Shown: positions 1-42,682 of the stretch, piece after piece
Layout of the letters: each line of letters begins with the position of its first letter
Position numbering within the stretch: position 1 is the stretch's first letter
DNA from: a virus
Lineage: Duplodnaviria > Heunggongvirae > Uroviricota > Caudoviricetes
Virus record (IMG/VR): IMGVR_UViG_2703718834_000012
Direction: 5' to 3' (one strand)
DNA: 42,682 nucleotides
Position numbers and translations under genes: made by a program
Notes under the pieces: generated by a model
What the model saw: only the letters and a program-made list of their open reading frames with translations
What the model was told of the DNA's origin: nothing
The model's database searches: none

Positions 1-549
1 TCAGCTAGCTGGAAACTTTTTATACAGAGTTGAGAGCCCTACTCCATACGTTTTTGATACGCTTTGTCGTGATTCACCGGTTGCCATCCGCTCCCCCATT
101 TCCCGCCATTGCTCATCCGTGAACTTAGGCCTGCGACCACCAACTCGCCCTTTTGCCCTGGCTACGGCCAGCCCTGCTAAGGTACGTTCGCTATTAAGAT
201 CAGATTCATATTGTGCTGCGGAAAGGATGTTACGAAAGTTATAGCGGCCGCTGGCTGTTTTGAGATCCACGCCATCGGTAATACTGCGGAAGTTGATACC
301 CTTTTCCTGTAACTGCTGGAACATCAACAGCGCATGCAGAACGTTGCGGCCTATCCTGTCCAGCTTCCAGACCACCAGTTCATCCCCCGGCTGCATAGTG
401 GCGATCAGCCGTTTTAGAACCGGCCGATTCGATTTCCTCCCGCTGGCATGCTCTTCAAAAATTTTCTCACAACCCGCTGACTTGAGCGCCGTTAGTTGCA
501 ATTCAGTATCCTGGTGGTTTGTTGATACTCGGGCATAACCGTAAATCAT
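1..549 (-). CDS. Serine recombinase / DNA invertase (Gin/Pin/Hin/Cin family)
   Basis: 182 aa from ATG at 547-549 with AGGAG RBS upstream; MIYGYARVSTNHQD... resolvase-type N-terminus and C-terminal HTH closely resemble Gin/Pin. Track ORF 1..732 is an in-frame upstream extension. Confidence 0.9.
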   Translation of the reverse strand: MIYGYARVSTNHQDTELQLTALKSAGCEKIFEEHASGRKSNRPVLKRLIATMQPGDELVVWKLDRIGRNVLHALLMFQQLQEKGINFRSITDGVDLKTASGRYNFRNILSAAQYESDLNSERTLAGLAVARAKGRVGGRRPKFTDEQWREMGERMATGESRQSVSKTYGVGLSTLYKKFPAS

Positions 550-620
550 GGGATTTCTCCTGTTATGAAAACAGGAGAAACGGCGAAGCATCACCAGATT
601 TTTGATGGTTATAAAAAAGG

Positions 621-635
621 TTGGTTTGGGAGAAG
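621..635. repeat. Inverted repeat, invertase-proximal crossover site of invertible tail-fibre segment
   Basis: ttggtttgggagaag at 621-635 is the exact reverse complement of 2447-2461; it sits at the codons VGLGEG of the silent fibre cassette. Confidence 0.7.
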
Positions 636-1078
636 GTGCTCCAGCTATTGGCGTTCCGTTCTTCTGGCCCTCCGCGGCAATGCCAAATACTGTAATCGAC
701 AGCTGGTCCGGTATGGTGTTTTTGAAGTTCAACGGGGCGAAATTTTCTGCCTCTGATTACCCTGTGCTGGCGAAAGTGTTTCCTTCGCTGGTATTACCTG
801 AAGCCCGCGGTGATTTCATTCGTATCTGGGATGACGGGCGAGGTGCAGATGGTGGTCGCGAATTATTAAGCTGGCAGGAAGCTACAAACTTTTCTCAGTT
901 TGCCGGGAATATAGGCGGAGGTGCGGGACACGCAATTAACTTTCATGATGGCATCGCCGGAAATCAGCCAGGATTTTCACGATTTAATTTCACCAGTAAC
1001 TCTGTGGGTGATGGTGTGAATTTTGTTGCTGTCAGACCGCGAAATATTGCATTTAACTTTCTGGTGAGGGCTAAATAA
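621..1078 (+). CDS. Silent alternative tail-fibre C-terminal cassette (expressed only after inversion)
   Basis: ORF 602..1078 has no RBS; its sequence becomes in-frame with the constant fibre N-terminus across the shared 15-bp repeat (KKVGLGEG vs TNLGLGEA); followed by a Tfa gene. Confidence 0.6.
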
Positions 1079-1671
1079 TGAAACCTGTTTTTGATAAAAA
1101 TGGGCTGGCTACAGTGCCGGGCGATATGCGTTGTTTTTATTATGATGCTGAAACATCTGAGTATACGGGCTGGTCTGATGAATATATTAATACTGGCGTA
1201 AGTATGCCCGCCTGTTCCACTGGTATTGACCCTGGCGAAAACATTCTGGGAAGAGTGGCAGTATTTACAGGTAAGGGATGGAGCCATGAAGAAGATCATC
1301 GCAATGAGACTGTTTACTCAATCGAAAATGGTGCTGCTGTTACAGTGGATTATATCGGTGCCATCAAAAACGGTTATGTCACGCTTTCACCGTTAACGCC
1401 ATATGATAAATGGGATGGTGAGAAATGGGTGACAGATACTGAGGCACAACACGGTGCCGCAGTAGAAGCGGCAGAAGCACAGCGCCAGTCACTGATTGAT
1501 GCTGCAATGGCTTCCATCAGTCTGATTCAGCTGAAATTACAGGCCGGGCGGAAGCTGACGCAGGCAGAAACAACCCGACTTAACGCCGTGCTGGATTACA
1601 TTGACGCGGTGACGGTAACAGATACCAGCACCGCGCCGGATGTCATCTGGCCTGAACTGCCGGAGGCGTAG
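1078..1671 (+). CDS. Tail fibre assembly protein (alternate copy)
   Basis: 197 aa; start overlaps the upstream stop (TAATG); C-terminal LDYIDAVTVTDTSTAPDVIWPELP motif typical of Tfa chaperones. Confidence 0.8.
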   Translation: MKPVFDKNGLATVPGDMRCFYYDAETSEYTGWSDEYINTGVSMPACSTGIDPGENILGRVAVFTGKGWSHEEDHRNETVYSIENGAAVTVDYIGAIKNGYVTLSPLTPYDKWDGEKWVTDTEAQHGAAVEAAEAQRQSLIDAAMASISLIQLKLQAGRKLTQAETTRLNAVLDYIDAVTVTDTSTAPDVIWPELPEA

Positions 1672-2083
1672 GCCATTCAATATCTGGAGCACTGGAAGTA
1701 TCGACCAGTTCCAGTGCGTCCAGATAATCCAGCCATAAATTATATTGCGCCAGTTCCTCACCTTTCAGACGACCAATAGCAGCCTTTCCTGGCCACTGCT
1801 TACTGTTAATATATTCATTAACTCGATTTATGAGTGCCTGTTTTTTTCGTTCCGCTTCTGACAGTTGTTCTTCATGAGTTAGCGGCGGTACGTCATCCCA
1901 TGCAGGATAGCCATCATCACCCGCAACTCTCACTTTCCCTGGAGGTGGGGACAGGTACTTAATAAATATATCCTCATCAACTTCAACTCCATTATGAGGC
2001 CATAACCCAGACTCCTTATACTGACTTTCCAGAGTAAATGGGTAAAACATATTAGTTTTTGCATCGTAAAGATATTTACTCAT
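1643..2083 (-). CDS. Tail fibre assembly protein (currently expressed copy)
   Basis: Start MSKYLYDAKTNMFYPF at ATG 2081-2083 with AGGAAGA RBS, directly after fibre stop; C-terminal LDYLDALELVDTSSAPDIEWP Tfa motif; 3' end overlaps the convergent Tfa gene. Confidence 0.8.
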   Translation of the reverse strand: MSKYLYDAKTNMFYPFTLESQYKESGLWPHNGVEVDEDIFIKYLSPPPGKVRVAGDDGYPAWDDVPPLTHEEQLSEAERKKQALINRVNEYINSKQWPGKAAIGRLKGEELAQYNLWLDYLDALELVDTSSAPDIEWPTPPAVQAR

Positions 2084-2084
2084 T

Positions 2085-2744
2085 TTATCTTCCTGTAGCA
2101 AACCAGCGGCAACCAGCGACAGTTGGAACATTGAAGGATGGATTTCCTTTATCAAGAGATCCCAGGTTCTCTGCTATGACATTTGAGTTAGTCAATTTAT
2201 AGAATTGCCATACTGACATTTTCCCTGCCACAGGAGCCTGGTCATGTTCATTAATAGAAATGACGGCTGTCGGAAATGGGATAGGAAAATTAATCAAAAC
2301 TTCATTTGTTGTGGCCTCAGTTAGCCCCCATTGTTCAATATAACCATCCGGGCTTCGTCTCCATCCCGTCGTTGTATCTCCCCCACACTCCCACGCTGAC
2401 ATATCAGGAATTTGGTTTTGCCCGTTACCCACATCCCGTTTTGCCGCTTCTCCCAAACCAAGGTTTGTGAGAGCCGTAGAAATCGCCGCTGCACCATCTG
2501 ATTTGATATCGGCAAATGGGTTTGCACGGCTCAGTGTGAGTTTTTGAATGGCTTTTAAAACCTGAGTCATATCGTTAATGTCGAGCGCCAATCCTGCTGA
2601 CTCTACGATATGCGCTAACTCTTCCTGCATGGCATTAAACGCTGCTGCCCGCAGCCTCGTTGCGGCAATACCACCAGCAACACTTCCATCAGTATATTTG
2701 CCATCCTGCGTTGCAGTGGCTTCGACTTGCCCGATTCGGAGCAT
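2085..2744 (-). CDS. Tail fibre protein (constant N-terminus outside, variable C-terminus inside the invertible segment)
   Basis: 219 aa with GAGGA RBS; follows the baseplate genes; the crossover repeat lies inside the coding sequence at 2447-2461. Confidence 0.75.
   Translation of the reverse strand: MLRIGQVEATATQDGKYTDGSVAGGIAATRLRAAAFNAMQEELAHIVESAGLALDINDMTQVLKAIQKLTLSRANPFADIKSDGAAAISTALTNLGLGEAAKRDVGNGQNQIPDMSAWECGGDTTTGWRRSPDGYIEQWGLTEATTNEVLINFPIPFPTAVISINEHDQAPVAGKMSVWQFYKLTNSNVIAENLGSLDKGNPSFNVPTVAGCRWFATGR
2447..2461. repeat. Inverted repeat, fibre-gene crossover site of invertible segment
   Basis: cttctcccaaaccaa, reverse complement of 621-635; part of an imperfect palindrome CTTCTCCCAAACC-AA-GGTTTGTGAGAG resembling gix/hix sites. 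Confidence 0.7.
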
Positions 2745-2795
2745 AGTTAATCCTCACTTAGTGTTAAGCGATAAAATCAGAGGGGGAAATATCAG

Positions 2796-3389
2796 TTATG
2801 AATAATTGAAAATGATGTTCAGATGGGATGGGGCAATTTTGTTGATTGAACACTCCAGTTGTTTATTGCCCCACGATGCGAGCGGATCTCCGCAGTAGGA
2901 CGCGCCAGCAAGCGAATACTTGATCGTTGTTTGTGGCGCATTTATCCGCCAGGTAAATGGCCACTCGTCACCGTTAAGCGCATCACCGCATACTGACATG
3001 CCACTCATAGCGGGCCGGAACTGTGTGATAGTGATGGTATAACCAAGAGCTGCAGCCACCCGGATGTAATAATCGCGGTTCAGGCCGCCGGTGCTGATTA
3101 ACTTTGCCACCACGGCGCGCTGGCGATCGCTGACGCCACCGGATTCACCAATCGCACAATCATCTGGTAACCCCAGAGAGCTTTCCCATTCTGACAACAT
3201 TACCGTCGCTGTAGGGGGAAAAGCACCAGTAATCAGGCTTTGCGCATCGTTGTCAGAACGCTGAAACGCGCTGCCCAGTGCCCGTAATACCGCAGCCTGT
3301 ACCGTTCTTTGCGACCGGGGCCACGCCCTGCCCGTCGGTAGCAGCGCACCAAGCGCACCGGCATAATCATTTTTTGAAAAGAGGCTCAT
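2796..3389 (-). CDS. Baseplate/tail protein, Mu gp48 / YmfQ (DUF2313)-like
   Basis: 197 aa; position between baseplate J-like gene and tail fibre; sequence resembles YmfQ-type proteins. Confidence 0.65.
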   Translation of the reverse strand: MSLFSKNDYAGALGALLPTGRAWPRSQRTVQAAVLRALGSAFQRSDNDAQSLITGAFPPTATVMLSEWESSLGLPDDCAIGESGGVSDRQRAVVAKLISTGGLNRDYYIRVAAALGYTITITQFRPAMSGMSVCGDALNGDEWPFTWRINAPQTTIKYSLAGASYCGDPLASWGNKQLECSINKIAPSHLNIIFNYS

Positions 3390-4528
3390 ACAAAATTCAC
3401 CCCGCCAAGCACCGGAATTTCGCCAACAGCAAAGGTGATATTGGCCGTCGGAGAGTTAAGAATATAGCCCGTCGTGCCGCTAACACCGCCGATACTCCCG
3501 TTAATATCAGAGAGGTAAACTTTCCCAGAACCATCAGGGTTAGCTTCATCAAAAAACAGCGCCGTCAGCGCGTCTTTTATCCCCTGAACTGTGGTGCTGT
3601 CGGCATTTTTGATCCCAGAGATTTCAATATTGATGACTTTCTTGATCGGGGAACATACGAAAACAATGGCAGTGTCTGTCTGCTGCGGATAGATGTGGTC
3701 GGCGACAGCGAGCTGGTCTCCGGTGGCTTTAACAGCCCCCCAGTCCTCAAGTTGGGATATTCCGTCGGTACCGACCGGAAACCCACCATTGTCATTCCGA
3801 TCACACATGATATACACGCCAACGGTCCCGGCCCCGTTCAGACGCCGCTTTACCCACGCGCGGGTGACGCCCGAAACCTCAAGCGCCCATTTTTTATAAT
3901 CGGCGTCGCTTCCACCCTGAGGCGGATTCTGCCATGCCAGCAAGCCACGACTGCGAAAATCCTCTTCCGTTTCAATATCGGCTCCGCCGGTCGCAGCGGA
4001 CAGTAACGTTACCTGTGGATCCACGCCAGCAATATTCGCGTCCAGGGTCATTATGGTCCCGGCATCAGCGTTACCGCGCGCGCCTCCACCCGTTACATCA
4101 CTGGTAATATCCGGCAGTATGGCCGTCACCGCGACGATACCAAATCCATCTGCCTGAATTTTAAGATCTGCATCCGTCCGGTACTGGTATCCGTCCCCGC
4201 GGTTAATGATCGAGCCAACAGGGATAATACAGTCAACACTGCCACTAGCCTGTACCGCAGGCGACTTCGCCGCTGCAGCTGGTTTTCTGAATACCTGCTT
4301 AAGGACCATCCACCCGGCGAGATACTCATCGGTAGAGGTAAACGGGTTTGTCTGCAGGGCAATATAGTCAAGGTAGGCGTAATGCAGATGCCCCATCCCC
4401 GCATCCATGTCAGCCAGTACCTTCAGGTTCGCGAAGCGCAGGAGCGCACCAACATCCTCAAGCTCCGCCTGCATAAATTTCCGGTTTCCGTCGCGGAGTT
4501 CGCTCAGCGTCGGTCGTTTAAACGGCAT
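3386..4528 (-). CDS. Baseplate J-like protein (Mu gp47-like)
   Basis: Trimmed to ATG 4526-4528 (MPFKRPTLSEL...) adjacent to upstream stop; size and position fit baseplate J. Confidence 0.7.
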   Translation of the reverse strand: MPFKRPTLSELRDGNRKFMQAELEDVGALLRFANLKVLADMDAGMGHLHYAYLDYIALQTNPFTSTDEYLAGWMVLKQVFRKPAAAAKSPAVQASGSVDCIIPVGSIINRGDGYQYRTDADLKIQADGFGIVAVTAILPDITSDVTGGGARGNADAGTIMTLDANIAGVDPQVTLLSAATGGADIETEEDFRSRGLLAWQNPPQGGSDADYKKWALEVSGVTRAWVKRRLNGAGTVGVYIMCDRNDNGGFPVGTDGISQLEDWGAVKATGDQLAVADHIYPQQTDTAIVFVCSPIKKVINIEISGIKNADSTTVQGIKDALTALFFDEANPDGSGKVYLSDINGSIGGVSGTTGYILNSPTANITFAVGEIPVLGGVNFV

Positions 4529-4529
4529 A

Positions 4530-4967
4530 TTAACGTTGCTCCCATATCCAGTAAAACCTGAATTCCTGCCAGTCCTTCCCCGGTGCCTGATAGCGGATAA
4601 TGAGATTGAGCCGGTCAGGCAGGACGATCCTTGCAACAGGAATAACCTCGCTGACAACGCCATCAACCTTTAACCAGTTGAGCGCTTCACTCGAGTATTC
4701 CTCCGCTTTTTTTGCTACATCCGGGGTCAGTTTTTTCCGCCGTAGCAGCCACAGCCGGGATCCCAGTTGGGATTCCTCCCCGGAATCCCCCCACCAGCCG
4801 CGGCGATCGCTATCCTCATAATCATCGTCAGCGCGCGCCAGCCTGTCGGTAAACAGGCTGTCCAGTATTGCAGTCTGTAAATCGTTCCCCGTGGTGAGTT
4901 CACCCAGCCCTTTCTGCCAGTCAGCAAACATCTCATCCACATTCCAGAATGAAGCGATGTCACTCAT
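4530..4967 (-). CDS. Baseplate protein (Mu gp46 / gpW-gp25-like)
   Basis: 145 aa; synteny within Mu-like baseplate block; start overlaps upstream gene. Confidence 0.6.
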   Translation of the reverse strand: MSDIASFWNVDEMFADWQKGLGELTTGNDLQTAILDSLFTDRLARADDDYEDSDRRGWWGDSGEESQLGSRLWLLRRKKLTPDVAKKAEEYSSEALNWLKVDGVVSEVIPVARIVLPDRLNLIIRYQAPGKDWQEFRFYWIWEQR

Positions 4968-5548
4968 GTCACCTGATCCTCTGTTTTTTGGCTGCGGATA
5001 TTGTCATTGCCACTCTGGGCATTTTTAACCACATGATCATGGTCATTATGTGCATCCCGCAGCTCTTTCAGTGTTCGGGTATTGGTTTCACAGTTATCAA
5101 CAATGTCACCCGTGCACCTCAGGATCGGGGTATTTGCAAGGATCCCCTGGCTGGCATTGATGGTCACGTTAGTGGCGTTATTGACCTCAACATTCTGGCC
5201 CTTTGCATCCAGGAAGATCCCCTTCTCCGTCAGGAGAATATTAAGGCCCCACTGGTTATACATGACCGTTTCGCCCGCTTTCAGGCCTGTATGACGGAAC
5301 CCCTGATGGTTGGACGCAATTACCACCGCGCTGGAACGATCACCGCCAATAAAAGCCAGAACCACGTCAGTCCCTGACGGCAGGCCGGATGAAAAGCCAA
5401 ATTCTGCCATCCGCGGAGCGCTGGCCACCTCCAGCGGAGTCTGGTACTGGATAGACTGCACCACCCCACCATCTTTCATAGCCGTGATCCGGCCAATCCC
5501 CAGCATGCCGGCGATCCTGGTCGCTGCATGTTTAAATAGTTGCTTCAT
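4964..5548 (-). CDS. Baseplate assembly/spike protein (Mu gp45-like)
   Basis: 194 aa; synteny; overlapping start/stop with neighbours. Confidence 0.6.
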   Translation of the reverse strand: MKQLFKHAATRIAGMLGIGRITAMKDGGVVQSIQYQTPLEVASAPRMAEFGFSSGLPSGTDVVLAFIGGDRSSAVVIASNHQGFRHTGLKAGETVMYNQWGLNILLTEKGIFLDAKGQNVEVNNATNVTINASQGILANTPILRCTGDIVDNCETNTRTLKELRDAHNDHDHVVKNAQSGNDNIRSQKTEDQVT

Positions 5549-6630
5549 GTATTGAATCCCGCCAGGTTCTGGTAGAAGGCATATGGCTGAACGGAGAATG
5601 CTTCAGGCGGCATCAGCGTCATGCGTGCATGGGTGCCGTAGTCATCGCGCATATAGGTGACTTCTGCCAGTAGCAATTCAGTCTTCGGCAACCGTAAGGT
5701 GGGAAGATCAACGGGGATCAATGTGTTTGGTTCCCACAGTTTCCCGTCTTTATCCCGCCAGGAATCGATGGTTACCGAGAGCTGTTTTGAACGTCCGTAC
5801 CGCCGGTTCATTTCCCAGTCGATCGCACTTTGTGCCTGTTGAGTAGCCATCAGGGTACTTTCCACAATCGATATATGTTTTCGGTACCGCATGCGGGCGG
5901 CCTCCGGATCTCTCGCCGTTGCCAGAGTCACAGCGTCATAGGCCGTATCAGGCGAATACCCTGCAATTGGAGAAACGCTCATTGATACACCGACATAATC
6001 TGAAAACCTGTCAGCCATCGATTTGCGGTAGTATGCCTGCTCGACATTTACCCCTTCGGCTATCCCACTTGCCGCACGACGTGTTCCCACCCGGGTCAGT
6101 AACAGGTTTCCATCGGGCTGATCGTAGTAAAGCAGAGCAGACCATCTGGCCACCCGATCGATGACTTCTTGCGGAGACTCACCCCAGTTCAGAGTGAACT
6201 GGGGTACCTTCACAAGTTCATCAACATCCGTGGTTACGGTGATGCCGTAGTAGGATGCCAGGCGAGAAGCAATTTCAAGCGCATTACTGGCATTGATGAC
6301 GTTGTTAGGCCACTCGGCTGAGCAATCCACCAGGTCCTGACATTTGCTCCTGCCCGTGGCGCGGACCTCATGGCGGGAGCGCGATAGTGCGGGTTCCCAG
6401 TCATCAACATATCCCGTCAGTGTCAGATCATCTCCGATACGAACTTCACAAGACATTCCCTCTTCAACGAGTTGACGATCTTCGTTGCCAGGGAAGTAAT
6501 CCATTAGCCCAAGATCGAAATCAGAGGGAAAACGCTCAATACCCCGCGTTACCCGGACAGAATCCCACCCCTCGATGATTTTGCCGTCGACCGTCAAAGA
6601 AACAACATCCAGATCGCTGTCTGCATTCAT
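5545..6630 (-). CDS. Tail/baseplate hub protein (Mu gp44 / P2 gpD-like)
   Basis: 361 aa; synteny downstream of DNA circulation protein. Confidence 0.6.
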   Translation of the reverse strand: MNADSDLDVVSLTVDGKIIEGWDSVRVTRGIERFPSDFDLGLMDYFPGNEDRQLVEEGMSCEVRIGDDLTLTGYVDDWEPALSRSRHEVRATGRSKCQDLVDCSAEWPNNVINASNALEIASRLASYYGITVTTDVDELVKVPQFTLNWGESPQEVIDRVARWSALLYYDQPDGNLLLTRVGTRRAASGIAEGVNVEQAYYRKSMADRFSDYVGVSMSVSPIAGYSPDTAYDAVTLATARDPEAARMRYRKHISIVESTLMATQQAQSAIDWEMNRRYGRSKQLSVTIDSWRDKDGKLWEPNTLIPVDLPTLRLPKTELLLAEVTYMRDDYGTHARMTLMPPEAFSVQPYAFYQNLAGFNT

Positions 6631-8033
6631 TGCCTCAGTACCTTCATGGTTGTCGGCATAAACGCCGGATGCGGTACGCGCGCTTCCTGTACCAGTTCAT
6701 CTGCACGGGTGGCATCCTGGTATAATCGGTTTGCCAGCGTCAGCGCCGGAAGCGGCTGAGCGGTAGTAACCTGCAGAAGCTCGCTCAGACCAGAAGCACG
6801 CTCACTCATCGTAGAAAGGAATGCCGATCTGACGGCGAGAAGCGCGTTATACATATCATCGTCCGCGCGGTCTCCAGCCAGAACCAGCGCCGTATCAAGT
6901 TGCACAGAAACTCGTTGAGTTAACTCTTCTGCCTCGTCTGTACTGGCTGGTCTGGAGTCCGCAGCGGCACTGGTCATGGCACCAGTACATAGCACAACAA
7001 TCAGCGTGTTCATGGTCGCCGAAATCGCTTTGCTGCTGTCGGACTGCTGGTACTCCGTGCTGATTGAATTAGCCAGTTTTTCCAGCGCTGTGATTCGGTC
7101 ATTAACGCTGCCGGCGCTGTTAAGAATTGCGTTTACCACGTCGGCGACGCCCTGGACAAACTCATCAGGTGTGTTGGAGCTGCTAAGCTGGCTCGACCTG
7201 TCGGTAACATTTTTCCGGTCCATTACCGACTGGGCTGTTACCTTGTCAGCCAGTGCTCTCTCATCATCCACATCAGCAACTGACGATTTGCCAGCAACAG
7301 CAGAGGAACTACCGCCCACAGAGCCTTTACTGTAACGTCCGTACCGGGTATTCCCGAACGTGGAGTTCAGGACATTGCTGAGATTCGTGACCTGACTGAT
7401 GGTGCTGTCAACCATGTTAGTCCAGAACGTGACCGTGCCTCTGATGGTGTTTATAGCCTGTGTGACACCGCGGATTTCACTCTTAACTCTGGCAATCGTG
7501 CTCAGCACAGCAGTGCTGACCAGTTTCAGATAGTTGGTTTTCACCGTGGCGCCTGCAACGGTACTGCCCGTGACAGCAAACACTTTAAGCCCTGATTCAA
7601 TTGCCATCAGGGTAAATTCAAATACTCGCCCGTTCTCCATCGAACCGGAAATACGCAAACCATTCTCAGGGATGGAAACCGTTAATTCGCCCAGTGTCGG
7701 ATGGACAAGCGTACCGCTACCTTTTTGTTCACAGGCTTCAATCAGTGACTGGCGCTGCGTGATAGCATCGCCGCCGCCGTAAACCTGGCTGTTCTGGATC
7801 AAGAAACCGCGAATAACAAATCGCCGTGTTGCCCGCCCGATATCCTCTATCCAGGCTGTATCACGGTAGGGATATTCATGTACCGCCTGGCGTCGGCCGT
7901 GGCTCCCTTCCTCAGCAACAATTGCAAATGGCACACCTCTGAATGAGCTGGGCCGTAACTGCCCCTGCCAGTCATCGCTGGTATCTCCCCCCAAAAGAGA
8001 AGTTATTGCGTCCTGGATAATTGACGGCATCAC
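6627..8033 (-). CDS. DNA circulation protein (Mu gp43/N-like)
   Basis: 468 aa with GGAGG RBS; position after tape measure gene in Mu-like order. Confidence 0.6.
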   Translation of the reverse strand: MMPSIIQDAITSLLGGDTSDDWQGQLRPSSFRGVPFAIVAEEGSHGRRQAVHEYPYRDTAWIEDIGRATRRFVIRGFLIQNSQVYGGGDAITQRQSLIEACEQKGSGTLVHPTLGELTVSIPENGLRISGSMENGRVFEFTLMAIESGLKVFAVTGSTVAGATVKTNYLKLVSTAVLSTIARVKSEIRGVTQAINTIRGTVTFWTNMVDSTISQVTNLSNVLNSTFGNTRYGRYSKGSVGGSSSAVAGKSSVADVDDERALADKVTAQSVMDRKNVTDRSSQLSSSNTPDEFVQGVADVVNAILNSAGSVNDRITALEKLANSISTEYQQSDSSKAISATMNTLIVVLCTGAMTSAAADSRPASTDEAEELTQRVSVQLDTALVLAGDRADDDMYNALLAVRSAFLSTMSERASGLSELLQVTTAQPLPALTLANRLYQDATRADELVQEARVPHPAFMPTTMKVLRQ

Positions 8034-8043
8034 GCCTCCGGAA

Positions 8044-8069
8044 ATAAAAAAACCGCCATGTCGGCGGTT
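8044..8069 (-). terminator. Intrinsic terminator-like hairpin inside tail operon
   Basis: Perfect 7-bp stem AACCGCC/GGCGGTT with a T7 run on the minus strand, immediately upstream of the gp43-like RBS. Confidence 0.5.
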
Positions 8070-8095
8070 TACATATGCACTGAAATGACTTATCT

Positions 8096-8342
8096 ATTTA
8101 TCGCTGGATCCATTACGGTCAAGAGATTCGGCGATCCTGTAAAGATGCTCAGTCGCCTTGAATGAGTTCATTAGGAACTCATAAAGCACACGTAAAAGCA
8201 ATGCACTTACCACCGATATCGTAATCGCCGTGAAATTCATTGAGACAACAGAAAAAACGAGGAAAATGCCAATTACCAGGTAAACAAGCGCAAAAACCTT
8301 TGGAGTCTAAATGGCTTTTGCTCCAAAAACTTTTTCATTCAT
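8096..8342 (-). pseudogene. Small two-TM membrane protein ORF interrupted by in-frame TAG
   Basis: ATG at 8340-8342 with strong AAGGAAGAAG RBS; 11 codons then TAG at 8307-8309; same frame continues 70 codons with two hydrophobic helices and an internal ATG at 8238-8240. Confidence 0.35.
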
Positions 8343-8373
8343 AACTTCTTCCTTAACGAAATGACGACAGTGA

Positions 8374-17096: not shown

Positions 17097-18730
17097 TTTT
17101 CCTCCGGATCGGTAATGGTCTGGCTCGCAAACTGGTCAGCCTGTGCCCAGCTCGGAAGCGGTAATCCGCGTTTAAGACATGACTCAATTTCTCTCTGGCG
17201 CTGATCAAGCACTTCTTCCCAGTCTTCACCGACGTTTTCACCCACCTCAATCTCGAGGGTGGAAAGTCCGGCATCCAGACCAAGAATGGCGCCTTTTTTC
17301 TCTGCAACCGGATCCACCCAGCCGCGCCCTGGCCCCATCCAGCGCGCGCGAGAATACGCGGCTCTGGCGTCAACAAAATCAGGTGCGCCTGCGGGCAGGG
17401 GTAAATCCTCATTGTCGTGAACTTCTTCAACAAAGGCGGTGAGAATGGGCTGAGCGAAGCCGGTAGAAAAATCGTCCCGGCGGCGAGTCAGTGTTTTCCA
17501 TGCCTCCAGCAACGAGGAGCGTGCAGAACTGTAGTTAACGTCAGACCAGTCCTGGGTGACCTGCTGTGGGGACAACCCTGTTCCTGAAGAAAAATTACGG
17601 AGAACAGCAGATTCGAAGACTTCAAAATTGCTGTAGGGCCGCGCCGCGTTAACCGTCGTGATTTTCTCACCAGGATAAAGAATGGGCATTCGGGCACCAT
17701 TCTGAAGTGTCAGACGCCGATCGTTATGGAACTCAACACGCCCGTCCTGATAAGTGCCTAACTCCGACTCGTCATAGGTCTCGCCCAGGGCAGACTGAAC
17801 CATCGCAGGGTCATAGGGTGACTCAATGTAAGCGGCGAATATGGCATTAAGAATTGCTGCCTCAAGCTCACTCTGGTCATACTTCACCAGCATTTTCAGA
17901 CGCTGAATAACCGGAGTCAGGATGCCGTTACCGCGGTGCTGCGCGCCACGCTCATGATCAAAATCGTGAACCACATGCGGGCGGCCCCAGTCAGTTTCAC
18001 GCGGGATACGCTGCCACGTCATGGTTTTAGCCCCGCTCCACCAGTCACCGATATGGGCCTCCCTGATGTGGTAAGCAACCGGCGCACCGTCCGCATCAAT
18101 TTCAACGCCACCACGGACATTTGGCATATCGAAATTCTGCTGAGGATTACTGAGGCGGTCAGGATCGACAATCTGTACCGTGGTGGCGTAACGCCCTCTT
18201 CCGGGACCAAGCCTGTCAGTTCTGTACTGGAGAATGGCCAGAGCATCCCCGTCAATAAGCTTGTGACGAAATCCCAGGCGCAACATCTGCGACACGGTGA
18301 GTTTTCGTTCAACATCACAATACCGGCCAGGATCGTTACTCCAGGTCCGCCAGTGCCCGTCCAGTGCTTTTCCGTACTCTTCCGCCCAGGACGCATCAAA
18401 CGCCTTGTTTCCGGTGATCATTCTGAGAACACGGTAATCGGGTTTCATGATGGGGCGGAAGTTGGCACCAACCGCATTATCCAGCAGACGTGTGACCGCA
18501 CCGTTTGCCCAGCCGTCATTACGGACCAGATCGCGTGCGCGGGACACGATGCGATCCCGGTAAATGTTAATTTCATTGTCCGGGGACCACAGCGCGGGTT
18601 GCCAGTTCGCCAGTTGATCGCTGAAAGAGTCAGCTGCGTCATAAGGTACGCGGCTACCCCCCACCAGCATAGAGGGACGCTGCTGTCGCAACGGCTGCCC
18701 ATCAGAGCCCAGTATCTGTACTTTATTCAT
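17093..18730 (-). CDS. Portal protein (lambda B family)
   Basis: 545 aa between head-tail connector W-like gene and protease. Confidence 0.85.
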   Translation of the reverse strand: MNKVQILGSDGQPLRQQRPSMLVGGSRVPYDAADSFSDQLANWQPALWSPDNEINIYRDRIVSRARDLVRNDGWANGAVTRLLDNAVGANFRPIMKPDYRVLRMITGNKAFDASWAEEYGKALDGHWRTWSNDPGRYCDVERKLTVSQMLRLGFRHKLIDGDALAILQYRTDRLGPGRGRYATTVQIVDPDRLSNPQQNFDMPNVRGGVEIDADGAPVAYHIREAHIGDWWSGAKTMTWQRIPRETDWGRPHVVHDFDHERGAQHRGNGILTPVIQRLKMLVKYDQSELEAAILNAIFAAYIESPYDPAMVQSALGETYDESELGTYQDGRVEFHNDRRLTLQNGARMPILYPGEKITTVNAARPYSNFEVFESAVLRNFSSGTGLSPQQVTQDWSDVNYSSARSSLLEAWKTLTRRRDDFSTGFAQPILTAFVEEVHDNEDLPLPAGAPDFVDARAAYSRARWMGPGRGWVDPVAEKKGAILGLDAGLSTLEIEVGENVGEDWEEVLDQRQREIESCLKRGLPLPSWAQADQFASQTITDPEEK

Positions 18731-18993
18731 CAGAATCTAAACCTCGCTGGTTTCCGGGGACGAGAGATAATCCCCAGTTGCGCCTGCAGAAGTTGAATCA
18801 GGGCCAGCAGATCAGCCAGGGTGCTTTGCTGATAGGACACTGATCGCGTCCCGTCTCCCTGCGTATAGGAAAACGAAACACCGTGGCTCCCGGTTGCTAA
18901 ATCAATGTACGCCTGCTGAGCTTTCGCAAGCGCATCCCTGAGCTGATCGTCAGTCATTGCGCCGGCAAGCAGGCTGGTGTTCCGGTTGAACAT
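18730..18993 (-). CDS. Head-tail connector protein (lambda gpW-like)
   Basis: 87 aa between terminase large subunit and portal. Confidence 0.6.
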   Translation of the reverse strand: MFNRNTSLLAGAMTDDQLRDALAKAQQAYIDLATGSHGVSFSYTQGDGTRSVSYQQSTLADLLALIQLLQAQLGIISRPRKPARFRF

Positions 18994-19001
18994 GATTTTC
19001 C

Positions 19002-21131
19002 TTATTTCGGCAGGAGTTGCGATATTCGCTTACGTTTGACCGGCGCTGGTTCTTCAATAACCGCACCCGGCAGCTCGTAATTGATTTTTTCTTCCTGTCC
19101 AACTGGCGCTGGCAGGAACTTATCCGGATCGGCTTCGAGGTTGGCGGCCCGGACGTTGAGTTTTAACCCCATATGTTTGAGACCGCACAGCGCGGCATAG
19201 CTGTAAACGAGGCAGTCAAGCGCTTCGTTAGCTCGTCCTGGTATTGCTTCCCAGATACTGTACCGCTGCCCGGAAATGACTTTGTAAACCAGTCGCTCCG
19301 CCAGCAGCTGATTGAAGTACCCGAGATCGCGATCGTCAGGAAAATGCATATAACCCGCAGCGGCGGCGCCAGGTTTGGGTGGCTCAAGATGCAGGCGACC
19401 GCGTATCACGTCTTTCGCTGAGTTAACCCCCAGAATGACAGGGCGGAAACTGGCTTTGCTTTTCGATGATGGTCGTTTGGTCGGCCAGACAGGATTGCGT
19501 TTGCCTCCCTGTGCAGACTCCCCCTTAATTGCCCAGACACGACGGCCAAGACGCTCTTTGGCGAATTCGTATACCTTCTGCGTATGGTGGCCGCCGGAGT
19601 CCATGCACGTTGCCATGATATTCAGGCCGCGCCCGTCACCACGTCGCCAGATCTGTTTCAGGTATGCATCCAGTCGCTTCCAGGGTTCTTCCGTCTCAAG
19701 GTCACCATAAATAACGTCATGCGCGACCGACCACGATTCTTCATCTCTCCCCCAGCCGGTGATCGTAATTTCGAAGCGATCGTCCTGGGTATCAACTCCA
19801 GCTGTTAACAATGCCACCCCGTCCGGAACGACGGCCGGAAATATTTCCCGGCGCGCCAGCAGAACATCAACAGGGAGCTGTTTCCCATGATTAGGTCGGT
19901 GCGGAAGCCCCATCTGGGTATTCCACCACGCCTGTTCCTTATCCGGATCGCCCTTCGCATCGATATATTTTTTCGCAATATCCGACGGCTTATCTTTTTG
20001 CCAGGGGCTGAAAAGCTTGGATGCCTGGTACCCCGCGTGGTGGTTATCGACTGCCTCCTTTCCACAGGAGGGGCAGATTGCGCGATAGACCGCATGCCGT
20101 TCCGACTCTGACCATTGCCAGACCTTTTCAACGCTGCCCTCGTCTGCCGCCCGCCAGGCAAGGTCATAATCCATCAGCGGTGAGTGCCGCTCCCCGCAGC
20201 ACTCAAATGGGCGCGTCTGATGCCATCGAATAGTGTGCAGAGCTCTGAGGCGCTGTCCTTCGGACCAGCCACTACCACAGCATTCGCAATAGAGCATCGC
20301 CGATTTAGTCAGGTGTTTATCTCCCTCTTTCGGCCACTGAACGTGTTTGAAAAAGTCGGGGAACTGGCGGTGGCCACAGTGCGGGCAAACCACAGATGCC
20401 CGGCGCTGATCGGAGTCGGCGTAGCTGTCAGCAATGCGGCTCTCATCCTCCACCGTCGGCGAACAGGCGCGTACAGACAGCCAGGTCAGGCCAAATGTCG
20501 CTGTACGCTCTTCGGCCAGCGCAATTGGATCGCCTTCGCGGGTTATCGGGTACTTGTCCACTTCATCCGCCAGCAGGACACGAATCGGACGACGCGCAAG
20601 GTTATCAGGGCTACCAGCACCCGCCAGCGCCAGAAATCCGCCAGTGAATGCCTTGTAAAGAATGGTTTCTTTCGAGCTTTTCTGTTTCGAATCACCGATG
20701 ATTTTACGCAGTACCGGCGTCACCCTTACCAGCGGGCTAATACGCTCTTTCGAAAACTGTTCAGCGGCTTCTTCTTTCGGCTGCAGCAGCAGTATCGGAC
20801 AAGGATCGAGGTGGGCAAAATAGCCAAAAAGGTTTTCCAGCAGTGCTGTCTTCATCAACTGGGTACAGCACATTACAGTGATGATATGAACCCCGGACTC
20901 CGTCGCGGCAAGCATCGGTCCGCGGGCAATTTCTACCGTCGATGTTTCCCAGTTTCCCGAAGTGCTCCCAGCCTCTTTTGCCAGCTTACGATAGTCATCT
21001 GCCCACTGCGGCACACTGATACGCGGCGGGGGTGTCCAGCCTTTGCGGACGCTTAATTCAAGACGCTCAATCTTCTGCCGGGTTAAACTCTGGCTCTCCG
21101 AGGACTGAGATGTGTTTGTGGACATGTTCAA
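19002..21131 (-). CDS. Terminase large subunit (lambda gpA family)
   Basis: 709 aa; GWGRDEESW and NEALDCLVYSYAAL segments match lambda A; overlaps small subunit 3' end. Confidence 0.9.
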   Translation of the reverse strand: MNMSTNTSQSSESQSLTRQKIERLELSVRKGWTPPPRISVPQWADDYRKLAKEAGSTSGNWETSTVEIARGPMLAATESGVHIITVMCCTQLMKTALLENLFGYFAHLDPCPILLLQPKEEAAEQFSKERISPLVRVTPVLRKIIGDSKQKSSKETILYKAFTGGFLALAGAGSPDNLARRPIRVLLADEVDKYPITREGDPIALAEERTATFGLTWLSVRACSPTVEDESRIADSYADSDQRRASVVCPHCGHRQFPDFFKHVQWPKEGDKHLTKSAMLYCECCGSGWSEGQRLRALHTIRWHQTRPFECCGERHSPLMDYDLAWRAADEGSVEKVWQWSESERHAVYRAICPSCGKEAVDNHHAGYQASKLFSPWQKDKPSDIAKKYIDAKGDPDKEQAWWNTQMGLPHRPNHGKQLPVDVLLARREIFPAVVPDGVALLTAGVDTQDDRFEITITGWGRDEESWSVAHDVIYGDLETEEPWKRLDAYLKQIWRRGDGRGLNIMATCMDSGGHHTQKVYEFAKERLGRRVWAIKGESAQGGKRNPVWPTKRPSSKSKASFRPVILGVNSAKDVIRGRLHLEPPKPGAAAAGYMHFPDDRDLGYFNQLLAERLVYKVISGQRYSIWEAIPGRANEALDCLVYSYAALCGLKHMGLKLNVRAANLEADPDKFLPAPVGQEEKINYELPGAVIEEPAPVKRKRISQLLPK

Positions 21132-21636
21132 TCAGCACCTCTGTCATCCTGTCCGCCGGTACATCCAGATCAGCAGCCATTAGCGGCGCCACCCTGGACG
21201 GCCAGTTAAGCCAGGCATCACGCTGTTGGCGAAAGGCGTTGAATAAAACCTCCTCGGCTGCTGTCAGCTCAATAAGCTGGCCGCTGTCTTTTTCATACTG
21301 CAGCTTTGCCTGCAGGGCCATGTAATTCTCGCGGATACGTCCCGCTTCCTCTCTCGAAAGATCTGCCCCTTCAGTGAGCATTATCTGGCGGACAGTTTTA
21401 TTGATTTCATCACCGTCATCATCGTTATCGCTAACGACGGGAGTTTTCTTTTTCTTCGCGTTCGAGGCGCGCGGGTCTTTGCCATCGCGGTTTTTCTTCA
21501 ATGCCGCATCGCTGGCCTCTACGTCAATCAGGTCTCCGTCCATCACAATGAAGCGCCCGGCTTTAATCCACCGGCCAATTGTTTTGCGATCCACACCTGA
21601 ATGTTGTGCGTACTGACTCTGGTTCATCGTGGTCAT
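21067..21636 (-). CDS. Terminase small subunit (lambda Nu1-like)
   Basis: 189 aa; N-terminal HTH resembling Nu1; adjacent to cos-like repeat array. Confidence 0.8.
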   Translation of the reverse strand: MTTMNQSQYAQHSGVDRKTIGRWIKAGRFIVMDGDLIDVEASDAALKKNRDGKDPRASNAKKKKTPVVSDNDDDGDEINKTVRQIMLTEGADLSREEAGRIRENYMALQAKLQYEKDSGQLIELTAAEEVLFNAFRQQRDAWLNWPSRVAPLMAADLDVPADRMTEVLIEHVHKHISVLGEPEFNPAED

Positions 21637-21784
21637 GGGACATCACCTGGGACATTTTCTGGGGTGGGACATTCGCCTGGGACATTTTTGCCATGTCCCA
21701 CCAGAATGTCCCACTGGAATAAACTGGAATAGCCAGAGCTGGCGAGGTGTCCGTAATGATCGCCAGAGGTGGGACATGGGACAC
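21637..21784. repeat. cosB-like array of GGGACA(T) heptamers (putative terminase-binding sites)
   Basis: At least 8 copies: direct at 21637, 21649, 21666, 21679, 21771, 21778; inverted ATGTCCC at 21693 and 21706; directly upstream of the small-subunit start. Confidence 0.55.
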
Positions 21785-21874
21785 AAATCTGAAAGTTGTA
21801 GCTAGGAAAACACCGCGGCGCGCAATGCCCGTGCCTTACAAAAGGCTCAGGAAGGACCCAAAACCCCTGGGGGG

Positions 21875-22516
21875 CTATCTGGCCGAGCTGATCGCCTCAG
21901 CAATCGCCTGGTGCAGCGCTGAGGGTAACAATGCGTTGACCATGGTGTTTGCCCTGTCCATATAGCCGAGCGTTGGTTTGACTGGAAGCGCGTCTCCAAA
22001 CCGAATGAGCAATTTTGGTGCAGGTTGCTTAATCTTGTCTCTGCGCGTGCCGTTCGGAGAACGTTTTGCCCGTTTCTTCCCTTTTTTGATTTTCGGCTTT
22101 TTTCTCTGCCACACGGCATTCACGCCACCAACGTCACCAATAAATACGTTTGGCTTTGCTTTGAGCTGAGAGAGCTTATTACGCGGCAGGTTGCCGTATT
22201 TATTAAGCTTTATGTCTTTCGGATTAAGCAAAGCACTACCATTAAGCTTGTGCTCTCCGCCGAACTCGAAGGGTTCAAGGTAGCCAGCAGCAGTATCACG
22301 AACAAACACCTTCGCACGAAGGCTGTTTTTCCTGGCACCAACTGACCCTACCGATTTAACTGTAAAAGGTGTTGGATTATCCAGATTCCGCTCAAATGCT
22401 GTTTTTTGGGCCGCTTCTATCTGGCGAACCACTTTAGTCATAGCCTGGGCAGTCGCAAACGGTATTTGCTTCTGCAGCTGTCTTAACTGACTGGAAAGGT
22501 CCTTAAGCGTTGCCAT
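21875..22516 (-). CDS. Hypothetical lysine-rich late protein
   Basis: 213 aa, AGGAGG RBS; KKPKIKKGKKRAKR basic tract; between lysis genes and cos. Confidence 0.5.
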   Translation of the reverse strand: MATLKDLSSQLRQLQKQIPFATAQAMTKVVRQIEAAQKTAFERNLDNPTPFTVKSVGSVGARKNSLRAKVFVRDTAAGYLEPFEFGGEHKLNGSALLNPKDIKLNKYGNLPRNKLSQLKAKPNVFIGDVGGVNAVWQRKKPKIKKGKKRAKRSPNGTRRDKIKQPAPKLLIRFGDALPVKPTLGYMDRANTMVNALLPSALHQAIAEAISSAR

Positions 22517-22572
22517 ATCATTGACCTCCTAGTTACAGTAATTAAGATCAGTTTGCTCATAAAGTTGACAAT

Positions 22573-22599
22573 AAAAAACCGCCCGTAGGCGGTTAGTCG
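22573..22599 (-). terminator. Rho-independent terminator
   Basis: Stem ACCGCC/GGCGGT with T-run on the minus strand, at the end of CDS 22593..22997. Confidence 0.55.
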
Positions 22600-22997
22600 A
22601 ACATTTTATCAAGTTGCTTAGCAAGAGCTCGGTTAAACAGCTCCTTCGAAACTGTCATCAGCGTGCCCATACTGGCATCTTTGAATCCGGTTTTTAATGT
22701 TGCCCAAACCTCTTTGTTACGGAGAGCATCCAAGAAGTCATGCCCCATCGCGGTCAATCGCAAGGGCATTACAGCCCAGTGAGTCATTCCGTCTAAAGAC
22801 TGAATAGCACCAAAGCCGGGCTCCCCATCACTCCTGATAATCAGCCCTCTATCCTCAAGCAAACGCATATGAAACACAAATGTGTCAGTTTCACAATTGA
22901 ACCCTAAATCATTTAATCGAATAATATCGGTATCAGGTGAATCCGATGCCTCGAAAGCCTCGAGCAAACCTTTAAGGTATTCTTGATCTATTTGCAT
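22593..22997 (-). CDS. Hypothetical late protein
   Basis: 134 aa ORF downstream of Rz; no recognisable motif. Confidence 0.5.
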   Translation of the reverse strand: MQIDQEYLKGLLEAFEASDSPDTDIIRLNDLGFNCETDTFVFHMRLLEDRGLIIRSDGEPGFGAIQSLDGMTHWAVMPLRLTAMGHDFLDALRNKEVWATLKTGFKDASMGTLMTVSKELFNRALAKQLDKMFD

Positions 22998-23029
22998 AAC
23001 CCCTCCGTATGTAAAAGGTTAATTTAACA

Positions 23030-23509
23030 TCAATTTAAGCACTGCTCTTTGATGTATTCCTGCAAATATCCAACCTGTTTCGTCACTGTGACGATTCGCT
23101 CTCTGAGGGTGAAATAATCCCGTTCAGCGGAGTCAGTAAGTCGGGGGCCGGTAACATCGCCCAGGCCGCCGGTGCTGGTCGCTCCGTTCGCGGGACATCT
23201 GGCGTTGACGTGCAGCCCACACTTGCCAGTGCGAACACAACGCTGCAAATCATCAAGCTGCTTTTTAGCATCAGCTAAGTCCTTCGTGTATTTGGCATCC
23301 AGCACCGCTGCATCACGCTGGCGGATCTGCATGTCTTTGATGGTGGCGTTCGCCTGGTTAAGATTCTTAATGGCTTTATCGCGCTGGTCTTTGTAGGTGA
23401 TGGCGTTGCCGCGGTAGTGGTTAATAGCCCAAGCCATGGAAACCATCAGGCATATAACGACAGCACAGATAATTGCTGTTAATCGGCTCACTAATCTAAC
23501 CCCCAACAC
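23030..23509 (-). CDS. Spanin, inner-membrane subunit (Rz-like)
   Basis: 159 aa, N-terminal TM helix then coiled-coil-like region; Rz1-like ORF embedded in +1 frame. Confidence 0.75.
23083..23271 (-). CDS. Spanin, outer-membrane lipoprotein subunit (Rz1-like)
   Basis: 62 aa wholly embedded in Rz; lipobox LASVGC; proline-rich mature part. Confidence 0.7.
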
Positions 23510-24027
23510 GCCAGCGCGCTTTCCTGGTCCCGTCTCTCAACCTGACCATAGCAGCCATTCTTCTGGCCTTTGGTTAGTCGGCAATCGCGGCCACCGTCTT
23601 TGATCCACCAGCGGATTGCTTCACATGCCCCTTTACGATCACCGGCGTTGATGCGTTTATAAAAGGTAGAAGGGAAGCATTTACCAGGACCAATGTTGTA
23701 CGGGCAGAATGAGGCAATCCCCGCTTTCTGCGGTTCGGTCAGTGGTACCTGGATATTGCGGTCGACCCAAGCCAGCGCCTTGTTCAGCTCGCTGGCGTTC
23801 ACCTGATTACATTTCTCTGGCGATAGCCTCATACCTGGGGTAACAGGCTTGCCGTCAACCGTGGTAGCTCCCCGGCAAATCGTCCAGATACCGCTGCCAT
23901 CTTTGTACGCTGTAAGGCTGTTTCCCTCTTTCTCATTCAGAAACTGATCGAGAATGACGGATGCTGGCGCACCAGCAAGTACCAACCCCAGAACAGCAGC
24001 ACTTAATTTTGCTCTGGATCCCATCAC
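23491..24027 (-). CDS. SAR endolysin (T4 lysozyme-like muramidase)
   Basis: 178 aa; Gly/Ala-rich signal-arrest-release N-terminus followed by E..D..T catalytic region, as in phage 21 R. Confidence 0.85.
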
Positions 24028-24326
24028 TCACCTTCCTTTTGTAATGCCTCAACGACCACGCTTGCAGCCGCAGGACGTTCGTGAAGGGGTTTATCACCAA
24101 CGCCTTTCAGGTAGTCATTAACCATTTTTGTTCGCTTCTCGTCCTCTCTACGCCTGCGGTGGGCATCCACGCGACCATTGACATAGGAGGCAAACGAGAT
24201 AAGCAGACCAGCGGCGCCAAAGAACATGAACACCATATCCTGAGTGGTAAAACCAATGGCTGACGCCAGAGCTGCTACCCACGCGAAGAACTGCGTGAAA
24301 ATGTTCCCTGAATCATTCATTTTCAT
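24024..24326 (-). CDS. Holin (probable pinholin, dual-start MKM)
   Basis: 100 aa, two TM helices, charged C-terminus; directly upstream of SAR endolysin. Confidence 0.7.
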   Translation of the reverse strand: MKMNDSGNIFTQFFAWVAALASAIGFTTQDMVFMFFGAAGLLISFASYVNGRVDAHRRRREDEKRTKMVNDYLKGVGDKPLHERPAAASVVVEALQKEGE

Positions 24327-24394
24327 GGTCTCTCACCTCGCTGTGTGCGGGTGTTATTGAGGTAATAAAAAAGGCCGCTTGAGCGACCTCACGT

Positions 24395-25447
24395 TTATTC
24401 CCCTGTTAACGCCCTTATTTCCTCCACCGTCTGGCTAAACCTGTCCTCCTCGAGTTCAACGCCGATAGCCTGGCGGCCAAGTTCCAGCGCGATTTTCACG
24501 GTCGAACCGGACCCCATAAAGAAATCAGCCACCACATCACCAGGCTTACTGCTGGCGTTGATGATCTGCCGCAACATGTCAGCGGGTTTTTCGCATGGGT
24601 GTTTACCTGGGTAAAACTGAACGGGTTTATGTGTCCAGACGTCGGTATAAGGAACGGATACGGAAACAGAGAAATGCCGCCGAAGCGATTTGTACTCTTC
24701 GAGCAGCTCTGAATACTTGCGATTTAACGAATGCCACATAGCCACCAGCTGGTGGTGTGGTGTTGCCAGTTCGCCGTTCTGGTGCTTTTCGATGGCTACC
24801 TGCGTGAAAAGGGACTGAAGATTCCGGTAGTCTAATTCATTCGGTAATTGCCACTGGCTACCGCTGAACCAGTGAGACACCATGTTCTTCTTTCCAGTCG
24901 CATCGGCTATTTGTTTTGAGGTTATGCCAAGCGCTTCACGTGCATCCCGGAAATAAGAAATTAGGGGAGTCATTACATGCTGCTTCAGCTCGCTTCCCTT
25001 CTCCGCGTAACCGTCGCTCTTTGGTTTATACGGCCCCTGGTAATGCTCAGCGAAGAGGATGCGCTCTGTTGCAGGGAAGTAAGAGCGCAGACTCTCTTTA
25101 TTACAGCCATTCCAGCGGCCCGACGGTTTAGCCCAGATGATGTGGTTCAGGACGTTGAACCGCTCACGCATCATGATCTCAATGTCTGCCGCCAGGCGGT
25201 GACCGGAGAAAAGATAAAGACTGCCAGCAGGTTTAAGCACTCGCCAGAATTGTGCGAGGCACATATCAAGCCAGCGAAGATAATCCTCATCCCCTTTCCA
25301 CTGATTGTCCCAGCCGTTGGGTTTCACTTTGAAGTACGGCGGATCCGTGACTATCAGGTCAATGGAGTTATCAGGGAGAGTGGCGATGTATTGCAGGCTA
25401 TCAGCGTTGACTAACTCGACACTGTTTATATTTACAGTATTTTTCAT
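24395..25447 (-). CDS. DNA methyltransferase, beta-class amino-MTase (N6-adenine or N4-cytosine)
   Basis: 350 aa; N-terminal catalytic DPPY motif (IVTDPPYF) and C-terminal SAM-binding FxGxG (DFFMGSGST). Confidence 0.85.
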   Translation of the reverse strand: MKNTVNINSVELVNADSLQYIATLPDNSIDLIVTDPPYFKVKPNGWDNQWKGDEDYLRWLDMCLAQFWRVLKPAGSLYLFSGHRLAADIEIMMRERFNVLNHIIWAKPSGRWNGCNKESLRSYFPATERILFAEHYQGPYKPKSDGYAEKGSELKQHVMTPLISYFRDAREALGITSKQIADATGKKNMVSHWFSGSQWQLPNELDYRNLQSLFTQVAIEKHQNGELATPHHQLVAMWHSLNRKYSELLEEYKSLRRHFSVSVSVPYTDVWTHKPVQFYPGKHPCEKPADMLRQIINASSKPGDVVADFFMGSGSTVKIALELGRQAIGVELEEDRFSQTVEEIRALTGE

Positions 25448-25616
25448 AGATCAATAAGCGTAACTCTGATAGGCTCTCTTTGCTTTTGCGCTAAAGCAAT
25501 GGGCCTTGGTTAGCTTGTGACCTGAAAGCATGAGCTGATGGCTGGTGGGTGCTCCAACATCCACCAGCCGCCCATTTTCACAGCAAAATACCTCCGAAAT
25601 GGAGGTGCGAAGGCAT

Positions 25617-25645
25617 AAAAAAACCCCGCTTAAGCGAGGTTATTT
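25617..25645 (-). terminator. Rho-independent terminator after accessory cassette
   Basis: Hairpin CCCCGC-TTAA-GCGAGG followed by a T7 run on the minus strand, 12 nt after the cassette stop. Confidence 0.55.
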
Positions 25646-25656
25646 CGAATAGATAA

Positions 25657-26061
25657 TCAAGCAGCAGGTTCGGATGGATAAACCTGCTCATACATCTGCT
25701 GAAGGGTGTCAATAGCTTTGTTAGCCATTATCAATATAGCTTCCGCATCAGCCTTACTTAAAGTTCTATCAAGCTCGTAATCTGCCCATTTACGTCGGGT
25801 ATGCAAATGTCTCAGCATTGTTCCCATAGAAATGAGTTTCATTTTTTCAAACGGCTCATTTCCTTTTAACCATGCATCATTTGTAAGATAGTCGCGAACA
25901 GCTTGGTGTGACGACTTGTTTGGGCATTTCTCAAGCTTATCAAGCGTTTCATGATAAACTCCATAATACGCTCGACCAATGGCGTTTCTGTAACCGATTT
26001 CATCGTTGTGAGAAATGCATTTACCAGCAAAAACAATAAAATCTTTCCCCGATACGCTCAT
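25657..26061 (-). CDS. Hypothetical protein, accessory cassette gene 2 (possible HEPN-like fold)
   Basis: 134 aa; ATG overlaps upstream stop (TGATG); RAYYGVYHE and RRKWADYE segments reminiscent of HEPN proteins; AT-rich. Confidence 0.55.
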   Translation of the reverse strand: MSVSGKDFIVFAGKCISHNDEIGYRNAIGRAYYGVYHETLDKLEKCPNKSSHQAVRDYLTNDAWLKGNEPFEKMKLISMGTMLRHLHTRRKWADYELDRTLSKADAEAILIMANKAIDTLQQMYEQVYPSEPAA

Positions 26062-26816
26062 CAGTAAATCCCTCTTTTTTCATCGCTTTGGAACCAGGAT
26101 GTAAAAGGGCTGTTCCGATAACTATCATCTGAGAGCAAAACCAACAGTTCCATGTTCATTTCAGCTAAAACCTGCGGATCAGCAGTTTGGGCTCTAACGA
26201 TGAATGCATTGTCATCATCTCCACCAAGATAATAGCTAACACTTGAACAGTTAATACCGCGCTTGTTCGCAATCTCTTCAGCTTGATCGCAAAGGGCTTC
26301 TAGTTCTCGAGAAGAAAGACGGGTAGCGTTTTTGAAATCAACAATCTGTTCAGCCATATAATTTCCCTGATTGATTATATCCTCTCGCTCTTGGCCATCA
26401 TAAAGAGCAGCCATTTTGAGGGAGAACTTTTTAACCAACTTGTCGTTGCCGATACAAAATGCAGCGTTTCTTGCTACAAGCCTCAGTTCATGTGAAGGGA
26501 AAAGCTCAACTATTCTAAACAACTCAACGCGATGCTCATAGTTATGAGCCGAACGAGAAAGATACGCCAAGTAGTTTTGTGCGATCGTTGGACTCCCAGA
26601 GCTCATCGCGTCTTTGAATAAACGTACTGCATCAGAGTGACGCCCGAGAGTTCCATTAAGCCATGCATACGCATGTGCGCGCTCACTTATTGGAAGTTTA
26701 GCAATGTCGTGCTCAATTTCCGCAATAGTGTCTGTATCCGGGACTTCTCCCTTCTGGAAGTAATCGAGGATTGTTGCAAGCAGTTCTTGTTCTTTTGACT
26801 CAGGCTGTCCTGACAT
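26061..26816 (-). CDS. Hypothetical protein, accessory cassette gene 1
   Basis: 251 aa; AT-rich codon usage unlike neighbouring phage genes; no signal peptide or known motif. Confidence 0.55.
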   Translation of the reverse strand: MSGQPESKEQELLATILDYFQKGEVPDTDTIAEIEHDIAKLPISERAHAYAWLNGTLGRHSDAVRLFKDAMSSGSPTIAQNYLAYLSRSAHNYEHRVELFRIVELFPSHELRLVARNAAFCIGNDKLVKKFSLKMAALYDGQEREDIINQGNYMAEQIVDFKNATRLSSRELEALCDQAEEIANKRGINCSSVSYYLGGDDDNAFIVRAQTADPQVLAEMNMELLVLLSDDSYRNSPFTSWFQSDEKRGIY

Positions 26817-27162
26817 AATTTTCCCGAAGAAAACTAAATTCTGTATGTTTTCAATAGCTTCACTGGATAGGTTTTTATATTGCTGTCATCAGTATTGAAG
26901 CTTTTACGGGATTGTACAGGACCATCAGCGTTCTACTTGTGCATAAGAATTTAATAAACCTACAGACTTATCCACAGAAAAAAGAGTTATCAACAAAAAA
27001 AGTTATTCACAACTTAACTAATAGCAAAATATTGTTGATAAGCTGTGCGTAATTATCATATCCATCAAACTTACGCACATTAGAGCCTTGTGTTGCCTAT
27101 CCATCGTTTTTTCCTATCAAAACGAAACGACATGCTTTTCTGCGATTAAAAAAGTATTCCGC

Positions 27163-27193
27163 AAAATTAAAAAACCCGCTCACTGGCGGGTTT
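27163..27193 (-). terminator. Strong rho-independent terminator downstream of Q-like gene (tR'-like)
   Basis: 8-bp stem 27172-27179/27186-27193 followed by TTTTTTAATTTT on the minus strand. Confidence 0.6.
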
Positions 27194-27226
27194 ATATACT
27201 GTTGGCACAATATCAAATTTACACGA

Positions 27227-27255
27227 AATATATGCTAATTAGTTCATTTTTGCAA
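27227..27255 (-). promoter_or_regulatory. Candidate late promoter (pR'-like)
   Basis: Minus strand TTGCAA-N17-TATATT straddling the Q stop codon, about 40-50 nt upstream of the terminator. Confidence 0.3.
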
Positions 27256-27928
27256 TACCTTGCTGATAGTTTGCTGCCTTTTGTTGTGAACGTGATCGCG
27301 AAACATGAAGTAGCGCCTTGGAGTCGAGTCCCTTATACAGGCTGATAATTACATTGTAATGTTCCACGTAATTTTGAGACCAGTTTGTTTTGTTAACTCC
27401 CACCAGCGCAGCCAGATCACCATATTGATAGACATCACGCCCAGCCAATTCAGCCTTCACATCCTGTGCCGCCAGCCAGATAAGCTGTCGCAACCGTTCG
27501 ACGGTCTTCTTCGCCACCTTCCTCCCGGCCAGATGCTCGCAAAATTTCGACCACGCCCACTGAGTAATCAGCACCTGATTATCCCAACTCACATTCTCGC
27601 TATAGTTCCATAGCAACCAGGCCTTCTGGTGTTCTTCGAGCGTCATCAGTGCGCGGCGCCACGATGCCGTTGAATACTCAACCGGTTGCACCAAGGGAAT
27701 ATGCGAACCCTTGGTATGCGACTGTTTGCCGGGAATCGGTGGGTTATCAAGCGTAATCATTTTCCCGGTCACTTCATCCAATATTCGAGGCTTCTTACGT
27801 TTAAACGTTCCCGTATCAAACTGCGCGTTCTCAAGCCACGCCATCAACTGCCCTTTCGTCGCACCACTTAAATCGGCGGTAGCCACCATCAGCTGCTGGC
27901 GCACGTATTCGAGGAATTGAGTGTTCAT
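27239..27928 (-). CDS. Putative late-gene antiterminator (Q-like)
   Basis: 229 aa; sits between RusA and the late operon; recalled resemblance to Q-family antiterminators. Confidence 0.5.
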   Translation of the reverse strand: MNTQFLEYVRQQLMVATADLSGATKGQLMAWLENAQFDTGTFKRKKPRILDEVTGKMITLDNPPIPGKQSHTKGSHIPLVQPVEYSTASWRRALMTLEEHQKAWLLWNYSENVSWDNQVLITQWAWSKFCEHLAGRKVAKKTVERLRQLIWLAAQDVKAELAGRDVYQYGDLAALVGVNKTNWSQNYVEHYNVIISLYKGLDSKALLHVSRSRSQQKAANYQQGIAKMN

Positions 27929-28058
27929 ACAGCACCGCCTATGGTTTTGATGTAATTTTTCAGTATCCGGTAGTCCGTTAGCACAGAGCCGGGAAAGTGG
28001 TATAAGCGAAGCCGCTGCCAGCGAACGCGGAGGTGATCGGAAAAACAGGATTCAAATG

Positions 28059-28421
28059 TCATACGGCCTCCAGCCCGGTGATTGTCAGTTCCAGCTTTCC
28101 ACCTTTGGTAACGGGCATCTTCACAACGCGATAATCAACGACCTGAGCATCGTCCAGCCAGAAACCTGCTTTGGTGAGTGCGTCAAAAGCGGCCTTTTGC
28201 AGATTATCCAGGTCACGGCGACGGCGATCCGGCATGTGGCACTCAATGCGGATTTTCACAGGCATAGTCAGACCGATATCCAGCATTGCGTTTTTAATGA
28301 TTCGGGCGACGTTATCGCGGTATGCCTGCCCTTCTGCGCTGATGTGCGTGCGCCCGCGATTATGGCGGTAGTAGCTGTTATTGCTCGGCGGCCAGGGCAA
28401 TGTGATGTTGTAAGTATTCAC
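28059..28421 (-). CDS. rusA: Holliday junction resolvase RusA
   Basis: GTG start at 28419-28421; [26 protein letters not shown]... nearly identical in pattern to E. coli RusA. Confidence 0.9.
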
Positions 28422-28708
28422 GCCTTGATTACCCCCTCTTTCAGCCAGATAACCTGCGTTCTCGCCATACCTTCCAGCGCGCATTCTTTAGCATACTCAG
28501 CATCGACAAAATGTGTACGGCGGTCGATCTCGTCGTGACAGGCAGAGCATGCAATGGTGGCAATCAGATCAGGCGGTTTGATTCCGGTGCCACATAACCC
28601 GGCCAGGCGAATGTGCGCCAGTACAGACGTTTCCGGGTTACCGTTGCAGACGCCGGGAATTCGAACCTGACAATCACGACCACGAGCCTCTTTGCGTAAA
28701 TTTGCCAT
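28418..28708 (-). CDS. ybcO: YbcO-like nin-region protein (DUF1364, putative nuclease)
   Basis: Start [26 protein letters not shown]...; Cys-rich; GTGA overlap with rusA. Confidence 0.7.
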
Positions 28709-28710
28709 GC

Positions 28711-28920
28711 TCACCCCCACGCCTTGCTTTGCCATACCCGGCTCGGGCGAGGCGCGTTGTCGCCTTCCGGCAATTGCGCGCTGACGGTCCAGGTGATGTT
28801 GTCGCGATTCAGGCTGCGCTCTGTCTTTACACCGCGCGCCCGGTATTTCTCCACCAGCTCGTCGGCCTGTTCGGTGGTGCATTCGTGATGGTGGAACCAG
28901 GAAAATTTCATCGCCATCAC
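28711..28920 (-). CDS. Small nin-region protein (NinE-like by position)
   Basis: 69 aa ORF between YbcN-like and YbcO-like genes. Confidence 0.4.
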   Translation of the reverse strand: MMAMKFSWFHHHECTTEQADELVEKYRARGVKTERSLNRDNITWTVSAQLPEGDNAPRPSRVWQSKAWG

Positions 28921-29516
28921 CCCGCAAAGCTCATCAGCTGGGCGGCGGCGTTTTCTGCCTCTTCACAACTGCGAAATGATCGGGAGAGTATCCATCGCCA
29001 CAGAACATCGAGCGCGGCTTTGTACAGCTGCTGGAACTCGGTTTCGTCCATGTTAGCGAAGGCAATACTGCGGGGATGTTTGCGAAGTGTTCCGTCAGGA
29101 AGCTGAATAGCGTCATAGTGACCAGACTCGACGATCACCCAGGCGCGATAAGCATCATAGGATTTGCAGATGCTGATGCTACCGGCGCGCTTATCGGCGA
29201 TGCGGTCCAGATATTGCTCGGCAGCATCCAGCAGTGCGCCTTCGTTTCCACCAAATGCCGCGAGGAATTTAGCATAACCATTTACGAGCTTACGCTCATT
29301 GCTGGATATCGCCCCTCCAGTAGGTTCCCAGTATTCAAACCCGAGATTCAGGAGCGCAAAAAAACGGCGATGGAATGCGGGATTCCTCACCTGGCGAAAT
29401 TCGGCTACCAGCACGGCGCCGAGTTTGATTTTTGATTGCAGAATATCGCTGGTCTCCGGCGTCGCGGGGATCAGGATTCCTGATGACTGCTTGATGAGTT
29501 GTAGTTCGTGCGCCAT
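28917..29516 (-). CDS. Nin-region protein (YbcN/DUF1367-like by position)
   Basis: 199 aa; first gene of the nin-like block. Confidence 0.45.
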   Translation of the reverse strand: MAHELQLIKQSSGILIPATPETSDILQSKIKLGAVLVAEFRQVRNPAFHRRFFALLNLGFEYWEPTGGAISSNERKLVNGYAKFLAAFGGNEGALLDAAEQYLDRIADKRAGSISICKSYDAYRAWVIVESGHYDAIQLPDGTLRKHPRSIAFANMDETEFQQLYKAALDVLWRWILSRSFRSCEEAENAAAQLMSFAG

Positions 29517-29550
29517 GGTTTCTCTCCGTGGCGCAGTAGGTTACGGTTGT

Positions 29551-29799
29551 TCAGACCGTTGATTTCATATTATCAGAAGGTTGGGTTACCCGGTAGCCGA
29601 GACGGTTAATAAACTGCATAAAACCATTAGGAGTAAAGACCTCTTCATCATCCAGCAAAGGCCGCATAGAAACCATGCCATTGACGCGATAAATTAGATG
29701 CCTGCCCGATGAAGGAAAGCTAAACACCACGCAGCCGTCAGACCTTCTTACAATGTCATACCAGTTGTCTTCTGACGTTTGCAAAGCTGAATCACTCAC
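29551..29799 (-). CDS. Hypothetical protein downstream of dinI homologue
   Basis: 82 aa, GTG start with AAGGGAGA RBS. Confidence 0.5.
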   Translation of the reverse strand: MSDSALQTSEDNWYDIVRRSDGCVVFSFPSSGRHLIYRVNGMVSMRPLLDDEEVFTPNGFMQFINRLGYRVTQPSDNMKSTV

Positions 29800-29916
29800 A
29801 TTTATGTTCTCCCTTCGAGCGACTAACAGACGCGATTAAAGATTGTCGGCAGCAGCATCAGAGGGTTACGCAAATTGCGGTATTCTGAAAAATGCGCGCC
29901 AGCCTTAAGCGCAATT

Positions 29917-30150
29917 CTAATAAAACCAGTCGTCAGCGCTTTCCCAGGTATCCTGGAGGATTGATTCAATTTTCTTTTTATCGTCCTTGTCACCACCAAA
30001 AACACTTAACCCATCGGCCCCGGCACGGCGGATTGTGAGCCTGCAATTGTCATAGTGATCATTCAGGCGCTTAAGCAGTTCTTTCTCCAGTGCTGGTACT
30101 GCGCCTTTAGGAAGTTCTTTCATGCGATCAATGGTTAATTCAACTTTCAT
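29917..30150 (-). CDS. dinI: DinI-family protein
   Basis: Start MKVELTIDRMKELPKGAV...; C-terminus ESILQDTWESADDWFY matches E. coli DinI. Confidence 0.85.
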   Translation of the reverse strand: MKVELTIDRMKELPKGAVPALEKELLKRLNDHYDNCRLTIRRAGADGLSVFGGDKDDKKKIESILQDTWESADDWFY

Positions 30151-30168
30151 AATGGCCCCCATTGCATT

Positions 30169-30188
30169 TACTGTGTTTTTATACAGTA
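30169..30188. promoter_or_regulatory. LexA (SOS) box
   Basis: TACTGTGTTTTTATACAGTA, a perfect CTGT-N8-ACAG palindrome, 19 nt upstream of the dinI-like start. Confidence 0.85.
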
Positions 30189-30258
30189 TACCTATGCGCG
30201 GAAATGATCAACGCTTTAAGAGCACAAATTGTTAATTTTCTGTCAGTAGTAAAAAAAG

Positions 30259-30278
30259 AAAACCCGCCGTAGCGGGTT
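30259..30278 (-). terminator. Terminator-like hairpin
   Basis: 7-bp stem AACCCGC/GCGGGTT followed by a T-rich run on the minus strand. Confidence 0.5.
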
Positions 30279-30296
30279 GAATTAGCGATGTTTTAT

Positions 30297-30420
30297 TACG
30301 CCGCTATTTGTTTCTGCTGACAAAGCTCCTGTAGGTTAGCCCTAACCAGCGCCTCAGCGAGCTGATGATTGGACAGCATTAACGCAATGGGTAATAGAAA
30401 CCACAGAATGCACGAAATGG
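30297..30420 (-). pseudogene. Relic of C5-cytosine methyltransferase 3' end (copy A, frameshifted)
   Basis: Encodes ...HCVNAV then, after a 1-nt shift, LAEALVRANLQELCQQKQIAA; about 89 percent identical over about 53 nt to copy B at 30899-30951. Confidence 0.5.
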
Positions 30421-30547
30421 CGGTGGTATTCGCCATCTGTGACAGGTTGAATATTGCTCGAATTGTATTGTTTGCACTTTAACGTTTCTGTTGTAGTGCC
30501 GGATGCATGCCACCGTATGTTCAGGACGATGGCATGCATATTATGGA

Positions 30548-30784
30548 TTACGATTTATCCATTCCCAGGGGATTAGGGTGAATTCCACTTACATGCCAGA
30601 ACGCATGCTCTCTATTCAACTGATTTCCCTTTGGTATCAGGAAGCCATACGTCCCAGATTTAAAAGTGGCATGAGCGCAGATTAGACTTTCTCCTTCAAA
30701 GCTATACTCAGTCCCTTCAGGGATTAGAGAGTCAGTCTTGATCAGGTGAACAGTTCCGTTGATAGGGATCATGTAATGGTGCAT
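30548..30784 (-). CDS. Hypothetical 78-aa protein between the two methyltransferase relics
   Basis: AGGAG RBS 6 nt upstream of ATG; imperfect hairpin overlaps the RBS. Confidence 0.5.
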   Translation of the reverse strand: MHHYMIPINGTVHLIKTDSLIPEGTEYSFEGESLICAHATFKSGTYGFLIPKGNQLNREHAFWHVSGIHPNPLGMDKS

Positions 30785-30923
30785 TTTAGGCTCCTCGTGT
30801 TGTGAAGAGCCTAATTATATCAGGTTTGAATCTACGTCATTGAAGTAGCAGGATTTGTTACACCATGTTCTGAAACTCGGACATTAAGCTGCGATCTCTT
30901 TCTGCTGACAAAGCTCCGGTAAA

Positions 30924-31124
30924 TTAGCCCTCACCAGTGCCTCGGCGAATGGCGGCGGAACTGCGTTGCCACAACGCGCAACCTGCTTGTCCTTCGCGTA
31001 CTTCTGCCCCCGATAGTCCTGATCGATGATGTACCACTCCGGGAAGCCCTGCCAGTTTGGCGTTGTTCAACCCTGGGTTGTTGCGCAGGGCTGCCAGCAC
31101 CTGCTCACGGATTGTTATGTTCAT
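30924..31124 (-). pseudogene. Relic of C5-cytosine methyltransferase C-terminus (copy B, truncated and frameshifted)
   Basis: Frame 2 encodes NWQGFPEWYIIDQDYRGQKYAKDKQVARCGNAVPPPFAEALVRANLPELCQQKEIAA, i.e. C5-MTase motifs IX-X (QGFP, GNAV); the catalytic N-terminus is absent. Confidence 0.6.
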
Positions 31125-31125
31125 G

Positions 31126-31815
31126 TCACACCATCCCGTTCGACTTGTTGCGGTTGTACTTGGCCAGCAGCAGCTGGATCGGCGTCGGCCCTTGCTCGGC
31201 AGCTGGTGCGGCAATAGCCCGGCGTACCGGCGGCACTGGCTTACCCTCGGTGACGCGCCTTTCCCACATGTCCAGCAGATCGCCTGCCTCGCGTGCCAGT
31301 TCACCATGCGTTAACTGGCGCTCGGTGCTGCGGTGGCGCAATTCTACGCAAATGTGGTACATGACCGGCTGCGACCATGGAAATTGCTCGCTGGAGATGA
31401 ATTCGAACGAGCGGTTACGCCAGTCCCAGTATTCGGCGATCACCTGGTCAACGTTGACGCCCAGCGCGCCGCCGCTCTGCTTGCACCAGGCGACGAACTG
31501 GCCCGGCGACGGCAGGAATGGGCGCTCCTGGCGGCGGGCAATGCGCATGCCGGCATCGACCTGAGCCATGGTGTGGATCCCGTTCTCCTGAAACGCCAGC
31601 AGCCACTGACGGCGGAATTCGTTCAGGTCTTCCTGGGTGCGGAAGTTCGCCATGCTGGCCGGGAACGCGGCGCGCAGCTCGTTGAACAGCTTGTTGAATA
31701 CCTGCGCCACCTGCTCGACCGGCGCGCACTCCTGGTACTGCTCTGGCAGGTTATGGGCCATGCGGCTCATCTGCTCGCGGTCGTGGTTACGCATCTGCTC
31801 TGCAAGAGATTTCAT
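31126..31815 (-). CDS. P: Replication protein P (helicase loader, lambda P-like)
   Basis: MKSLAEQMRNHDREQMSRMAHNLPEQY... parallels lambda P N-terminus, with RPFLPSPGQFVAWC conserved. Confidence 0.9.
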   Translation of the reverse strand: MKSLAEQMRNHDREQMSRMAHNLPEQYQECAPVEQVAQVFNKLFNELRAAFPASMANFRTQEDLNEFRRQWLLAFQENGIHTMAQVDAGMRIARRQERPFLPSPGQFVAWCKQSGGALGVNVDQVIAEYWDWRNRSFEFISSEQFPWSQPVMYHICVELRHRSTERQLTHGELAREAGDLLDMWERRVTEGKPVPPVRRAIAAPAAEQGPTPIQLLLAKYNRNKSNGMV

Positions 31816-32720
31816 CGGATCACCCCATAGGCCCAGTCAGTGTTGTTGAAGTCCAGATCTGGCTTGACAGCGCGCTGCTCACCTCCGGCGTTACGCTGCA
31901 TTGTCAGCTTGTCCCACTGCTTACGCAGGCTTTCGGGACTCAGGATGTTGGTCTGCCAGAAGTGGTGTTTGCTAGCCCAGTCATACAGCGCGCAGATGTC
32001 CTGGTGCGACCGGTTGTCTATCTGGCGCATCAGGCGAACAGTGTTAGACCAGGAGGTCATGTCCGGGGCTTTGCAGGTTGGGTTAATCAGCTTCACCCTG
32101 GAGGAAATCCACTTAGCTGTCTCGAGGTCTTCAGCAGAGCCCCACTTCGCACCGGATGGTGTGTAGACCGCAGCTTCAGGATGAGTTGATAAAAATTTCT
32201 TCAGACGTGCGTCAGAGGATTCGTCAGAATTCTCGGACGAAGATCTTTTAATACTGTTCTTGTTCTTGTATTGGGTGTCTACCGTTTTCGGGAAGGTTAT
32301 TCCTGATTTCGGGAAGGATTTTCCCGTTTTCGGGAATTTTCTTCCCGTTTCCGGTTTGTCTAAAATCCATGCTGAAAGGTCAGTGTTTACACCGACGATT
32401 TTCATCATGCCCTGCTTCTGTGAAAAGATGATTTTGCGTTCTGCGAGAGACTTAAGCGCGTCCGATACATGCGTATCGCTCAGGCCCGTAAGCTCGGCAA
32501 TAACCGTATTTGTCACGCGGTCCTGTTTCTTGTTCCAGCCGTAGGTAAGCCAGATCACCGCCTCAAAACATTGCCATTCCCGGCCTGACAGTCTCAGGCG
32601 AGGCTTAAGCTGTTGGATCTCGTTAGCGACCTTGGTATACCCGTTCGACAGGTCGGCCATACGACCTCCCGGTTGTTCGGTTTTATTTGGGAAATTGATT
32701 ATTTCAGCGGTGTTTGACAT
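31812..32720 (-). CDS. O: Replication initiator protein O (lambda O-like)
   Basis: Start MSNTAEIINFP (lambda O: MTNTAKILNF) with GGAGAA RBS; ori iterons inside the coding sequence. Confidence 0.9.
   Translation of the reverse strand: MSNTAEIINFPNKTEQPGGRMADLSNGYTKVANEIQQLKPRLRLSGREWQCFEAVIWLTYGWNKKQDRVTNTVIAELTGLSDTHVSDALKSLAERKIIFSQKQGMMKIVGVNTDLSAWILDKPETGRKFPKTGKSFPKSGITFPKTVDTQYKNKNSIKRSSSENSDESSDARLKKFLSTHPEAAVYTPSGAKWGSAEDLETAKWISSRVKLINPTCKAPDMTSWSNTVRLMRQIDNRSHQDICALYDWASKHHFWQTNILSPESLRKQWDKLTMQRNAGGEQRAVKPDLDFNNTDWAYGVIR
32281..32354. repeat. Origin of replication iterons (ori-lambda-like) within O
   Basis: Four about 18-bp repeats containing TTTCGGGAAGG/TTCCCGTTTTCGGGAA, with an AT-rich tract at 32240-32280 on the downstream side. 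Confidence 0.7.
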
Positions 32721-32804
32721 ACTGTTCTCCGCAATTACGCACTGTTTTTGCACCTGAAAGCCGTTGGTGTTCGAGCACCGCGGCTTTCGCCATTTTTGAA
32801 CCGG

Positions 32805-33344
32805 TCATATAGCCCCCAGCATAATCTGCACCATTTCCATCAACGGACCGGTTAACCCAGGGTCAACGCGATACATCTCCACGATCCCCTCGCTCAACTC
32901 TTTCAGCTTCTGATGACGTGGCGCATCCATTGCGACAGCAATCTTCGCTTCGCTGGTTTCCTTCTCCAGCCTTGCCAGACGAGCCATTACGTTGTCTTCT
33001 GGTAGCAGACGATTGCGGTATTCAATCGGCAGGACAGCGAGGATTGCCGGAGTCAGCTGGCGAACGTTTTCGCGGTACCGTTCGCTGTTGAAATGGTTAT
33101 CCAGAAAGCGGAAAAGCTTCTGACGCTGTCGGCTGAGGTCATCAGGGAAAGTGATCTCGTCTCCCCCTTGAGCCTGGTACTCTTCGATGATCAGAGCAGA
33201 AACGACATCCTGACCATCTACACCCGCCCACGCACGAACGGCATCGCGGATCTGGTCATGTTTATCTACCGAGACAGGTTGATTGCGATTTATCATCGCA
33301 GCCGTTTGATATCCGCTATTTTGATGAAGTGATAGTGACTGCAT
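32805..33344 (-). CDS. Regulatory protein in cII position (CII/YdaT-like, uncertain)
   Basis: 179 aa directly downstream of cro-like gene; assignment by position. Confidence 0.4.
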   Translation of the reverse strand: MQSLSLHQNSGYQTAAMINRNQPVSVDKHDQIRDAVRAWAGVDGQDVVSALIIEEYQAQGGDEITFPDDLSRQRQKLFRFLDNHFNSERYRENVRQLTPAILAVLPIEYRNRLLPEDNVMARLARLEKETSEAKIAVAMDAPRHQKLKELSEGIVEMYRVDPGLTGPLMEMVQIMLGAI

Positions 33345-33346
33345 GG

Positions 33347-33580
33347 TTATGCCCTCGCTTCCTGAGCCGGTAATCCATCCGTAGGGTTGAGGTACAAATC
33401 AGGGCGTAACTCATGTGGAGTTACACCTGTAGCATTGAAAATAGGAATGACACGGTTAGCCGGTACGAATCCATTGTCACGGTGACGCCAGTGACTGACC
33501 GTCATTGGGGATACATTGAGCTTTTCTGCTAAACGGGTTGCACCCCCTACGATGCATATTGCTTTATCAAGTGCTTTCAT
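33347..33580 (-). CDS. Cro-like HTH regulator
   Basis: Start MKALDKAICIVGGATRLAEKLNVSPMTVSHWRHR at ATG 33578-33580 with GGAG RBS; divergent from repressor. Confidence 0.7.
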   Translation of the reverse strand: MKALDKAICIVGGATRLAEKLNVSPMTVSHWRHRDNGFVPANRVIPIFNATGVTPHELRPDLYLNPTDGLPAQEARA

Positions 33581-33607
33581 ATTTGGCTCCAAGTAATAAC
33601 GAACCAA

Positions 33608-33653
33608 ATTAAACATTATGTTTATGTTCAAGTCAACATTATGAATGTTGAGG
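33608..33653. promoter_or_regulatory. Immunity-region operators with divergent pR/pRM-like promoters
   Basis: Palindromes TAAACATTATGTTTA (33610-33624) and AACATTATGAATGTT (33635-33649); minus-strand TTGACT-N17-TTTAAT and plus-strand TTGAGG-N16-TAGAAT overlap them. Confidence 0.55.
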
Positions 33654-33683
33654 CGATAAACTTTTAGTTTAGAATCTTGATAT

Positions 33684-34079
33684 ATGAGAAAAAACACACA
33701 CCAAACAGATAACCCGCAGGTTCGGCGGTTAAATGAAATCATCGAGAAGAAGCGCATATCCAAAGCGGATATAGCGAGAATCTGTGGTGTGAGCGCACAA
33801 TCAGTCAACAACTGGTTTGTCAGAGGAGCGATAGGAAAAAGCTCAGCAATAAAACTTGCCGATGCGCTAGGCGTAAGTCTTGAGTGGGTTCTAGGTCAGG
33901 ACGTGGATGCTAAGGACGGTTTGAGACACGACGAACGGAGACTGTTGGAACTCTATAATCAACTCCCAAACGAAGAAGAACAACAGAACATGTTGCGGAT
34001 CGTATCTCTACGGTTGAAAGAACTCGATGAACTGTACGCCAAGTACATGGGACGGCGGATTAAGGGGGATGGTGAGTAG
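33684..34079 (+). CDS. CI-like prophage repressor (short, HTH only)
   Basis: 131 aa; XRE-type HTH (ISKADIARICGVSAQSVNNWF); no LexA-like S24 autocleavage domain; apparently leaderless start. Confidence 0.8.
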   Translation: MRKNTHQTDNPQVRRLNEIIEKKRISKADIARICGVSAQSVNNWFVRGAIGKSSAIKLADALGVSLEWVLGQDVDAKDGLRHDERRLLELYNQLPNEEEQQNMLRIVSLRLKELDELYAKYMGRRIKGDGE

Positions 34080-34151
34080 CACGGTAGTTAAAAGCTACTT
34101 ACCCCTCAGATGTTTCTGTACCAATGGGATACATCTTAACGATATGCAAAA

Positions 34152-34180
34152 TTCACTTACCAGTTAATTATCATTATATT
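34152..34180 (+). promoter_or_regulatory. Candidate sigma70 promoter for immunity-region cassette
   Basis: TTCACT-N17-TATATT about 10 nt upstream of the cassette start. Confidence 0.35.
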
Positions 34181-34190
34181 GAGAGCTGAG

Positions 34191-34514
34191 ATGGGCGAAC
34201 AGGTTGAAGAAGAAAAAAGTCAGGAAAGTGTCAATACAACAGCATTGACGCTATCAATATCAAGACAAGAATTTCGAGATTATTTTCAACGCCTCGAAGA
34301 AAAACATGGCGAGATGGCCTGTCCGCTTTGTAAGCATACGCTTTGGGGAGTTCCTCCACGAGAAGATAGTCAAGACTATCCTGCAATAATTACCCTTCCT
34401 CTACCTCATTCAGCTGGCCGAGGTATATGGGCATTCCCTGTTATATGTGTAGAATGTGGTTTCATTGCCACATTTGCTGCTAACCGAGTATCACTAAAGG
34501 TTCGAGAGGGATAA
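34191..34514 (+). CDS. Hypothetical zinc-ribbon protein (cassette gene 1)
   Basis: 107 aa from ATG 34191 (track start at 34179 is TTG); CPLCKH...CVECG Cys pairs; AT-rich. Confidence 0.55.
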   Translation: MGEQVEEEKSQESVNTTALTLSISRQEFRDYFQRLEEKHGEMACPLCKHTLWGVPPREDSQDYPAIITLPLPHSAGRGIWAFPVICVECGFIATFAANRVSLKVREG

Positions 34515-34516
34515 CA

Positions 34517-34900
34517 GTGGCTGCAGTTTGCTTAGATCATCAATCAAGCTCAATTATTTCGATTGATCGGGTTGAAGTATTTGAGACCTTCCCAAAAATC
34601 GAAAATCATGTTGGCGATATTCCTTACACACTTGATGAATCCAGGATATTGTTGCTAAGGAACAGTGTTTCACATCCTGATAGCTGTGTTGGGCTGAAAG
34701 CATTTTCTGTCGCGCTAATAGTGATGCTAGGTGTTATAGTGTGGTTAACAGGAGGTAAGGTTATGTACTATATCCCTCTTTACGCAGCACTCATACCAGT
34801 AGCTTATTGGTTAGTTAAGATTGGATTTGCGTATTATGTAGTCAAAACACAAAAGTTACATGTTGACTCGAAATCGTTCTCGGGAAAAAATCATGGCTAA
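34517..34900 (+). CDS. Hypothetical membrane protein (cassette gene 2)
   Basis: 127 aa, GTG start with GAGAGGG RBS 2 nt after upstream stop; two predicted TM helices. Confidence 0.55.
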   Translation: MAAVCLDHQSSSIISIDRVEVFETFPKIENHVGDIPYTLDESRILLLRNSVSHPDSCVGLKAFSVALIVMLGVIVWLTGGKVMYYIPLYAALIPVAYWLVKIGFAYYVVKTQKLHVDSKSFSGKNHG

Positions 34901-35318
34901 CGATAACGTTAAAAATGTAGCTAAAAATGGACTACCTTTTCTAATTGTCTCCCTCATATGTGGTTATGCTACAGATGCTATTCCTATCTTCTTTCCTGAC
35001 GGTGAGTTTCGTGATTGGGCCTACAGATCTGTTCCTTTTCTGTCTTTGATTCTTCTTTTTGTAATCAAAACGTTAAAGGATTTTGGTGGAATGTCATTTA
35101 CAGGTCTGTTATTTACAATATGCTCAAGCCGAGAAAAGAAAAGGCTAAAGATCATTATGGATGACAATCACGCTAGTGATGCGACCATGCAAGCAGCAAA
35201 AAAACGTTATGACGAAATATTACAAAAAGAACTCGAGTTAAGCTCAAGGTTGCTGACCTACATTTCTCAGTGGTCGATCTTTAAGAAAGCACCGACCCCC
35301 CCATCATCTGTTGAATAA
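34893..35318 (+). CDS. Hypothetical membrane protein (cassette gene 3)
   Basis: Start MANDNVKN overlapping upstream stop by 8 nt; 2-3 hydrophobic helices then charged helical tail. Confidence 0.55.
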   Translation: MANDNVKNVAKNGLPFLIVSLICGYATDAIPIFFPDGEFRDWAYRSVPFLSLILLFVIKTLKDFGGMSFTGLLFTICSSREKKRLKIIMDDNHASDATMQAAKKRYDEILQKELELSSRLLTYISQWSIFKKAPTPPSSVE

Positions 35319-35324
35319 AGCAAT

Positions 35325-35351
35325 AACCCAGTTACCGAACTGGGTTTTTTA
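35325..35351 (+). terminator. Rho-independent terminator
   Basis: Perfect 8-bp stem ACCCAGTT/AACTGGGT, loop ACCG, then TTTTTTA. Confidence 0.7.
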
Positions 35352-35555
35352 TTGCCCTTTTCTCACCATAGCAGCCGCATCCCGCAATACCCACTTGTGA
35401 ATGACGTTTCCCACTACCCTGCGCTTAGCCTCTAGACTATCCACAATCGCATCGCGGCTGATCACAATCCCGTTAGCTATCAGACTGACAACTGCGCCAC
35501 CAATCTCCCCCGCAATAAACGCTGCGCGGTCTTCTTCCAGTTCGTCACGATCCAT
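35349..35555 (-). CDS. Hypothetical protein, divergent from pL operon
   Basis: 68 aa with GAGGGTGA RBS; non-repetitive sequence. Confidence 0.45.
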   Translation of the reverse strand: MDRDELEEDRAAFIAGEIGGAVVSLIANGIVISRDAIVDSLEAKRRVVGNVIHKWVLRDAAAMVRKGQ

Positions 35556-35667
35556 AACTCACCCTCATCGATTTTTTTATAACCACAAAATAGACCACAA
35601 AACATACTACTCGTGCCAACGAGCGCAACCAACTAAACTTTTTGTTTATATAAAAACACTCATTATG

Positions 35668-35696
35668 TTGACACGTAAATAAACATTGTGTTTAAT
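35668..35696 (+). promoter_or_regulatory. pL-like promoter with overlapping operator (OL)
   Basis: TTGACA-N17-TTTAAT; palindrome TAAACATTGTGTTTA (35680-35694) matches the OR1-type site 14/15. Confidence 0.55.
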
Positions 35697-35939
35697 TACT
35701 CCATCAACACAACCACCAAAGCAGGACGCCCACGAAGAAGCTGTCCGGGGCATACGAAGACCGGAATGAGGTGGTGAGATTAACGCGCAGTAGGTTTGAA
35801 ACGTTCCGCCAGCCTGGCGACAAGGGCAAAGCACAGAGTGAGCTTCGCGGTGGTGAATTGCAGAGTTAAAACGCTCAACCGTGAAGATCAGCGCCGCGGC
35901 ATCACCAGCGAAGTTCACTCAGAAAAACTGGAGAACATC

Positions 35940-36146
35940 ATGGTTCATCAGCACTACGGTACACAGACAGTAAACCGCGGCGCAGTTCAGCCGGGGATGC
36001 TCGTCAAACACAAAGACTCAACCTGGACGGCATCAGCTAACGCTCGCGGACGTTTGTATCTGCATCGCGGCGTAGAAATGACTTACACCAAGGATTTGCT
36101 GGTTGAAGTTTATCTGAACGGTCTGGGGCATGGACTCAGCCACTAG
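35940..36146 (+). CDS. Hypothetical protein, first pL-operon gene
   Basis: 68 aa from ATG 35940 with GGAG RBS; track ORF 35796 begins with TTG. Confidence 0.45.
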   Translation: MVHQHYGTQTVNRGAVQPGMLVKHKDSTWTASANARGRLYLHRGVEMTYTKDLLVEVYLNGLGHGLSH

Positions 36147-36157
36147 CGGAGGATGTC

Positions 36158-36319
36158 ATGTTAGACAAGAAATGCGGATATTGCGGCAAGCCGGTTAAAA
36201 CGGAGGAAGTAATCAAGAGCACCCTTCTCTATCGCAACGGCTCACAGCTGGCGCGCAAAGAAAAAGAGTATTGCTCCAAACGTTGCGCTTCGCACGACCA
36301 GATGGCTCACGAAGGCTAA
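36158..36319 (+). CDS. Small zinc-ribbon protein (53 aa, below ORF-track cutoff)
   Basis: GGAGG RBS 5 nt upstream; MLDKKCGYCGKP...YCSKRCASHDQMAHEG with two Cys pairs. Confidence 0.4.
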   Translation: MLDKKCGYCGKPVKTEEVIKSTLLYRNGSQLARKEKEYCSKRCASHDQMAHEG

Positions 36320-36458
36320 CGTAAAACCCGCGCAAGGCGGGATCTACGTCCGGTGGTACCGACCAAAGTTACACCGGAAACAACATTAAAACCAAAGTTA
36401 ACCCAATGGGCGCTATCAATGGTCCGGGGATTCTAACACCCAAAAATGAGGATCTCAC

Positions 36459-39400
36459 ATGGAATTCTTTAATGTGGTTAAAGCCACTCAGAAATCCGGA
36501 AAGCAAGATGCAGTGGTCTGGTTCACTGCTAAAACCGAGGCTCGCGCCAATCTGATGCTGGATGTTGCGCTGGAAGATGCAGGTATCGAAACAGGTCGGG
36601 GTAAGGACTACGCCAAACCGATTCGCACTGATTTCCCAGTTGTCGACGGCCTGCCGAAAGAAGGTGAAGTTGATTTTACCTGGTGTGATCGCTACGAGCT
36701 TCAGGACGATGGGCGCACCTGGCTGCCAAAAGCCGCTGGTGTGTCTACTGGTTCCGTTTACGCCCCCTACACACCTACTCCGACCGTAATCGTTGAAGAT
36801 GCGACTGCGTCCGAAATTGTCCCGGTTGAAAACCGTACTCCAGCGGTCCGCTTTGCCGTCCATCTGATGAACGATAAATACCAAACCCACGTCACTAAAG
36901 AGCAGCAGTTGGCTGCCAGCGAAATGTCACTGGATGAAGGCAATACATATCTCCATAGCCTGCTTGTGGCAAGGAACGATGTGCCCGCGACCGCCAAACT
37001 CAGCCTGAATGCTGAGTGGAAAATGATTCGGGCGGTTAAGGACATTTTCACACCAGACGAAGAGCACGAACCAAGATTGATCGCTGCATTCATGTCTGAC
37101 TGGGTGAACACCGATGCCGGTGACCGCAATCAACTGGTAGAAGACTGGCGCAGTGGTAAGTTGCAGTTGCTCAAAACTGAAACCAGCAACGCTGCTGACG
37201 TTACAACGGGTCAAGATCTCACTGTTGAGGACGGTATCCAGACCGACGAGAACGGCCGGGCAGAAGGTGGCGTCGTTGATGGTGAAGTCGATACCGAAGA
37301 GCAATCCCAGCAGACACAGCAACCGAACCTGATCGTTGTTGCCACCCTGCCATTCCGCCAGCGCGTACTGGCTCAGTTCATCGGTGATGGTGAATATCTC
37401 TATCACATCGACGCAGGGCAGAAAAATGAGATTGTCCGCCTTGAGATGGACACCGATGACGCGTACGTCCAGAACCTGCTGCTGGCAGCTGAGAATGTGG
37501 AAGCATTCAAAAAAGCCATTGAGCACGATATTCATAAAGTCGTGAATGCCGTTAAGAAAGTCTTCCCTGTCGATGGAAAAATCCCTGAACTCGCAACCTT
37601 AATCCAGTTTTTGAAATTGTGGTTCGCTACAGATCACATCGACCGCGGTATCCTCGTTCGCGAATGGGCCGCCGGTAATCGCATCAGTAGTGTGCAGCGT
37701 ACTGATTCCGGCACTAATGCCGACGGCGGTTACGTCACTGACCGTGGACCTGACGCACACCACACACTGGACACTCTCGATTTAGAGATTGCGTGTGCCC
37801 TTCTGCCTATGGACTTCAACCACTTCGAGATCCCGGGCAGCATTCTTCGTCGCGCTAAAGAAATCGTGACCAAAAAAGAAGAACCATGGAAATCATGGAG
37901 CAACATCCTGCGCAATCAGCCAGGCGTTCTGGGTGTTAACCGCACGGCTATTTTTAACCTGGTACGTATCGCACCGGAAAATATTCATTTAACTCCTGTC
38001 GCTCACCTGGAATTTGTTAACCAGACCATGACAGCCGCGTTCAATTCCGCGGTCGAGTTATTGCCGTTGCATGAGGCTGAACCCGCAGCACAGGAAATTC
38101 CCCAACCTGAAGGTAAGGAGTCTCCGCGCAAATCCTTCTGCACTCACGAAGAGAACCTGCAACGCGTGCGTGAAGAAGGAGCACGCCGCCGCGCAGAGGA
38201 AGCGGCAGCACAACCGCAGAAAGTCGAACAAGAACTGGTTAAAAATGTCGGCAACGGAATATTCGACGTTACGGCTTTGCTGCAGAACTCAGCAACTCAT
38301 GGCACGAAAAAGGCTACGGAGACCACCAGCAATGTGCAGGTTCAAGAAACTGTCAGTGATGAAAAACAAGCTGGTGATGAAGTACAGCCAGGCGAAAGCA
38401 GTCTGGAGTCTGGTGAAGAGTCAGATACCAGCCAGAAGGACGATGTAAACCAGAATACGGATTCTGTCGCCAAAAATAGCGATTCTGTAAGCCAAACCGA
38501 ACCAGTTGCAGCACAAACCGAGCCAGAAGCGCAATCTGACGAACCAGCTGTTGTTTATCCCGCTTATTTCGAGCCAGGCCGCTATGAAGGGCTGCCAAAC
38601 GAGGTTTACCACGCCGCCAACGGCATCAGCTCAACCCAGGTGAAAGATGCGCGCGTTTCGCTGATGTACTTCAATGCGCGCCACGTAGAGAAAACCATCG
38701 TCAAAGAGCGCTCAGCGGTGCTGGACATGGGCAACTTGGTGCATGCGCTGGCGTTGCAGCCTGAACTACTGGACGCAGAATTCAGCGTTGAACCGGTGAT
38801 CCCTGAAGGCGCATTCACAACGGCCGCGACCCTGCGCGCCTTTATCGATGAGCACAATGCCAGCCTGCCGGCGCTGCTGTCTGCCGACGACATCAAGGTG
38901 TTACTGGAAGAGTACAACGCCACCCTGCCGCCGCAGGTTCCGCTTGGCGCTAACCTGGAAGAAACGGCACAGAACTATATGGCGCTGCCAGCTGACTTCC
39001 AGCGTATTGATGGTGACCAGAAGCAGACGGCGACGGCAATGAAGGCATGCATTAAAGAGTACAACGCCACCCTGCCGCCGCCGGTTAAAACCAGCGGCAG
39101 CCGTGACGCGCTGCTGGAGCAGTTGGCAATCATCAACCCTGACCTTGTGGCTCAGGAAGCACAGAAACCGGCACCACTGAAAGTGTCCGGTACCAAAGCA
39201 GACATGATCCAGGCCGTAAAGGCAGTCAAACCAGATGCCGTATTTGCCGACGAACTGCTGGATGCCTGGCGCGATAACCCGGAAGGAAAAGTGCTGGTCA
39301 CCCGCCAGCAGCTGAGCACCGCGCTGAATATTCAAAAAGCGCTTCTGGCACACCCGACCGCCGGCATGCTGCTGACCCACCCTAGCCGAGCCGTTGAGGT

Positions 39401-39848
39401 GAGCTACTTTGGTTTTGACGAGGAGACGGGCTTGGAAGTTCGTGTGCGCCCTGACCTTGAGATCGACCTGGATGGCGTGCGTATAGGTGCAGACCTGAAA
39501 ACCATCAGCATGTGGAATGTTAAGCAGGAAAGCCTGCGCGCCAGGCTACACCGGGAAATTATTGAACGTGATTATCACCTGAGCGCGGCTATGTACTGCG
39601 AAACCGCAGCGCTGGATCAGTTCTTCTGGATTTTCGTCAACAAAGACGAGAACTACCACTGGATCGCCATCATCGAGGCATCCGCTGAACTACTGGAGCT
39701 GGGTATGCTCGAGTACCGCAAAGCGATGCGCAATATCGCAACCGGATTCGACACAGGTGAATGGCCAGCGCCAATCACTGCTGACTACACCGACGAACTG
39801 AACGACTTCGACCTGCGCCGCCTTGAAGCGCTGCGTACTCAGGCATAA
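36459..39848 (+). CDS. recE: Exonuclease VIII, RecE-like
   Basis: 1129 aa; N-terminal segments (TDFPVVDGLPKEGEVDFTWCDRYEL, GNRISSVQRTDSGTNADGG) parallel Rac RecE; C-terminal PD-(D/E)xK-like core. Confidence 0.85.
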   Translation: MEFFNVVKATQKSGKQDAVVWFTAKTEARANLMLDVALEDAGIETGRGKDYAKPIRTDFPVVDGLPKEGEVDFTWCDRYELQDDGRTWLPKAAGVSTGSVYAPYTPTPTVIVEDATASEIVPVENRTPAVRFAVHLMNDKYQTHVTKEQQLAASEMSLDEGNTYLHSLLVARNDVPATAKLSLNAEWKMIRAVKDIFTPDEEHEPRLIAAFMSDWVNTDAGDRNQLVEDWRSGKLQLLKTETSNAADVTTGQDLTVEDGIQTDENGRAEGGVVDGEVDTEEQSQQTQQPNLIVVATLPFRQRVLAQFIGDGEYLYHIDAGQKNEIVRLEMDTDDAYVQNLLLAAENVEAFKKAIEHDIHKVVNAVKKVFPVDGKIPELATLIQFLKLWFATDHIDRGILVREWAAGNRISSVQRTDSGTNADGGYVTDRGPDAHHTLDTLDLEIACALLPMDFNHFEIPGSILRRAKEIVTKKEEPWKSWSNILRNQPGVLGVNRTAIFNLVRIAPENIHLTPVAHLEFVNQTMTAAFNSAVELLPLHEAEPAAQEIPQPEGKESPRKSFCTHEENLQRVREEGARRRAEEAAAQPQKVEQELVKNVGNGIFDVTALLQNSATHGTKKATETTSNVQVQETVSDEKQAGDEVQPGESSLESGEESDTSQKDDVNQNTDSVAKNSDSVSQTEPVAAQTEPEAQSDEPAVVYPAYFEPGRYEGLPNEVYHAANGISSTQVKDARVSLMYFNARHVEKTIVKERSAVLDMGNLVHALALQPELLDAEFSVEPVIPEGAFTTAATLRAFIDEHNASLPALLSADDIKVLLEEYNATLPPQVPLGANLEETAQNYMALPADFQRIDGDQKQTATAMKACIKEYNATLPPPVKTSGSRDALLEQLAIINPDLVAQEAQKPAPLKVSGTKADMIQAVKAVKPDAVFADELLDAWRDNPEGKVLVTRQQLSTALNIQKALLAHPTAGMLLTHPSRAVEVSYFGFDEETGLEVRVRPDLEIDLDGVRIGADLKTISMWNVKQESLRARLHREIIERDYHLSAAMYCETAALDQFFWIFVNKDENYHWIAIIEASAELLELGMLEYRKAMRNIATGFDTGEWPAPITADYTDELNDFDLRRLEALRTQA

Positions 39849-39853
39849 GGGGA

Positions 39854-40972
39854 ATGATGATGGAAAACACGAATATCGTAACCGCTGAACAGCAGACTCC
39901 AAACACGATCTCAGCCAGCAATGCCATTTTCAACGTGCAGGCTTTAACCCAGCTTCAGTCTGTCGCCGGGTTGATGGCACAGGCAGCCGTAACGGTGCCT
40001 GAGCACCTCCGCGGCAATCCGGCAGACTGCATGGCCATCATCATGCAGGCGATGCAGTGGGGTATGAACCCTTACGCCGTGGCGCAAAAGACGCACCTGG
40101 TTAACGGTGTCCTGGGATACGAAGCGCAACTGGTTAATGCGGTGATCTCCAGCTCAAACGCCATCGTTGGCCGCTTTCACTATGAGTACGAGGGCGACTG
40201 GTCGAAATGTGCCAGCAGCCGCGAGATAACCGTTAAAAAGCCTGCGAAAGGTGGCGGGACGTACGACAAGAAAGAAATGGTACGCGGTTGGGAAAGTGCT
40301 GATGAACAAGGACTGTCGGTACGGGTAGGTGCCGTTATTCGCGGTGAAAGTGATATCACCTGGGGAGAGCCTGTTTTCCTCTCCAGCGTAATCACACGTA
40401 ATTCTCCACTTTGGGTATCAAACCCGAAACAGCAGATCGCTTATCTGGCACTCAAATACTGGGCGCGCCTATATTGCCCTGCAGTTGTTCTTGGTGTGTA
40501 CACCCCTGATGAGATTGAACAGCGCACAGAAAAAGAGATCAACCCAACGCCGCAACGCGTTAGCCTGGCTGATATCTCAGGTGACACCGTCACAACCACG
40601 CAAAGCGCACAGGAATCGTCGGTAAATGTCGACTCTCTTGCCGATGATTTCCGCGAACGCATCGAATCTGCTCAGGACGTGGATAGCGCCAAATCGCTGC
40701 GTGCCGACATTGAAACGGCGAAAGCTACGCTGGGATCCGCACTATTCACCGAGCTGAAAAACAAAGCCGTAAAGCGTTATTACCTAGTGGATGCACGCAA
40801 CAAGGTTGAGGAGGCTATTAAATCCCTGCCCCAGCCCGACGAGCCGCATGCAGCCGAACGGTTCGCTGAAGCCGAGCGCATGCTTGCATCTTCAAAGCGT
40901 CACTTAGGCGATGAACTGCACGATCAATTCAGCATCACCCTGGCGGATATGAAACCGGAATACGTGGCCTGA
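39854..40972 (+). CDS. recT: RecT/Red-beta family single-strand annealing protein
   Basis: 372 aa immediately downstream of recE; triple ATG start; sequence of RecT type. Confidence 0.75.
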   Translation: MMMENTNIVTAEQQTPNTISASNAIFNVQALTQLQSVAGLMAQAAVTVPEHLRGNPADCMAIIMQAMQWGMNPYAVAQKTHLVNGVLGYEAQLVNAVISSSNAIVGRFHYEYEGDWSKCASSREITVKKPAKGGGTYDKKEMVRGWESADEQGLSVRVGAVIRGESDITWGEPVFLSSVITRNSPLWVSNPKQQIAYLALKYWARLYCPAVVLGVYTPDEIEQRTEKEINPTPQRVSLADISGDTVTTTQSAQESSVNVDSLADDFRERIESAQDVDSAKSLRADIETAKATLGSALFTELKNKAVKRYYLVDARNKVEEAIKSLPQPDEPHAAERFAEAERMLASSKRHLGDELHDQFSITLADMKPEYVA

Positions 40973-41010
40973 CGAGACCGGGAGGGGTAACCCTCCCTCA
41001 AGGAGATTAT

Positions 41011-41253
41011 ATGCGACTGATCAATCGAGGAAGTAAGCAATCACCTTTAGCTCGCCAAGCATGCGACATCGCGCTGGCAGCTCACTTGCAAACATATGGC
41101 GACTATGGGCGAAGCAAGATGAAAGAGACTTATACGGTGAAGGTTGAAGGCGTGAAAGTCTGGGTGGAGGTGGTGAACCGAAAGGCGAGCTACGTGGCCA
41201 CAGCGATGACCGGCATGCGCCGTCTCCGCTCCCTGCCCGGGCAGGTTGGTTGA
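41011..41253 (+). CDS. Hypothetical protein
   Basis: 80 aa, AAGGAG RBS; preceded by perfect hairpin GGGAGGG-GTAA-CCCTCCC. Confidence 0.45.
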   Translation: MRLINRGSKQSPLARQACDIALAAHLQTYGDYGRSKMKETYTVKVEGVKVWVEVVNRKASYVATAMTGMRRLRSLPGQVG

Positions 41254-41294
41254 AAAAGATTTTGAATGGCCCGAACGGGCAACTGGAGAGAGCT

Positions 41295-41492
41295 ATGGAT
41301 GATATTTTGGTAACGTCAGACCTGACCAGTCGCTACAAAATTTCACGCAAAACCCTTTGGTCATGGCAAAGTGCAGACACAATGCCTCGGGGCTTCGTAT
41401 GCCCGTTCCCACCCCCTGACTGGCCCGGCAACCCTAACCGCTGGCGCTCTGAGTCAATCAAAGAGTGGGAGGATAAAAAGAAGATAAATTAA
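41295..41492 (+). CDS. Excisionase / AlpA-like HTH regulator
   Basis: 65 aa from ATG 41295 with GGAGAGAG RBS; convergent with integrase, stop codons overlap (TTAA). Confidence 0.6.
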
Positions 41493-42682
41493 CTGAAGGG
41501 CTCTCCGATGATCTCTTCAAGATGGCTCTGCCAAACGCGGAGCCAGTGTTTCTGATCATCGATATAGTCATGAAGGTTGTAATGCGCCATAACCCCCACC
41601 ATCTGATGCCCGAGCAGCTTTTCAATTACGTGCGGCGGGCAACCTAACTCAGAGAGATTTGTGGCTATCGTCCGCCTCATATCATGAAGCGACCACTCTG
41701 CCATACCTGTTCCATTCCAAATAGAACGGGCGTAATTGGATGCCACAGGTGAATGAACGGGCGAATCTTTGATCCCGCCATCAATTTTACGTTGTGAAGT
41801 CACCAGGTGATTGGTGTTTATTTTCTTGAGGTGATTTCTGACCAGGTTAACGGCGGCGTCTGAGAGTCCCCTTCTAATATGTACCCGAGTTTTATAACTG
41901 CCCGCAGGCACGACCCACTCATTATCATCCAATCGAAACCATGATCTCTCACTAAGTCGAATCTCAGCCGTACGGCATCCGGTAAGCATAATAAATTTCA
42001 CCAGGAAAACGGACTCTATCGACATATGGCTTTTCAACCACTGATAGATTTTGCGCAGATCGTCATCGTCCATCCTGCGAGTTCTCTTTTTAGGCTTTTG
42101 CCCGACATCAGATGGCAGTAATCCCTCGAGTGGGTTTGAGGCGATCACACTTCTGTTAACGCAGAACCTAAACGCCCGTTTGCACAGCGAAAGCATGTAA
42201 TGAGCCATCACCCTGCTTTCTATAGAATCGAAGACGTTGATCCAGTGCATTTTCGCTGTGTTATCGACTTTGACATTCTTCATCGGTTCGGCGATATGTT
42301 TCTCAAACACCTGGCGATAGTAATCGACTTTAACTAGCCCGTTAGCGATACAGTGCCTTTCAATCCAGTAATTGAACGCTTCGGCAACGGACATCGCTTC
42401 CTGTCGGGTCTGCTTATCCAGCTTCACCTGCTCTCGCGGATCCAGTCCCTCAGTTAACCAGTTTCTGAATTGTTGGCGACGCTCTCTTGCCTGGGTGATA
42501 CTCATTGCAGGATAATCACCAACATTGAGTTTTACCGCTTTACCGGCCCAGCGATACCGATAGAAAAATGATATTTTTCCGGCCTGGCTGATTCTGGCGT
42601 TGAGCCCGTGCGAATCAGAAATAATCTCGATATCATCTCTTTTCTTGCCGAGCGCCTTCCTGAGCTTTGTGTCGGTGATCAT
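41489..42682 (-). CDS. int: Tyrosine integrase (P4-like, with N-terminal DUF4102-type arm domain)
   Basis: 397 aa; start ATG is the last codon of the window; C-terminal HDMRRT...LGH...HY catalytic signature. Confidence 0.9.

What the first reader, a model, noticed from the sequence alone, without database searches (positions are those of the whole stretch)
1..2760. Invertible tail-fibre segment (Gin/Pin-type host-range switch) with two alternative fibre C-termini and two Tfa genes
An exact 15-bp inverted repeat (621-635 and 2447-2461) lies in-frame inside the tail-fibre gene and at the start of a promoterless alternative C-terminal cassette. Between the repeats are two convergent, 3'-overlapping Tfa genes, and a Gin/Pin-family invertase sits just outside. 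Inversion would swap fibre C-terminus and chaperone together, as in Mu G, P1 C and e14 P. The outer half-sites differ, so the exact crossover position is uncertain.
Basis: partly seen in the sequence, partly recalled or inferred. Interest (0 to 1): 0.55.

Follow-up and report, generated by a model that had tools for sequence, protein, structure and literature searches.

The report
Invertible tail-fibre switch in E. coli prophage
This is an ordinary but fully intact example of a known phage trick: a 1.84-kb DNA segment that a neighbouring invertase flips, giving the prophage's tail fibre one of two alternative tips, each with its own assembly chaperone. Public genomes hold the same prophage with the segment in both orientations.

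Summary
An exact 15-bp inverted repeat (621-635 / 2447-2461) is the core of two 26-bp Hin/Gin/Pin-type crossover sites (609-634 and 2448-2473). It matches the published e14 P-segment repeat. It lies in frame (LGLGE) in a 219-aa tail-fibre gene and at the head of a silent alternative C-terminal cassette. Two convergent tail-fibre-assembly genes, overlapping by 29 nt, lie between the sites. A complete 182-aa serine invertase with all catalytic residues lies 59 nt outside. The window is an E. coli prophage next to yciI-tonB. Two independent assemblies carry a sister copy of this prophage with flanks identical to a third (0 mismatches in 6.6 kb) and the 1841-bp interior as its exact reverse complement. 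The fusion protein predicted after flipping the window's own segment also exists exactly in public data. The architecture is that of the e14 P region, so this is a new member of a known kind. The one unusual point is the invertase, a PinL (phi80) type only 51-55% identical to Gin/Cin/Pin. It lacks the residues that contact Fis in Hin, and I did not find the conserved enhancer Fis sites. Its regulation may therefore differ, but that is untested.

The parts
1..549 (-). Serine DNA invertase, 182 aa, PinL (phi80) type; the stop codon is at 1-3
   Evidence: Pfam Resolvase 3.6e-39 and HTH_7 1.5e-09. Best solved relative is Gin (3UJ3, E 1.4e-56). R7, S9, D64, R65, R68, E121 and R122 are conserved. 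It is 99-100% identical to the phi80 PinL and mEp237 invertases and 51-55% to Gin, Cin and e14 Pin.
554..580 (-). Perfect 11-bp stem-loop whose 3' arm holds the invertase Shine-Dalgarno sequence (AGGAGAAA, 4 nt before the ATG). A likely translational damper of the invertase.
   Evidence: (I20) and 60: RNA fold of 535-600 (this hairpin plus an adjacent 5-bp one) -22.7 kcal/mol, z -4.5. phi80 annotates the same element as IR3. phi80 carries a compensatory T-A to C-G change in the outer pair.
609..634 (+). Invertase-proximal 26-bp crossover site, TTATAAAAAAGG TT GGTTTGGGAGAA. The core dinucleotide is at 621-622 and the outer half-site is degenerate.
   Evidence: The inner half-site is identical to those of e14 and phi80. 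The e14 repeat is published as TTGGTTTGGGAGAAGG (PMC12529663).
620..1078 (+). Silent alternative fibre C-terminus (Sv', 152 aa after the junction; weak tail-collar match). The ORF is open from an in-frame ATG at 605.
   Evidence: It is 98.7% identical to the fibre tip of P2-like phage 500465-2, 94% to the mEp213 side tail fibre tip and 41% to e14 StfE.
1078..1671 (+). Tail-fibre assembly chaperone paired with the silent cassette (197 aa)
   Evidence: Pfam Caudo_TAP 1.6e-26. It is 63.5% identical to e14 TfaE. The exact protein is on 13 contigs.
1643..2083 (-). Tail-fibre assembly chaperone paired with the expressed cassette (146 aa). It overlaps the other Tfa by 29 nt at the 3' ends.
   Evidence: Pfam Caudo_TAP 1.3e-34. 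Gene calls appear in L005. The C-terminal half is 70% identical to e14 TfaP.
2085..2459 (-). Currently expressed variable fibre C-terminus (Sv, gp53-like C-terminal domain)
   Evidence: Pfam Gp53-like_C 8.6e-12.
2448..2473 (-). Fibre-internal 26-bp crossover site, read on the minus strand as CTCTCACAAACC TT GGTTTGGGAGAA. The core is at 2460-2461, which are positions 2-3 of the Leu95 codon.
   Evidence: The e14 stfP site is CTCTCGAAAACC TT GGTTTGGGAGAA.
2462..2744 (-). Constant N-terminal part of the tail fibre (94 aa), presumably the baseplate-attachment part
   Evidence: It is 45-49% identical to the e14 StfP N-terminus. It is invariant in 11 related loci while the C-termini differ.
2796..3389 (-). 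YmfQ / Mu gp48-like baseplate protein immediately upstream, with baseplate J, gp46 and gp45 homologues further upstream. Context only, not part of the switch.
   Evidence: Pfam Phage_Mu_Gp48 1.2e-32 and Baseplate_J 3.2e-56.

Best explanation
The 1841-bp segment 621-2461 is a site-specific invertible segment of the e14 P-region type in an apparently intact E. coli prophage. The tail-fibre gene is transcribed on the minus strand as part of the late baseplate operon. Its first 94 codons are constant. At codon 95 it crosses a 26-bp recombination site into the segment. In the orientation seen here it continues into a gp53-like tip (219 aa in all), followed by a 146-aa Tfa chaperone. The small serine invertase encoded 59 nt outside the segment is expected to bind the two inverted 26-bp sites. 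It would then cut at the central TT/AA dinucleotides (621-622, 2460-2461) and rotate the half-complexes by 180 degrees. After inversion the constant part is fused in frame to the other tip (246 aa in all, collar-like), followed by its own 197-aa chaperone, and the first tip and chaperone move to the unexpressed position. A lysogen population would then release virions with either of two receptor-binding tips. Shown here: the sites, the reading frames, the intact invertase, and the existence of both orientations in nature with base-perfect junctions. Inferred: that the adjacent invertase is the catalyst, the exact cut position (by homology with hix/gix), and that the two tips recognise different receptors.
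For: The repeat and the 26-bp sites are shown. The repeat equals the experimentally inverted e14 P-segment repeat (PMC12529663). The invertase is Gin-like over its full length with all catalytic residues. L004 versus L026/L027 has 0/611 and 0/6013 flank mismatches and an interior that is an exact reverse complement, 0/1841. The window versus L026 has a flipped interior with 26/1841 mismatches and flanks with 5/6624. The exact predicted flipped protein, P0002, is encoded in the same prophage at the same yciI locus. Six of 8 further predicted flips from sister loci also exist exactly. The outer half-sites stay with the flanks in all 11 loci while the cassettes appear at either end. The e14 gene order is identical, including the 29-nt Tfa overlap.
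Against: No read-level data for this isolate were available. At DNA level the window's exact allele (L005, 100% over 8744 nt) was seen only in one orientation. The contig that encodes the exact flipped protein (L012) has a different partner cassette. The recombinational enhancer expected in the 5' end of Gin/Hin-type invertase genes is not recognisably conserved, and the Fis-contact residues are replaced. How the invertase is activated is therefore unclear. Invertases from other prophages could act in trans, as PinQ does on e14. No receptor specificity was tested.
Confidence: 0.9

Rival explanations
1. The segment does invert at these sites, but the catalyst in vivo is mainly an invertase supplied in trans by another resident prophage (P2-like, Qin/Rac-type Pin). 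The adjacent PinL-type gene would be weak or inactive.
For: The same segment (98% identical, bounded at 616-621 and 2470-2472) sits next to a different 197-aa invertase in P2-like prophages. PinQ of Qin inverts the e14 P segment more than PinE does (PMC12529663). The PinL-type enzyme lacks the Fis-contact residues.
Against: The adjacent gene is complete and all catalytic residues are conserved. The identical protein is kept on at least 1000 contigs. It keeps its position beside the site in every sister locus.
Confidence: 0.12
2. The system is a fossil. The orientation differences among strains are rare, old events, or result from homologous recombination between the 15-bp repeats or with other prophages. 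The segment is effectively fixed in any one strain.
For: The interiors are mosaic (93-98% identical, with half-modules swapped independently) while the flanks are 99.9-100% identical, so general recombination with other prophages clearly occurs. phi80 and HK225 keep only an orphan invertase and one site.
Against: A base-perfect flip with zero substitutions in 8.4 kb of flanks plus interior implies a very recent event. Fifteen bp is below the length RecA needs for efficient exchange (established knowledge). The junctions coincide with canonical 26-bp invertase sites.
Confidence: 0.05
3. In the lysogen the main selected function is not phage host range. Instead the free C-terminal cassette in the invertase-proximal position is expressed and acts on the host surface, like the receptor-masking anti-phage effect reported for e14 StfE2.
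For: In both orientations an in-frame ATG (605) in the fixed flank opens the cassette ORF. e14 has the same arrangement. StfE2, the chimera made there by inversion, was reported to block T2 adsorption (PMC12529663).
Against: There is no Shine-Dalgarno sequence within reach of ATG 605 and no promoter-like site above chance (the sequence). Unlike e14, this prophage looks complete, so virion host range is a sufficient explanation. A single study supports the e14 effect.
Confidence: 0.08

Closest known systems
Invertible P region of the E. coli K-12 cryptic prophage e14 (stfP-tfaP / tfaE-stfE, pinE)
   Same: The gene order is identical: baseplate J, YmfQ, a short fibre with a constant N-terminus of about 95 aa, Tfa, a convergent Tfa overlapping by 29 nt, an inverted silent cassette, and the invertase. 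The repeat is the same (TTGGTTTGGGAGAAG[G]) and the 26-bp sites nearly so, with an identical inner half-site. The segment length is similar (1797 vs 1841 bp). An in-frame ATG precedes the silent cassette in both.
   Different: The proteins are only distantly related: constant part 45-49%, collar cassette 41%, Tfa proteins 63-70%, invertase 55%. e14 is a defective remnant, whereas this is a full 42.7-kb prophage with head, sheath, baseplate, lysis, replication and integration genes. The invertase belongs to the PinL branch, not the Gin/Cin/Pin branch.
Phage Mu G segment / Gin and phage P1 C segment / Cin
   Same: The logic is the same: a constant fibre N-terminus, two alternative C-termini each with its own chaperone (U/U'), 26-bp inverted sites of the same consensus, and the invertase just outside the segment. 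A Mu-like baseplate (gp45-48 homologues) lies upstream.
   Different: The Mu and P1 segments are 3 kb or more, with long fibres of about 500 to 1000 aa. No sequence similarity to the fibre parts here was detected. The core dinucleotide is TC in gix and TT here. Gin and Cin are 51-52% identical to this invertase. The Mu U and U' genes do not overlap.
phi80 pinL and the HK225 / mEp237 invertase module
   Same: The invertase protein is 99-100% identical, and the hairpin (IR3) and the left crossover site are the same. The integrase and yciI attachment module and the RecE/RecT genes are also shared.
   Different: In those siphoviruses the invertase is an orphan. Only one site and a fragment of a cassette remain (annotated as a pseudogene in phi80), so nothing can invert. 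Here the complete two-site segment is present.
Invertible fibre segments of P2-like prophages (e.g. Escherichia phage 500465-2; EPEC P2-like loci of Goldberg et al. 2014)
   Same: The collar cassette and Tfa pair is the same (96-99% identical), and in some genomes the whole segment is 98% identical. Flipping within cultures was shown for P2-like loci (PMC4272514).
   Different: The constant fibre part is different and much longer (400-500 aa), the invertase is different (195-197 aa), and the tail module is of P2 type.

Membership tests
Hin/Gin/Cin/Pin (Din) DNA-inversion systems | Small serine recombinase: N-terminal catalytic domain with the active-site Ser9/10 and Arg/Asp/Glu set, and a C-terminal HTH | tested here: met
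   Pfam Resolvase and HTH_7. Full-length alignment to Gin 3UJ3, E 1.4e-56. R7, S9, D64, R65, R68, E121, R122, F87 and F105 are conserved.
Hin/Gin/Cin/Pin (Din) DNA-inversion systems | Two 26-bp crossover sites in inverted orientation, each made of two imperfect 12-bp half-sites around an identical asymmetric 2-bp core | tested here: met
   Site 609-634 is TTATAAAAAAGG-TT-GGTTTGGGAGAA. The reverse complement of 2448-2473 is CTCTCACAAACC-TT-GGTTTGGGAGAA. Compare gix TTATCCAAAACC-TC-GGTTTACAGGAA and e14 CTCTCGAAAACC-TT-GGTTTGGGAGAA.
Hin/Gin/Cin/Pin (Din) DNA-inversion systems | Recombinational enhancer with two Fis sites 48 bp apart inside the 5' end of the invertase gene | tested here: inconclusive
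   At the positions where gin, cin and pin share TATCAACAAATGA[AC]C (nt 23-37) and G[TC]GCAGGATG[TC]GA[AG]C (nt 71-85), the window has TATCAACAAACCACC and CAGCGGGTTGTGAGA. The second has lost both terminal G/C. The placement of the Fis sites rests on my memory of the hin enhancer, and my crude scan was noisy.
Hin/Gin/Cin/Pin (Din) DNA-inversion systems | Residues reported as uniquely conserved in Fis/enhancer-dependent invertases: Hin K47, K/R48, K/R51 (helix B) and Q151, R154, L155 (DBD helix 1) (PMC3798978) | tested here: not met
   K46 and R47 are present, but the Hin K51 position is Ala50. The Q151/R154/L155 positions are E150/E153/R154. Gin, Cin and e14 Pin all keep Q, R and L.
Hin/Gin/Cin/Pin (Din) DNA-inversion systems | Close sequence kinship with the founding members (Gin, Cin and Pin are 75-82% identical to each other) | tested here: not met
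   Identity to Gin, Cin and e14 Pin is 51.1%, 52.2% and 54.9%. This is a sister branch (PinL type), not a member of the tight group.
Hin/Gin/Cin/Pin (Din) DNA-inversion systems | Both orientations of the segment occur | tested here: met
   An exact flip between assemblies with identical flanks. Exact predicted fusion proteins are found for 7 of 9 loci. Within-culture switching was not testable.
e14 P-region-type tail-fibre switch | YmfQ, a short fibre with a constant N-terminus of about 95 aa, a crossover site in frame, a variable tip and Tfa, an inverted Tfa and tip, then the invertase | tested here: met
   The gene tables of the window and of e14 agree. The frame through LGLGE is kept in all 11 loci and for both orientations.
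Phage tail-fibre host-range switch (function) | The two tips confer different adsorption specificities | not testable with these tools
   The only evidence is that the tips belong to different families (Gp53-like_C vs collar-like) and that the collar tip serves as the fibre tip in mEp213 and a P2-like phage.

The most novel reading that the evidence does not exclude
The PinL-type invertase that drives this switch is regulated differently from Hin/Gin/Cin/Pin. It would be naturally independent of, or only loosely coupled to, the Fis-bound enhancer. It has Asn at the position of Hin Phe105; in Hin, the F105N mutant promotes Fis-independent inversion and cleavage (PMC4513852). It has Arg at His107, Tyr at Met115 and Ala at Lys51, and a charge reversal (E, R) at the Fis-contact pair Arg154/Leu155. 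The distal Fis site conserved in gin, cin and pin is not recognisable. Control might instead come from the stable hairpin that buries the invertase ribosome-binding site.
Probability: 0.2. Interest if true: 0.5.

Novelty: new member of a known kind. Interest (0 to 1): 0.25.

Why it matters
The value is mostly annotation and housekeeping. It identifies a working, complete instance of the e14-type fibre switch in a common E. coli prophage integrated at yciI. It explains the orphan pinL, single site and cassette fragment of phi80 and HK225 as the remnant of such a switch. It also shows that the whole segment, and each tip-plus-chaperone half of it, moves between unrelated tail modules, with boundaries at the crossover sites. 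In practice, genome comparisons and assemblies of these strains will show orientation polymorphism and contig breaks here. The fibres are also often misnamed 'integrase'. If the invertase proves Fis-independent, that would be a modest addition to serine-recombinase biology.

Tried and rejected
(1) I searched complete E. coli genomes with the native and with the in-silico flipped 3.4-kb region. No record holds the native arrangement over at least 80% of the query, and only one (Z142-1, 86% coverage) holds the flipped one, because the interiors are mosaic. Exact protein look-ups and the contigs behind them were what worked. (2) L012, which encodes the exact flipped fusion, is not a simple flip of the window. 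Its partner cassette differs. (3) A home-made Fis-site scan of the invertase 5' region gave many weak hits and no convincing 48-bp pair. A literature search by enhancer sequence strings found nothing useful. (4) The distribution of window versus phi80 substitutions along the invertase gene, tried as a test for an embedded DNA element, was uninformative. The differences cluster at nt 273-363 as a recombination patch. (5) I looked for extra crossover sites (a shufflon) in the window and found none: only two matches, plus two chance-level 3-mismatch hits far away. (6) Promoter and terminator scans of 1-3400 were at chance level. (7) My first tblastn of the silent cassette used the wrong frame and was redone. 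My first Tfa start (2086) was wrong; the correct start is 2083. (8) NCBIfam has no model for the fibres or the Tfa proteins.
Full report
OBSERVATION. The repeat exists as described. TTGGTTTGGGAGAAG is at 621-635 on the plus strand and at 2447-2461 on the minus strand. There are no other copies in the 42,682-bp window even with two mismatches allowed, and dinucleotide-preserving shuffles give a mean of 0.20 matches. By my arithmetic, about 0.005 exact 15-nt inverted pairs are expected in 3.4 kb.

The surrounding genes are also as described.
- c(1..549) encodes a 182-aa protein with Resolvase and HTH_7 domains.
- 602/605..1078 (+) is an ORF that begins just outside the left repeat and has a weak tail-collar match.
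- 1078..1671 (+) and c(1643..2083) are two Caudo_TAP tail-fibre assembly genes. They converge and overlap by 29 nt.
- c(2085..2744) is a 219-aa fibre with a Gp53-like C-terminal domain.
- Upstream on the minus strand lie homologues of Mu gp48 (YmfQ), baseplate J, gp46 and gp45.

The repeat is in frame in both fibre ORFs. It encodes (L)GLGE at residues 95-99 of the expressed fibre and the same residues at the head of the silent cassette.

THE SITES. Each repeat is the inner part of a 26-bp site with the layout of hix, gix, cix and pix sites: 12-bp half-site, 2-bp core, 12-bp half-site.
- Window left site, 609-634: TTATAAAAAAGG TT GGTTTGGGAGAA.
- Window right site, reverse complement of 2448-2473: CTCTCACAAACC TT GGTTTGGGAGAA.
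- Mu gix: TTATCCAAAACC TC GGTTTACAGGAA.
- e14 stfP site: CTCTCGAAAACC TT GGTTTGGGAGAA.
- e14 invertase-proximal site: TTTTCATAAACG TT GGTTTGGGAGAA.

A degenerate outer half-site next to the invertase is therefore normal for this group. It does not make the crossover uncertain. By homology with Hin and Gin (established mechanism: a 2-nt staggered cut at the core), exchange is expected at 621-622 and 2460-2461, which are positions 2-3 of the Leu95 codon. The published repeat of the e14 P segment, which has been inverted experimentally by PinE and PinQ, is TTGGTTTGGGAGAAGG. That is the window's repeat plus one base (PMC12529663).

THE INVERTASE. It aligns end to end with Gin (PDB 3UJ3, E 1.4e-56). 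It keeps R7, S9, D64, R65, R68, E121 and R122, and also F87 and F105, the equivalents of Hin F88 and F106. There is no sign of inactivation. The identical protein is recorded on at least 1000 contigs.

It does not belong to the tight Gin/Cin/Pin cluster. Those three are 75-82% identical to one another, whereas this protein is 51-55% identical to each. It is 99-100% identical to the PinL invertase of phi80 and to the invertase of mEp237; HK225's invertase gene is 99.7% identical at DNA level.

Residues that McLean et al. (PMC3798978) describe as uniquely conserved in Fis/enhancer-dependent invertases are partly replaced. The Hin K51 position is Ala. Hin Q151, R154 and L155 are E, E and R here, while Gin, Cin and e14 Pin keep Q, R and L. 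On helix E, Hin F105 is Asn, H107 is Arg, M109 is Ile and M115 is Tyr. In Hin, F105N gives Fis-independent inversion and cleavage (PMC4513852).

From my own recollection, the Hin enhancer has its Fis sites near nt 26-40 and 74-88 of hin. At the matching positions gin, cin and pin share conserved 15-mers, and in the window the distal one has lost both terminal G/C. This is suggestive only. I could not verify the enhancer coordinates in the library, and my scan was noisy.

EVIDENCE THAT THE SEGMENT FLIPS. The window is an E. coli prophage beside yciI-tonB. L005 (GCA_001575945.1) is 100% identical over 8744 nt.

I predicted the protein that would result from flipping 621-2461: 246 aa, made of the constant residues 1-94 plus the collar cassette. 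That exact sequence is in the public protein collection as P0002. It is encoded in the same prophage at the same chromosomal site, with flanks 99.95% identical (L012). Repeating this for eight sister loci, six further predicted flip products exist exactly.

In all 11 oriented loci the outer half-sites stay with the flanks, while a given cassette head appears either at the expressed end or at the silent end.

The cleanest case is L004 (GCA_916179755.1), which has the window's orientation, against L026 (GCA_025437175.1) and L027 (ERR11147597). There are 0 mismatches in 611 nt of the left flank and 0 in 6013 nt of the right flank. The 1841-bp interior is the exact reverse complement, with 0 mismatches. 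Relative to the window, L026 is the flipped form with 26/1841 interior differences and 5/6624 flank differences. A base-perfect inversion bounded by the two sites, with no other change in 8.4 kb, is what site-specific inversion produces. It is hard to obtain any other way.

MOSAICISM AND PORTABILITY. The interiors differ more than the flanks (93-98% against 99.9-100%). Each half, a tip plus its Tfa, is exchanged independently.
- The whole segment, at 98% identity and bounded at 616-621 and 2470-2472, lies in P2-like prophages next to a different invertase and a longer fibre.
- The collar tip plus Tfa is 96-99% identical in P2-like phage 500465-2, which has its own invertase.
- The collar tip forms the C-terminus of the side tail fibre of the siphovirus mEp213, which has no invertase. 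The homology there starts exactly at nt 621.

This fits the long-standing view of horizontal exchange of fibre modules. The crossover-site/LGLGE motif marks the exchange boundary.

CONTEXT. The rest of the window encodes a lambda-type portal, gpA-type terminase and E-type capsid protein. It also encodes a contractile sheath, a Mu-like baseplate, an O-like replication protein, a DNA methylase, RecE/RecT and a tyrosine integrase. It therefore looks like a complete hybrid prophage. No sequenced phage isolate matches its structural region at DNA level. Its integrase, yciI attachment and invertase module is that of phi80 and HK225. In those phages only one site and a cassette fragment survive, so the present element shows what that orphan module derives from.

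COMPARISON AND MEMBERSHIP. It works like Mu G/Gin, P1 C/Cin and e14 P/Pin. In architecture and site sequence it is an e14-P-type switch. The e14 proteins are 41-70% identical to those here, and Mu S/S' and P1 S show no detectable similarity. The invertase meets the catalytic and site criteria of the DNA-invertase subclass. It fails the Fis-contact-residue criterion and the close-kinship criterion, and the enhancer criterion is unresolved. I therefore file the system as a new member of a known kind, driven by a sister-branch (PinL-type) invertase.

UNCERTAINTIES.
- Ongoing switching in this particular isolate has not been observed.
- Which invertase acts in vivo is inferred.
- The receptor specificities of the two tips are unknown.
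- 'Silent' is an assumption. An in-frame ATG at 605 opens the cassette ORF in either orientation, as in e14, where the equivalent chimera StfE2 was reported to block T2 adsorption. Against that, no ribosome-binding site or promoter is evident.

VERDICT. The biology is well known, so interest is low to moderate (0.25). The only thread with some novelty is the possibly different regulation of the PinL-type invertase.

Noticed in passing
window 554-580 (minus-strand RNA); phi80 L019 4555-4581: A perfect 11-bp stem with a 5-nt loop lies between the invertase start and the crossover site. Its 3' arm contains the invertase Shine-Dalgarno sequence (the 535-600 fold: -22.7 kcal/mol, z -4.5). phi80 annotates the same element as IR3 and carries a compensatory T-A to C-G change in the outer pair. 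It probably keeps invertase translation low.
   Followed up: partly
window 605-1078; e14 L021 5120-5656: An in-frame ATG in the fixed flank, five codons before the crossover-site residues, opens whichever cassette sits in the 'silent' position. e14 has the same feature, and its chimera StfE2 was reported to block phage T2 adsorption (PMC12529663).
   Followed up: partly
L003 5133-5873 and many proteins (e.g. P0033, P0039, P0047): NCBI annotation names the collar-type 246-250-aa tail-fibre proteins 'integrase'. They have no integrase domain, and NCBIfam and Pfam give no such hit. This looks like a propagated misannotation.
   Followed up: partly
window 1-549 and 36459-42682; phi80 L019; HK225 L025: The invertase, the integrase (41489-42682), RecE (36459-39848, 1129 aa) and RecT (39854-40972) form the same integration and recombination module as in phi80 and HK225, which integrate at yciI. 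In those phages the invertase is an orphan with one site and a cassette fragment.
   Followed up: partly
L007, L008, L009, L010 (short-read contigs ending at window positions about 976, 1074 and 1739): Several short-read assemblies of this prophage break inside the invertible segment. This is expected if reads support both orientations or if the Tfa 3' parts are repeated in other prophages. I did not distinguish between the two.
   Followed up: no
window 1590-1607 / 1716-1733: An 18-nt inverted repeat (83% complementary) comes from the conserved C-terminal motif (LDYIDA / LDYLDA) of the two convergent Tfa genes. It could serve as a substrate for homologous exchange of half-modules.
   Followed up: no
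window about 23495-25612: The lysis and DNA-methyltransferase region (N6_N4_Mtase ORF 24395-25447) is 92-96% identical to phages Eeyore and Flotzy. The head and tail genes have no close DNA match among sequenced phage isolates.
   Followed up: no
L028 (assembly labelled DH5alpha, NZ_CM135829.1, 13048-24904): This 4.83-Mb record labelled DH5alpha carries a P2-like prophage with the same invertible segment at 98% identity. MG1655's e14 is only distantly similar, so the strain label or its prophage content may deserve a check.
   Followed up: no

What the first reader, a model, noticed from the sequence alone, without database searches (positions are those of the whole stretch)
1..21636. Mosaic virion module: lambda-like packaging/head genes joined to a Mu-like contractile tail
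Terminase, portal, S49 protease, decoration and E-type capsid genes follow lambda order and sequence character. From about 13.3 kb downward the genes follow Mu order instead (sheath, tube, chaperone, tape measure, DNA circulation, gp44-48-like baseplate, fibre, Tfa). The junction lies near the FII-like gene.
Basis: partly seen in the sequence, partly recalled or inferred. Interest (0 to 1): 0.4.

Follow-up and report, generated by a model that had tools for sequence, protein, structure and literature searches.

The report
Lambda-type head, Mu-type contractile tail prophage

Summary
On the minus strand, 21636→13341 encodes TerS, gpA-type TerL, gpW, lambda-family portal, S49 protease, scaffold, D decoration, E capsid, an Fi-position protein and FII. 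All families that match clear Pfam's cut-offs, and the order is lambda's. From 13344→1643 come a tail terminator, DUF2635 (Mu gp38), sheath, tube, frameshifted chaperone, tape measure, DNA-circulation protein, gp44–48 baseplate, fibre and Tfa, in Mu order. A Gin/Pin-type invertible fibre segment ends the block.

The module boundary is the ATGA overlap between FII and the terminator (13341–13344). The module also extends upstream to a cos site (21817–21828).

"Mosaic" holds only relative to the type phages (about 30–39% identity to each). The same block is collinear in the functional temperate myoviruses Serratia vB_SspM_BZS1 and Citrobacter φNP, in Acetobacter phage φAP1, and in most of the 55 alpha-, beta- and gammaproteobacterial genome loci retrieved with relatives of the terminator. 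Head and tail proteins diverge in parallel across these. SfV shares the tail but has a different head.

Modest additions: the unannotated 181-aa protein has the gpU tail-terminator fold, and Yersinia carries a headless copy of this tail.

Verdict: new member of a known kind, low interest.

The parts
21817..21828 (-). cosN: predicted 12-nt 5' cohesive end, GCATTGCGCGCC
   Evidence: Exact, unique match (0.01 expected) to the cohesive end of phage BZS1 given in PMC7556043 (PhageTerm prediction checked there by sequencing the joined and free ends). Flanks are conserved with BZS1 and phiNP.
21636..21777 (.). cosB-like array: seven copies of ATGTCCCA in both orientations, between cosN and the terS start
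   Evidence: 7 found against 1.35 expected; 0 of 100 shuffles reach 7. BZS1 and phiNP carry GGTAACA repeats instead, matching their divergent TerS at 33-34% identity.
21067..21636 (-). Small terminase subunit (Nu1-related)
   Evidence: phrog_57 at 4.6e-36, the same PHROG as lambda Nu1 at 1.3e-76. No Pfam hit.
19002..21131 (-). Large terminase subunit, lambda gpA type
   Evidence: GpA_ATPase 2.8e-64 and GpA_nuclease 2.2e-78. 29% identical to lambda A.
18730..18993 (-). gpW head-tail adaptor (Ad1)
   Evidence: Pfam gpW 1.3e-14. phrog_75, the same as lambda W.
17093..18730 (-). Portal protein, lambda gpB family
   Evidence: Phage_portal_2 6.6e-100. 31% identical to lambda B.
16230..17096 (-). S49 prohead protease (lambda gpC type)
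   Evidence: Peptidase_S49 1.6e-27. 36% identical to lambda C.
15638..16228 (-). Acidic scaffolding-like protein: a separate gene, not nested in the protease gene as lambda Nu3 is
   Evidence: phrog_6382 at 5.7e-77, plus weak hits to the C-terminal parts of head maturation protease families. Position corresponds to Nu3. Function is inferred.
15234..15638 (-). Head decoration protein, lambda gpD family
   Evidence: HDPD 3.2e-20. The BZS1 homologue p07 was found in virions by mass spectrometry (PMC7556043).
14087..15136 (-). Major capsid protein, lambda gpE family
   Evidence: Phage_cap_E 6.1e-60. 30% identical to lambda E, 92% to BZS1, 89% to phiNP.
13705..14085 (-). 126-aa protein in the position of lambda FI; function unknown
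   Evidence: phrog_24496 (unknown function), not lambda FI's phrog_92. No Pfam hit above cut-off.
13341..13700 (-). FII-like head closure protein (Hc1): last gene of the lambda-type block
   Evidence: Phage_attach 5.5e-13. phrog_82, the same as lambda FII. Its stop overlaps the next start as ATGA.
12799..13344 (-). Tail terminator (181 aa, gpU fold): first gene of the tail block
   Evidence: No Pfam or PDB sequence hit. AlphaFold2 model has pLDDT 93.4. Foldseek top hit is lambda gpU 3FZ2 at 1.4e-6; T5 p142, T4 gp15, 2GJV, the pyocin R2 collar and the Mu terminator 9KHY also match. The BZS1 homologue p11 is in virions. It travels with the tail in headless Yersinia clusters.
12598..12795 (-). 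DUF2635 protein (Mu gp38 homologue)
   Evidence: DUF2635 1.7e-19. 39% identical to Mu gp38.
11099..12601 (-). Contractile tail sheath (Mu L type)
   Evidence: Phage_sheath_1 7.4e-22 and Phage_sheath_1C 4.5e-9. 37% identical to Mu L and 41% to SfV orf11, both full length.
10724..11095 (-). Tail tube protein
   Evidence: Tail_tube PF10618 1.8e-35. phrog_185.
10295..10722 (-). Tail assembly chaperone (10444-10722) with a predicted -1 frameshift extension
   Evidence: Phage_TAC_7 9.6e-9. A slippery T_TTT_TTG lies at 10465-10459. The -1 frame stays open for about 55 codons and ends at 10295, overlapping the tape-measure start. The frameshift is inferred by analogy with lambda G/GT.
8374..10302 (-). 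Tape measure protein with an internal region (residues 393-526) matching families annotated as endolysin or transglycosylase
   Evidence: phrog_2276 2.9e-152; residues 393-526 hit phrog_873 and phrog_7182.
6627..8033 (-). DNA-circulation / baseplate hub protein (Mu gp43 / N type)
   Evidence: DNA_circ_N 2.8e-30. phrog_184 2.3e-85.
5545..6630 (-). Baseplate hub, Mu gp44 (P) type
   Evidence: GpP-like_1st 4.3e-24, Gp44-like_2nd 9.7e-21, GpP_4th 3.5e-16. 30% identical to Mu gp44.
4964..5548 (-). Baseplate spike, Mu gp45 type
   Evidence: Phage_Mu_Gp45 5.5e-12.
4530..4967 (-). Baseplate wedge, Mu gp46 type
   Evidence: GP46 5.3e-30. 39% identical to Mu gp46.
3386..4528 (-). Baseplate wedge, Mu gp47 / Baseplate_J
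   Evidence: Baseplate_J 3.2e-56. 30% identical to Mu gp47.
2796..3389 (-). Baseplate wedge, Mu gp48 type
   Evidence: Phage_Mu_Gp48 1.2e-32. 31% identical to Mu gp48.
2085..2744 (-). Tail fibre: constant N-terminus (about 2470-2744) plus the currently expressed variable C-terminus
   Evidence: Gp53-like_C 8.6e-12. Many tail-fibre PHROGs match.
1643..2083 (-). Tail fibre assembly protein (Tfa), expressed orientation
   Evidence: Caudo_TAP 1.3e-34.
600..2482 (.). Invertible fibre segment bounded by inverted repeats at 600-635 and 2447-2482
   Evidence: The inverted repeat shares a core of 15 consecutive matching bases, TTGGTTTGGGAGAAG. Inverting the segment in silico gives an in-frame 246-aa alternative fibre.
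602..1671 (+). Silent alternative fibre C-terminus (602-1078) and alternative Tfa (1078-1671)
   Evidence: Caudo_TAP 1.6e-26 for the Tfa. 90-96% nucleotide identity to fibre/Tfa genes of other coliphages.
1..549 (-). Serine DNA invertase (Pin/Gin family)
   Evidence: Resolvase 3.7e-39 and HTH_7 1.5e-9. 51% identical to Mu Gin. 99.7% nucleotide identity to the phage HK225 invertase.

Best explanation
Window 1-21900 is the complete late (virion) region of a lambdoid temperate E. coli prophage of the vB_SspM_BZS1 / phiNP type.

Packaging and head: a Nu1-related TerS is predicted to bind the ATGTCCCA repeats. A gpA-type TerL is predicted to nick cosN, giving 12-nt 5' cohesive ends. DNA enters a lambda-style prohead made of gpB-type portal, S49 protease, a separate scaffold and E capsid, stabilised by D. 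gpW and FII then close the head.

Tail: a separately assembled Mu-style contractile tail comprises a gp43-48 baseplate, a tape measure with frameshifted chaperone, tube and sheath. It is capped by a 181-aa terminator with the gpU fold. The head joins through an FII-terminator contact.

Host range: a Pin/Gin invertase flips a 1.85-kb segment that swaps the fibre tip and its Tfa chaperone.

Evolution: the head-tail pairing is an old, vertically maintained combination, not a recent recombinant. The pieces exchanged recently are the terminase/cosB end and the fibre/invertase end.

Shown here: family memberships, gene order, the cos sequence match, the terminator fold and the in-frame inversion product. 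Inferred: cleavage at cos, frameshifting, the FII-terminator contact and virion production by this particular prophage.
For: - Pfam/PHROG assignments for every gene.
- Head proteins match lambda only; tail proteins match Mu and SfV only.
- Gene-for-gene synteny with BZS1 and phiNP at 33-93% protein identity.
- BZS1 is a myovirus by electron microscopy (70-nm head, 120-nm contractile tail). Its 12-nt cos was predicted by PhageTerm and checked by sequencing. Its virion proteome contains D, E, the terminator homologue, sheath, tube and baseplate proteins (PMC7556043).
- phiNP is a viable myovirus that plaques on E. coli K-12 (PMC3072379, PMC6456863).
- The exact BZS1 cos overhang is unique in the window, with conserved flanks. 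The repeat array is over-represented.
- Terminator fold: pLDDT 93.4, top Foldseek hits are tail terminators.
- Slippery heptamer with an open -1 frame.
- Inverted repeats and an in-frame inversion product.
- The rest of the window is lambdoid: Q, O, P, cI-like repressor, RecE/RecT, lysozyme, Rz and a tyrosine integrase.
- Most of the 55 genome loci retrieved in alpha-, beta- and gammaproteobacteria keep the same block, as does Acetobacter phage phiAP1.
- Head-versus-tail identity correlation is rho 0.81-0.86, while TerL is uncorrelated at rho -0.07.
Against: - No experiment on this prophage. In one near-identical E. coli copy (NCTC 13148), RefSeq marks sheath, portal and TerL as frameshifted pseudogenes, so some copies may be defective. 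All three ORFs are intact in the window.
- The terminator has no detectable sequence similarity to gpU, Mu gp37 or SfV orf9. Its role rests on predicted fold, position and the BZS1 proteomics.
- No gpZ-like tail-completion protein and no FI homologue were recognised.
- The rho values come from phylogenetically non-independent loci, so their p-values are nominal.
Confidence: 0.9

Rival explanations
1. A recent recombinant: a lambda-like siphovirus recently acquired the tail block of a Mu-like or SfV-like phage by recombination near FII.
For: Gene content switches abruptly from lambda families to Mu families at 13341-13344. GC dips slightly to 0.506 in 13001-14000.
Against: - Identity to lambda and to Mu is only 29-39% on both sides.
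- megablast returned no lambda, Mu or SfV match over the head and core-tail genes.
- The same junction, with FII next to the terminator, is conserved in Acetobacter phage phiAP1 and in alpha-, beta- and gammaproteobacterial loci.
- FII and terminator identities co-vary at rho 0.86.
- The genes are translationally coupled by an ATGA overlap.
Confidence: 0.05
2. Two juxtaposed defective prophage remnants, a lambda-like head fragment beside a Mu-like tail fragment, that do not make one virion.
For: Prophage decay is common in E. coli. One near-identical copy has three genes called as frameshifted by RefSeq.
Against: - All genes are co-oriented with overlapping or abutting boundaries, and there is no second set of head or tail genes.
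- One cos site, one lysis cassette and one lambdoid early region are present.
- Collinear phages BZS1 and phiNP make infectious myovirus particles containing proteins from both blocks.
- 402 related stretches occur in IMG/VR viral contigs.
Confidence: 0.03
3. The tail belongs to another contractile-tail class (P2-like or T4-like) and only superficially resembles Mu.
For: Generic families also match: Baseplate_J, Phage_GPD at 6.1e-9 and the generic sheath domains. A lambda-type head joined to a P2-type tail does exist in phage KLER1-1.
Against: - Mu-specific families match above their cut-offs: DUF2635, DNA_circ_N, GpP-like domains, Phage_Mu_Gp45, GP46 and Phage_Mu_Gp48.
- Gene order equals Mu gp38-gp50 plus the invertible segment and gin.
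- tblastn hits Mu for 7 tail proteins and SfV for 11.
Confidence: 0.02

Closest known systems
Serratia phage vB_SspM_BZS1 (MT843275) and Citrobacter phage phiNP (OR565852): temperate, cos-packaging myoviruses
   Same: - Gene-for-gene synteny from terS to gp48.
- Protein identity to phiNP ranges from 33% (TerS) to 93% (tube); to BZS1 from 34% (TerS) to 92% (capsid).
- Identical cosN overhang and flanks.
- Lambdoid early and late regulation.

   Different: - TerS and TerL are divergent (33-49%), with different cosB repeats (ATGTCCCA against GGTAACA).
- The tape-measure C-terminus differs.
- Neither relative gives a match to the invertase, and none is annotated in them. This prophage has a Mu-G-like invertible fibre segment.
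- The early regions are unrelated.
Phage lambda head and packaging module (Nu1-A-W-B-C-Nu3-D-E-FI-FII)
   Same: Same families, in the same order, for TerS, TerL, W, portal, S49 protease, D, E and FII. A 12-nt 5' cos is predicted.
   Different: - Only 29-36% identity.
- The scaffold is a separate gene rather than nested in C.
- There is no FI homologue and no gpZ.
- FII is followed by a contractile-tail block.
Phage Mu tail module (gp38, L, M, gp41-48, S/U, G segment, gin)
   Same: Same families and order from gp38 to the invertase. An invertible fibre/Tfa segment is present. The invertase is 51% identical to Gin.
   Different: - 30-39% identity.
- The terminator is not in the Mu gp37 family (PF08873 / phrog_490).
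- Mu gp36 is replaced by lambda-type FII.
- There is no transposition machinery; the phage is a cos-packaging lambdoid with an integrase.
Shigella phage SfV
   Same: A lambdoid temperate myovirus with a Mu-like tail. Matches to the tail proteins of this window range from 25% (tube) to 50% (DUF2635), with sheath at 41%.
   Different: - No head protein of this window finds a match in SfV.
- SfV's head block has a different layout: terminase, portal, protease and major head protein, with no D or E annotated.
- Calling the SfV head HK97-type rests on my own knowledge, not on a test here.
- The SfV terminator is in PF23840, not in this family.
Pararheinheimera phage vB_PsoM_KLER1-1
   Same: A lambda-type head (E capsid 45% identical, plus D, portal and W) joined to a contractile tail.
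   Different: The tail is annotated as P2-type (P2_GpU, GPW_gp25, Tail_P2_I) and a gpZ-like protein is present.

Membership tests
Lambda-type packaging/head module | Two-domain gpA large terminase and lambda-family (gpB) portal | tested here: met
   GpA_ATPase 217.6 bits and GpA_nuclease 263.9 bits; Phage_portal_2 335.1 bits. All are far above their cut-offs.
Lambda-type packaging/head module | S49 prohead protease, gpD decoration protein and gpE-fold major capsid protein, in that order | tested here: met
   Peptidase_S49 96.8 bits, HDPD 72.8 bits, Phage_cap_E 203.4 bits. The order C-(scaffold)-D-E matches lambda.
Lambda-type packaging/head module | gpW and gpFII head-completion proteins | tested here: met
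   gpW 54.2 bits; Phage_attach 49.8 bits. Same PHROGs (75 and 82) as lambda W and FII.
Lambda-type packaging/head module | cos site giving 12-nt 5' cohesive ends, next to TerS binding repeats | tested here: inconclusive
   The sequence is present: an exact match to the cos overhang reported for BZS1, plus a repeat array. Cleavage in this phage cannot be tested with these tools.
Lambda-type packaging/head module | Scaffold (Nu3) nested in-frame in the protease gene; FI packaging chaperone | tested here: not met
   The scaffold-like gene is separate (15638-16228). The Fi-position protein is in phrog_24496, not lambda FI's phrog_92.
Mu-type contractile tail module | gp38 (DUF2635), sheath, tube, chaperone and tape measure, in Mu order | tested here: met
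   Pfam and PHROG hits. Order compared with the Mu annotation. Sheath is 37% identical to Mu L.
Mu-type contractile tail module | Baseplate set gp43 (DNA_circ_N), gp44, gp45, gp46, gp47 and gp48 | tested here: met
   All six Pfam families match above their cut-offs, in Mu order.
Mu-type contractile tail module | Invertible fibre/Tfa segment controlled by a Gin-family serine invertase | tested here: met
   Inverted repeats at 600-635 and 2447-2482, an in-frame alternative fibre after in-silico inversion, and an invertase 51% identical to Gin. Actual inversion was not observed.
Mu-type contractile tail module | Mu gp36 / gp37 neck proteins (PF07030, PF08873) | tested here: not met
   Mu gp36 and gp37 hit their own families, but the window's proteins do not. 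Here the positions are filled by lambda-type FII and a terminator of another sequence family with the same fold.
Muvirus (transposable phage) | Replicative transposition genes and headful packaging from host-flanked ends | tested here: not met
   The window has lambda O/P replication genes, a tyrosine integrase, a Q antiterminator and a cos site. No transposase was found among the ORFs scanned.
Tail terminator proteins (gpU fold) | The alpha/beta fold of lambda gpU, T5 p142 and T4 gp15, encoded immediately upstream of the tube/sheath genes and present in virions | tested here: met
   Model pLDDT 93.4. Foldseek gives gpU 3FZ2 at E 1.4e-6 with TM 0.62 normalised to the target, and the top 49 PDB matches are neck, terminator or collar entries. 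The BZS1 homologue is in the virion proteome. Ring formation was not tested.
BZS1 / phiNP-like temperate myoviruses | Collinear terS-to-gp48 block with clearly homologous proteins and the same cosN | tested here: met
SfV-like phages | SfV-type head block joined to a Mu-like tail | tested here: not met
   The tail matches, but no head protein of the window matches SfV.

The most novel reading that the evidence does not exclude
The 181-aa protein heads an unrecognised sequence family of gpU-fold tail terminators. The family has 369 clusters at 50% identity and is mostly annotated 'ATP-binding protein' or 'hypothetical'. It may be the adaptor that lets a lambda-type FII-closed head dock onto a Mu-type contractile tail. 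The same terminator and tail have been domesticated, without any head genes, as a repressor- and Q-controlled tailocin-like cluster at a fixed chromosomal site next to an omptin gene in several Yersinia species, including Y. pestis.
Probability: 0.4. Interest if true: 0.35.

Novelty: new member of a known kind. Interest (0 to 1): 0.15.

Why it matters
Little changes for phage biology. Modular pairing of head and tail blocks is textbook, and this exact pairing already exists in characterised phages (BZS1, φNP).

Three things are useful for annotation:
- E. coli genomes carrying this prophage can have the 181-aa 'hypothetical' or 'ATP-binding' protein relabelled as tail terminator. The tape measure, TerS and cos can be named as well.
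- The lineage shows that the head–tail joint is evolutionarily stable, while the terminase/cosB end and the fibre/invertase end are the pieces exchanged.
- The headless Yersinia derivative is a candidate tailocin worth a look.

Tried and rejected
- megablast of 1-21636 against phage genomes found only the fibre/Tfa/invertase end and one 79% capsid hit. No sequenced phage is close at the nucleotide level.
- The 181-aa protein had no Pfam hit at E≤10, and none in 69 family members. It had no PDB sequence hit as a single sequence or as a profile.
- hhalign against lambda U, lambda Z, Mu gp37 and SfV orf9 was not significant. The best was gpU at probability 5%.
- A first AlphaFold2 run on a shallow alignment (20 sequences, all at least 60% identical) gave pLDDT 50 and was discarded. 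It succeeded only after a profile search of 1.84 billion representatives supplied diverse homologues.
- The search for related loci with the 69-sequence alignment failed for lack of a conserved stretch. The viral-contig scan returned only close relatives at 78-100%.
- Literature phrase searches for 'lambda-like head' / 'Mu-like tail' found nothing on this pairing.
- No tRNA genes and no Rfam families are present in the window.
- Rejected: a recent lambda x Mu recombinant, tandem defective remnants and a P2-type tail (see the rival explanations).

Full report
**1. Observation**

ORF listing and translation show an unbroken run of co-oriented minus-strand genes from 21636 down to 1643.

Pfam scans assign the upstream part to lambda families, all above the curated cut-offs:
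- gpA-type large terminase: ATPase 2.8e-64, nuclease 2.2e-78.
- gpW 1.3e-14.
- Lambda-family portal 6.6e-100.
- S49 peptidase 1.6e-27.
- gpD decoration protein 3.2e-20.
- gpE capsid 6.1e-60.
- FII ('Phage_attach') 5.5e-13.

The small terminase has no Pfam hit. It falls in phrog_57, the PHROG that also holds lambda Nu1. The order TerS-TerL-W-portal-protease-scaffold-D-E-x-FII is lambda's Nu1-A-W-B-C-Nu3-D-E-FI-FII.

Two details differ from lambda:
- The acidic scaffold-like protein is a separate gene, not nested in the protease gene.
- The 126-aa protein in the FI position is not an FI homologue.

The downstream part matches Mu families in Mu order:
- DUF2635 (gp38), sheath, tube, chaperone and tape measure.
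- DNA_circ_N (gp43), GpP/gp44 domains, Mu_Gp45, GP46, Baseplate_J (gp47) and Mu_Gp48.
- Fibre and Tfa.

Direct tblastn gives the same split:
- Head proteins match lambda only, at 29-36%.
- Tail proteins match Mu (30-39%) and SfV (25-50%) only.
- The only 'tail' similarity to lambda is in the exchangeable fibre tip and Tfa.

**2.

(a) cos site
- The 12-nt 5' cohesive end reported for phage BZS1 (GCATTGCGCGCC; PMC7556043) occurs once in the window, at 21817-21828. That is 180 bp upstream of terS (0.01 expected).
- Its flanks are conserved in BZS1 and φNP.
- Between it and terS lie seven ATGTCCCA repeats (1.35 expected).
- BZS1 and φNP carry GGTAACA repeats there, and their TerS is only 33-34% identical.
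- This parallels known lambdoid cosB/Nu1 specificity pairs. That comparison is an inference from my own knowledge.

(b) Chaperone frameshift
- The chaperone gene ends with a T_TTT_TTG slippery heptamer at 10465-10459.
- The -1 frame stays open up to the tape-measure start.
- This is the conserved G/GT-type arrangement. The frameshift itself is inferred.

(c) Invertible fibre segment
- Inverted repeats at 600-635 and 2447-2482 bracket the fibre C-terminus, its Tfa, and an oppositely oriented second fibre C-terminus and Tfa.
- In-silico inversion yields an in-frame 246-aa alternative fibre.
- The adjacent serine invertase is 51% identical to Mu Gin.

(d) The prophage as a whole
- The rest of the window is a lambdoid genome: Rz, lysozyme, DNA methylase, Q, lambda P and O, a cI-like repressor, RecE/RecT and a tyrosine integrase.
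- In E. coli NCTC 13148 the invertase end abuts yciI-tonB.

**3. The junction gene**

The 181-aa protein at 12799-13344 lies between FII and DUF2635.

By sequence it is an orphan:
- No Pfam, PDB-sequence or hhalign relationship to lambda U or Z, Mu gp37 or SfV orf9.
- Its PHROG (6774) has unknown function.
- NCBI names for the family are mostly 'ATP-binding protein'.

Structure prediction resolved it:
- A profile search found 369 clusters at 50% identity.
- With a 69-sequence alignment, AlphaFold2 gave pLDDT 93.4.
- Foldseek against the PDB put the lambda tail terminator gpU first (3FZ2, E 1.4e-6).
- Next came the terminators of R4C, T5, DT57C, P74-26 and Chi.
- Contractile-system terminators followed: T4 gp15, Milano, the pyocin R2 collar, 2GJV and the Mu terminator entry 9KHY.
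- The BZS1 homologue (p11) was detected in purified virions.

I conclude it is the tail terminator. Fold and position are shown; the function is inferred.

**4. Which module owns the terminator, and how old is the pairing?**

- A scan of one genome per species with distant family members gave 55 loci. tblastn with the window's proteins was then run against them.
- The block from the portal and protease through FII, the terminator and the tail is present in order in most loci long enough to show it. These include Dyella, Pseudomonas, Cupriavidus, Bordetella, Caulobacter, Sphingomonas, Rhizomicrobium and many Enterobacterales.
- About nine of these loci, mostly Pseudomonas and alphaproteobacteria, gave no D or E capsid match.
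- Acetobacter phage φAP1 has the same layout.
- Seven Yersinia loci keep the terminator plus the whole Mu-type tail but have no head genes.
- In Y. aleksiciae the tail cluster is preceded by chromosomal genes, an S24/HTH repressor, a Q antiterminator and an open frame that reads as a small hydrophobic protein.
- Y. pestis NCTC5923 has the same omptin-repressor-Q context, with metabolic genes inserted.
- The terminator therefore travels with the tail.

Identities to the window co-vary between head and tail proteins across loci:
- Capsid E versus sheath rho 0.83; portal versus gp44 rho 0.81; FII versus terminator rho 0.86.
- This is as strong as the within-head correlation (E versus portal, rho 0.81).
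- TerL is uncorrelated with either (rho -0.07 and -0.01).
- It falls into two identity classes, 41-49% or 58-76%, regardless of how close the other head genes are.
- The loci are not phylogenetically independent, so the p-values are nominal.

Recent exchange in this lineage therefore sits at the two ends of the block:
- The terminase/cosB end.
- The fibre/invertase end. Here 90-99.7% nucleotide identity to unrelated coliphages is seen, and GC is lower in 1-3000.

It does not sit at the head-tail joint.

**5. Comparison with known systems**

- The closest described phages are Serratia vB_SspM_BZS1 and Citrobacter φNP. Both are collinear with the window.
- Both are viable temperate myoviruses by electron microscopy, with 70-nm heads and 115-120-nm contractile tails (PMC7556043, PMC3072379, PMC6456863).
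- The BZS1 GenBank record already labels the genes Nu1, W and Mup38-48.
- SfV shares the tail, but none of this window's head proteins finds a match in it.
- KLER1-1 shows a lambda-type head joined to a P2-type tail.
- In E. coli, 32 of 5426 complete genomes carry at least 80% of this block.
- IMG/VR holds 402 stretches encoding a relative of the terminator, and the 80 loci returned were 78-100% identical to it.

**6. Verdict**

The feature is a new E. coli member of a known, widespread phage type.

The small additions are:
- The cos/cosB assignment.
- The terminator fold assignment for an unannotated family.
- The evidence that the pairing is old and co-evolving.
- The headless Yersinia derivative.

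Interest is low.

Noticed in passing
L126 (Yersinia aleksiciae 159) 7900-20447; L139 (Y. pestis NCTC5923) 2100-20465; also L124, L125, L127, L130, L136: These loci carry a headless copy of this terminator plus the Mu-type tail block (43-50% identity in the terminator, 64-65% in the sheath). It sits at a conserved chromosomal site next to an omptin gene. It is preceded only by an S24/HTH repressor and a Q antiterminator; L126 also has an open frame that reads as a small hydrophobic protein (holin-like by eye, not scanned). This looks like a domesticated R-type tailocin. In Y. pestis, sugar-acid metabolism genes are inserted between Q and the tail genes.
   Followed up: partly
window 19002-21636 compared with loci L089-L142: The terminase is the horizontally exchanged piece of this lineage. 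TerL identity to the window is either 41-49% or 58-76%, independent of how similar the other head genes are. For example, Edwardsiella L110 has W at 97% and portal at 92% but TerL at 49%. cosN is nevertheless conserved, while the cosB-like repeats differ along with TerS.
   Followed up: partly
window 8034-8373 (small ORF 8094-8240, minus strand): A 340-bp low-GC gap lies between the tape-measure and DNA-circulation genes. phiNP has only 33 bp there. The gap holds a 48-aa ORF with a hydrophobic N-terminus, possibly a small membrane-protein moron. One RefSeq copy lists two 'hypothetical protein' features under a query that also spans the tape-measure gene.
   Followed up: no
window 8374-10302 (residues 393-526 of the tape measure): The tape measure carries an internal segment matching PHROG families annotated as endolysin or tail-injection transglycosylase. 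Its C-terminal 40% has no counterpart in phiNP, and GC drops to 0.43 in 8001-9000. This suggests a swapped tape-measure C-terminus.
   Followed up: no
window 36459-40972, plus strand: A very long RecE-family exonuclease (1129 aa, with Exonuc_VIII at the N-terminus and a PDDEXK-like domain at the C-terminus) is followed by RecT. A YdaS/YdaT pair sits near the immunity region. This is a Rac-like early region attached to a non-Rac virion block.
   Followed up: no
L143 (E. coli NCTC 13148) 14139-15640, 20132-21768, 22040-24164: In this 99.6%-identical copy of the block, RefSeq marks the sheath, portal and TerL genes as frameshifted pseudogenes. These are either assembly errors or a decaying copy. 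The window's versions are intact.
   Followed up: no
L090-L093, L096, L097, L131, L132, L138 (Pseudomonas, Caulobacteraceae, Sphingomonas, Bordetella loci), about 7.5-9.6 kb: These relatives keep the portal, S49 protease, FII and the Mu-type tail (and TerL and W in all but L132). They give no tblastn hit to the D or E proteins. Their capsid and decoration genes are either very diverged or replaced by another type.
   Followed up: no
protein family of window 12799-13344 (P0003-P0120): Public annotations of this terminator family are mostly 'ATP-binding protein', with some 'hypothetical protein' and 'Mu tail sheath family protein'; the phage records call it 'ATP-binding tail sheath protein'. No nucleotide-binding family matched in any scan, so these names appear to be propagated misannotations.
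   Followed up: partly

Follow-up and report, generated by a model that had tools for sequence, protein, structure and literature searches.

A DUF4282-like small membrane-protein gene, most likely a null allele, between the tape measure gene and its terminator in a lambdoid prophage

Lambda lom and bor and the cor genes of phi80 and N15 encode non-essential envelope proteins and are found in or beside the tail genes of Q-antiterminated late operons. Gp15 of phage HK97 is likewise dispensable for virion production. The HK97 gp15 moron encodes a YebO-like protein for superinfection exclusion (Cumby et al. 2012, as summarised in PMC3594210). The stretch of DNA analysed here (the window, 42,682 nucleotides) is a lambdoid E. 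coli prophage having a Q antiterminator, O, RecE/RecT, an integrase, a lambda-type terminase and a Mu-like contractile tail. Behind its tape measure protein (TMP) gene there is a gap, which we explain as follows. We think it probable, taking all parts of the account together, that the gap holds a genuine and dispensable gene for an inner-membrane hairpin protein of about 82 residues, that this gene closes the tape measure unit as its final cistron, and that it is null in this prophage by an amber codon. An unannotated gap of 340 bp is thereby explained as a nonsense allele, and its terminator is reassigned to the operon.

The gap behind the tape measure gene and its reading frame

The tail genes of the window region are all on the minus strand. 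An earlier note, made from the sequence of this DNA, had claimed a gap amid tail genes that otherwise abut or overlap, and this was borne out: 340 nt (8034–8373) separate the TMP gene from the DNA-circulation gene, whereas the remaining tail genes of the operon abut or overlap by 4 nt. The sole other "gap" in the operon, 141 nt at 10303–10443, is taken up by a -1 frameshift extension of the tail chaperone. The claimed AT-richness is also evident, since the GC fraction of the gap is 0.406 as compared with 0.489 in the 5' part of the TMP gene and 0.536 in the DNA-circulation gene. The reading frame is built as had been described, with a ribosome-binding site and an ATG (ATG1, only 31 nt past the TMP stop), 11 sense codons, a TAG, 70 further sense codons and a stop at 8096–8094, all on the minus strand. 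The features of the gap and its flanks are:

6627–8033, minus strand: gene for a DNA-circulation (Mu gp43/N-like) tail protein, the first gene past the terminator (RefSeq annotation; PF07157 in orthologous loci)
8094–8342, minus strand: small membrane-protein gene, DUF4282-like / PHROG 12129, 82 codons if intact and broken at codon 12 (translation, same-position intact orthologues, PHROG 12129, HMM and hhalign)
8238–8240, minus strand: internal ATG (Met35) without a Shine-Dalgarno sequence, the start of a 48-aa remnant annotated by gene callers (P0011, 48 aa, called on 16 contigs)
8292–8296, minus strand: run of five T (T5); copies of the Enterobacter cloacae type have a sixth T, which connects ATG2 with the main frame and skips the amber codon (alignment of L011–L014 and L048 with the window)
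8307–8309, minus strand: amber TAG, codon 12, derived from TGG (Trp) according to the DNA alignment
8336–8338, minus strand: ATG2, overlapping ATG1 (ATGAATG) in the +1 frame, where translation of the repaired T6 allele P0006 begins
8345–8354, minus strand: Shine-Dalgarno-like AAGGAAGAAG, 7 nt 5' of ATG1 (8342–8340), by direct reading
8374–10302, minus strand: TMP gene with an embedded lytic (endolysin/transglycosylase-like) domain, aa 393–541 (PHROG 2276, E=3e-152; PHROGs 873 and 7182)

Among 5426 complete E. coli genomes, 22 contain the 601-nt region, and in 14 of these it is identical to the window. A search of species-representative genomes returned a single locus, in Citrobacter youngae, and a DNA search of a phage collection with the same region gave no match. 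The copy in NCTC9040 differs by one base, has TAT as codon 12 and is annotated in RefSeq as an intact protein of 82 aa (WP_023157309.1). Protein searches recovered a small family of 79–83 aa from prophages of Enterobacter, E. coli and Citrobacter, and each member examined is located between the TMP and DNA-circulation genes of a similar Mu-like tail module. The comparison with related prophages proposed in the earlier note thus yielded intact versions in the same slot in all three genera. Conservation of the protein at this position reaches down to 33% identity, and the family is under purifying selection: a close pair has a dN/dS of 0.29, and in distant pairs, with a dN of about 0.34, dS has reached saturation. 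Three fragmentary "homologues" (P0015, P0016 and P0037) were left out, as their frame changes are in homopolymer runs and look like read errors.

Two readings would leave no gene at all, one being a frame that is open by chance in a spacer without coding function and variable in sequence, and the other a TAG introduced by assembly error. RefSeq has no annotation of the region in genomes with the amber allele, which is what the first of these would expect. Related phages do not, however, show a variable non-coding gap devoid of a conserved peptide; the peptide is conserved at the same position to the identity given above, dN/dS is well under 1, and profile matches have E values of 1e-16 to 1e-22. 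As for the second, the TAG is not a sequencing error, because it is present in 29 independent assemblies. The conservation data already refute the absence of a gene, to which we assign practically no chance, and the comparisons indicate that the gap holds a real small membrane-protein gene.

The window protein matches PHROG 12129 with E=6e-11 and scores 22.1 bits against Pfam DUF4282 (PF14110), which is below the gathering score of 27. Comparison by hhalign of the window subfamily with the wider phage family gave 99.5% probability (E=3e-22), and the HMM of the wider family matches only the small ORF in the window (E=2.7e-16). A protein search of the phage collection produced a single match with 33% identity, gp19 of Edwardsiella phage GF-2 (YP_009126622), which passes the DUF4282 gathering score (31.9 vs 27). 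By these sequence comparisons the window protein appears to be a divergent phage-branch member of DUF4282 / PHROG 12129, and the gene adds a member to this catalogued, uncharacterised family; a search of a literature library found no paper mentioning DUF4282 or PF14110. Only 24 clusters were recovered by an exhaustive profile search of 1.8 billion representatives, and they have the signature F-x-x-L-I-T-P-K ... R-x-x-F-E ... F-K-N-N-E-Y-L-R-R-I-A-E. The traits of the family, as judged from alignments, AlphaFold and hydropathy, are all found in the window protein: about 80 aa, two transmembrane helices, an N-terminal ..TPK.. and a C-terminal R..E...FK..E.L.RIAE.

The two hydrophobic helices claimed earlier are supported by hydropathy, with membrane spans at about 16–34 and 37–58 and a connecting loop of 2–3 residues, in agreement with the helical hairpin (H3–34/H37–76, pLDDT 81) modeled by AlphaFold. 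Foldseek found no viral structure at E<=0.001, the helical hairpin being too simple to discriminate. Both termini are predicted to be cytoplasmic (N-in/C-in) by the positive-inside rule from K4, K9 and K15. The conserved motifs, an N-terminal FGxKxIWTPK and a juxtamembrane LRVLYEFLMxSFKxTEHLYRIAE, are therefore on the predicted cytoplasmic side, and conservation is highest in the N-terminal motif and the juxtamembrane C-terminal helix rather than in the membrane spans.

A small hydrophobic protein with two helices could also be a membrane toxin, a holin-like lysis modulator or part of a type I toxin-antitoxin system with an antisense RNA. The frequent inactivation described below could reflect toxicity, and there is a weak promoter-like site on the opposite strand (8240–8267). 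That site matches in 9 of 12 positions and such sites are not above chance in number, and an Rfam scan of 7800–8600 gave sub-threshold chance matches only. The search against small toxin and holin-like families that had been recommended came back empty, with no family match in Pfam, PHROGs, NCBIfam or PADLOC (the last two gave no match of any kind with the protein). The gene is in a tail operon, not in a lysis cassette, and conservation peaks in the soluble-face motifs instead of the membrane helices. A toxin or holin is for these reasons a very improbable explanation.

Alleles of codon 12

Four alleles were distinguished among the 46 copies in which codon 12 was read. TAG with T5 is present in 29 copies, including the window, E. 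coli and the Citrobacter youngae type strain. TGG is present in eight (L005–L010, L019 and L035), several of which are Enterobacter assemblies; TAG with T6 in five, with two Enterobacter cloacae assemblies and gut metagenomes among them; and TAT in four (NCTC9040 and three other genomes, L020–L022). TAG is thus the commonest allele in this sample, and it is carried by 21 of the 22 complete E. coli genomes having the region. In deeper relatives the residue at codon 12 is Trp (P0008, P0009, P0013 and P0014) or Leu (CTA/TTG). The earlier suspicion of decay agrees with this distribution, as relatives have TGG where the window has TAG, and the window allele is a nonsense mutation by a single G>A change.

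Two marker bases are common to the TAG, TAT and TAG with T6 alleles and differ from the TGG allele, so these three constitute one derived lineage. The simplest history would be a change of TGG to TAG followed by two independent repairs. In one, TAG became TAT, with Tyr as an aromatic substitute for Trp; in the other, a single added base (T5 to T6) joined ATG2 to the main frame and gave a protein of 81 aa with a new N-terminus of 15 residues (P0006, 19 contigs). Amber copies are found behind TMP genes that are 85–100% identical to that of the window, whereas their small, DNA-circulation and baseplate genes are at least 99% identical; the amber allele has therefore moved with the conserved downstream block through TMP mosaicism.

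Among the 29 amber copies, 4 non-synonymous changes, including a stop-loss, and 0 synonymous changes were counted in the small ORF, compared with 17 synonymous and 10 non-synonymous changes in the adjacent gene of the same copies (Fisher p=0.03). This pattern fits relaxed constraint or loss of function. The ORF 3' of the TAG is intact in 28 of the 29 copies and has lost its stop codon in one. In the window the gene is most probably null. The amber majority together with the two repairs could mean that the gene still matters, or that there is residual expression.

Expression of the amber copy from the internal ATG or by read-through, as had been envisaged in the earlier note, did not find support. 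Met35 lacks a Shine-Dalgarno sequence, and a product begun there would miss the conserved N-terminal motif and helix 1; a tRNA scan of the window detected no suppressor tRNA; and the substitutions in amber copies are all non-synonymous. The ATG2 frame in the window stops after 21 codons, and a return to the main frame would require a -1 slip at the T5 run, where the heptamer G_TTT_TTG is imperfect and differs from the canonical X_XXY_YYZ in having G, not T, at position 1. Predicted folding of the mRNA by the amber codon and the T-run is not better than that of shuffles (z=0.55). Programmed recoding was rejected, since the TAG is confined to one sublineage with sense codons in its relatives, the heptamer is non-canonical and no significant structure is present. 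A 14-nt inverted repeat near the amber codon is a by-product of a repeated K-V-F coding motif.

A less demanding form of the same idea is that the amber allele is a purposely retained hypomorph, with protein made at a low level by read-through at UAG-A, by re-initiation at Met35, or from ATG2 with a -1 slip on G_UUU_UUG, the last of which would yield the same protein as the T6 allele. The predominance of the amber (29 of 46) over E. coli, Citrobacter and, in repaired form, Enterobacter and over diverse TMP backgrounds is in its favor. ATG2 must be usable, because the T6 allele depends on it, and the chaperone gene of the same operon uses a perfect T_TTT_TTG as its -1 site. The intact ORF past the TAG would also count for it, but diversity in the flanks of the amber copies is just ~0.1–0.6%, which is too little time for decay and makes the intactness uninformative. 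Moreover, the stop codon is not conserved, relatives having TGG and deeper ones codons for Leu, and the imperfect heptamer without a stimulatory structure, the lack of a suppressor tRNA in the window, the shortcomings of Met35 and the exclusively non-synonymous substitutions also argue against it. We consider a hypomorph improbable and retain a null allele as the preferred reading. The series of TGG, TAG, TAT and TAG with T6 alleles is a natural experiment on whether the protein is a benefit or a cost to the lysogen.

Terminator, borders and genomic neighborhood

The following features bear on how the gene is delimited and transcribed:

8043–8070, minus strand: intrinsic-terminator-like hairpin AAACCGCC-GACAT-GGCGGTTT with a stem of 8–9 bp and a T-run, dG -12.2 kcal/mol, also present in relatives without the insert
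8070–8653, minus strand: AT-rich mosaic segment comprising the C-terminal ~93 codons of TMP, the small gene and the spacer, which diverges from the AW1.7-type prophage between flanks 90–95% identical
8082–8089, minus strand: 8-nt direct repeat GTCATTTC (minus strand), right copy (repeat search, spacing 276)
8358–8365, minus strand: 8-nt direct repeat, left copy (repeat search)
8416–8444, minus strand: candidate sigma-70 promoter-like site ATGATA-17-TATAAT (10/12) inside the 3' end of the TMP gene, kept in L003 and absent in L015

The hairpin and T-run claimed at the end of the ORF are present (8070–8043, with the stability listed above). They had been taken as the insert's own terminator, and this part of the claim fails, because the same hairpin and T-run follow the TMP stop in relatives that have no insert. 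One of these is a prophage of E. coli AW1.7, where the flanks are 90% and 95% identical and the gene is absent; similarity to the window breaks at 8654 and resumes at 8069, and the hairpin with its T-run is identical. The other two are the nearest cultured phages, Citrobacter phage phiNP (DNA-circulation protein 68% identical) and Serratia phage vB_SspM_BZS1 (BZS1), in which a gap of 33–36 nt consists of such a hairpin. Over all three insert-less junctions the gap is 33–68 nt. In the Citrobacter L015 lineage and in L050 the hairpin is kept with compensatory changes in the stem. The terminator therefore belongs to the TMP/DNA-circulation junction rather than to the insert. The hairpin is ancestral to this junction, and the gene either entered the space behind the TMP stop, ahead of the terminator, or was lost from it.

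The small-gene unit is 276 bp between the 8-nt direct repeats, and AW1.7 has one related copy of the repeat at its empty junction. An 8-mer repeat may arise by chance; its placement at both borders of the unit is suggestive. The insert extent given earlier was correct as to the AT-rich gap and too narrow as to the divergent AT-rich segment, which is 8070–8653 and continues ~280 nt into the 3' end of the TMP gene. In this part of the TMP the last ~90–93 codons of the window and AW1.7 are homologous yet only ~40% identical, and a third variant of the C-terminus (MLI104K1 type) is followed by the same small gene. The TMP C-terminus is independently hypervariable. Co-evolution of the small gene with the TMP C-terminus was rejected, as identical small genes are found behind C-termini differing by at least 16%, and this lack of co-variation argues against a lock-and-key pair.

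Sigma-70-like sites are not more numerous than in shuffled sequence. A promoter-like site is located 5' of the small gene in 9 of 28 lineages, where composition alone predicts 4.7; the apparent enrichment over upstream control windows (12 of 252, p=4e-5) mostly disappears after control for composition and was not accepted. The proposal that the locus is a moron therefore stands in part. Extra DNA absent from close relatives (AW1.7, phiNP and BZS1) and bordered by direct repeats is indeed present, and so is a deviant base composition, in a low-GC zone that also spans the last ~280 nt of the TMP gene. The terminator, however, is not the gene's own, and a promoter of its own is unproven, the site at 8444–8416 being not above chance and absent in the Citrobacter lineage. 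A classical autonomous moron is not supported, as the gene starts 31 nt from the TMP stop and has no above-chance promoter. The slot that follows the TMP stop and precedes the terminator is an insertion site for cargo, and another lineage has an extra orphan gene of 194 aa there.

A scan of viral contigs gave 80 loci of the wider family, of which two without a scoring motif were dropped. In 42 of the remaining 78 the gene starts at most 85 nt from the end of an ORF of 579–1136 codons, and seven such ORFs were tested, each of which matched a PHROG of tape measure or lytic tail proteins. These matches fall into at least four families (PHROGs 3336, 1538/1107, 2013 and 2276), and gp18 of GF-2 is likewise annotated as a tape-measure-like "lytic tail protein". 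A hairpin with a T-run is found within 110 nt 3' of the gene in all 78 loci. The other 36 do not adjoin a tape measure gene. Many are in the baseplate cluster, and most of the 36 have the baseplate hub (PHROG 196) on one side and a Mu gp45-like spike on the other, some with an extra secreted protein of 111 aa; the assignment of the spike is a reading of its sequence, for which the PHROG search gave no match. Random insertion is not supported, because the wider family is habitually placed directly behind tape measure genes. The gene is cargo that markedly prefers the 3' end of the transcription unit to which the tape measure gene belongs. In GF-2, L114 and L124 it abuts or overlaps the tape measure stop, which suggests late, translationally coupled rather than lysogenic expression. 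The position of DUF4282 / PHROG 12129 genes in phages, behind the tape measure gene and before the terminator, is a rule that offers a testable handle on function.

Possible function and comparison with known systems

We propose that the gene, in a 276-bp unit that follows the TMP stop and precedes the intrinsic terminator usual behind TMP genes, is the final cistron of the sheath-tube-chaperone-tape measure unit. On the lambda paradigm, polymerase modified by Q would read through the hairpin in lytic growth, and in the lysogen the hairpin would end any transcript begun nearby. Termination in the lysogen and Q-dependent read-through in lytic growth is an architecture that morons exploit (PMC3594210). 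The phage does not need the gene: phages without it are viable (phiNP and BZS1), and the amber allele has spread in both E. coli and Citrobacter and, once repaired, in Enterobacter as well. The product is most likely a non-essential inner-membrane protein, tied, to judge by its position and predicted fold, to the tape measure or to the passage of DNA at the cytoplasmic membrane.

What such a protein might do can be narrowed only tentatively. By analogy with HK97 gp15, our leading single guess is exclusion of DNA injection by incoming phages, a possibility that we hold with low confidence. Three observations speak against it. The conserved motifs are predicted to be cytoplasmic with only ~2–3 residues in the periplasm, which would be unexpected for a protein that blocks an incoming tail; in some lineages the gene appears to be translationally coupled to the TMP gene; and there is no co-variation between the small gene and the C-terminus of the TMP.

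The gene could alternatively encode a late helper or "immunity" protein for the phage's own tape measure or tail, which keeps the hydrophobic TMP out of the membrane of the producing cell or tethers tail assembly to the membrane. Such a role would suit a gene that comes right behind the tape measure gene in at least four families of the latter, in some cases touching its stop codon, and always before the terminator of the unit, as would conserved motifs on the predicted cytoplasmic face, where tails assemble, and the lack of a convincing promoter of its own. It would be surprising, however, for a helper of this kind to be dispensable, as the viability of phiNP and BZS1 without the gene implies, for its null allele to spread between genera, for 36 of 78 loci to be away from the tape measure gene, many between baseplate hub and spike, and for co-variation with the TMP C-terminus to be missing. 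We regard this alternative as rather unlikely.

In a broader and equally doubtful proposal, DUF4282-like proteins would be widespread membrane factors coupled to tape measures, encoded by the closing cistron ahead of the terminator in tape measure units of at least four unrelated families, and might constitute a new injection-blocking or "tape measure immunity" family. If this were true, the dominance of the amber allele in E. coli and its two repairs would reflect on/off selection. Returning to the preferred reading, a dispensable inner-membrane protein with a null allele in the window, the locus may be set beside the systems named at the outset and its closest relatives.

The comparison with lambda lom/bor and phi80/N15 cor rests partly on PMC3594210. 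Those products are outer-membrane proteins or lipoproteins with documented expression in the lysogen and documented phenotypes, whereas the window protein is predicted to be a hairpin in the cytoplasmic membrane. HK97 gp15 is closer, in that both are small inner-membrane proteins (predicted here) encoded by deviant-GC add-ons in the tail operon by the tape measure gene (PMC3594210). The HK97 gene, however, precedes the tape measure gene and is served by a promoter and a terminator of its own, while the window gene is downstream of the tape measure gene, with an unproven promoter and a shared terminator. Homology with YebO/gp15 was not detected in Pfam, where there was no YebO-family match at E<=10, or in PADLOC.

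The phages phiNP and BZS1 and the AW1.7 prophage have the same Mu-like tail order (sheath, tube, chaperone, tape measure, DNA circulation, baseplate) and the same hairpin. Unlike the window they have no small gene in their gap of 33–68 nt, and the C-terminal ~90 aa of the AW1.7 TMP are ~40% identical to those of the window. The closest counterpart of the protein is GF-2 gp19, with 80 aa, two membrane helices, 33% identity and the TPK and R..E..FK..EYL.RIAE motifs. Its gene abuts that of the tape-measure-like "lytic tail protein", and behind it come a hairpin and a T-run. It differs from the window gene in being an intact copy and in its DUF4282 score, 31.9 as compared with 22.1 for the window protein, on either side of the gathering score of 27.

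The tape measure gene and the cargo slot behind it

The tape measure protein, encoded on the minus strand at 8374-10302, carries an embedded lytic domain (aa 393-541) that matches the PHROG 873 endolysin (E=2e-39) and also PHROG 7182, a tail injection transglycosylase; a Pfam search returned no domain anywhere in the protein. Its C-terminal ~90 residues (window 8374-8653, minus strand) occur in at least three variants that are 40-85% identical, in prophages that are otherwise 90-100% identical, and the variant type is independent of the presence of the small membrane-protein gene downstream. This end of the protein is a recombination hot spot.

The slot that follows the tape measure stop, ahead of the terminator, acts as an insertion site for cargo. 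One viral contig, L050, has an extra 194-aa ORF there (3344-3928), upstream of the small gene, for which neither Pfam nor PHROG searches gave a match. The small-gene region matches at two places in NZ_LR134247.1 (E. coli NCTC9040). The variant protein of this strain, P0007, has Tyr12 and an internal double frameshift, and in the copy read the tape measure gene is broken into two CDSs; long-read indel errors or genuine decay may explain both the frameshifts and the split.

The start of the small ORF (window 8292-8334) is spanned by two repeats, one inverted and imperfect (14 nt), the other direct (11 nt), which arise because a K-V-F coding motif (AAAGTTTTT) is repeated. The mRNA fold predicted for this interval was no better than that of shuffled sequence.

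A second context of DUF4282-like genes

DUF4282-like genes were also found in a second context, around 4500-5300, in the viral contig loci L058 and L060 and in about 30 IMG/VR loci like them. They are flanked on one side by the baseplate hub (PHROG 196) and on the other by a spike-like protein, which had no match in the PHROG search and whose sequence reads like a Mu gp45-type spike. Some of these loci additionally encode a protein of 111 aa with a signal peptide, which belongs to PHROG 3443 (unknown function), and all are followed by a hairpin and T-run.

The tail assembly chaperone and the prophage backbone

Six codons ahead of its stop, the tail assembly chaperone gene contains a perfect -1 slippery heptamer, T_TTT_TTG, and an ORF in the -1 frame continues as far as a TAA overlapping the ATG of the tape measure gene:

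10444-10722, tail assembly chaperone gene
10459-10465, minus strand, slippery heptamer
10295-10429, minus strand, -1 frame extension ORF

Together they constitute the classic programmed frameshift of the chaperone G/GT type, and its extension accounts for the second apparent gap in the tail operon (141 nt, 10303-10443).

The part of the window from 19002 to 42682 encodes the following:

41489-42682, integrase
39854-40972, RecT
36459-39848, RecE/exonuclease VIII-like protein, 1129 aa
31812-32753, replication protein O
27239-27928, antiterminator Q
24395-25447, DNA methylase
19002-21131, lambda gpA-type terminase

The backbone at 19002-42682 is lambdoid, and it is joined to a Mu-like contractile tail.

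What the first reader, a model, noticed from the sequence alone, without database searches (positions are those of the whole stretch)
21637..21874. cos region with an array of GGGACA(T) heptamers in both orientations
At least eight heptamer copies (six direct, two inverted) lie within 150 bp directly upstream of the Nu1-like gene, paralleling the lambda cosB R sites bound by the small terminase subunit. A GC-rich tract near 21810-21830 (CACCGCGGCGCGCAATG) is a candidate cosN.
Basis: partly seen in the sequence, partly recalled or inferred. Interest (0 to 1): 0.4.

Follow-up and report, generated by a model that had tools for sequence, protein, structure and literature searches.

The report
Lambda-type phage cos packaging site
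This is the DNA-packaging start site (cos) of an E. coli prophage, where eight short repeats most likely dock the small terminase subunit next to the cutting site; it is an ordinary kind of element in a little-studied form.

Summary

- **Repeats.** Window 21637-21784 holds seven exact GGGACAT plus one GGGACAC. The true unit is TGGGACAT. Six copies are direct and two inverted. This is the most clustered heptamer in the 42.7-kb window (Poisson P about 1e-16).
- **Setting.** The array lies between a lambda-like cosQ/cosN block and a small terminase gene that RefSeq leaves unannotated (phrog_57). A gpA-type large terminase gene follows.
- **cosN.** It contains GCATTGCGCGCC (21828..21817, minus strand). 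This is identical to the 12-nt 5' cohesive end mapped for Serratia phage BZS1.
- **Conservation.** Across relatives the heptamers are invariant islands while the spacers diverge.
- **Covariation.** The repeat sequence tracks the helix-turn-helix of the small terminase through at least ten specificity classes, from enterics to Sphingomonas. One E. coli mosaic has swapped only cosB and the N-terminus of the small terminase.
- **Independence from terS.** A satellite-like E. coli island with no large terminase or capsid genes carries the same cosQ-cosN-heptamer module, away from any terS.

Differences from lambda are short units, eight copies and no recognisable IHF site. No binding or virion-end data exist for this prophage. 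Verdict: a new member of a known kind, of modest interest.

The parts
21853..21859 (-). cosQ-like element GGGTCCT (conserved as GGGTCCTTCC, 21850-21859)
   Evidence: Single exact copy in the window. It starts 31 nt before the BZS1-type overhang and is the same 7-mer that starts 30 nt before the end of the lambda genome. It is invariant in 14 relatives. GGGTCC is present upstream of terS in 48 of 60 loci across Proteobacteria.
21817..21828 (-). cosN: predicted 12-nt 5' cohesive end GCATTGCGCGCC. The register is uncertain by 1 nt; the alternative is GGCATTGCGCGC at 21818-21829.
   Evidence: Exact and unique match in the window. It is identical to the annotated cosL of phage BZS1, which was mapped with PhageTerm plus end sequencing (PMC7556043). 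The core ACGGGCATTGCGCGCCG is invariant in relatives. The alternative register comes from the lambda alignment and from IMG/VR contig L208, which starts at GGCATTGCGCGCC.
21785..21816 (-). Conserved segment between cosN and cosB (I2-like): GCGGTGTTTTCCTAGCTACAACTTTCAGATTT
   Evidence: AGCTA..AA and the T-rich stretch are conserved in relatives. CAGCTA followed by GAAA is conserved across the whole family. Lambda has CGCTATTTATGAAAATTTT at the same place.
21771..21784 (-). cosB distal tandem pair, GTGTCCC ATGTCCC (h1, h2), at bp 45-58 from the cohesive end; positional equivalent of lambda R3
   Evidence: Positions. TTTGTGTCCCATGTCCCA is invariant apart from single substitutions in 2 of 14 relatives. 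At the same position in other lineages there is a tandem repeat of a different sequence that tracks the TerS HTH. Lambda R3 is at bp 50-65 (PMC9026076).
21713..21770 (.). cosB spacer, not conserved; contains the inverted repeat CTGGCGA-N14-TCGCCAG (21739-21766)
   Evidence: Divergent, with indels, in relatives. The inverted repeat is I12. No IHF consensus with one mismatch or fewer.
21693..21712 (+). cosB inverted pair (h3 at 21706-21712, h4 at 21693-21699): ATGTCCC on the plus strand, i.e. opposite in orientation to the other six copies
   Evidence: Together with h5 and h6 it forms a 22-nt dyad (I1). Conserved in relatives.
21637..21685 (-). cosB proximal four direct copies (h5 21679-21685, h6 21666-21672, h7 21649-21655, h8 21637-21643). 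The last copy abuts the terS ATG and follows the AGGTGA ribosome-binding site.
   Evidence: Conserved islands in the alignment. 16-nt direct repeats 30 bp apart (D2).
21067..21636 (-). terS: 189-aa small terminase subunit with an N-terminal winged helix-turn-helix; annotated only as 'hypothetical protein' in RefSeq
   Evidence: phrog_57, E 4.6e-36. No Pfam family. AF2 model with beta-helix-helix-beta-beta-helix in residues 3-51. Weak fold matches to Xis, BldC and the lambda gpNu1 DNA-binding domain. RefSeq annotation.
19002..21131 (-). terL: gpA-type large terminase subunit
   Evidence: Pfam GpA_ATPase 2.8e-64 and GpA_nuclease 2.2e-78. 48% identical to the TerL of BZS1 and phiNP.

Best explanation
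Window 21637-21859 is the cos site of a lambda-like temperate phage with a lambda-type head module and a contractile tail, integrated in E. coli. It reads on the minus strand in the order cosQ, cosN, I2-like segment, cosB, terS, terL.

**Proposed mechanism (inferred).** The N-terminal winged helix-turn-helix of the 189-aa small terminase binds the TGGGACAT units of cosB. The critical contact is probably the tandem pair at bp 45-58 from the cohesive end. The further copies, two inverted and four direct, would assemble several TerS subunits into a nucleoprotein complex. That complex positions the gpA-type large subunit on cosN, where it makes staggered nicks leaving a 12-nt 5' overhang (GCATTGCGCGCC, uncertain by 1 nt). 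Packaging then proceeds leftward in window coordinates, through terS. GGGTCCT (cosQ), at the downstream cos of the concatemer, serves termination.

**Shown here:**
- the anatomy of the region
- identity of cosN with a mapped cohesive end in a related phage
- conservation of the heptamers against diverging spacers
- covariation of the repeat sequence with the TerS helix-turn-helix

**Inferred, not shown:** binding, the nick positions in this phage, stoichiometry, and the role of each individual copy.
For: **Gene context.**
- The 189-aa protein is phrog_57 TerS, and a gpA-type TerL follows.
- The prophage has a lysis cassette upstream and portal, protease, decoration and capsid genes downstream.

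**cosN and cosQ.**
- cosN is identical to the BZS1 cohesive end.
- GGGTCCT and the flanks ACG..CGCGG line up with the lambda end at the same spacing to within 1 nt.
- The cosQ-cosN-CAGCTA block is conserved in 48 of 60 terS-upstream regions from Gamma-, Beta- and Alphaproteobacteria.

**Footprinting.** In 14 distinct relatives at 65-100% TerS identity, the heptamers are invariant or nearly so. The spacers show substitutions and indels.

**Covariation of HTH and repeat.**
- GVDRKTIGRW goes with TGTCCCA
- GVSRKTVTxW goes with GGTAACA
- DVSHTAVxKW goes with GGTTTCA
- GVSRQAAxKW goes with GGTTGCG
- CSDTLVRRA goes with GTTCGCAC
- VSDTLVHRA goes with GTTTGCAC
- CSEGLVRRA goes with GTACGCAC
- CNEALVRRA goes with GTCCGCAC

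Pairs of loci that share a motif have 80% identity in the HTH. Pairs with different motifs have 34%.

**A natural mosaic.** E. coli JNQH498 (L007) keeps cosQ/cosN and the C-terminal 60 aa of TerS at 98% identity. Its heptamers are GGTAACA instead, and the first 50 aa of TerS are only about 50% identical.

**Independence from terS.** An integrase-primase island with no terL or capsid genes carries cosQ, cosN and about 11 TGGGACA copies, 3.8 kb from any TerS-like gene. The array is therefore not a terS-specific regulatory element.

**Other readings find no support.** No promoter, terminator or Rfam family was detected.
Against: - No experimental data exist for this prophage: no virion ends, no induction, no binding.
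- TerS matches no Pfam family, including Phage_Nu1.
- Profile comparison with lambda Nu1 is weak (E 0.005, probability 7.5%).
- No Foldseek PDB hit reaches E <= 1e-3, and the model has a mean pLDDT of only 69.
- There is no IHF consensus site in cosB, so how the array would be bent or looped is unknown.
- cosB and the 5' end of terS are adjacent. Co-inheritance by linkage therefore contributes to the covariation, and C-terminal identity also differs between same-motif and different-motif pairs (0.48 against 0.19).
- The last heptamers overlap the ribosome-binding site and start codon, so a regulatory side-role cannot be excluded.
- The nick register differs by 1 nt between the BZS1 report and the lambda alignment or contig L208.
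Confidence: 0.85

Rival explanations
1. The heptamers are operator sites for a transcriptional or translational regulator of the terminase genes, either TerS acting on its own expression or a separate phage protein. On this reading they are not packaging recognition sites.
For: The last two copies flank the AGGTGA ribosome-binding site and abut the ATG. Direct-repeat arrays are typical of regulators with Xis- or BldC-like winged HTH domains, which are the best fold matches (PMC5859096 title).
Against: No sigma-70-like promoter was found in 21400-22100. The first pair keeps a fixed distance from cosN in every lineage, at the position of lambda R3. The same array with cosQ and cosN occurs in an island 3.8 kb from any TerS-like gene. 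In relatives with a short cosB, the only copies are the pair next to cosN.
Confidence: 0.07
2. The functional element is an RNA structure in the late transcript. The inverted heptamers form a long hairpin that controls terS translation, processing or transcript stability.
For: The minus-strand RNA of 21630-21874 folds at -89.7 kcal/mol, z = -2.9 against shuffles. A long hairpin forms from the 22-nt inverted repeat.
Against: Any DNA with inverted copies of a protein-binding site folds this way. Relatives with a short cosB have only direct tandem copies and no hairpin. The number and arrangement of inverted copies vary, two in the window and three in the Yersinia/Hafnia group. No Rfam family matches; the only hit is a spurious miRNA at E 0.2.
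Confidence: 0.03
3. It is a pac-type site for headful packaging, comparable with the hexamer clusters of the phage P1 pac site, and it yields terminally redundant genomes.
For: Clusters of short repeats flanking a cleavage region are known from P1 pac (my own knowledge, not checked here).
Against: TerL belongs to the gpA family. The closest isolated phage with the same cosN has defined 12-nt 5' cohesive ends. The lambda termination element GGGTCCT is present at the lambda spacing.
Confidence: 0.02
4. The site has cos ancestry but is a relic in a defective prophage and no longer functions.
For: Some copies sit in degraded prophages. In E. coli HS the upstream minor-tail gene is truncated next to an integrase fragment.
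Against: In the window, terS and terL are full-length open reading frames, and the morphogenetic genes from portal to tail fibres are annotated without pseudogene flags in a 99.9%-identical copy. The cos region is 100% identical in many unrelated E. coli strains and highly conserved across genera.
Confidence: 0.1

Closest known systems
Bacteriophage lambda cos (cosQ-cosN-I2-cosB with R3-I1-R2-R1; gpNu1/gpA terminase)
   Same: - Same order of subsites and genes.
- GGGTCCT lies 30-31 nt before the nick, followed by a 12-nt 5' overhang.
- The flanks are CG| and |CG in the lambda register.
- A GCTA..GAAA..TTT segment follows cosN.
- The first TerS site is at about bp 45-60.
- One set of repeats is inverted relative to the others.
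- TerS has an N-terminal winged HTH, and TerL is of the gpA family.

Sources; PMC4669245; PMC9026076.
   Different: - The overhang sequence differs (GCATTGCGCGCC against GGGCGGCGACCT).
- The repeats are 7-8-bp units in eight copies, some in tandem with a 7-bp period, rather than three 16-bp R sites.
- There is no IHF consensus site.
- TerS is not in Pfam Phage_Nu1 and is only marginally similar to Nu1.
Serratia phage vB_SspM_BZS1 and Citrobacter phage phiNP (closest isolated phages)
   Same: - cosQ is identical and the cosN core is identical.
- The BZS1 cohesive end was mapped as GCATTGCGCGCC.
- TerL is 48% identical.
- A homologous minor-tail gene lies just upstream of cos.

Sources.
   Different: - TerS is only about 33% identical and belongs to the other specificity class, with repeats GGTAACA.
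- cosB is short, with three copies in 62 bp between the cohesive end and the terS ATG, against eight copies in 148 bp here.
- In the text passages I searched, the BZS1 paper describes only the cohesive ends, not cosB.
Phage N15 (simple cosB) versus Monarch and lambda (complex cosB)
   Same: This family likewise has short one-to-three-repeat versions (Burkholderiales, Sphingomonas, BZS1) and long multi-repeat versions (enteric class 1 and 2, Achromobacter, L085). In both forms the site next to cosN is the constant element (PMC4669245).
   Different: The TerS lineage and repeat sequences are different. The expansions here reach 6-11 copies.
BldC and Xis-type MerR-like winged HTH proteins that bind direct repeats as head-to-tail multimers
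   Same: The best structural matches for TerS residues 1-55 are Pukovnik Xis (4j2n), BldC (6amk, 6ama), RacA, and the lambda gpNu1 and phi80 TerS DNA-binding domains. BldC is reported to bind direct repeats as cooperative multimers (PMC5859096, title and abstract). Tandem direct heptamers would suit that mode.
   Different: Those proteins are regulators or recombination directionality factors, not terminase subunits. All fold-search E-values are above 0.1, so this is a lead about binding mode and not a demonstrated relationship.
cos-carrying phage satellites (Gram-negative PICIs)
   Same: The E. coli islands L215 and L213 have integrase, primase and a cos at one end, with no morphogenetic genes. 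That matches the PICI description in PMC9026076. L215 carries the same TGGGACA array.
   Different: The published E. coli PICIs are described as using a cosB of 'completely different sequence' from the helper's, together with Rpp (PMC9026076 abstract). L215 instead copies the phage-type repeats, and both islands encode a TerS-like protein. No helper relationship has been tested.

Membership tests
Lambda-like cos site (gpA-type terminase, 5' cohesive ends) | Adjacent large terminase of the gpA family (ATPase plus endonuclease domains) | tested here: met
   Pfam GpA_ATPase 2.8e-64 and GpA_nuclease 2.2e-78 on the 709-aa ORF at 21131..19002.
Lambda-like cos site (gpA-type terminase, 5' cohesive ends) | cosN: a nicking site that yields a 12-nt 5' overhang | tested here: inconclusive
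   The sequence is identical to the mapped 12-nt cohesive end of related phage BZS1, and its flanks align with lambda. The virion ends of this prophage were not determined, and the register is uncertain by 1 nt.
Lambda-like cos site (gpA-type terminase, 5' cohesive ends) | cosQ: a conserved 7-bp element about 30 bp upstream of the nick | tested here: met
   GGGTCCT at 21859..21853, 31 nt before the overhang. The same 7-mer starts 30 nt before the end of the lambda record. It is conserved family-wide. That these 7 bp are cosQ in lambda rests on my own knowledge (Wieczorek and Feiss 2001, which is not held). PMC4669245 confirms only that cosQ is a conserved 7-bp site.
Lambda-like cos site (gpA-type terminase, 5' cohesive ends) | cosB: repeated TerS-binding sequences between cosN and terS, with one set in opposite orientation | tested here: met
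   Eight TGGGACA(T/C) copies, two of them inverted. They are conserved and covary with the TerS HTH. Binding itself cannot be tested with these tools.
Lambda-like cos site (gpA-type terminase, 5' cohesive ends) | IHF site (I1) between the first and second TerS sites, as in the complex cosB of lambda, 21, phi80 and Gifsy-1 | tested here: not met
   WATCAANNNNTTR with one mismatch or fewer has no match in 21637-21874, and the spacer is not conserved. N15 also lacks I1, so this feature is not universal in the family (PMC4669245).
Lambda gpNu1 protein family (Pfam Phage_Nu1) | Sequence membership of the small subunit | tested here: not met
   No Pfam hit at E <= 0.01. hhalign against lambda Nu1 gives E 0.005, probability 7.5%, over residues 4-61 only. 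The protein belongs instead to PHROG 57, 'terminase small subunit'.
Lambda gpNu1 protein family (Pfam Phage_Nu1) | N-terminal MerR/Xis-like winged helix-turn-helix DNA-binding domain | tested here: inconclusive
   The AF2 model has beta-H-H-beta-beta-H in residues 3-51 at pLDDT 70-79. Foldseek matches include Xis 4j2n (TM 0.62), BldC 6amk, gpNu1 DBD 1j9i (TM 0.52) and phi80 TerS 6hn7, but all have E > 0.1.
Headful (pac) packaging site | A pac-type terminase and terminally redundant, permuted ends | tested here: not met
   TerL is gpA-type. The nearest isolated relative has defined cohesive ends. The virion ends of this prophage cannot be tested here.

The most novel reading that the evidence does not exclude
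The array may be one instance of a family-wide, modular recognition code. Three linked ideas make up this reading.

- **A readable code.** A Xis/BldC-like winged HTH of TerS reads a 7-bp unit in a shared frame (xGTnnCA, or GTnCGCAC). It would polymerise head-to-tail on tandem copies placed at a fixed distance from cosN. Single changes in the recognition helix appear to retune single bases: CSDT goes with TTCGCAC, VSDT with TTTGCAC, CSEG with TACGCAC and CNEA with TCCGCAC.
- **An IHF-independent architecture.** In enteric lineages the unit has expanded into dyad-plus-direct arrays of 8-11 copies. These could replace the IHF-bent R3/R2 architecture of lambda.
- **Satellite mimicry.** E. coli phage satellites copy the array, or bring their own TerS-like protein with a matching array, to capture the helper's large terminase.
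Probability: 0.35. Interest if true: 0.55.

Novelty: new member of a known kind. Interest (0 to 1): 0.32.

Why it matters
**Practical value.**
- It gives the cos site, and therefore the virion chromosome ends and gene order, for a widespread prophage group. The group occurs in E. coli, Kluyvera, Citrobacter, Raoultella, Salmonella and Yersinia.
- Current annotation does not name the small terminase of this group.
- The conserved GGGTCC-N25-GCATTGCGCGCC signature could be used to find cos sites and cos-bearing satellites in genomes.

**Conceptual value.**
- The natural series of matched HTH and repeat pairs is a ready-made data set on how small terminases choose their DNA.
- It could also guide re-targeting of packaging specificity, for example in cosmid or transducing-particle design.

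The biology itself, TerS binding repeats next to cosN, is what the lambda paradigm predicts, so a specialist would not be surprised.

Tried and rejected
- **Phage DNA search.** blastn of 21500-22000 against 50,697 phage records found nothing. Known-phage relatives were reachable only at the protein level.
- **Family searches for TerS.** Pfam and NCBIfam gave nothing useful.
- **Sequence search of the PDB.** A TerS profile did not find gpNu1; only marginal BldC hits appeared.
- **IHF site.** A consensus scan found no site in cosB. I had expected one by analogy with lambda I1 and dropped it.
- **Spacer palindrome.** CTGGCGA-N14-TCGCCAG is not conserved in close relatives, so I do not assign it a role.
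- **Promoters, terminators, Rfam.** The promoter and terminator scan and Rfam found nothing; the single hit, mir-4864 at E 0.2, is spurious.
- **Contig ends as evidence for virion ends.** I asked whether IMG/VR contigs end at cosN. Only 1 of 120 contigs (L208) begins there. The other near-end matches are internal slices of stored contigs. This is weak evidence.
- **Primary cosQ paper.** PMC1461673 is not held, so the statement that GGGTCCT is lambda's cosQ rests on memory plus the lambda record.
- **Nick register.** Two-fold symmetry does not decide between the two registers. The flanks CG|...|CG favour the lambda register, while the BZS1 report favours a shift of one base.
Full report
**1. 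What is in the sequence**

The interval 21637-21874 is the 238-bp gap between two minus-strand genes. One is a 213-aa gene at 22516..21875 (phrog_1924, minor tail protein). The other is a 189-aa gene at 21636..21067.

GGGACAT occurs eight times in the 42.7-kb window, and seven of those copies fall in 21637-21777. An eighth copy, GGGACAC, abuts at 21778-21784. Six copies point one way and two (21693, 21706) the other. A T precedes all eight, so the unit is TGGGACA(T/C).

This is the most locally clustered heptamer in the window. The Poisson probability of such a cluster is about 1e-16.

Copies h3-h6 form a 22-nt dyad. Copies h5 and h7 lie within 16-nt direct repeats spaced 30 bp apart.

**2. 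Context**

The window is an E. coli prophage. It is 99.9% identical to several E. coli chromosomes. The annotation of one such copy shows this gene order on the minus strand:

- antiterminator Q and a DNA methylase
- holin, lysozyme and Rz
- a DUF2513 gene and the minor-tail gene
- the gap under study
- a 'hypothetical protein' and a gpA-type large terminase
- gpW, portal, S49 protease, decoration protein and major capsid protein
- a contractile tail and baseplate

The 'hypothetical protein' is a small terminase. It matches phrog_57 at E 4.6e-36 and has no Pfam family. The large terminase has the GpA_ATPase and GpA_nuclease domains.

**3. cosQ and cosN**

Read on the minus strand, the gap begins:

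...GGGTCCTTCCTGAGCCTTTTGTAAGGCACGGGCATTGCGCGCCGCGGTGTTTTCCTAGCTACAAC...

The lambda record ends ...GGGTCCTTTCCGGTGATCCGACAGGTTACG and starts GGGCGGCGACCTCGCGGGTTTTCGCTATTTATGAAAATTTT. Anchored on GGGTCCT, the two sequences share these features at the same spacing:

- ACG before the nick
- CGCGG after the 12-nt overhang
- a GCTA..GAAA..TTT segment further on

The closest isolated phages are Serratia phage vB_SspM_BZS1 and Citrobacter phage phiNP. Their TerL is 48% identical to this one and their TerS about 33% identical.

The BZS1 record annotates cosL as bases 1-12, GCATTGCGCGCC. Its authors obtained this from PhageTerm analysis of virion reads. They confirmed it by comparing phage ends with the prophage junction (PMC7556043).

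The joined BZS1 ends read ...GGGTCCTTCCCTGCACTTTTGTAAAGCACGG|GCATTGCGCGCC|GCG.... The window carries the identical core, once, at 21828..21817.

The lambda alignment places the nick one base earlier (GGCATTGCGCGC, with lambda-like CG| |CG flanks). One IMG/VR contig begins exactly there. I therefore give the register as uncertain by 1 nt.

**4. The heptamers are conserved sites**

I aligned 14 distinct cos regions from E. coli, Kluyvera, Citrobacter, Raoultella, Salmonella, Ewingella, Rahnella, Yersinia and Hafnia. One further contig is labelled Vagococcus.

The invariant islands are GGGTCCTTCC, ACGGGCATTGCGCGCCG and AGCTA. TTTGTGTCCCATGTCCCA and most of the other heptamers are invariant or nearly so, with single substitutions in a few loci. 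The sequence between these islands, above all the 58-bp spacer, is free to change and carries indels.

**5. The repeat sequence follows the TerS helix-turn-helix**

*A mosaic relative.* E. coli JNQH498 (L007) has the same cosQ/cosN block, but its heptamers are GGTAACA/TGTTACC in a similar layout. Its TerS is 98% identical to the window's over the last 60 residues and only about 50% identical over the first 50.

*Close relatives.* Those that keep TGGGACAT have 52-54 of the first 54 residues identical to the window's, even though their linker and spacers have diverged.

*Wider survey.* A scan of one genome per species returned 80 loci. At a fixed place after the conserved CAGCTA..GAAA segment there is a tandem repeat whose sequence tracks the HTH:

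| TerS HTH | Repeat | Found in |
|---|---|---|
| GVDRKTIGRW | TGTCCCA | enterics (class 1, as in the window) |
| GVSRKTVTxW | GGTAACA | enterics, Paraburkholderia, Pandoraea, Herbaspirillum |
| DVSHTAVxKW | GGTTTCA | Paraburkholderia, Achromobacter |
| GVSRQAAxKW | GGTTGCG | Sphingomonas group |
| CSDTLVRRA | GTTCGCAC | Cupriavidus, Achromobacter, Chromobacterium, Dyella |
| VSDTLVHRA | GTTTGCAC | Rhodanobacter (L049) |
| CSEGLVRRA | GTACGCAC | uncultured gammaproteobacterium (L045) |
| CNEALVRRA | GTCCGCAC | Sphingobium (L088) |

Further classes have TTTACAC and GGTTTAC.

Locus pairs that share a motif have 80% HTH identity. Pairs with different motifs have 34%.

Linkage and phylogeny contribute to this signal, because C-terminal identity also differs between the two groups (0.48 against 0.19). 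Two observations separate the effect from simple descent:

- the mosaic L007
- the recurrence of the same HTH-motif pair in hosts as distant as Xenorhabdus and Pandoraea

**6. Position**

Counting from the first base of the BZS1-type overhang, the distal pair occupies bp 45-58. Lambda R3 is at bp 50-65 and N15 R3 at bp 48-60. [quoted passage not shown]

As in lambda, one set of sites is inverted relative to the others (PMC4669245). Unlike lambda, there is no IHF consensus site in the spacer.

Most non-enteric members have only one to three repeats, with 75-120 bp between cosQ and the terS ATG. Enteric members, two Achromobacter loci and L085 have 6-9 repeats across 225-310 bp. This parallels the simple (N15) and complex (lambda, Monarch) cosB types.

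**7. The protein**

The AlphaFold model has a mean pLDDT of 69. It shows beta-helix-helix-beta-beta-helix in residues 3-51, then a disordered linker and a helical C-terminal part.

No Foldseek hit against the PDB reaches significance. Many of the best-ranked small-domain matches, including the top four, are MerR/Xis-type winged HTH domains:

- Pukovnik Xis
- BldC
- RacA
- the lambda gpNu1 DNA-binding domain (1j9i)
- the phi80 TerS N-domain (6hn7)

hhalign aligns residues 4-61 with Nu1 residues 3-61 at 28% identity, but weakly.

The protein therefore works like Nu1 but is not a member of the Pfam Nu1 family.

**8. Independent support from satellites, noticed in passing**

Searching E. coli genomes with the cos region alone found matches to cosQ/cosN in places that lack a terminase.

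*Island between thiM and rcnR.* In NZ_CP027550.1 this island of about 17 kb carries integrase, an Icd-like gene, primase, SSB, ProQ/FinO and PerC regulators. It has no capsid, tail or terL genes.

It ends with GGGTCCTTCC...GCATTGCGCGAG...CTAGCTATAAATTTTCAAATTTG followed by about 11 ATGTCCC/TGGGACA copies. The only TerS-like gene on the island is 3.8 kb away and has a different HTH.

*Island near hpt.* A second island, in NZ_CP128594.1, has the same cosQ/cosN followed by TTCACAC x5. It also has a 194-aa protein whose first 70 residues or so are TerS-like while the rest is unrelated.

These look like cos-type phage satellites. They show that the heptamer array travels with cosN as a packaging module. 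It is not a regulatory element of terS.

**9. Rivals**

- **Operator or autoregulation.** This reading is weakened by the fixed distance to cosN, by the satellite copy and by the absence of a promoter.
- **RNA hairpin.** The fold has z = -2.9, but that is the expected by-product of inverted DNA sites, and the hairpin is absent from short-cosB relatives.
- **Headful pac site.** This is contradicted by the gpA-type TerL, cosQ and the mapped cohesive ends of BZS1.
- **Relic in a dead prophage.** This cannot be excluded without induction. It is unlikely given the intact genes and the strong conservation.

**10. Verdict**

This is a lambda-type cos site with cosQ, cosN, an I2-like segment and a multi-repeat cosB.

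It is a new member of a known kind. The ends of a relative were already mapped. To my knowledge the cosB of this terminase family had not been described, and the BZS1 passages I searched mention only the 12-nt end.

Its variant features are short tandem units, eight copies that include a dyad, and no IHF site. Interest is modest.

The most useful by-products are the family-wide table of HTH-repeat pairs and the cos-mimicking satellites.

Noticed in passing
L214 about 5800-6090 (minus strand) and L215 1-18200 (NZ_CP027550.1, about 1,656,300-1,673,600, between thiM and rcnR): An island of about 17 kb carries integrase, primase, SSB and PerC regulators but no terL, capsid or tail genes. It ends in cosQ (GGGTCCTTCC), a cosN variant (GCATTGCGCGAG), the I2-like segment and about 11 ATGTCCC/TGGGACA heptamers, the same specificity class as the window phage. 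A TerS-like 178-aa HTH protein lies 3.8 kb away. It is probably a PICI- or P4-like satellite that mimics this phage's cos.
   Followed up: partly
L213 5150-6150 (NZ_CP128594.1, near hpt): A second island, with a toprim primase and SSB, has the same cosQ/cosN/I2 block followed by TTCACAC x5. It also has a 194-aa protein whose first 70 residues or so resemble TerS (51% identity) while the C-terminus is unrelated. This may be a satellite-encoded packaging-redirection protein.
   Followed up: partly
L002 and L003, positions 938-1741 (E. coli ECCWS199 and EC2641): In otherwise near-identical prophages, a segment of about 565 bp lies between the minor-tail gene and cosQ, and an opposite-strand ORF annotated at 504 bp (about 167 aa, hypothetical protein) lies within it. 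That places it at the extreme right end of the virion chromosome, so it looks like a moron.
   Followed up: no
window 21739-21766; L016, L018, L019 and L020, just after the distal heptamer pair: The non-conserved cosB spacer contains an inverted repeat, CTGGCGA-N14-TCGCCAG, in the window. At the same place the Ewingella, Rahnella, Yersinia and Hafnia relatives carry an unrelated palindrome, GTGCATAnnTATGCAC (perfect in three, one arm mismatch in the Yersinia locus L019). This could be a site for a dimeric accessory factor that stands in for IHF. It is unexplained.
   Followed up: partly
window 21875-22516 (minus strand): A minor-tail or neck-type gene (phrog_1924, E 3.6e-62) sits immediately upstream of cos, at the right end of the packaged chromosome and far from the other tail genes. 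The same arrangement occurs in BZS1 (p72) and phiNP (phiNP_029).
   Followed up: partly
L013 (NZ_JBQPOM010000071.1, labelled Vagococcus sp. WN89Y): A contig assigned to a Gram-positive Vagococcus carries this enterobacterial prophage's cos and terS (89% aa identity, full TGGGACA array). The assembly is probably contaminated or mislabelled.
   Followed up: no
L208 (IMGVR_UViG_3300037466_000051), position 1: A complete metagenomic viral contig begins GGCATTGCGCGCCGCG..., one base upstream of the cohesive end reported for BZS1. This matches the nick register predicted from the lambda alignment. It hints that the true overhang may be GGCATTGCGCGC.
   Followed up: partly
window 21067-21636; L001 20068-20637: RefSeq annotates the small terminase of this widespread prophage group only as 'hypothetical protein'. 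It has no Pfam or NCBIfam model, although PHROG 57 recognises it.
   Followed up: yes

Follow-up and report, generated by a model that had tools for sequence, protein, structure and literature searches.

What does a lone DNA methyltransferase gene do beside the lysis genes of a prophage, and how could such a gene be kept quiet until the phage has use for it? The question is raised by an intact 350-aa open reading frame with an ATG start at 24395..25447 (minus strand) of the window, i.e., the whole stretch of 42,682 nt that was analysed, which would belong to an E. coli prophage combining lambdoid control genes with a contractile tail.

The methyltransferase and its relatives

In the encoded protein DPPY (aa 35-38) precedes F-M-G-S-G (aa 310-314), the motif order of the beta class, and PF01555 (N6_N4_Mtase) aligns with aa 29-340 at E=1.3e-42 and 146.7 bits (Pfam cut-off 26.7). 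This match is far beyond chance, and the two features that define membership of PF01555, a (D/S)PP(Y/F) motif N-terminal to FxGxG and a score above the gathering threshold, are both present; the reading of this frame as a beta-class amino-methyltransferase in an earlier note on the same DNA thus holds. The catalytic Rossmann halves lie at about aa 1-134 and 260-350, and the predicted helix-turn-helix target-recognition domain at about aa 160-237, where HTH_3 gives a weak match to aa 167-197 (E=9e-4, below the cut-off). The protein also matches the PADLOC Type II methyltransferase model (7e-145) and belongs to phrog_67 (DNA methyltransferase). The alpha-class Dam-like phage families PF02086 and PF05869, which need the reversed order FxGxG before DPPY, gave zero matches, and the equivalog models for YhdJ (NF008572, 110.7 bits against a cut-off of 292) and CcrM (NF050803, 70.2 bits against 830) align with the termini alone. 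A dN/dS of 0.04-0.18 relative to related genes was found, and the gene is therefore under purifying selection.

The closest characterised enzyme is M.EcoGII, a 349-aa protein of E. coli O104:H4, to which the methylase is identical at 275 of 347 positions (79%) in a gap-free, full-length alignment; the O104:H4 protein used equals the published M.EcoGII sequence save for three text-recognition (OCR) errors in the latter. Identity is 84% in the N-terminal Rossmann half, 72% in the linker, 78% in the recognition domain and 71% in the C-terminal Rossmann half, and the start codon agrees with the N-terminus of the experimentally expressed M.EcoGII. Two features that set the M.EcoGII family apart are seen here, one in the protein, where similarity is collinear and extends through the recognition domain and the charged linkers, the latter kept without indels, and one in the position of the gene, which lies past Q among the late genes of a lambdoid-type prophage. 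The remaining 21% of residues differ, including 17 of the 78 in the recognition domain, which in the M.EcoGII family forms a four-helix bundle with a helix-turn-helix in the AlphaFold model (PMC11551740). M.EcoGII is itself a prophage enzyme that methylates adenine in any context, is silent in the lysogen and is harmful if expressed (PMC5778455, PMC12707154), and it has a 95%-identical paralogue, M.EcoGI (Murray et al. 2018, PMC5778455). Identity to reconstructed ancestors of the family is 84-85% for Anc291 and Anc289 and 73% for SUPREM (Anc284), values that are slight underestimates because the ancestor sequences were taken from a machine-read PDF and contain a few errors. All reconstructed ancestors methylated DNA as well as RNA, and RNA methylation was largely context-free for M.EcoGII, Anc291, and SUPREM (PMC11551740).

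The protein thus belongs to the beta-class N6-adenine methyltransferases of the M.EcoGII family and is an orphan carried by a phage. The earlier note had allowed for N6-adenine or N4-cytosine, and the closest characterised relative decides for N6-adenine. As the enzymes with which it shares 79-85% of its residues are context-free, the methylase most likely modifies adenine whatever the context, or nearly so. It follows that finding no new methylated motif, which the earlier note had set as a refutation, would be expected from an enzyme whose nearest characterised relative (79%) is context-free, and the apt read-out is the global fraction of m6A.

Position in the late operon

As had been noted earlier, the methylase gene is co-oriented with the lysis genes of the late operon. 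These are, all on the minus strand, the holin gene (24326..24024, phrog_1350), the lysozyme gene (24027..23491, PF00959), and Rz (23509..23030) with an embedded Rz1 (23271..23083), the last two assigned by reading of the frames and from the annotation as lysis protein in the near-identical prophage of NCTC 13148. Upstream on the same strand lies the gene for antiterminator Q (27239..27928, PF06323, E=1.2e-97), which as a regulator should allow transcription to read through into the genes for methylase and lysis. A putative pR'-like promoter, TTGCAA-17-TATATT (27255..27227, minus strand), overlaps the 3' end of the Q gene and is followed by a putative strong tR'-like terminator (27193..27172, minus strand), both being consensus matches.

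Between Q and the methylase gene lies a cassette encoding proteins of 251 and 134 aa, and the claim that a terminator separates it from the methylase is borne out. The cassette ends in an intrinsic-terminator-like site (25641..25622, minus strand) with an 8-bp stem of which 5 pairs are GC and the tail TTTTTATG, and a second terminator-like hairpin, ACCUCC..GGAGGU with a U-rich tail (25606..25590, minus strand), lies immediately 5' of the leader described below. Relatives have an equivalent of this second hairpin in which the sequence differs while pairing is preserved, and a strict scan found a hairpin with a T-run just 5' of the leader in 37 of 68 loci. A further intrinsic-terminator-like site between the methylase stop codon and the holin gene (24390..24371, minus strand) is kept in phage Flotzy and in VE-F5, and such sites occur within 120 nt past the methylase stop at 30 of 63 related loci compared to 28 of 228 random windows. 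Flanking terminators are hence enriched and not universal, about half of the related loci meeting the strict rule.

The order Q, methylase, holin was found in about 50 related loci that carry three families of Q and at least six families of holin, and also in Flotzy, mEp460, 1720a-02, and the M.EcoGII locus. The holin is the downstream neighbour of the methylase in at least 52 of 62 loci, and in about 53 of 64 loci one of the two ORFs nearest upstream encodes a Q protein, which belongs to any of three Pfam families. This conserved place between Q and holin makes the methylase the promoter-proximal late gene.

That the gene is an orphan was likewise upheld. Searches of the neighbours with Pfam, NCBIfam, and PADLOC revealed no recognisable restriction endonuclease beside the methylase, and none is annotated as a partner in the 99%-identical prophage of NCTC 13148; where a Type II restriction-modification system would have its cognate endonuclease next door, the methylase is flanked by a holin and by two proteins without a family. 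Other nucleases present in the window are YbcO, RecE, and the product of a 141-aa ORF (28059..28484) which we take to be RusA. No tRNA was detected in the window by ARAGORN, and a frameshift suspected at 34179-35318 was mistaken, this region simply differing from that of the NCTC 13148 prophage.

A structured leader RNA

Being a close relative of the known M.EcoGII, the enzyme is ordinary, and the interesting part of the locus is the RNA that precedes it. A conserved, structured 5' leader (25448..25596, minus strand) abuts the start codon, with a core of about 140 nt from approximately 25584 to 25448. The covariance model R1 of the leader matches 25442..25596 at 164.7 bits, and the same leader in front of the M.EcoGII gene scores 135.6 bits. 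The upstream helix P1 (region 25530..25575) consists of AUGGGC/GCUCAU (25575-25570 with 25535-25530) stacked on an inner part, GGCUGGUGG/CCACCAGCC (25569-25561 with 25548-25540). The following domain (25448..25523, all helices on the minus strand) is composed of the basal helix P2a, AGGUCA/UGAUCU (25523-25518 with 25453-25448), which ends one nt before the AUG, and of P2b, AAGC/GCUU (25516-25513 with 25459-25456), P3, AGGC/GCCU (25506-25503 with 25474-25471), and P4, UUGCUUU/AAAGCAA (25499-25493 with 25486-25480).

In the alignment to this model the paired fraction of cells is 92.9%, and changes on both sides are seen in 28 of the 40 pairs; cell counts exceed the number of independent events, as many of the sequences are akin. 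A structure-naive MAFFT alignment gave 89.5% paired cells against 28-41% in slid controls. Compensatory changes were found in 11 of the 12 inner pairs of P1, the stem sequence of which is wholly different in copies from Serratia, Providencia, and Gilliamella, as well as in P2b (4/4 pairs), P3, and P4 (5/5 pairs), whereas P2a is nearly invariant and owes its support mainly to changes from G.U to A-U instead of full compensatory changes. G.U pairs fit the sense strand only, and at each of two positions they occur in 50 of 69 sequences; together with the covarying stems they point to a transcribed, folded RNA. The minimum free energy fold of the leader in the window has a z-score of -4.19 with the start region paired. 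An alternative helix GCUU:AAGC, paired in just 70% of cells, was rejected, and a poorly paired helix P2c was left out of the model.

With blastn the leader was detected in 2636 of 5426 E. coli genomes, i.e., in about half of the complete genomes and in up to eight copies in each, and it was never seen without a methylase gene after it. The E. coli genomes that have leader and methylase together number from hundreds to thousands, and about 70 loci of other Enterobacterales have both as well; at 47 of 49 loci the leader is more conserved than the coding sequence. Rfam 15 has no family at or above its gathering threshold in 22000-28500 or in 25420-25660; the top match, P26 (24.6 bits against 36), is on the opposite strand and was dropped, the G.U pairs suiting the sense strand only. 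The prophage small RNAs StxS, AgvB, and AsxR of the pR' insertion site are different elements at other positions. A Trp-type leader peptide with an attenuator (AUG GGC GGC UGG UGG) was considered and rejected, as upstream ORFs are not constant in frame, length, or stop position and as UGG UGG is missing from the Providencia and Hafnia copies. We found no description of the leader in the literature.

No Shine-Dalgarno sequence is visible before the methylase AUG, and the basal helix covers the six nt before it, so the leader may limit translation of a toxic enzyme. Unpaired nucleotides of the leader are highly conserved, and P1 and P3 have a competitor in an invariant complementarity, UGGGC...GCCCA; both leave room for a true switch. 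It is possible, and we propose it tentatively, that the leader represents a class of cis-regulatory RNA that has not been described before and that serves genes of the M.EcoGII type, in which the start is occluded and the toxic enzyme stays untranslated until a signal of the lytic phase arrives. Such a signal could be a phage protein, comparable to Com of the Mu mom system, RNA processing, or a small ligand, e.g., SAM or SAH. Widespread in E. coli, unannotated, and better conserved than its gene, the leader matters more than the enzyme, and it offers a testable answer to a question left open in the M.EcoGII literature, namely how a toxic enzyme of this type stays silent in lysogens.

Lambdoid phages swap modules at conserved boundaries, and the leader sits between variable upstream cargo and the methylase gene, so that the conserved stretch might instead be a DNA junction for module exchange between mosaic phages, or else a promoter or operator, without any regulatory RNA. 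We regard this as distinctly unlikely, as the sequences of P1, P2b, P3, and P4 change while pairing stays, as G.U pairs are confined to the sense strand, and as neither a sigma-70-like promoter (minus strand) nor a conserved upstream ORF was found in the stretch. The earlier note had also suggested that the methylase may pair functionally with the neighbouring unknown genes; it might form with the 251-aa and 134-aa proteins an unrecognised modification-dependent defence or toxin system. The three genes are indeed adjacent and co-oriented, the cassette is present in 12 of 5426 E. coli genomes while the methylase allele at 99% identity or more is present in 13 (adjacency was checked in VE-F5 and NCTC 13148), and neither cassette protein has a recognisable family: both lack a Pfam, NCBIfam, or PADLOC match, the 251-aa protein has no tblastn match in the phage collection, and single-sequence structure models are poor (pLDDT 47.5 and 61.2). 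The 134-aa protein looked HEPN-like by eye, an impression that was dropped as neither Pfam, even with a limit of E<=10, nor a PDB sequence search gave a match. However, the 12 E. coli genomes carry nearly identical copies of a single type of prophage, so that shared ancestry explains the co-occurrence. Leader and methylase lack the cassette in hundreds of E. coli genomes, in mEp460 and 1720a-02, in Flotzy (97% identity of the methylase DNA), at the M.EcoGII locus, and at about 70 loci of other genera. The two terminator-like hairpins separate cassette and methylase, and the cassette occupies a known insertion-tolerant site downstream of pR' (PMC4104026). A joint system is thus very unlikely indeed, and the suggested pairing is not supported; the cassette is an independent insert and not a partner of the methylase.

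Expression, role, and known systems

The account that we favour, with a probability of roughly 70%, is that of a context-free methylase of the M.EcoGII family, encoded by a Q-dependent late gene, silenced by terminators and leader, and serving against restriction; within it we infer the non-specific activity, the late-only expression, the anti-restriction role, and the gating by the leader. The methylase gene would head the late transcript that the prophage makes under Q control. In the lysogen it would be kept off both by upstream intrinsic terminators (tR' after pR', the site after the cassette, and the site directly before the leader) and by the leader, through the pairing of its basal helix just before the AUG. 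Upon induction, Q-modified RNA polymerase would pass the terminators, and the enzyme would be made along with lysis and morphogenesis proteins and methylate replicated phage DNA before packaging. Progeny genomes would then reach the next host shielded from most Type I, II, and III restriction sites that contain adenine. Protection of phage DNA from restriction is assumed for the M.EcoGII family in the literature (PMC5778455, PMC12707154), in which we found no report of hypermethylated virion DNA from any phage with such an enzyme and no report of such an enzyme protecting against restriction.

Two other views of the enzyme have to be weighed. It could be, as the earlier note expected, a sequence-specific orphan writing one discrete motif, having regained or retained specificity since its split from M.EcoGII, and the differences in the recognition domain as well as the use of the same fold by the site-specific M.PflMI (PMC11551740) are in line with this. 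It is nevertheless unlikely, as the high identity is to context-free enzymes and ancestors while M.PflMI (CCANNNNNTGG), the nearest site-specific relative, is only about 27% identical to M.EcoGII (PMC11551740), and as the charged linker, proposed to aid non-specific binding, is retained intact. Alternatively, the enzyme is active and non-specific but was selected for something else, be it late shutdown or damage of the host, a mark for replication or packaging, or methylation of RNA. M.EcoGII harms cells and acts on RNA and DNA:RNA hybrids as well (PMC5778455), some orphan methyltransferases of phages serve packaging or regulation, e.g., Dmt of P1 (PMC12707154), and the site beside the lysis genes would suit a late function directed at the host. 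On the other hand, the activity of M.EcoGII on DNA far exceeds that on RNA (PMC11551740 Table S3), activity on RNA varies among the ancestors as if neutral, and late expression, shortly before packaging, suits the needs of an anti-restriction modifier, which makes such other roles improbable.

By itself the enzyme adds little, being one more allele of a family that is already characterised and sold as a reagent. Its position, rather, suggests that temperate phages of enterobacteria routinely carry a context-free adenine methylase as the leading gene of the late operon. Against these phages, among them the Stx-converting ones, restriction may then be a weaker barrier than reasoning from motifs predicts, and defences that depend on m6A may be their natural counter.

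Among known systems, M.EcoGII of E. coli O104:H4 C227-11 (PMC5778455) is like the methylase in length class (349 and 350 aa), motif order, predicted helix-turn-helix recognition domain with charged linkers, and prophage site downstream of Q, and its gene is preceded by the same structured leader; unlike here, what comes next after that gene is not the holin but tRNA genes and a NanS-p-type esterase. Anc291 and Anc289 are closer to the methylase than any extant characterised enzyme but, like SUPREM, are synthetic reconstructions. M.PflMI shares the predicted overall fold of the M.EcoGII family, recognition domain included, but is without the charged linker and is part of a restriction-modification pair. 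The chromosomal beta-class adenine methyltransferases YhdJ (PRK11524) and CcrM have the Rossmann halves in common with the methylase, as seen from the partial NCBIfam matches at the N- and C-termini, but are sequence-specific and have an unrelated central recognition domain. By function only, a parallel is Mom of phage Mu, where an RNA hairpin covers the ribosome-binding site of mom and stops its translation until opened by the Com protein. Mom is an unrelated protein with other chemistry (an acetamido modification of adenine), and no Com-like activator was identified here. In common with the proposed role of the methylase, Mom (also mentioned in PMC12707154) is a late, toxic, phage-encoded function that modifies DNA and that the lysogen keeps silent, and the leader in front of the methylase gene could act similarly to the mom hairpin.

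An orphan methylase of the M.EcoGII family

An E. coli prophage makes up the window; over 5656-28071 it is 99% identical to a prophage of strain NCTC 13148. The methylase ORF (24395..25447, - strand) encodes 350 aa from an ATG start and has the motif order of the beta class, with DPPY at residues 35-38 and FMGSG at residues 310-314. Residues 29-340 match Pfam PF01555 (N6_N4_Mtase; E=1.3e-42), and both PADLOC and PHROGs assign the protein as a DNA methyltransferase; the ORF singled out in the earlier note is correctly delimited and, on its length, motifs and Pfam match, far above chance. A weak helix-turn-helix match (HTH_3, residues 167-197, E=9e-4, under the cut-off) sits in the central insert, the NCBIfam matches to YhdJ and CcrM fall far under their cut-offs, and the PDB holds only distant relatives that match just both Rossmann halves. 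The dN/dS against relatives is 0.04-0.18, i.e., the gene is kept by selection. As noted earlier, no recognisable restriction endonuclease adjoins it, and none was found in the other scanned ORFs of the window or in the annotation of the NCTC 13148 prophage either; the gene is therefore an orphan.

M.EcoGII, a prophage enzyme of the beta class with 349 aa, methylates adenine whatever the context, is silent in the lysogen and is harmful to cells once expressed (PMC5778455; PMC12707154). Its sequence is printed in the supplement of PMC11551740; this text was machine-read from a PDF, and a clean reference was taken from an O104:H4 outbreak-lineage genome, whose 349-aa protein differs from the printed one only by three evident reading errors. 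The window methylase is identical to this reference at 275 of 347 positions without gaps (84% in the N-terminal Rossmann half, 72% in the linker, 78% in the recognition domain and 71% in the C-terminal half). The enzyme of phage 1720a-02, "very similar" to M.EcoGII according to Murray et al. (PMC5778455), is 93% identical to M.EcoGII and 77% to the window methylase. The reconstructed ancestors Anc291 and Anc289 are nearer to the window methylase (84-85% identity) than M.EcoGII is, while SUPREM (Anc284) is 73% identical. Every reconstructed ancestor acted on both DNA and RNA; M.EcoGII, Anc291 and SUPREM methylated RNA largely irrespective of context (PMC11551740). In contrast, M.PflMI, the nearest site-specific relative, is 27% identical to M.EcoGII and is without the charged linker (PMC11551740). 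Bracketed by M.EcoGII, the ancestors and M.PflMI, the window methylase most likely carries out context-free adenine methylation, and the enzyme is a further member of a known, well-characterised kind. As this family writes no motif, the search for a new methylated motif proposed in the earlier note would mislead.

Position in the late operon and neighbouring cargo

All features from Q to the terminase genes lie on the - strand. The antiterminator Q gene (27928..27239; PF06323, E=1e-97) overlaps a pR'-like promoter read from the sequence (27255..27227), which is followed by a strong terminator (27193..27172), a cassette (26816..25657) whose two overlapping genes encode proteins of 251 aa and 134 aa and which has a terminator at its 3' end (25641..25622), a second hairpin with a U-rich tail (25606..25590) and the methylase, itself followed by a terminator (24390..24371). 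Downstream come holin, lysozyme and Rz/Rz1, a DUF2513 gene, a minor-tail-protein-like gene and the terminase genes. The DUF2513 gene (22997..22593), with a terminator after it, lies after the lysis cassette and before the small terminase gene, as does, oddly for a tail-like gene, one encoding a 213-aa protein (within 21875-22997) of the PHROG "minor tail protein" family phrog_1924 (E=4e-62).

The methylase CDS is present in 589 of 5426 complete E. coli genomes, a lower bound at megablast sensitivity, 13 at >=99% identity and most near 78%. In the phage collection, tblastn gave 162 records with a match over most of its length, mEp460, phiP27 and several Stx-converting phages among them, and a scan of species-representative genomes gave 80 loci across Enterobacterales (53-94% identity). 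Among these, a holin is directly downstream in at least 52 of 62 cases, the holins coming from six PHROG families, and Q is among the two nearest upstream ORFs (>=100 aa) in about 53 of 64 loci, from three unrelated Pfam families. Flotzy and mEp460 have the Q-methylase-lysis order of the window; the methylase also follows Q in phage 1720a-02 and at the M.EcoGII locus, but there stx2-region remnants, and tRNA genes plus an esterase, respectively, precede the lysis genes. Since the order recurs with such varied neighbours, the methylase is, judging from synteny, a conserved occupant of the late-operon head regardless of the Q or holin type of the phage. At the locus holding the M.EcoGII gene (L206:2149-2400, E. 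coli O104:H4 FDAARGOS_349), tRNA-Ile, tRNA-Arg and tRNA-Arg come directly after that gene and then a NanS-p-type esterase, which is the layout of Stx-converting phages with methylase and leader between Q and the tRNA/toxin site.

The cassette (25657-26816), between tR' and the methylase, behaves differently. It occurs in only 12 of the 5426 complete E. coli genomes, always as near-identical copies, is missing from Flotzy although the methylase DNA there is 97% identical to that of the window, and is absent from all other methylase contexts examined; tblastn of the phage collection gave no match. Its two genes overlap start to stop and have their own terminator. Neither protein matches Pfam, NCBIfam or PADLOC; both match only PHROGs families without known function (17809 and 5176), and a low-confidence model of the 251-aa protein shows successive paired helices and, after them, a small alpha/beta domain. 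The site is one where lambdoid phages tolerate inserted genes (PMC4104026). The cassette is treated as independent cargo rather than a methylase partner, and may constitute a defence or toxin module expressed in the lysogen. Another stretch, 33122-35705 adjoining the immunity region, is unlike the NCTC 13148 prophage (97-99% identical elsewhere): here the window contains three short ORFs, of 111, 127 and 152 aa, without Pfam match, two of them seemingly membrane-embedded, and its counterpart has a single unrelated 434-aa protein. It looks like a swappable cargo site.

The earlier reading was thus mostly right: the window carries an intact orphan gene of the M.EcoGII family that selection maintains, and the comparison of loci supports its placement at the late-operon head. 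The suggested functional pairing with neighbouring genes finds no support, given the rarity of the cassette.

A conserved RNA leader before the methylase

The most interesting result lies beyond this known kind of enzyme, in the RNA directly upstream of it (25448..~25590, -). In an alignment of four phages, about 145 nt before the start codon are better conserved than the start of the CDS, and the hairpin 5' of this leader differs in sequence with its pairing kept. At 63 of the fetched loci blastn located the stretch. Nearly all of these matches run up to the methylase ATG; the few exceptions are Serratia-type copies, which stop a few bases off the called start. Compared with the window copy, the leader has a higher nucleotide identity than the CDS in 47 of 49 loci (81% vs 72% on average). 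A 23-nt core motif had 120 hits in IMG/VR. In 111 of them an ORF with DPPY begins 51-52 nt downstream; another 7 run into the end of their contig, and in the last 2 the methylase is frameshifted, with no hit lacking a methylase gene. Blastn detects the leader in 2636 of the 5426 complete E. coli genomes, which have as many as eight copies, and in none of the 30 listed records does the matched stretch carry an annotated feature. No upstream ORF is conserved, no Rfam family reaches threshold, and literature searches found no description of it.

The M.EcoGII gene is also preceded by the leader (135.6 bits with the covariance model, R1). The model has no match at L056-L058, L060, L073, L076 and L078 (Xenorhabdus), L077 (Aeromonas), L025 and L037, where the methylase homologues are more distant (53-80% identity), so the leader is either limited to part of the family or diverged past detection. 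In Trabulsiella odontotermitis (L011:4013-4101) a second, partial copy of the P1 region (30.4 bits) lies some 800 nt 5' of the complete leader.

RNAalifold and hand modelling gave two domains, the hairpin P1 (25575-25530, -) and a long composite hairpin P2-P3-P4 (25523-25448, -), whose basal helix P2a (AGGUCA/UGAUCU) stops one nucleotide short of the AUG. In a MAFFT alignment, which is not fitted to structure, 89.5% of cells are paired against 28-41% in slid controls, and 15 pairs are changed on both sides (81 such cells vs a shuffled mean of 24). With R1, using one full copy from each of 68 sources, 92.9% are paired against 27-42%, and 28 of 40 pairs are changed on both sides (136 cells vs a shuffled mean of 26), counts to be read with many sequences being related and the R1-fitted alignment biased towards structure. 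In divergent leaders (Serratia, Providencia, Hafnia, Erwinia, Gilliamella) the P1 and P4 stems are wholly different in sequence and still pair, and the frequent G.U pairs are compatible with the sense strand alone. Because P2a is almost invariant, its support comes mostly from one-sided G.U to A-U changes. The leader is thus a conserved folded RNA that pairs the nucleotides just 5' of the AUG, a region in which no Shine-Dalgarno sequence is visible. In all copies the 5' strand of P1 contains a near-invariant UGGGC (25570-25574, -) that is perfectly complementary to a near-invariant GCCCA beside P3 (25500-25504, -). Pairing between the two would be in competition with P1a and P3, and may reflect either an alternative conformation or a tertiary contact; as both sides are constant, it lies beyond covariation testing.

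A proposed mode of control

Under a strict rule, 37 of 68 loci have a terminator-like site upstream of the methylase and 30 of 63 have one downstream, compared with 28 of 228 random windows; such sites are thus enriched but not universal. Most likely, the upstream terminators stop those transcripts of the lysogen that come from pR' or inserted cargo, and any read-through RNA would be poorly translated as the leader sequesters the start region; together this would explain the reported silence of M.EcoGII. Upon induction Q-modified polymerase would read through, and the enzyme would methylate the replicated DNA prior to its packaging. This would give the progeny broad protection from restriction systems with adenine-containing sites, at the cost of exposure to m6A-dependent nucleases. 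The leader may simply dampen translation, or a specific factor may open it. In phage Mu, the ribosome-binding site of mom is concealed in a hairpin until Com binds, a functional precedent for a leader folded over the methylase start.

What the first reader, a model, noticed from the sequence alone, without database searches (positions are those of the whole stretch)
25617..27238. Uncharacterised two-gene AT-rich cassette in the Q-to-lysis moron slot: candidate novel defence or toxin module
Two translationally coupled genes (251 aa and 134 aa, TGATG overlap) sit where Stx phages carry toxin genes. They are visibly more AT-rich than the phage backbone, preceded by about 350 bp of AT-rich non-coding DNA, and followed by their own terminator. 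Neither protein has a signal peptide or a motif I can name. The small one has RAYYGVYHE and RRKWADYE segments faintly reminiscent of HEPN RNases. A restriction-like role paired with the downstream MTase is an alternative.
Basis: inference. Interest (0 to 1): 0.75.

Follow-up and report, generated by a model that had tools for sequence, protein, structure and literature searches.

The report
Prophage TPR–HEPN two-gene accessory cassette
Between the late-gene activator Q and the lysis genes, this prophage carries a self-contained imported two-gene unit: a repeat-protein partner followed by a small HEPN (RNase-type) protein, which looks like an untested toxin–antitoxin or anti-phage module and not a restriction enzyme or a virulence toxin.

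Summary
On the minus strand, gene A (251 aa, 26061-26816) and gene B (134 aa, 25657-26061) overlap by one base (TGATG). They lie between Q (27239-27928) and the MTase-holin-lysozyme-Rz block. Their GC3 is 0.36-0.39 against 0.52-0.59 in the flanking genes. A 422-bp spacer of 33% GC precedes them and an intrinsic terminator follows.

B is a HEPN-fold protein of the PF05168 class, with R-x3-D-Y in place of the canonical RX4-6H motif. A has an N-terminal TPR array and a small unassigned alpha/beta C-terminal domain.

In every locus examined, A-type and B-type genes are adjacent or overlapping. These loci cover at least five different prophage accessory slots in E. coli, Enterobacter, Morganella, Erwinia, Klebsiella and Vibrio. 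The pair occurs with and without the MTase, so the restriction-modification reading fails.

PADLOC has no model for the pair, and no paper naming either protein accession was found.

Best reading: a prophage moron encoding a toxin-antitoxin-like or abortive-infection module, with HEPN as effector and the TPR protein as neutraliser or sensor. This function is inferred, not shown.

Extra finding: the AT-rich leader holds a conserved pair of DnaA-box consensus sites at fixed spacing upstream of a conserved TACAAT.

Verdict: new variant of a known kind, moderate interest.

The parts
27227..27255 (-). Sigma-70-like promoter (TTGCAA-17-TATATT) overlapping the 3' end of Q. It is a candidate late promoter P_R'.
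   Evidence: Consensus scan, 9/12 matches. An equivalent TTGCAA...CATATT element follows Q in L024, L027 and L004. The function is inferred.
27165..27193 (-). Intrinsic terminator (AAACCCGCCAGTGAGCGGGTTT + T-run). It is a candidate tR' that insulates the cassette from P_R' when Q is absent.
   Evidence: The hairpin is kept with compensatory stem changes in L024 and L027. The cassette's identity to other E. coli prophages ends inside or just upstream of it, at 27190 and 27219.
26817..27171 (-). AT-rich (about 33% GC) non-coding leader that travels with the cassette.
   Evidence: It is found only with the cassette, in the same 12 E. coli genomes, even at blastn sensitivity, and in no plasmid. 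No Rfam family reaches its threshold and there is no tRNA.
27102..27121 (-). Conserved 20-nt block TTTGATAGGAAAAAACGATG (looks like SD + ATG; the ORF that follows is not conserved).
   Evidence: Near-invariant in four leader variants that are 54-63% identical overall. The downstream ORF is 28, 3, 7 or 5 codons long. Unexplained.
26938..27011 (.). Cluster of three perfect DnaA-box consensus sites: TTATGCACA 26938-26946 (-), TTATCCACA 26968-26976 (+) and TTATTCACA 27003-27011 (+). Four one-mismatch boxes lie at 26987-27079.
   Evidence: These are the only three matches in the 42.7-kb window. None of 20000 shuffles of the leader gives three or more. The two promoter-proximal boxes and their 21-bp spacing are invariant in diverged leaders.
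26911..26916 (-). Conserved TACAAT, a candidate -10 element of the cassette's own promoter. It lies 21 bp downstream of the proximal DnaA box and 94 nt upstream of A's ATG. No recognisable -35 is present.
   Evidence: CTGTACAAT and the following A.AAGCTTCAATACT are invariant in four leader variants. More distant loci (L007, L008, L011) have GTGACA-N16-TGnTA[CG]AAT 71-78 nt upstream of A. Activity was not tested.
26061..26816 (-). Gene A, 251 aa. It has an N-terminal TPR array (about residues 8-136), two long helices (141-184) and a beta-beta-alpha-beta C-terminal domain (190-244) with the invariant motif PFTSWF.
25657..26061 (-). Gene B, 134 aa. HEPN-fold five-helix protein of the PF05168 (HEPN-T, 'class II') type. 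Invariant residues include R25, N26, R30, Y32, Y33, H37, H52, R90, D94 and Y95.
   Evidence: AF2 pLDDT 93.7. Foldseek top hits are HEPN proteins. The family profile matches PDB 9xbd 'HEPN domain-containing protein' at E 3e-5. Eight of 24 relatives hit Pfam HEPN, best 1.5e-5. Eight of 24 hit PADLOC PDC-M05B. PHROG 5176, unknown function.
25615..25641 (-). Intrinsic terminator of the cassette (AACCTCGCTTAAGCGGGGTT + T7).
   Evidence: Hairpin-plus-T-run sequences, read by eye, follow B in L011, L016/L017 and L008.
25590..25606 (-). Second short hairpin at the left junction of the insertion. The phage backbone shared with cassette-free prophages begins at about 25595.
   Evidence: Prophages of Nissle 1917 and others match only 25450-25595.

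Best explanation
This is a horizontally mobile prophage 'moron': a leader with its own regulatory sites, two translationally coupled genes, and a terminator. It encodes a toxin-antitoxin-like, probably abortive-infection, module.

Proposed mechanism:
- Gene B is the effector. It is a small HEPN-fold protein of the PF05168 class, in which Asp-Tyr (R90-x3-D94-Y95) replaces the canonical RX4-6H histidine. Other invariant His and Arg residues (H37, H52, R25, R30) would complete an RNA-cleaving or RNA-binding site.
- Gene A sits where the minimal nucleotidyltransferase antitoxin sits in classical HEPN/MNT pairs, but it is a TPR-repeat protein with a small novel C-terminal domain. I propose that it binds B and holds it inactive.
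- I propose that A's TPR groove serves as the receptor for a trigger from an infecting phage (a protein or peptide). Binding would release or activate B, arrest translation and block the invader.
- In the lysogen the cassette would be shielded from the late promoter by the tR'-like terminator. It would be transcribed from its own weak promoter (conserved TACAAT), possibly modulated by DnaA through two conserved DnaA boxes.
- During the phage's own lytic growth, Q-modified polymerase would read through the cassette.

Shown here: gene anatomy, composition, fold and family assignments, strict A-B pairing, mobility between prophage slots, independence from the MTase, and conservation of the leader elements.

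Inferred: toxicity of B, neutralisation by A, sensing of a trigger, anti-phage effect, promoter activity and DnaA control.
For: - TA-like architecture: one-base stop/start overlap with a Shine-Dalgarno sequence for B inside A.
- B is HEPN: model pLDDT 93.7. Foldseek top hits are AF0298, SsR10, TT1696, sacsin HEPN, ST0689, Csm6, HepT and AbiV. The family profile matches PDB 9xbd HEPN at E 3e-5. Family members hit Pfam PF05168 and PADLOC PDC-M05B and HEPN_IX.
- B's polar residues R25, R30, H37, H52, R90, D94 and Y95 are kept even in partners only 35-37% identical. Anantharaman et al. 2013 (PMC3710099, Table 1) describe the same pattern for PF05168 HEPNs: 'D replaces conserved H... have a conserved H elsewhere'.
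- HEPN proteins are the toxins of HEPN/MNT modules, and the upstream gene is the antitoxin (PMC7641770, PMC3710099).
- A is a TPR protein. Its family has 71 representatives, mostly about 250-260 aa; none of the 59 scanned hit any Pfam family beyond TPR-type repeats.
- Strict pairing: every locus with an A homologue (down to about 17-24% identity) has a B homologue immediately downstream, overlapping or 3 nt apart. Loci: L004-L008, L011-L013, L016-L020, L022-L024, L027.
- The contexts are different prophage accessory slots. These are Q-to-lysis, Rz-to-terminase, beside prophage tail-fibre genes next to host genes, the tail/immI region, the nin region, and a slot between the portal side and replication gene A of a Vibrio P2-like phage (consistent with the cos-adjacent hotspot of PMC9122126; cos was not located).
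- In a related prophage the same Q-to-MTase slot holds other cargo (L014).
- Moron signature: low GC3, a terminator after B, and a conserved -10 element with leader footprints.
- A prophage-borne HEPN abortive-infection protein has recent experimental precedent: HepS of Gifsy-1 (PMC13043305).
Against: - No experiment and no direct homology links the pair to defence. PADLOC has no model for A, and the window's own B scores only E 0.012.
- B lacks the canonical RX4-6H motif. I found no report of RNase activity for PF05168-class HEPNs, and class II HEPNs lack RX4HXY (PMC7641770). B could therefore be non-catalytic.
- The window's own B protein does not itself reach any Pfam hit. The Foldseek E-values are weak (best 0.056, TM about 0.5).
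- The window's promoter has no -35 element, and the generic scan did not call it.
- A has no DNA-binding domain, unlike many type II antitoxins.
Confidence: 0.5

Rival explanations
1. It is a plain addiction (toxin-antitoxin) module whose selected role is to stabilise the prophage or the cassette itself, with no anti-phage activity.
For: The same TA-like architecture and HEPN effector fit this reading. The pair spreads among many prophage slots like a selfish unit.
Against: All sampled copies sit in prophage accessory slots. One sits where a P2-like cos-adjacent antiviral hotspot would be expected (PMC9122126), though cos was not located. A TPR partner looks more like a sensor than a labile antitoxin. 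The two roles are not mutually exclusive.
Confidence: 0.15
2. It is a phage-benefit function used during lytic growth. B is a non-catalytic HEPN (RNA or nucleotide binder) and A is a TPR adaptor. Together they act in host takeover, counter-defence or late-gene and lysis regulation, expressed as part of the Q-dependent late transcript.
For: The cassette lies inside the late operon and would be read through by Q-modified polymerase. B lacks RX4-6H. Many PF05168-class and fused HEPN domains are thought to be inactive or regulatory (PMC3710099). The window's own promoter is weak.
Against: In other phages the pair sits in slots that are not late-transcribed in the same way: beside tail-fibre genes at the edge of a prophage, the immI region, the nin region and a P2-like slot next to replication gene A. 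Distant loci carry a strong sigma-70 promoter and a terminator of their own. The invariant polar constellation in B suggests an active site. The cassette is dispensable, being absent from closely related prophages.
Confidence: 0.2
3. It is the restriction or specificity component partnered with the downstream DNA methyltransferase, forming a type II-like R-M system.
For: It is adjacent to an N6/N4 MTase. In E. coli and Enterobacter hormaechei-type prophages the pair always precedes this MTase.
Against: The pair occurs without any MTase in L004, L007, L008, L011, L016-L019, L022 and L023. The MTase occurs without the pair in L014 and L015, and 30 of the 42 matching E. coli genomes match only the 5' flank of the MTase gene. 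A terminator and a compositional break separate the two. Neither protein shows a nuclease fold of R-M type.
Confidence: 0.02
4. It is a virulence cargo analogous to Stx: a secreted or host-directed toxin released at lysis.
For: It occupies the same slot as stx in Stx phages.
Against: There is no signal peptide or membrane segment by inspection, and both models are soluble helical folds. No toxin family matches. Hosts include environmental and plant-associated genera such as Erwinia and Vibrio.
Confidence: 0.02

Closest known systems
Class II HEPN/MNT toxin-antitoxin modules (PF05168 HEPN + PF01909 nucleotidyltransferase; PADLOC candidate PDC-M05)
   Same: B shares the PF05168-type HEPN sequence signature (sRAYY...H...R-x3-DY), including the C-terminal Tyr that is AMPylated in the class I HepT toxins. 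It has the same size, and it is the downstream gene of an overlapping two-gene operon (PMC7641770, PMC3710099, PMC12988326).
   Different: The upstream partner is not a nucleotidyltransferase. It has no GSX10DXD motif and no NTase fold; it is a TPR array plus a novel alpha/beta domain. Neutralisation by AMPylation therefore cannot apply as such. The pair is found in Enterobacterales and Vibrio prophages, not in archaeal or thermophile chromosomes.
HEPN families linked to repeat-protein partners in comparative genomics: AbiU2 (operon with a Sel1-repeat gene) and LA2681 (fused to, or in an operon with, TPR) (Anantharaman et al. 2013, PMC3710099, Table 1)
   Same: A HEPN effector combined with a TPR/Sel1-type repeat protein, predicted to act in abortive infection or a TA-like conflict system.
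   Different: Those families keep the canonical RX4-6H motif; B does not. Neither the window's B nor its 23 relatives matched an AbiU model in Pfam or PADLOC. B is closest to PF05168.
HepS, the solo HEPN abortive-infection protein of the Salmonella Gifsy-1 prophage (PMC13043305)
   Same: A small HEPN protein encoded in an accessory slot of a lambdoid prophage. It is held inactive until a component of an infecting phage appears, and it protects the lysogen.
   Different: HepS is a single gene with a canonical R100-x4-H105 site and no partner. Here there is an obligate TPR partner and a non-canonical motif. No sequence relationship to HepS was tested or seen.
Lambdoid-phage morons in the Q-to-lysis slot (for example stx in Stx phages)
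   Same: Same insertion slot, foreign composition, own terminator and probable own promoter. The cassette is dispensable and is swapped between related phages.
   Different: The cargo is an intracellular TPR + HEPN pair, not a secreted toxin.

Membership tests
HEPN superfamily (fold) | Compact all-alpha up-down helical bundle, recognisable by structure or profile similarity to known HEPN domains | tested here: met
   AF2 model pLDDT 93.7, five helices. Foldseek top hits are HEPN proteins, though weak (best E 0.056, TM about 0.5). The family profile matches PDB 9xbd/9xbc HEPN at E 3e-5 and 1e-4. Eight of 24 relatives hit Pfam PF05168, best 1.5e-5. The window's own protein alone gives no Pfam hit.
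HEPN superfamily (catalytic RNases) | Canonical RX4-6H motif | tested here: not met
   The corresponding position reads R90-K-W-A-D94-Y95. Asp replaces His, and no His follows within 4-6 residues. H37 and H52 are invariant elsewhere. This matches the 'D replaces H' subset of PF05168 described in PMC3710099.
HEPN/MNT toxin-antitoxin (type VII) | Adjacent upstream minimal nucleotidyltransferase with a GSX10DXD motif | tested here: not met
   A has no such motif (sequence). It has no Pfam NTP_transf_2 hit. Its model is TPR plus beta-beta-alpha-beta, not an NTase fold.
HEPN/MNT toxin-antitoxin (type VII) | Conserved Tyr next to the active-site motif that serves as the AMPylation site | tested here: met
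   Y95 is invariant in the 24-member family and in distant partners. Whether it is modified cannot be tested here.
Type II-like toxin-antitoxin operon | Two small co-transcribed, overlapping genes that are always found together | tested here: met
   One-base overlap in the window. A and B homologues are adjacent (overlapping or 3 nt apart) in all loci inspected.
Type II-like toxin-antitoxin operon | One product is toxic and is neutralised by the other | not testable with these tools
   This needs expression experiments.
Phage moron | Discrete insertion between conserved phage genes, with deviating composition and absent from close relatives | tested here: met
   GC3 is 0.36-0.39 against 0.52-0.59. 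The cassette is present in 12 of 5426 E. coli genomes behind three Q types. The slot holds other cargo in L014 and only a 63-aa gene in L015.
Phage moron | Own promoter and own terminator | tested here: inconclusive
   The terminator is clear. For the promoter there is only a conserved TACAAT without a -35 element in this lineage. A good sigma-70 match exists in distant loci. No transcript data are available.
Restriction-modification system with the downstream MTase | Consistent co-occurrence of the candidate nuclease genes with the MTase | tested here: not met
   The pair occurs without an MTase in L004, L007, L008, L011 and L016-L023. The MTase occurs without the pair in L014 and L015, and 30 of the 42 matching E. 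coli genomes match only its 5' flank.
Known anti-phage defence systems (PADLOC-DB v2.0.0) | Significant match of the components to a system model | tested here: not met
   A: no hit, and 59 relatives give only scattered single hits. B: only the HEPN component of candidate PDC-M05 at E 0.012; family best 8.7e-5.
TPR repeat proteins | Tandem helix-turn-helix repeats matching TPR profiles | tested here: met
   [not shown]

The most novel reading that the evidence does not exclude
A-B is a previously undescribed, phage-borne abortive-infection system. A TPR protein with a new C-terminal domain replaces the nucleotidyltransferase as keeper of a non-canonical (R-x3-D-Y) HEPN effector. It senses a component of an invading phage through its TPR groove. 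In the E. coli/Enterobacter lineage, expression of the module is additionally wired to the host initiator DnaA through two position-conserved DnaA boxes that stand in for a -35 element.
Probability: 0.35. Interest if true: 0.7.

Novelty: new variant of a known kind. Interest (0 to 1): 0.55.

Why it matters
If the pair is an active module, it would show three things.
- The PF05168-class HEPNs, which are very abundant but biochemically obscure, can act as effectors without their usual nucleotidyltransferase partner.
- A TPR protein can take over the antitoxin or sensor role.
- Temperate phages shuttle this unit between at least five accessory slots across Enterobacterales and Vibrio.

It would add a compact (1.2-kb) candidate to the prophage-encoded immunity repertoire. 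It would also give a tractable system for asking what R-x3-D-Y HEPNs actually do.

The DnaA-box promoter, if functional, would be an unusual link between a phage accessory gene and the host's replication status.

If the pair turns out to be inert or purely selfish, the finding is an ordinary moron of unknown function.

Tried and rejected
- Direct family scans of both proteins. Pfam and NCBIfam gave nothing significant for A or B. PHROGs gave only 'unknown function' families 17809 and 5176.
- Single-sequence PDB search: only noise.
- Restriction-modification reading: rejected by co-occurrence (see the membership test).
- A as a hidden nucleotidyltransferase: no GSX10DXD motif and no NTase fold.
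- RNA genes in the leader: no Rfam family reaches its gathering score. The best are GcvB at 25.6 of 42 bits and Trp_leader at 23 of 41, and both overlap terminators. There is no tRNA. Folding of the leader is not exceptional (z -1.45).
- Small ORFs in the leader are not conserved.
- A generic sigma-70 scan found no minus-strand promoter inside the leader. The promoter proposal rests on phylogenetic footprints instead.
- The search for related loci with the 59-sequence alignment failed for lack of a conserved stretch.
- The composite DnaA-box pattern gave no match in genome contigs, which holds one genome per species.
- Literature searches for the two RefSeq protein accessions, PDB 9XBD, and TPR + HEPN defence systems found no paper on this pair.
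- tblastn of A against 50,697 phage records found nothing. B found three records.
Full report
**1. What is there**

All genes in this part of the window run on the minus strand. Gene A (26061-26816, 251 aa) and gene B (25657-26061, 134 aa) share one base (TGATG). An AGAGGG Shine-Dalgarno sequence for B lies inside the end of A.

- Upstream is the antiterminator Q (27239-27928; PF06323, E 1e-97).
- Downstream are an N6/N4 DNA methyltransferase (24395-25447), a holin-position ORF, a lysozyme and an Rz-like gene; the lysis labels come from ORF order and RefSeq annotation of related prophages.

The cassette is compositionally foreign. GC3 is 0.39 for A and 0.36 for B, against 0.52-0.59 in every neighbouring gene. 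The 422-bp spacer between Q and A has 33% GC.

Right after Q there is a promoter-like site (27255-27227) and a strong terminator (27193-27172). Their positions fit the late promoter P_R' and its terminator tR'. Another terminator (25641-25622) follows B by 15 nt.

**2. It is a discrete, mobile unit**

Megablast finds the stretch from 25596 to about 27190-27219 at 99.4-100% identity in 12 of 5426 complete E. coli genomes. In those genomes it sits behind three different antiterminator genes, one of them with an intervening tRNA-Thr. Thirty other genomes, including Nissle 1917, match only 25450-25595, the 5' flank of the MTase gene.

In the Nissle prophage the same slot holds a Clp-fold serine protease and small ORFs. 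In another prophage it holds only a 63-aa gene. The AT-rich leader is found nowhere without the two genes, even at blastn sensitivity, and it is absent from plasmids.

**3. Gene B is a HEPN protein**

The window's B protein alone has no Pfam hit. Evidence from its family is consistent:

- In its 24-member family, 8 members hit Pfam HEPN PF05168 (best 1.5e-5).
- 8 members hit the HEPN component of PADLOC candidate PDC-M05, and 3 hit HEPN_IX.
- The family profile matches the solved 'HEPN domain-containing protein' 9xbd/9xbc at E 3e-5.
- The AF2 model is confident (pLDDT 93.7, five helices).
- Its best Foldseek matches, although weak (E 0.056, TM about 0.5), are a run of HEPN proteins: AF0298, SsR10, TT1696, sacsin HEPN, ST0689, Csm6, HepT and AbiV.

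The invariant residues include R25, N26, R30, Y32, Y33, H37, H52, R90, D94 and Y95.

The canonical RX4-6H motif is not present; the site reads R90-x3-D94-Y95. Anantharaman et al. (PMC3710099, Table 1) describe this state for part of PF05168: 'D replaces conserved H... have a conserved H elsewhere'. Yao et al. (PMC7641770) call such proteins class II HEPN. The conserved Tyr corresponds to the residue that MNT antitoxins AMPylate in class I HepT toxins.

**4. Gene A is a TPR protein with an unassigned C-terminal domain**

The AF2 model (pLDDT 87.3) has three parts:

- eight paired helices (residues 8-136);
- two long helices (141-184);
- a beta-beta-alpha-beta unit (190-244) that ends in the invariant PFTSWF strand.

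An exhaustive HMM search found 71 cluster representatives, mostly about 250-260 aa. The 59 scanned gave only TPR-type repeat hits in Pfam, ten of them to TPR models. The family profile matches consensus TPR proteins down to E 1e-9. Two full-length structural analogues exist among uncultured siphoviruses (BFVD; E 3e-6 and 7.5e-5).

A has no nucleotidyltransferase motif or fold and no DNA-binding domain. None of the relatives matches a PADLOC family consistently. UniProt's automatic names ('Tetratricopeptide repeat protein', 'HEPN domain-containing protein') agree with these domain calls. RefSeq calls both proteins hypothetical.

**5. The pair is obligate and phage-borne**

Every locus retrieved through either protein carries both genes, adjacent and usually overlapping. 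This holds even where A is only about 17-24% and B 35-37% identical to the window's proteins (hhalign E 1e-26 to 1e-32). The contexts differ:

- Q-to-lysis slot in E. coli, Enterobacter hormaechei-type, Enterobacter ludwigii-type and Morganella prophages.
- Rz-to-terminase slot (L016, L017).
- The edge of prophages, beside tail-fibre or baseplate genes and next to host focA/ccm genes, in Erwinia and a relative.
- The tail/immI (Arc-Ant) region in a widespread prophage of genomes of about 4.1 Mb.
- The nin region of Klebsiella phage Chronis, gp57-gp58.
- Between the portal side and replication gene A of a Vibrio P2-like phage. This placement is consistent with the cos-adjacent antiviral hotspot that Rousset et al. 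describe for P2-like phages (PMC9122126); cos was not located here.

Many of these loci have no methyltransferase, which removes the restriction-modification alternative.

**6. The leader is a conserved regulatory region (new observation)**

All three exact matches to the DnaA-box consensus TTATNCACA in the 42.7-kb window fall within 74 bp of the leader: 26938-26946, 26968-26976 and 27003-27011. Four one-mismatch boxes lie nearby. None of 20000 shuffles of the AT-rich leader itself gives three or more.

I aligned four leader variants that are only 54-63% identical overall (window, L030, L024, L027). The following elements are invariant:

- the box TGTGGATAA;
- exactly 21 bp further, the box TTATGCACA;
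- exactly 21 bp further, CTGTACAAT;
- the next 15 nt or so (A.AAGCTTCAATACT).

The exact composite pattern occurs five times in 2.9 million IMG/VR contigs, each time in front of A-B.

I read TACAAT (26916-26911) as the -10 element of the cassette's own promoter. It lacks a -35 element, and a DnaA box is centred near -38. This suggests that DnaA modulates it, but it rests on consensus matches and conservation only.

More distant loci instead carry a good GTGACA-N16-TGnTA[CG]AAT promoter 71-78 nt upstream of A, and hairpin-plus-T-run sequences after B. A further conserved 20-nt block (27121-27102) remains unexplained.

**7. Most likely mechanism**

Shown: a self-contained, horizontally exchanged prophage unit encodes an obligate pair. 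The downstream member belongs to a fold family whose characterised small members are RNase toxins or effectors. The upstream member occupies the antitoxin position but is a protein-binding repeat protein.

Inferred:
- B is a toxin or effector acting on RNA.
- A binds and silences it.
- A's TPR groove receives a signal from an infecting phage.
- Release of B aborts the infection or arrests growth.
- In lysogens the unit is insulated from P_R' by tR' and expressed from its own promoter.

I put about 0.5 on this TA-like or abortive-infection reading. Within it, defence is more likely than pure addiction.

The main rival (about 0.2) is that B is non-catalytic and the pair serves the phage's own lytic programme. 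Restriction-modification and Stx-like toxin readings are effectively excluded.

**8. Comparison with known systems and novelty**

The pair works most like a HEPN/MNT module, but it fails that family's defining test because it has no nucleotidyltransferase. It resembles the HEPN-plus-TPR/Sel1 associations predicted in 2013 (AbiU2, LA2681), but it lacks their canonical motif and shows no sequence match to AbiU models. It parallels HepS of Gifsy-1 in lifestyle (PMC13043305) but not in architecture.

PADLOC v2 has no model for it, PHROGs list both families as unknown, and I found no paper on it.

I rate it a new variant of a known kind. It is a good, cheap experimental candidate, of moderate and not exceptional interest, because HEPN-based two-gene modules in prophages are an expected class.

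Noticed in passing
window 26938-27079 (leader upstream of gene A): Cluster of three perfect and four one-mismatch DnaA-box consensus sites. These are the only perfect matches in the whole window. The two proximal boxes, their 21-bp spacing and a TACAAT 21 bp further on are invariant in leaders only 54-63% identical. The composite pattern occurs only in front of A-B in IMG/VR.
   Followed up: yes
window 27102-27121 (minus strand): A 20-nt block, TTTGATAGGAAAAAACGATG, is conserved across diverged leaders. It looks like a Shine-Dalgarno sequence plus ATG, but the following ORF is 28, 3, 7 or 5 codons long in different variants. It lies upstream of the putative cassette promoter. Purpose unknown.
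   Followed up: partly
window 27165-27255 (minus strand): A promoter-like site overlaps the end of Q and is followed after about 30 nt by a strong terminator. A very short P_R'-tR' unit is likely. The hairpin shows compensatory changes in L024 and L027. The identity breakpoints of the cassette (27190, 27219) fall here.
   Followed up: partly
window 21875-22997 (minus strand): The second accessory slot (Rz to terminase) holds a DUF2513 protein (22593-22997; Pfam E 2.5e-10) and a 213-aa protein with no Pfam hit (21875-22516). Local GC dips to 0.42-0.47. Prophage L001, which carries the same A-B cassette, has a YfbU-family gene there instead.
   Followed up: partly
L014 3649-5127 (E. coli Nissle 1917 prophage, same Q-to-MTase slot): The slot that holds A-B in the window carries an 'SDH family Clp fold serine proteinase' and two small ORFs in the Nissle prophage. 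This alternative cargo shows that the slot is a variable hotspot.
   Followed up: no
[not shown]
   Followed up: no
window 27044-27079: Inverted repeat TGTGCGTAA...TTACGCACA (9-bp perfect arms, 18 nt apart) made of two one-mismatch DnaA boxes. It is partly conserved in L024, L027 and L030.
   Followed up: partly

Follow-up and report, generated by a model that had tools for sequence, protein, structure and literature searches.

A probable late-gene control region of the phage 82 type in an Escherichia coli lambdoid prophage

The Q gene and the genes downstream

The region described here lies in a viral sequence of 42,682 nt (IMGVR_UViG_2703718834_000012), referred to below as the window, and every element of the unit, i.e., the Q gene, the promoter and the terminator, is carried by its minus strand. 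The Q gene (27928-27239, minus strand) encodes a protein of 229 aa, which matched PF06323 (Phage_antiter_Q) over its whole length with an E-value of 1.2e-97, the sole Pfam family returned, and PHROG 304, 'anti-termination protein Q-like', at 1e-98. Its amino acid identity to the Q protein of phage 82 (X92588) is 68% across all 229 residues. The Q82 family, PF06323, is one among three unrelated Q families (PMC9388147, PMC7171158), and judged by homology, the gene upstream of the promoter is a full-length Q82-family antiterminator. A search of NCBIfam gave no match for Q, and no solved structure was matched when a 2026 copy of the PDB was searched with the Q sequence (phmmer, E <= 0.01).

The source of the window was identified as an E. 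coli prophage using a 1151-nt query (26800-27950), which was 100% identical to strain VE-F5; its identity to NADC1036 was 99.9%. Few E. coli genomes carry the exact unit (9 of 5426), and six of these matched with at least 80% coverage. The RefSeq gene order of the identical prophage follows the usual lambdoid arrangement of replication genes, nin-region genes (DUF1367, NinG, YlcG) and Q. Past Q it continues with two hypothetical genes, a methyltransferase, a further hypothetical gene corresponding to the holin, a lysozyme, a DUF2514 (Rz-like) gene and the terminase small subunit. The Q open reading frame, the lysis genes and the terminase are all intact in the window prophage. An 85-aa open reading frame with a TTG start on the plus strand (27088-27345) runs antisense over the terminator, the promoter and the 3' end of Q and is in all likelihood spurious.

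Downstream of Q and of the terminator that follows it (tR', described below) lie two overlapping genes of 251 aa and 134 aa (26816-25657, minus strand), which belong to PHROGs 17809 and 5176 of unknown function. Neither open reading frame had a match in Pfam, PADLOC or NCBIfam. A second intrinsic terminator follows these two genes at 25641-25622 (minus strand; -13.1 kcal/mol, z = -3.9), and a third is found at 24390-24371 (minus strand; -12.0 kcal/mol, z = -3.4) between the methyltransferase and the holin. An earlier, sequence-only reading of the window had listed two further hairpins ahead of the holin and rated the one at 24390-24371 as weaker; both are real, and the lower rating does not stand, with -12.0 kcal/mol for this hairpin compared to -13.1 for the second terminator and -12.0 for tR' itself. 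The holin (24326-24024, minus strand; PHROG 1350, 2.5e-24) and the lysozyme (24027-23491, minus strand; PF00959, 1e-25) are probably the first lysis genes that the pR' unit would serve. With three intrinsic terminators preceding them, late expression needs a terminator-resistant polymerase, in agreement with the earlier proposal that it requires antitermination.

The 251-aa/134-aa gene pair, together with tR' and the intervening spacer, moves as a cassette behind three different Q/promoter types, and its GC content is below that of the Q region. The pair resembles moron-like cargo and occupies the position of the toxin genes in Stx phages. Between Q and the holin of the window, in contrast to some Stx phages, ARAGORN detected neither tRNA nor tmRNA.

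The spacer between tR' and the gene pair, about 340 nt long, has a GC content of 34-36%, compared to 51-55% in Q and 39-46% in the downstream cassette, so the AT-rich stretch that had been noted past the terminator is real. It holds a cluster of DnaA-box-like 9-mers (26938-27041). All three perfect TTATNCACA sites of the 42.7-kb window, in which about one is expected, occur here within 74 bp (26938-46 on the minus strand, 26968-76 and 27003-11 on the plus strand), and another two boxes, TTATCAACA, each with one mismatch, are arranged as an inverted repeat of 10 bp (26987-96/27032-41). The cluster is adjoined by an imperfect palindrome (27044-27079) with 16-nt arms that are 81% complementary and with the core TGTGCGTAA...TTACGCACA. 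Such a cluster could represent a DnaA-controlled promoter or a roadblock for the downstream cassette; conservation of the boxes is uninformative because the other carrier prophages are about 99% identical here.

Promoter, pause element and terminator

The end of the Q gene overlaps a promoter-like sequence, pR', composed of the -35 hexamer TTGCAA (27255-27250), a 17-nt spacer (27249-27233) and the -10 hexamer TATATT (27232-27227), all on the minus strand. The -35 hexamer is located inside the last Q codons (Ile-Ala-Lys), and the TAA stop codon of Q (27241-27239) falls within the spacer, as had been read from the sequence before. Hexamers of this kind are by themselves not above chance, with eight promoter-like sites in the 9 kb between 22 and 31 kb compared to 11.7 ± 3.5 expected from shuffled sequences. 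What argues for a genuine promoter is homology together with conservation. PhiR47_2, which is phage 82-like, has exactly the same TTGCAA and TATATT, and phage 434 has the same TTGCAA. Assigned through homology, the start site (+1) would be at 27220, the seventh base past the -10 hexamer, giving a transcript that begins with AAA (27220-27218, minus strand). At least part of the Q-binding element (QBE) probably lies in the spacer. The spacer sequence co-varies with the Q subtype, differing between the window type, the NCTC13148 type and the ECONIH4 type, and the QBE and pause element of 82 have been placed within -31 to +30 (PMC4914094).

On the plus strand, TTGCAATACCTTGC (27250-27263) overlaps the pR' -35 hexamer and fits the CII-box pattern TTGC-N6-TTGC, antisense to Q; in the record of phage 434, the equivalent site carries the annotation 'paQ / CII binding site'. 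The box pattern was set aside as evidence, as its three matches in the window, compared to 3.3 expected, are uninformative by themselves.

Conservation was analyzed among relatives obtained by scanning IMG/VR with the Q protein. The scan returned 394 relatives, of which the best 80 (73-100% amino acid identity) were fetched and combined with phage 434, PhiR47_2 and NCTC13148, yielding 68 distinct sequences in a gap-free alignment on the promoter. Across these 68 loci, TTGCA of the -35 hexamer is conserved in 99-100% and each position of the -10 hexamer TATATT in 94-100%; between -35 and -19, the overlapping Q codons partly confound conservation. Further downstream, +1 to +3 are A in 88-100%, with the A at +2 and the T at +4 both reaching 100%, TGATAT at +6 to +11 is conserved in 96-100%, the T at +14 in 100%, and the C at +17 and the T at +25 each in 96%. 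Many of the remaining positions from +12 to +31, including those around +25, are only about 50% conserved. The spacings, 17 nt between the hexamers and 6 nt to the start, are invariant in every locus examined. At the sequence level, this conserved pattern is the signature of the positions that experiments have shown to be functional in the pR' of phage 82. A terminator follows in nearly all relatives, and it is formed by at least five unrelated hairpin sequences.

The initial transcribed sequence of phage 82 pR' has been dissected experimentally. The wild-type transcript begins with AAA, which leads to stuttering; pausing is induced by a -10-like element with an extended -10, located 9 bp downstream of the position that the element has in lambda; GCC at +15 to +17 is required for the pause, as demonstrated by mutagenesis; and the pause occurs at +25/+26, with U preferred at +25 (PMC5001585). 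The Q gene of PhiR47_2 is 98.3% identical to that of Q82 at the nucleotide level, and the corresponding sequence of this phage, AAATCTGATATTTTGCCAATGTTGTAC, fits the published 82 numbering exactly. After the same hexamers and spacings, the window reads AAATTTGATATTGTGCCAACAGTATAT, and all the published 82 features are found at identical positions: AAA at the start, the extended -10-like element TGaTATTGT at +6 to +14 (27215-27207, minus strand), the GC-rich, discriminator-like GCC at +15 to +17 (27206-27204, minus strand), whose bases and positions are those of the 82 element, and U at +25. By homology to phage 82, the extended -10-like element is a putative sigma70 pause element, and sigma70-dependent pausing, with Q loading, is predicted at +25/+26 (27196-27195, minus strand). 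If the mechanism holds, the pause and the action of Q would depend on TGATATTGT and on G15-C17, and late expression would depend on TGATATTGT.

The promoter is followed shortly by the intrinsic terminator tR' on the minus strand, with its stem at 27193-27172 and T-runs extending to 27163. The hairpin, AAACCCGC-cagtga-GCGGGTTT, followed by TTTAATTTT, folds at -12 kcal/mol (z = -3.9 compared to shuffles) and is the top-ranked terminator-like site between 22 and 31 kb, which bears out the strong terminator proposed earlier. Relative to the presumed start, the stem covers +28 to +49 with a GC core at +31 to +46, and the U-tract covers +47 to +52 and +55 to +58. The stem begins 34 nt past the end of the -10 hexamer, and the U-tract ends 52-58 nt from the inferred +1, so that an RNA of about 53-58 nt is predicted.

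Such a transcript had been called unusually short, a description that the comparison overturned. The same short layout is found in phage 434, in 34 of 35 ECONIH4-type loci and in one locus of the Q-lambda type, and as far as sequence can tell, leaders of about 55 nt are common and established at pR'. A pattern scan for the hairpin with its flanks matched at least 120 viral contigs, about 30 of which carry a 434-type promoter and many of which carry another promoter type (the ECONIH4-type clade). In the Q-lambda-type locus (L102; PF03589, with a AACGATGGG pause element), the same hairpin is located about 30 nt from the start. Within the Q clade of the window, the leaders of close relatives are mostly about 70-90 nt: among the best 80 relatives, 49 of 57 distinct loci have a stem that starts at +46 to +62 and ends at +63 to +84, and the short leader was found only in the window's own contig. 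Late units of the Q82 family accordingly fall into two classes by leader length, one with an RNA of about 55 nt and the other with an RNA of about 70-90 nt.

Several observations were made on the hairpins themselves. The loop of the terminator CCCGCC-NNNGA-GCGGG, equivalent to 27180-27185 in the window, varies freely at three positions, where AGT, GAT, TAT, AAT, ACC, TTT, ATC, GAC and ACT were seen, with constant stem and flanks (loci L088-L167 and L208-L259); this hairpin also terminates unrelated genes in other viral contigs. Most relatives with long leaders (L005-L083 and L085), including PhiR47_2, have a possible small hairpin at about +13 to +37, past the pause element and ahead of the terminator. 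The 5' arm of this hairpin begins at the GC-rich segment. The hairpin is absent from the window, whose RNA can instead pair +8 to +14 with +19 to +25. The arms vary by subclass (UGCCA/UGGCA, GUCG/CGAC, GCUGCC/GGCGGC), with registers one base apart. No consensus structure was obtained by RNAalifold for the +1 to +48 leaders of the long-leader relatives, as their two classes of hairpin are not in register. In Rfam 15, no match at gathering score was found for 24.0-28.5 kb. The sub-threshold hits Trp_leader, Leu_leader, P26 and JPX were rejected as chance; among them, the Trp_leader match (23.1 bits compared to a threshold of 41, E = 0.21, over 27166-27252), is attributable to the terminator hairpin.

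Mosaic structure and competing explanations

The similarity of the window to most of its Q relatives ends at about 27202 (+19). From the pause element onward, the sequence is common to three prophage types, those of the window, of NCTC13148 and of ECONIH4/1368KP, which have different Q genes and different promoter spacers. Over 27255-26800, the ECONIH4-type strains share 96.7% BLAST identity with the window. The shared block comprises the two downstream genes in addition to tR' and the AT-rich spacer of 340 nt, and an aligned stretch of 376 nt (the spacer and the first codons) is about 99% identical. Comparison of the three sequences placed the crossover within the shared GCCA at +15 to +18 (about +14 to +19), at the pause element. 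Read from these alignments, the unit is a mosaic in which a Q/promoter module has been joined to a short-leader tR' with its downstream cassette; Q, the promoter and the pause element would stem from a lineage in which leaders of about 70-90 nt are usual, and the rest from a short-leader lineage. Given a crossover at +15 to +18, Q, the promoter and the presumed QBE stay together, and the terminator and cargo are exchangeable. The presumed match between Q and its QBE is deduced solely from the position of this crossover downstream of the promoter. In this way, the conserved pause element would double as a recombination joint for swapping Q/promoter modules and late-region cassettes.

We propose, with a probability of about 0.9, that this region controls the late genes of an E. 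coli lambdoid prophage with a phage 82-type Q. This reading builds on what was observed directly, namely the homology of Q, the presence, spacing and conservation of the cis-elements, the terminators and the late genes downstream. A resemblance to the lambdoid pR'/qut/tR' unit had already been suggested by the sequence-only reading, and it is now backed by homology, with a Q82-family Q, the anatomy of 82 pR' and late genes downstream. The start site, the pause, Q binding and loading, the termination efficiency and the read-through are assigned here from the phage 82 literature (PMC5001585, PMC4914094). On this model, sigma70-RNA polymerase would initiate constitutively at pR' with +1 at 27220. 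Sigma70 would then re-bind to TGaTATTGT at +6 to +14, and the complex would scrunch and pause at +25/+26. Without Q, the polymerase is expected to resume and to terminate at +28 to +58, releasing an RNA of about 55 nt. Once accumulated, Q would bind its DNA site in the promoter region and join the paused complex, giving a terminator-resistant polymerase. The modified polymerase could subsequently pass tR' and the terminators at 25641-25622 and 24390-24371 to reach the holin, lysozyme, Rz and terminase genes.

The about 55-nt pR' RNA may in addition act in trans as an Hfq-binding sRNA in the lysogen, similar to StxS. This is compatible with late-gene control by Q and is unlikely, with roughly the standing of a long shot. 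In its favour, a rho-independent terminator with a U-tail closes the RNA, the predicted fold has two hairpins (-17.2 kcal/mol, z = -3.4), and StxS provides a precedent for a pR'-tR' RNA that gained an sRNA function (PMC7547250). Against such a role, the RNA has no Rfam match, the pause element at the 5' end and the terminator at the 3' end fill it and leave almost no free seed sequence, and the bases between these two elements are not conserved across relatives. In the short-leader class, the position of the hairpin is fixed at +31 ± 1, 3-6 nt past the +25 pause. That the RNA is an Hfq-binding sRNA, or that a hairpin at +31 ± 1 is mechanistically coupled to Q82 loading or sigma release, is a speculation to which we give little weight; if such coupling were true, it would define a distinct sub-architecture of Q82-type antitermination.

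It was also considered that the sequence is canonical and yet non-functional, either by recombination of incompatible parts or by its presence in a cryptic prophage, which we regard as very improbable. The mosaic junction does fall inside the pause element, the short leader is unique to this contig within its Q clade (best 80 relatives), and few E. coli genomes (9 of 5426) carry the unit. The crossover (+14 to +18) nevertheless falls past both the promoter and the -10-like hexamer, so that Q, the promoter and the presumed QBE were probably co-inherited, and the hybrid pause element retains TG, TATTGT, GCC and U25. The Q-modified polymerase is moreover not terminator-specific, the lambda tR' having been used with the Q of 82 (PMC4914094). 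Phage 434 works with the same short arrangement, and Q, the lysis genes and the terminase are intact.

The least credible explanation, which has next to no chance of being correct, holds that the hexamers are fortuitous, that the hairpin merely ends the Q/early-right operon and that the true late promoter lies elsewhere, for example within 26817-27160; promoter-like sites are indeed not enriched over shuffles, and the 340-nt AT-rich spacer is roomy enough for a promoter, with its clustered DnaA boxes hinting at regulation, but the hexamers, spacing and pause element are 94-100% conserved in the 68 distinct loci and match the experimentally defined 82 pR', a search of the minus strand of the AT-rich stretch gave only two 8/12 hexamer matches, and the stretch travels with the cassette behind three Q/promoter types and therefore cannot be a Q-specific late promoter. 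A late promoter at this place had been named in advance as the outcome that would speak against pR', and it found no support here.

The phage 82-type control region thus proposed is a canonical, previously unannotated member of a well-characterised system. Its value for annotation is that it shows where the window prophage has its late promoter, its pause site for Q loading and the first of its late terminators, and that it defines the Q-dependent genes, i.e., the two unknown genes, the methyltransferase, and then lysis and morphogenesis. The mechanism of Q82 was still listed as open in 2022 (PMC9388147), and natural variants with a terminator only 3 nt past the pause could be convenient minimal templates for studying it.

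Comparison with known systems

Phage 82 is among the closest known systems. Its Q belongs to the same family, and the hexamers TTGCAA and TATATT, the 17-nt spacing and the overlap with the Q stop codon are as in the window, as are the AAA start, the extended -10-like element at +6 to +14, GCC at +15 to +17, U at +25 and the terminator before the lysis genes. Compared to the phage 82-like PhiR47_2, 47 of 62 positions match from -35 to +27, with no indels. The terminator stem of PhiR47_2 is at about +52 to +74, giving an RNA of about 80 nt, whereas the stem of the window is at +28 to +49 and its RNA is about 55 nt. PhiR47_2 also has the extra small hairpin at about +13 to +37 ahead of its terminator, which the window does not have. 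The -10-like pause hexamer is TATTGT in the window and TATTTT in the phage 82 type, and relative to phage 82, the window has about 3 kb of extra genes (the two unknown open reading frames and the methyltransferase) between tR' and the holin.

In phage 434 (OL657226), the Q protein is Q82-like and 229 aa long, TTGCAA-N17-TATACT spans the Q stop codon and the pause element is AAATTTGgTATGTT. The homologous hairpin of this phage, AAACCCGC..GTGGGTTTTTTTT, begins at +28 and is annotated as 'terminator' in the same record, and 64 of 87 positions match the window from -35 to +52. It differs from the window in its downstream genes, in having GTA rather than GCC at +15 to +17, and in a Q gene that is about 67% identical at the DNA level. 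Phage 434 is viable and forms plaques (PMC9119081).

The ECONIH4-type prophages (E. coli ECONIH4, 1368KP and many IMG/VR contigs), which form a divergent clade of the Q82 family, match the window from the pause element onward. The core stem starts at +30 to +32 in 34 of their 35 distinct loci, with three different hairpin sequences. Their Q is 32% identical to that of the window and matches PF06323 at 5e-41. Their promoter lies about 30 nt past the Q stop codon and has another spacer sequence (L084 2970-3060, L208-L259), whereas that of the window overlaps the stop. The -10 hexamer is GATATT or CATATT, and three features are retained: TTGCAA as the -35 hexamer, the spacing of 17 nt and TGATAT in the pause element.

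A unit of the lambda type (PF03589) or the phage 21 type (PF06530) was considered and rejected, as Q matched PF06323 only and the initial transcribed sequence is of the 82 type. The pause element of the lambda type, the sequence seen in L102, is at +1, and that of the window differs from it. The logic of the lambda pR'-qut-tR' unit (6S RNA) and of StxS in Stx phages is nevertheless alike, with a constitutive promoter, a promoter-proximal, sigma70-dependent pause for Q, a terminator directly behind it and a short by-product RNA (PMC9388147, PMC7547250). The Q families of lambda and Stx phages, PF03589 and PF06530, are unrelated to PF06323 of the window, and the lambda pause is at +16/17. Lambda 6S RNA is terminated at about +193 (PMC4914094). 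Leaders are far longer in these systems, with lambda having about 193 nt and Stx phages having 258 nt (PMC7547250), compared to about 55 nt in the window.
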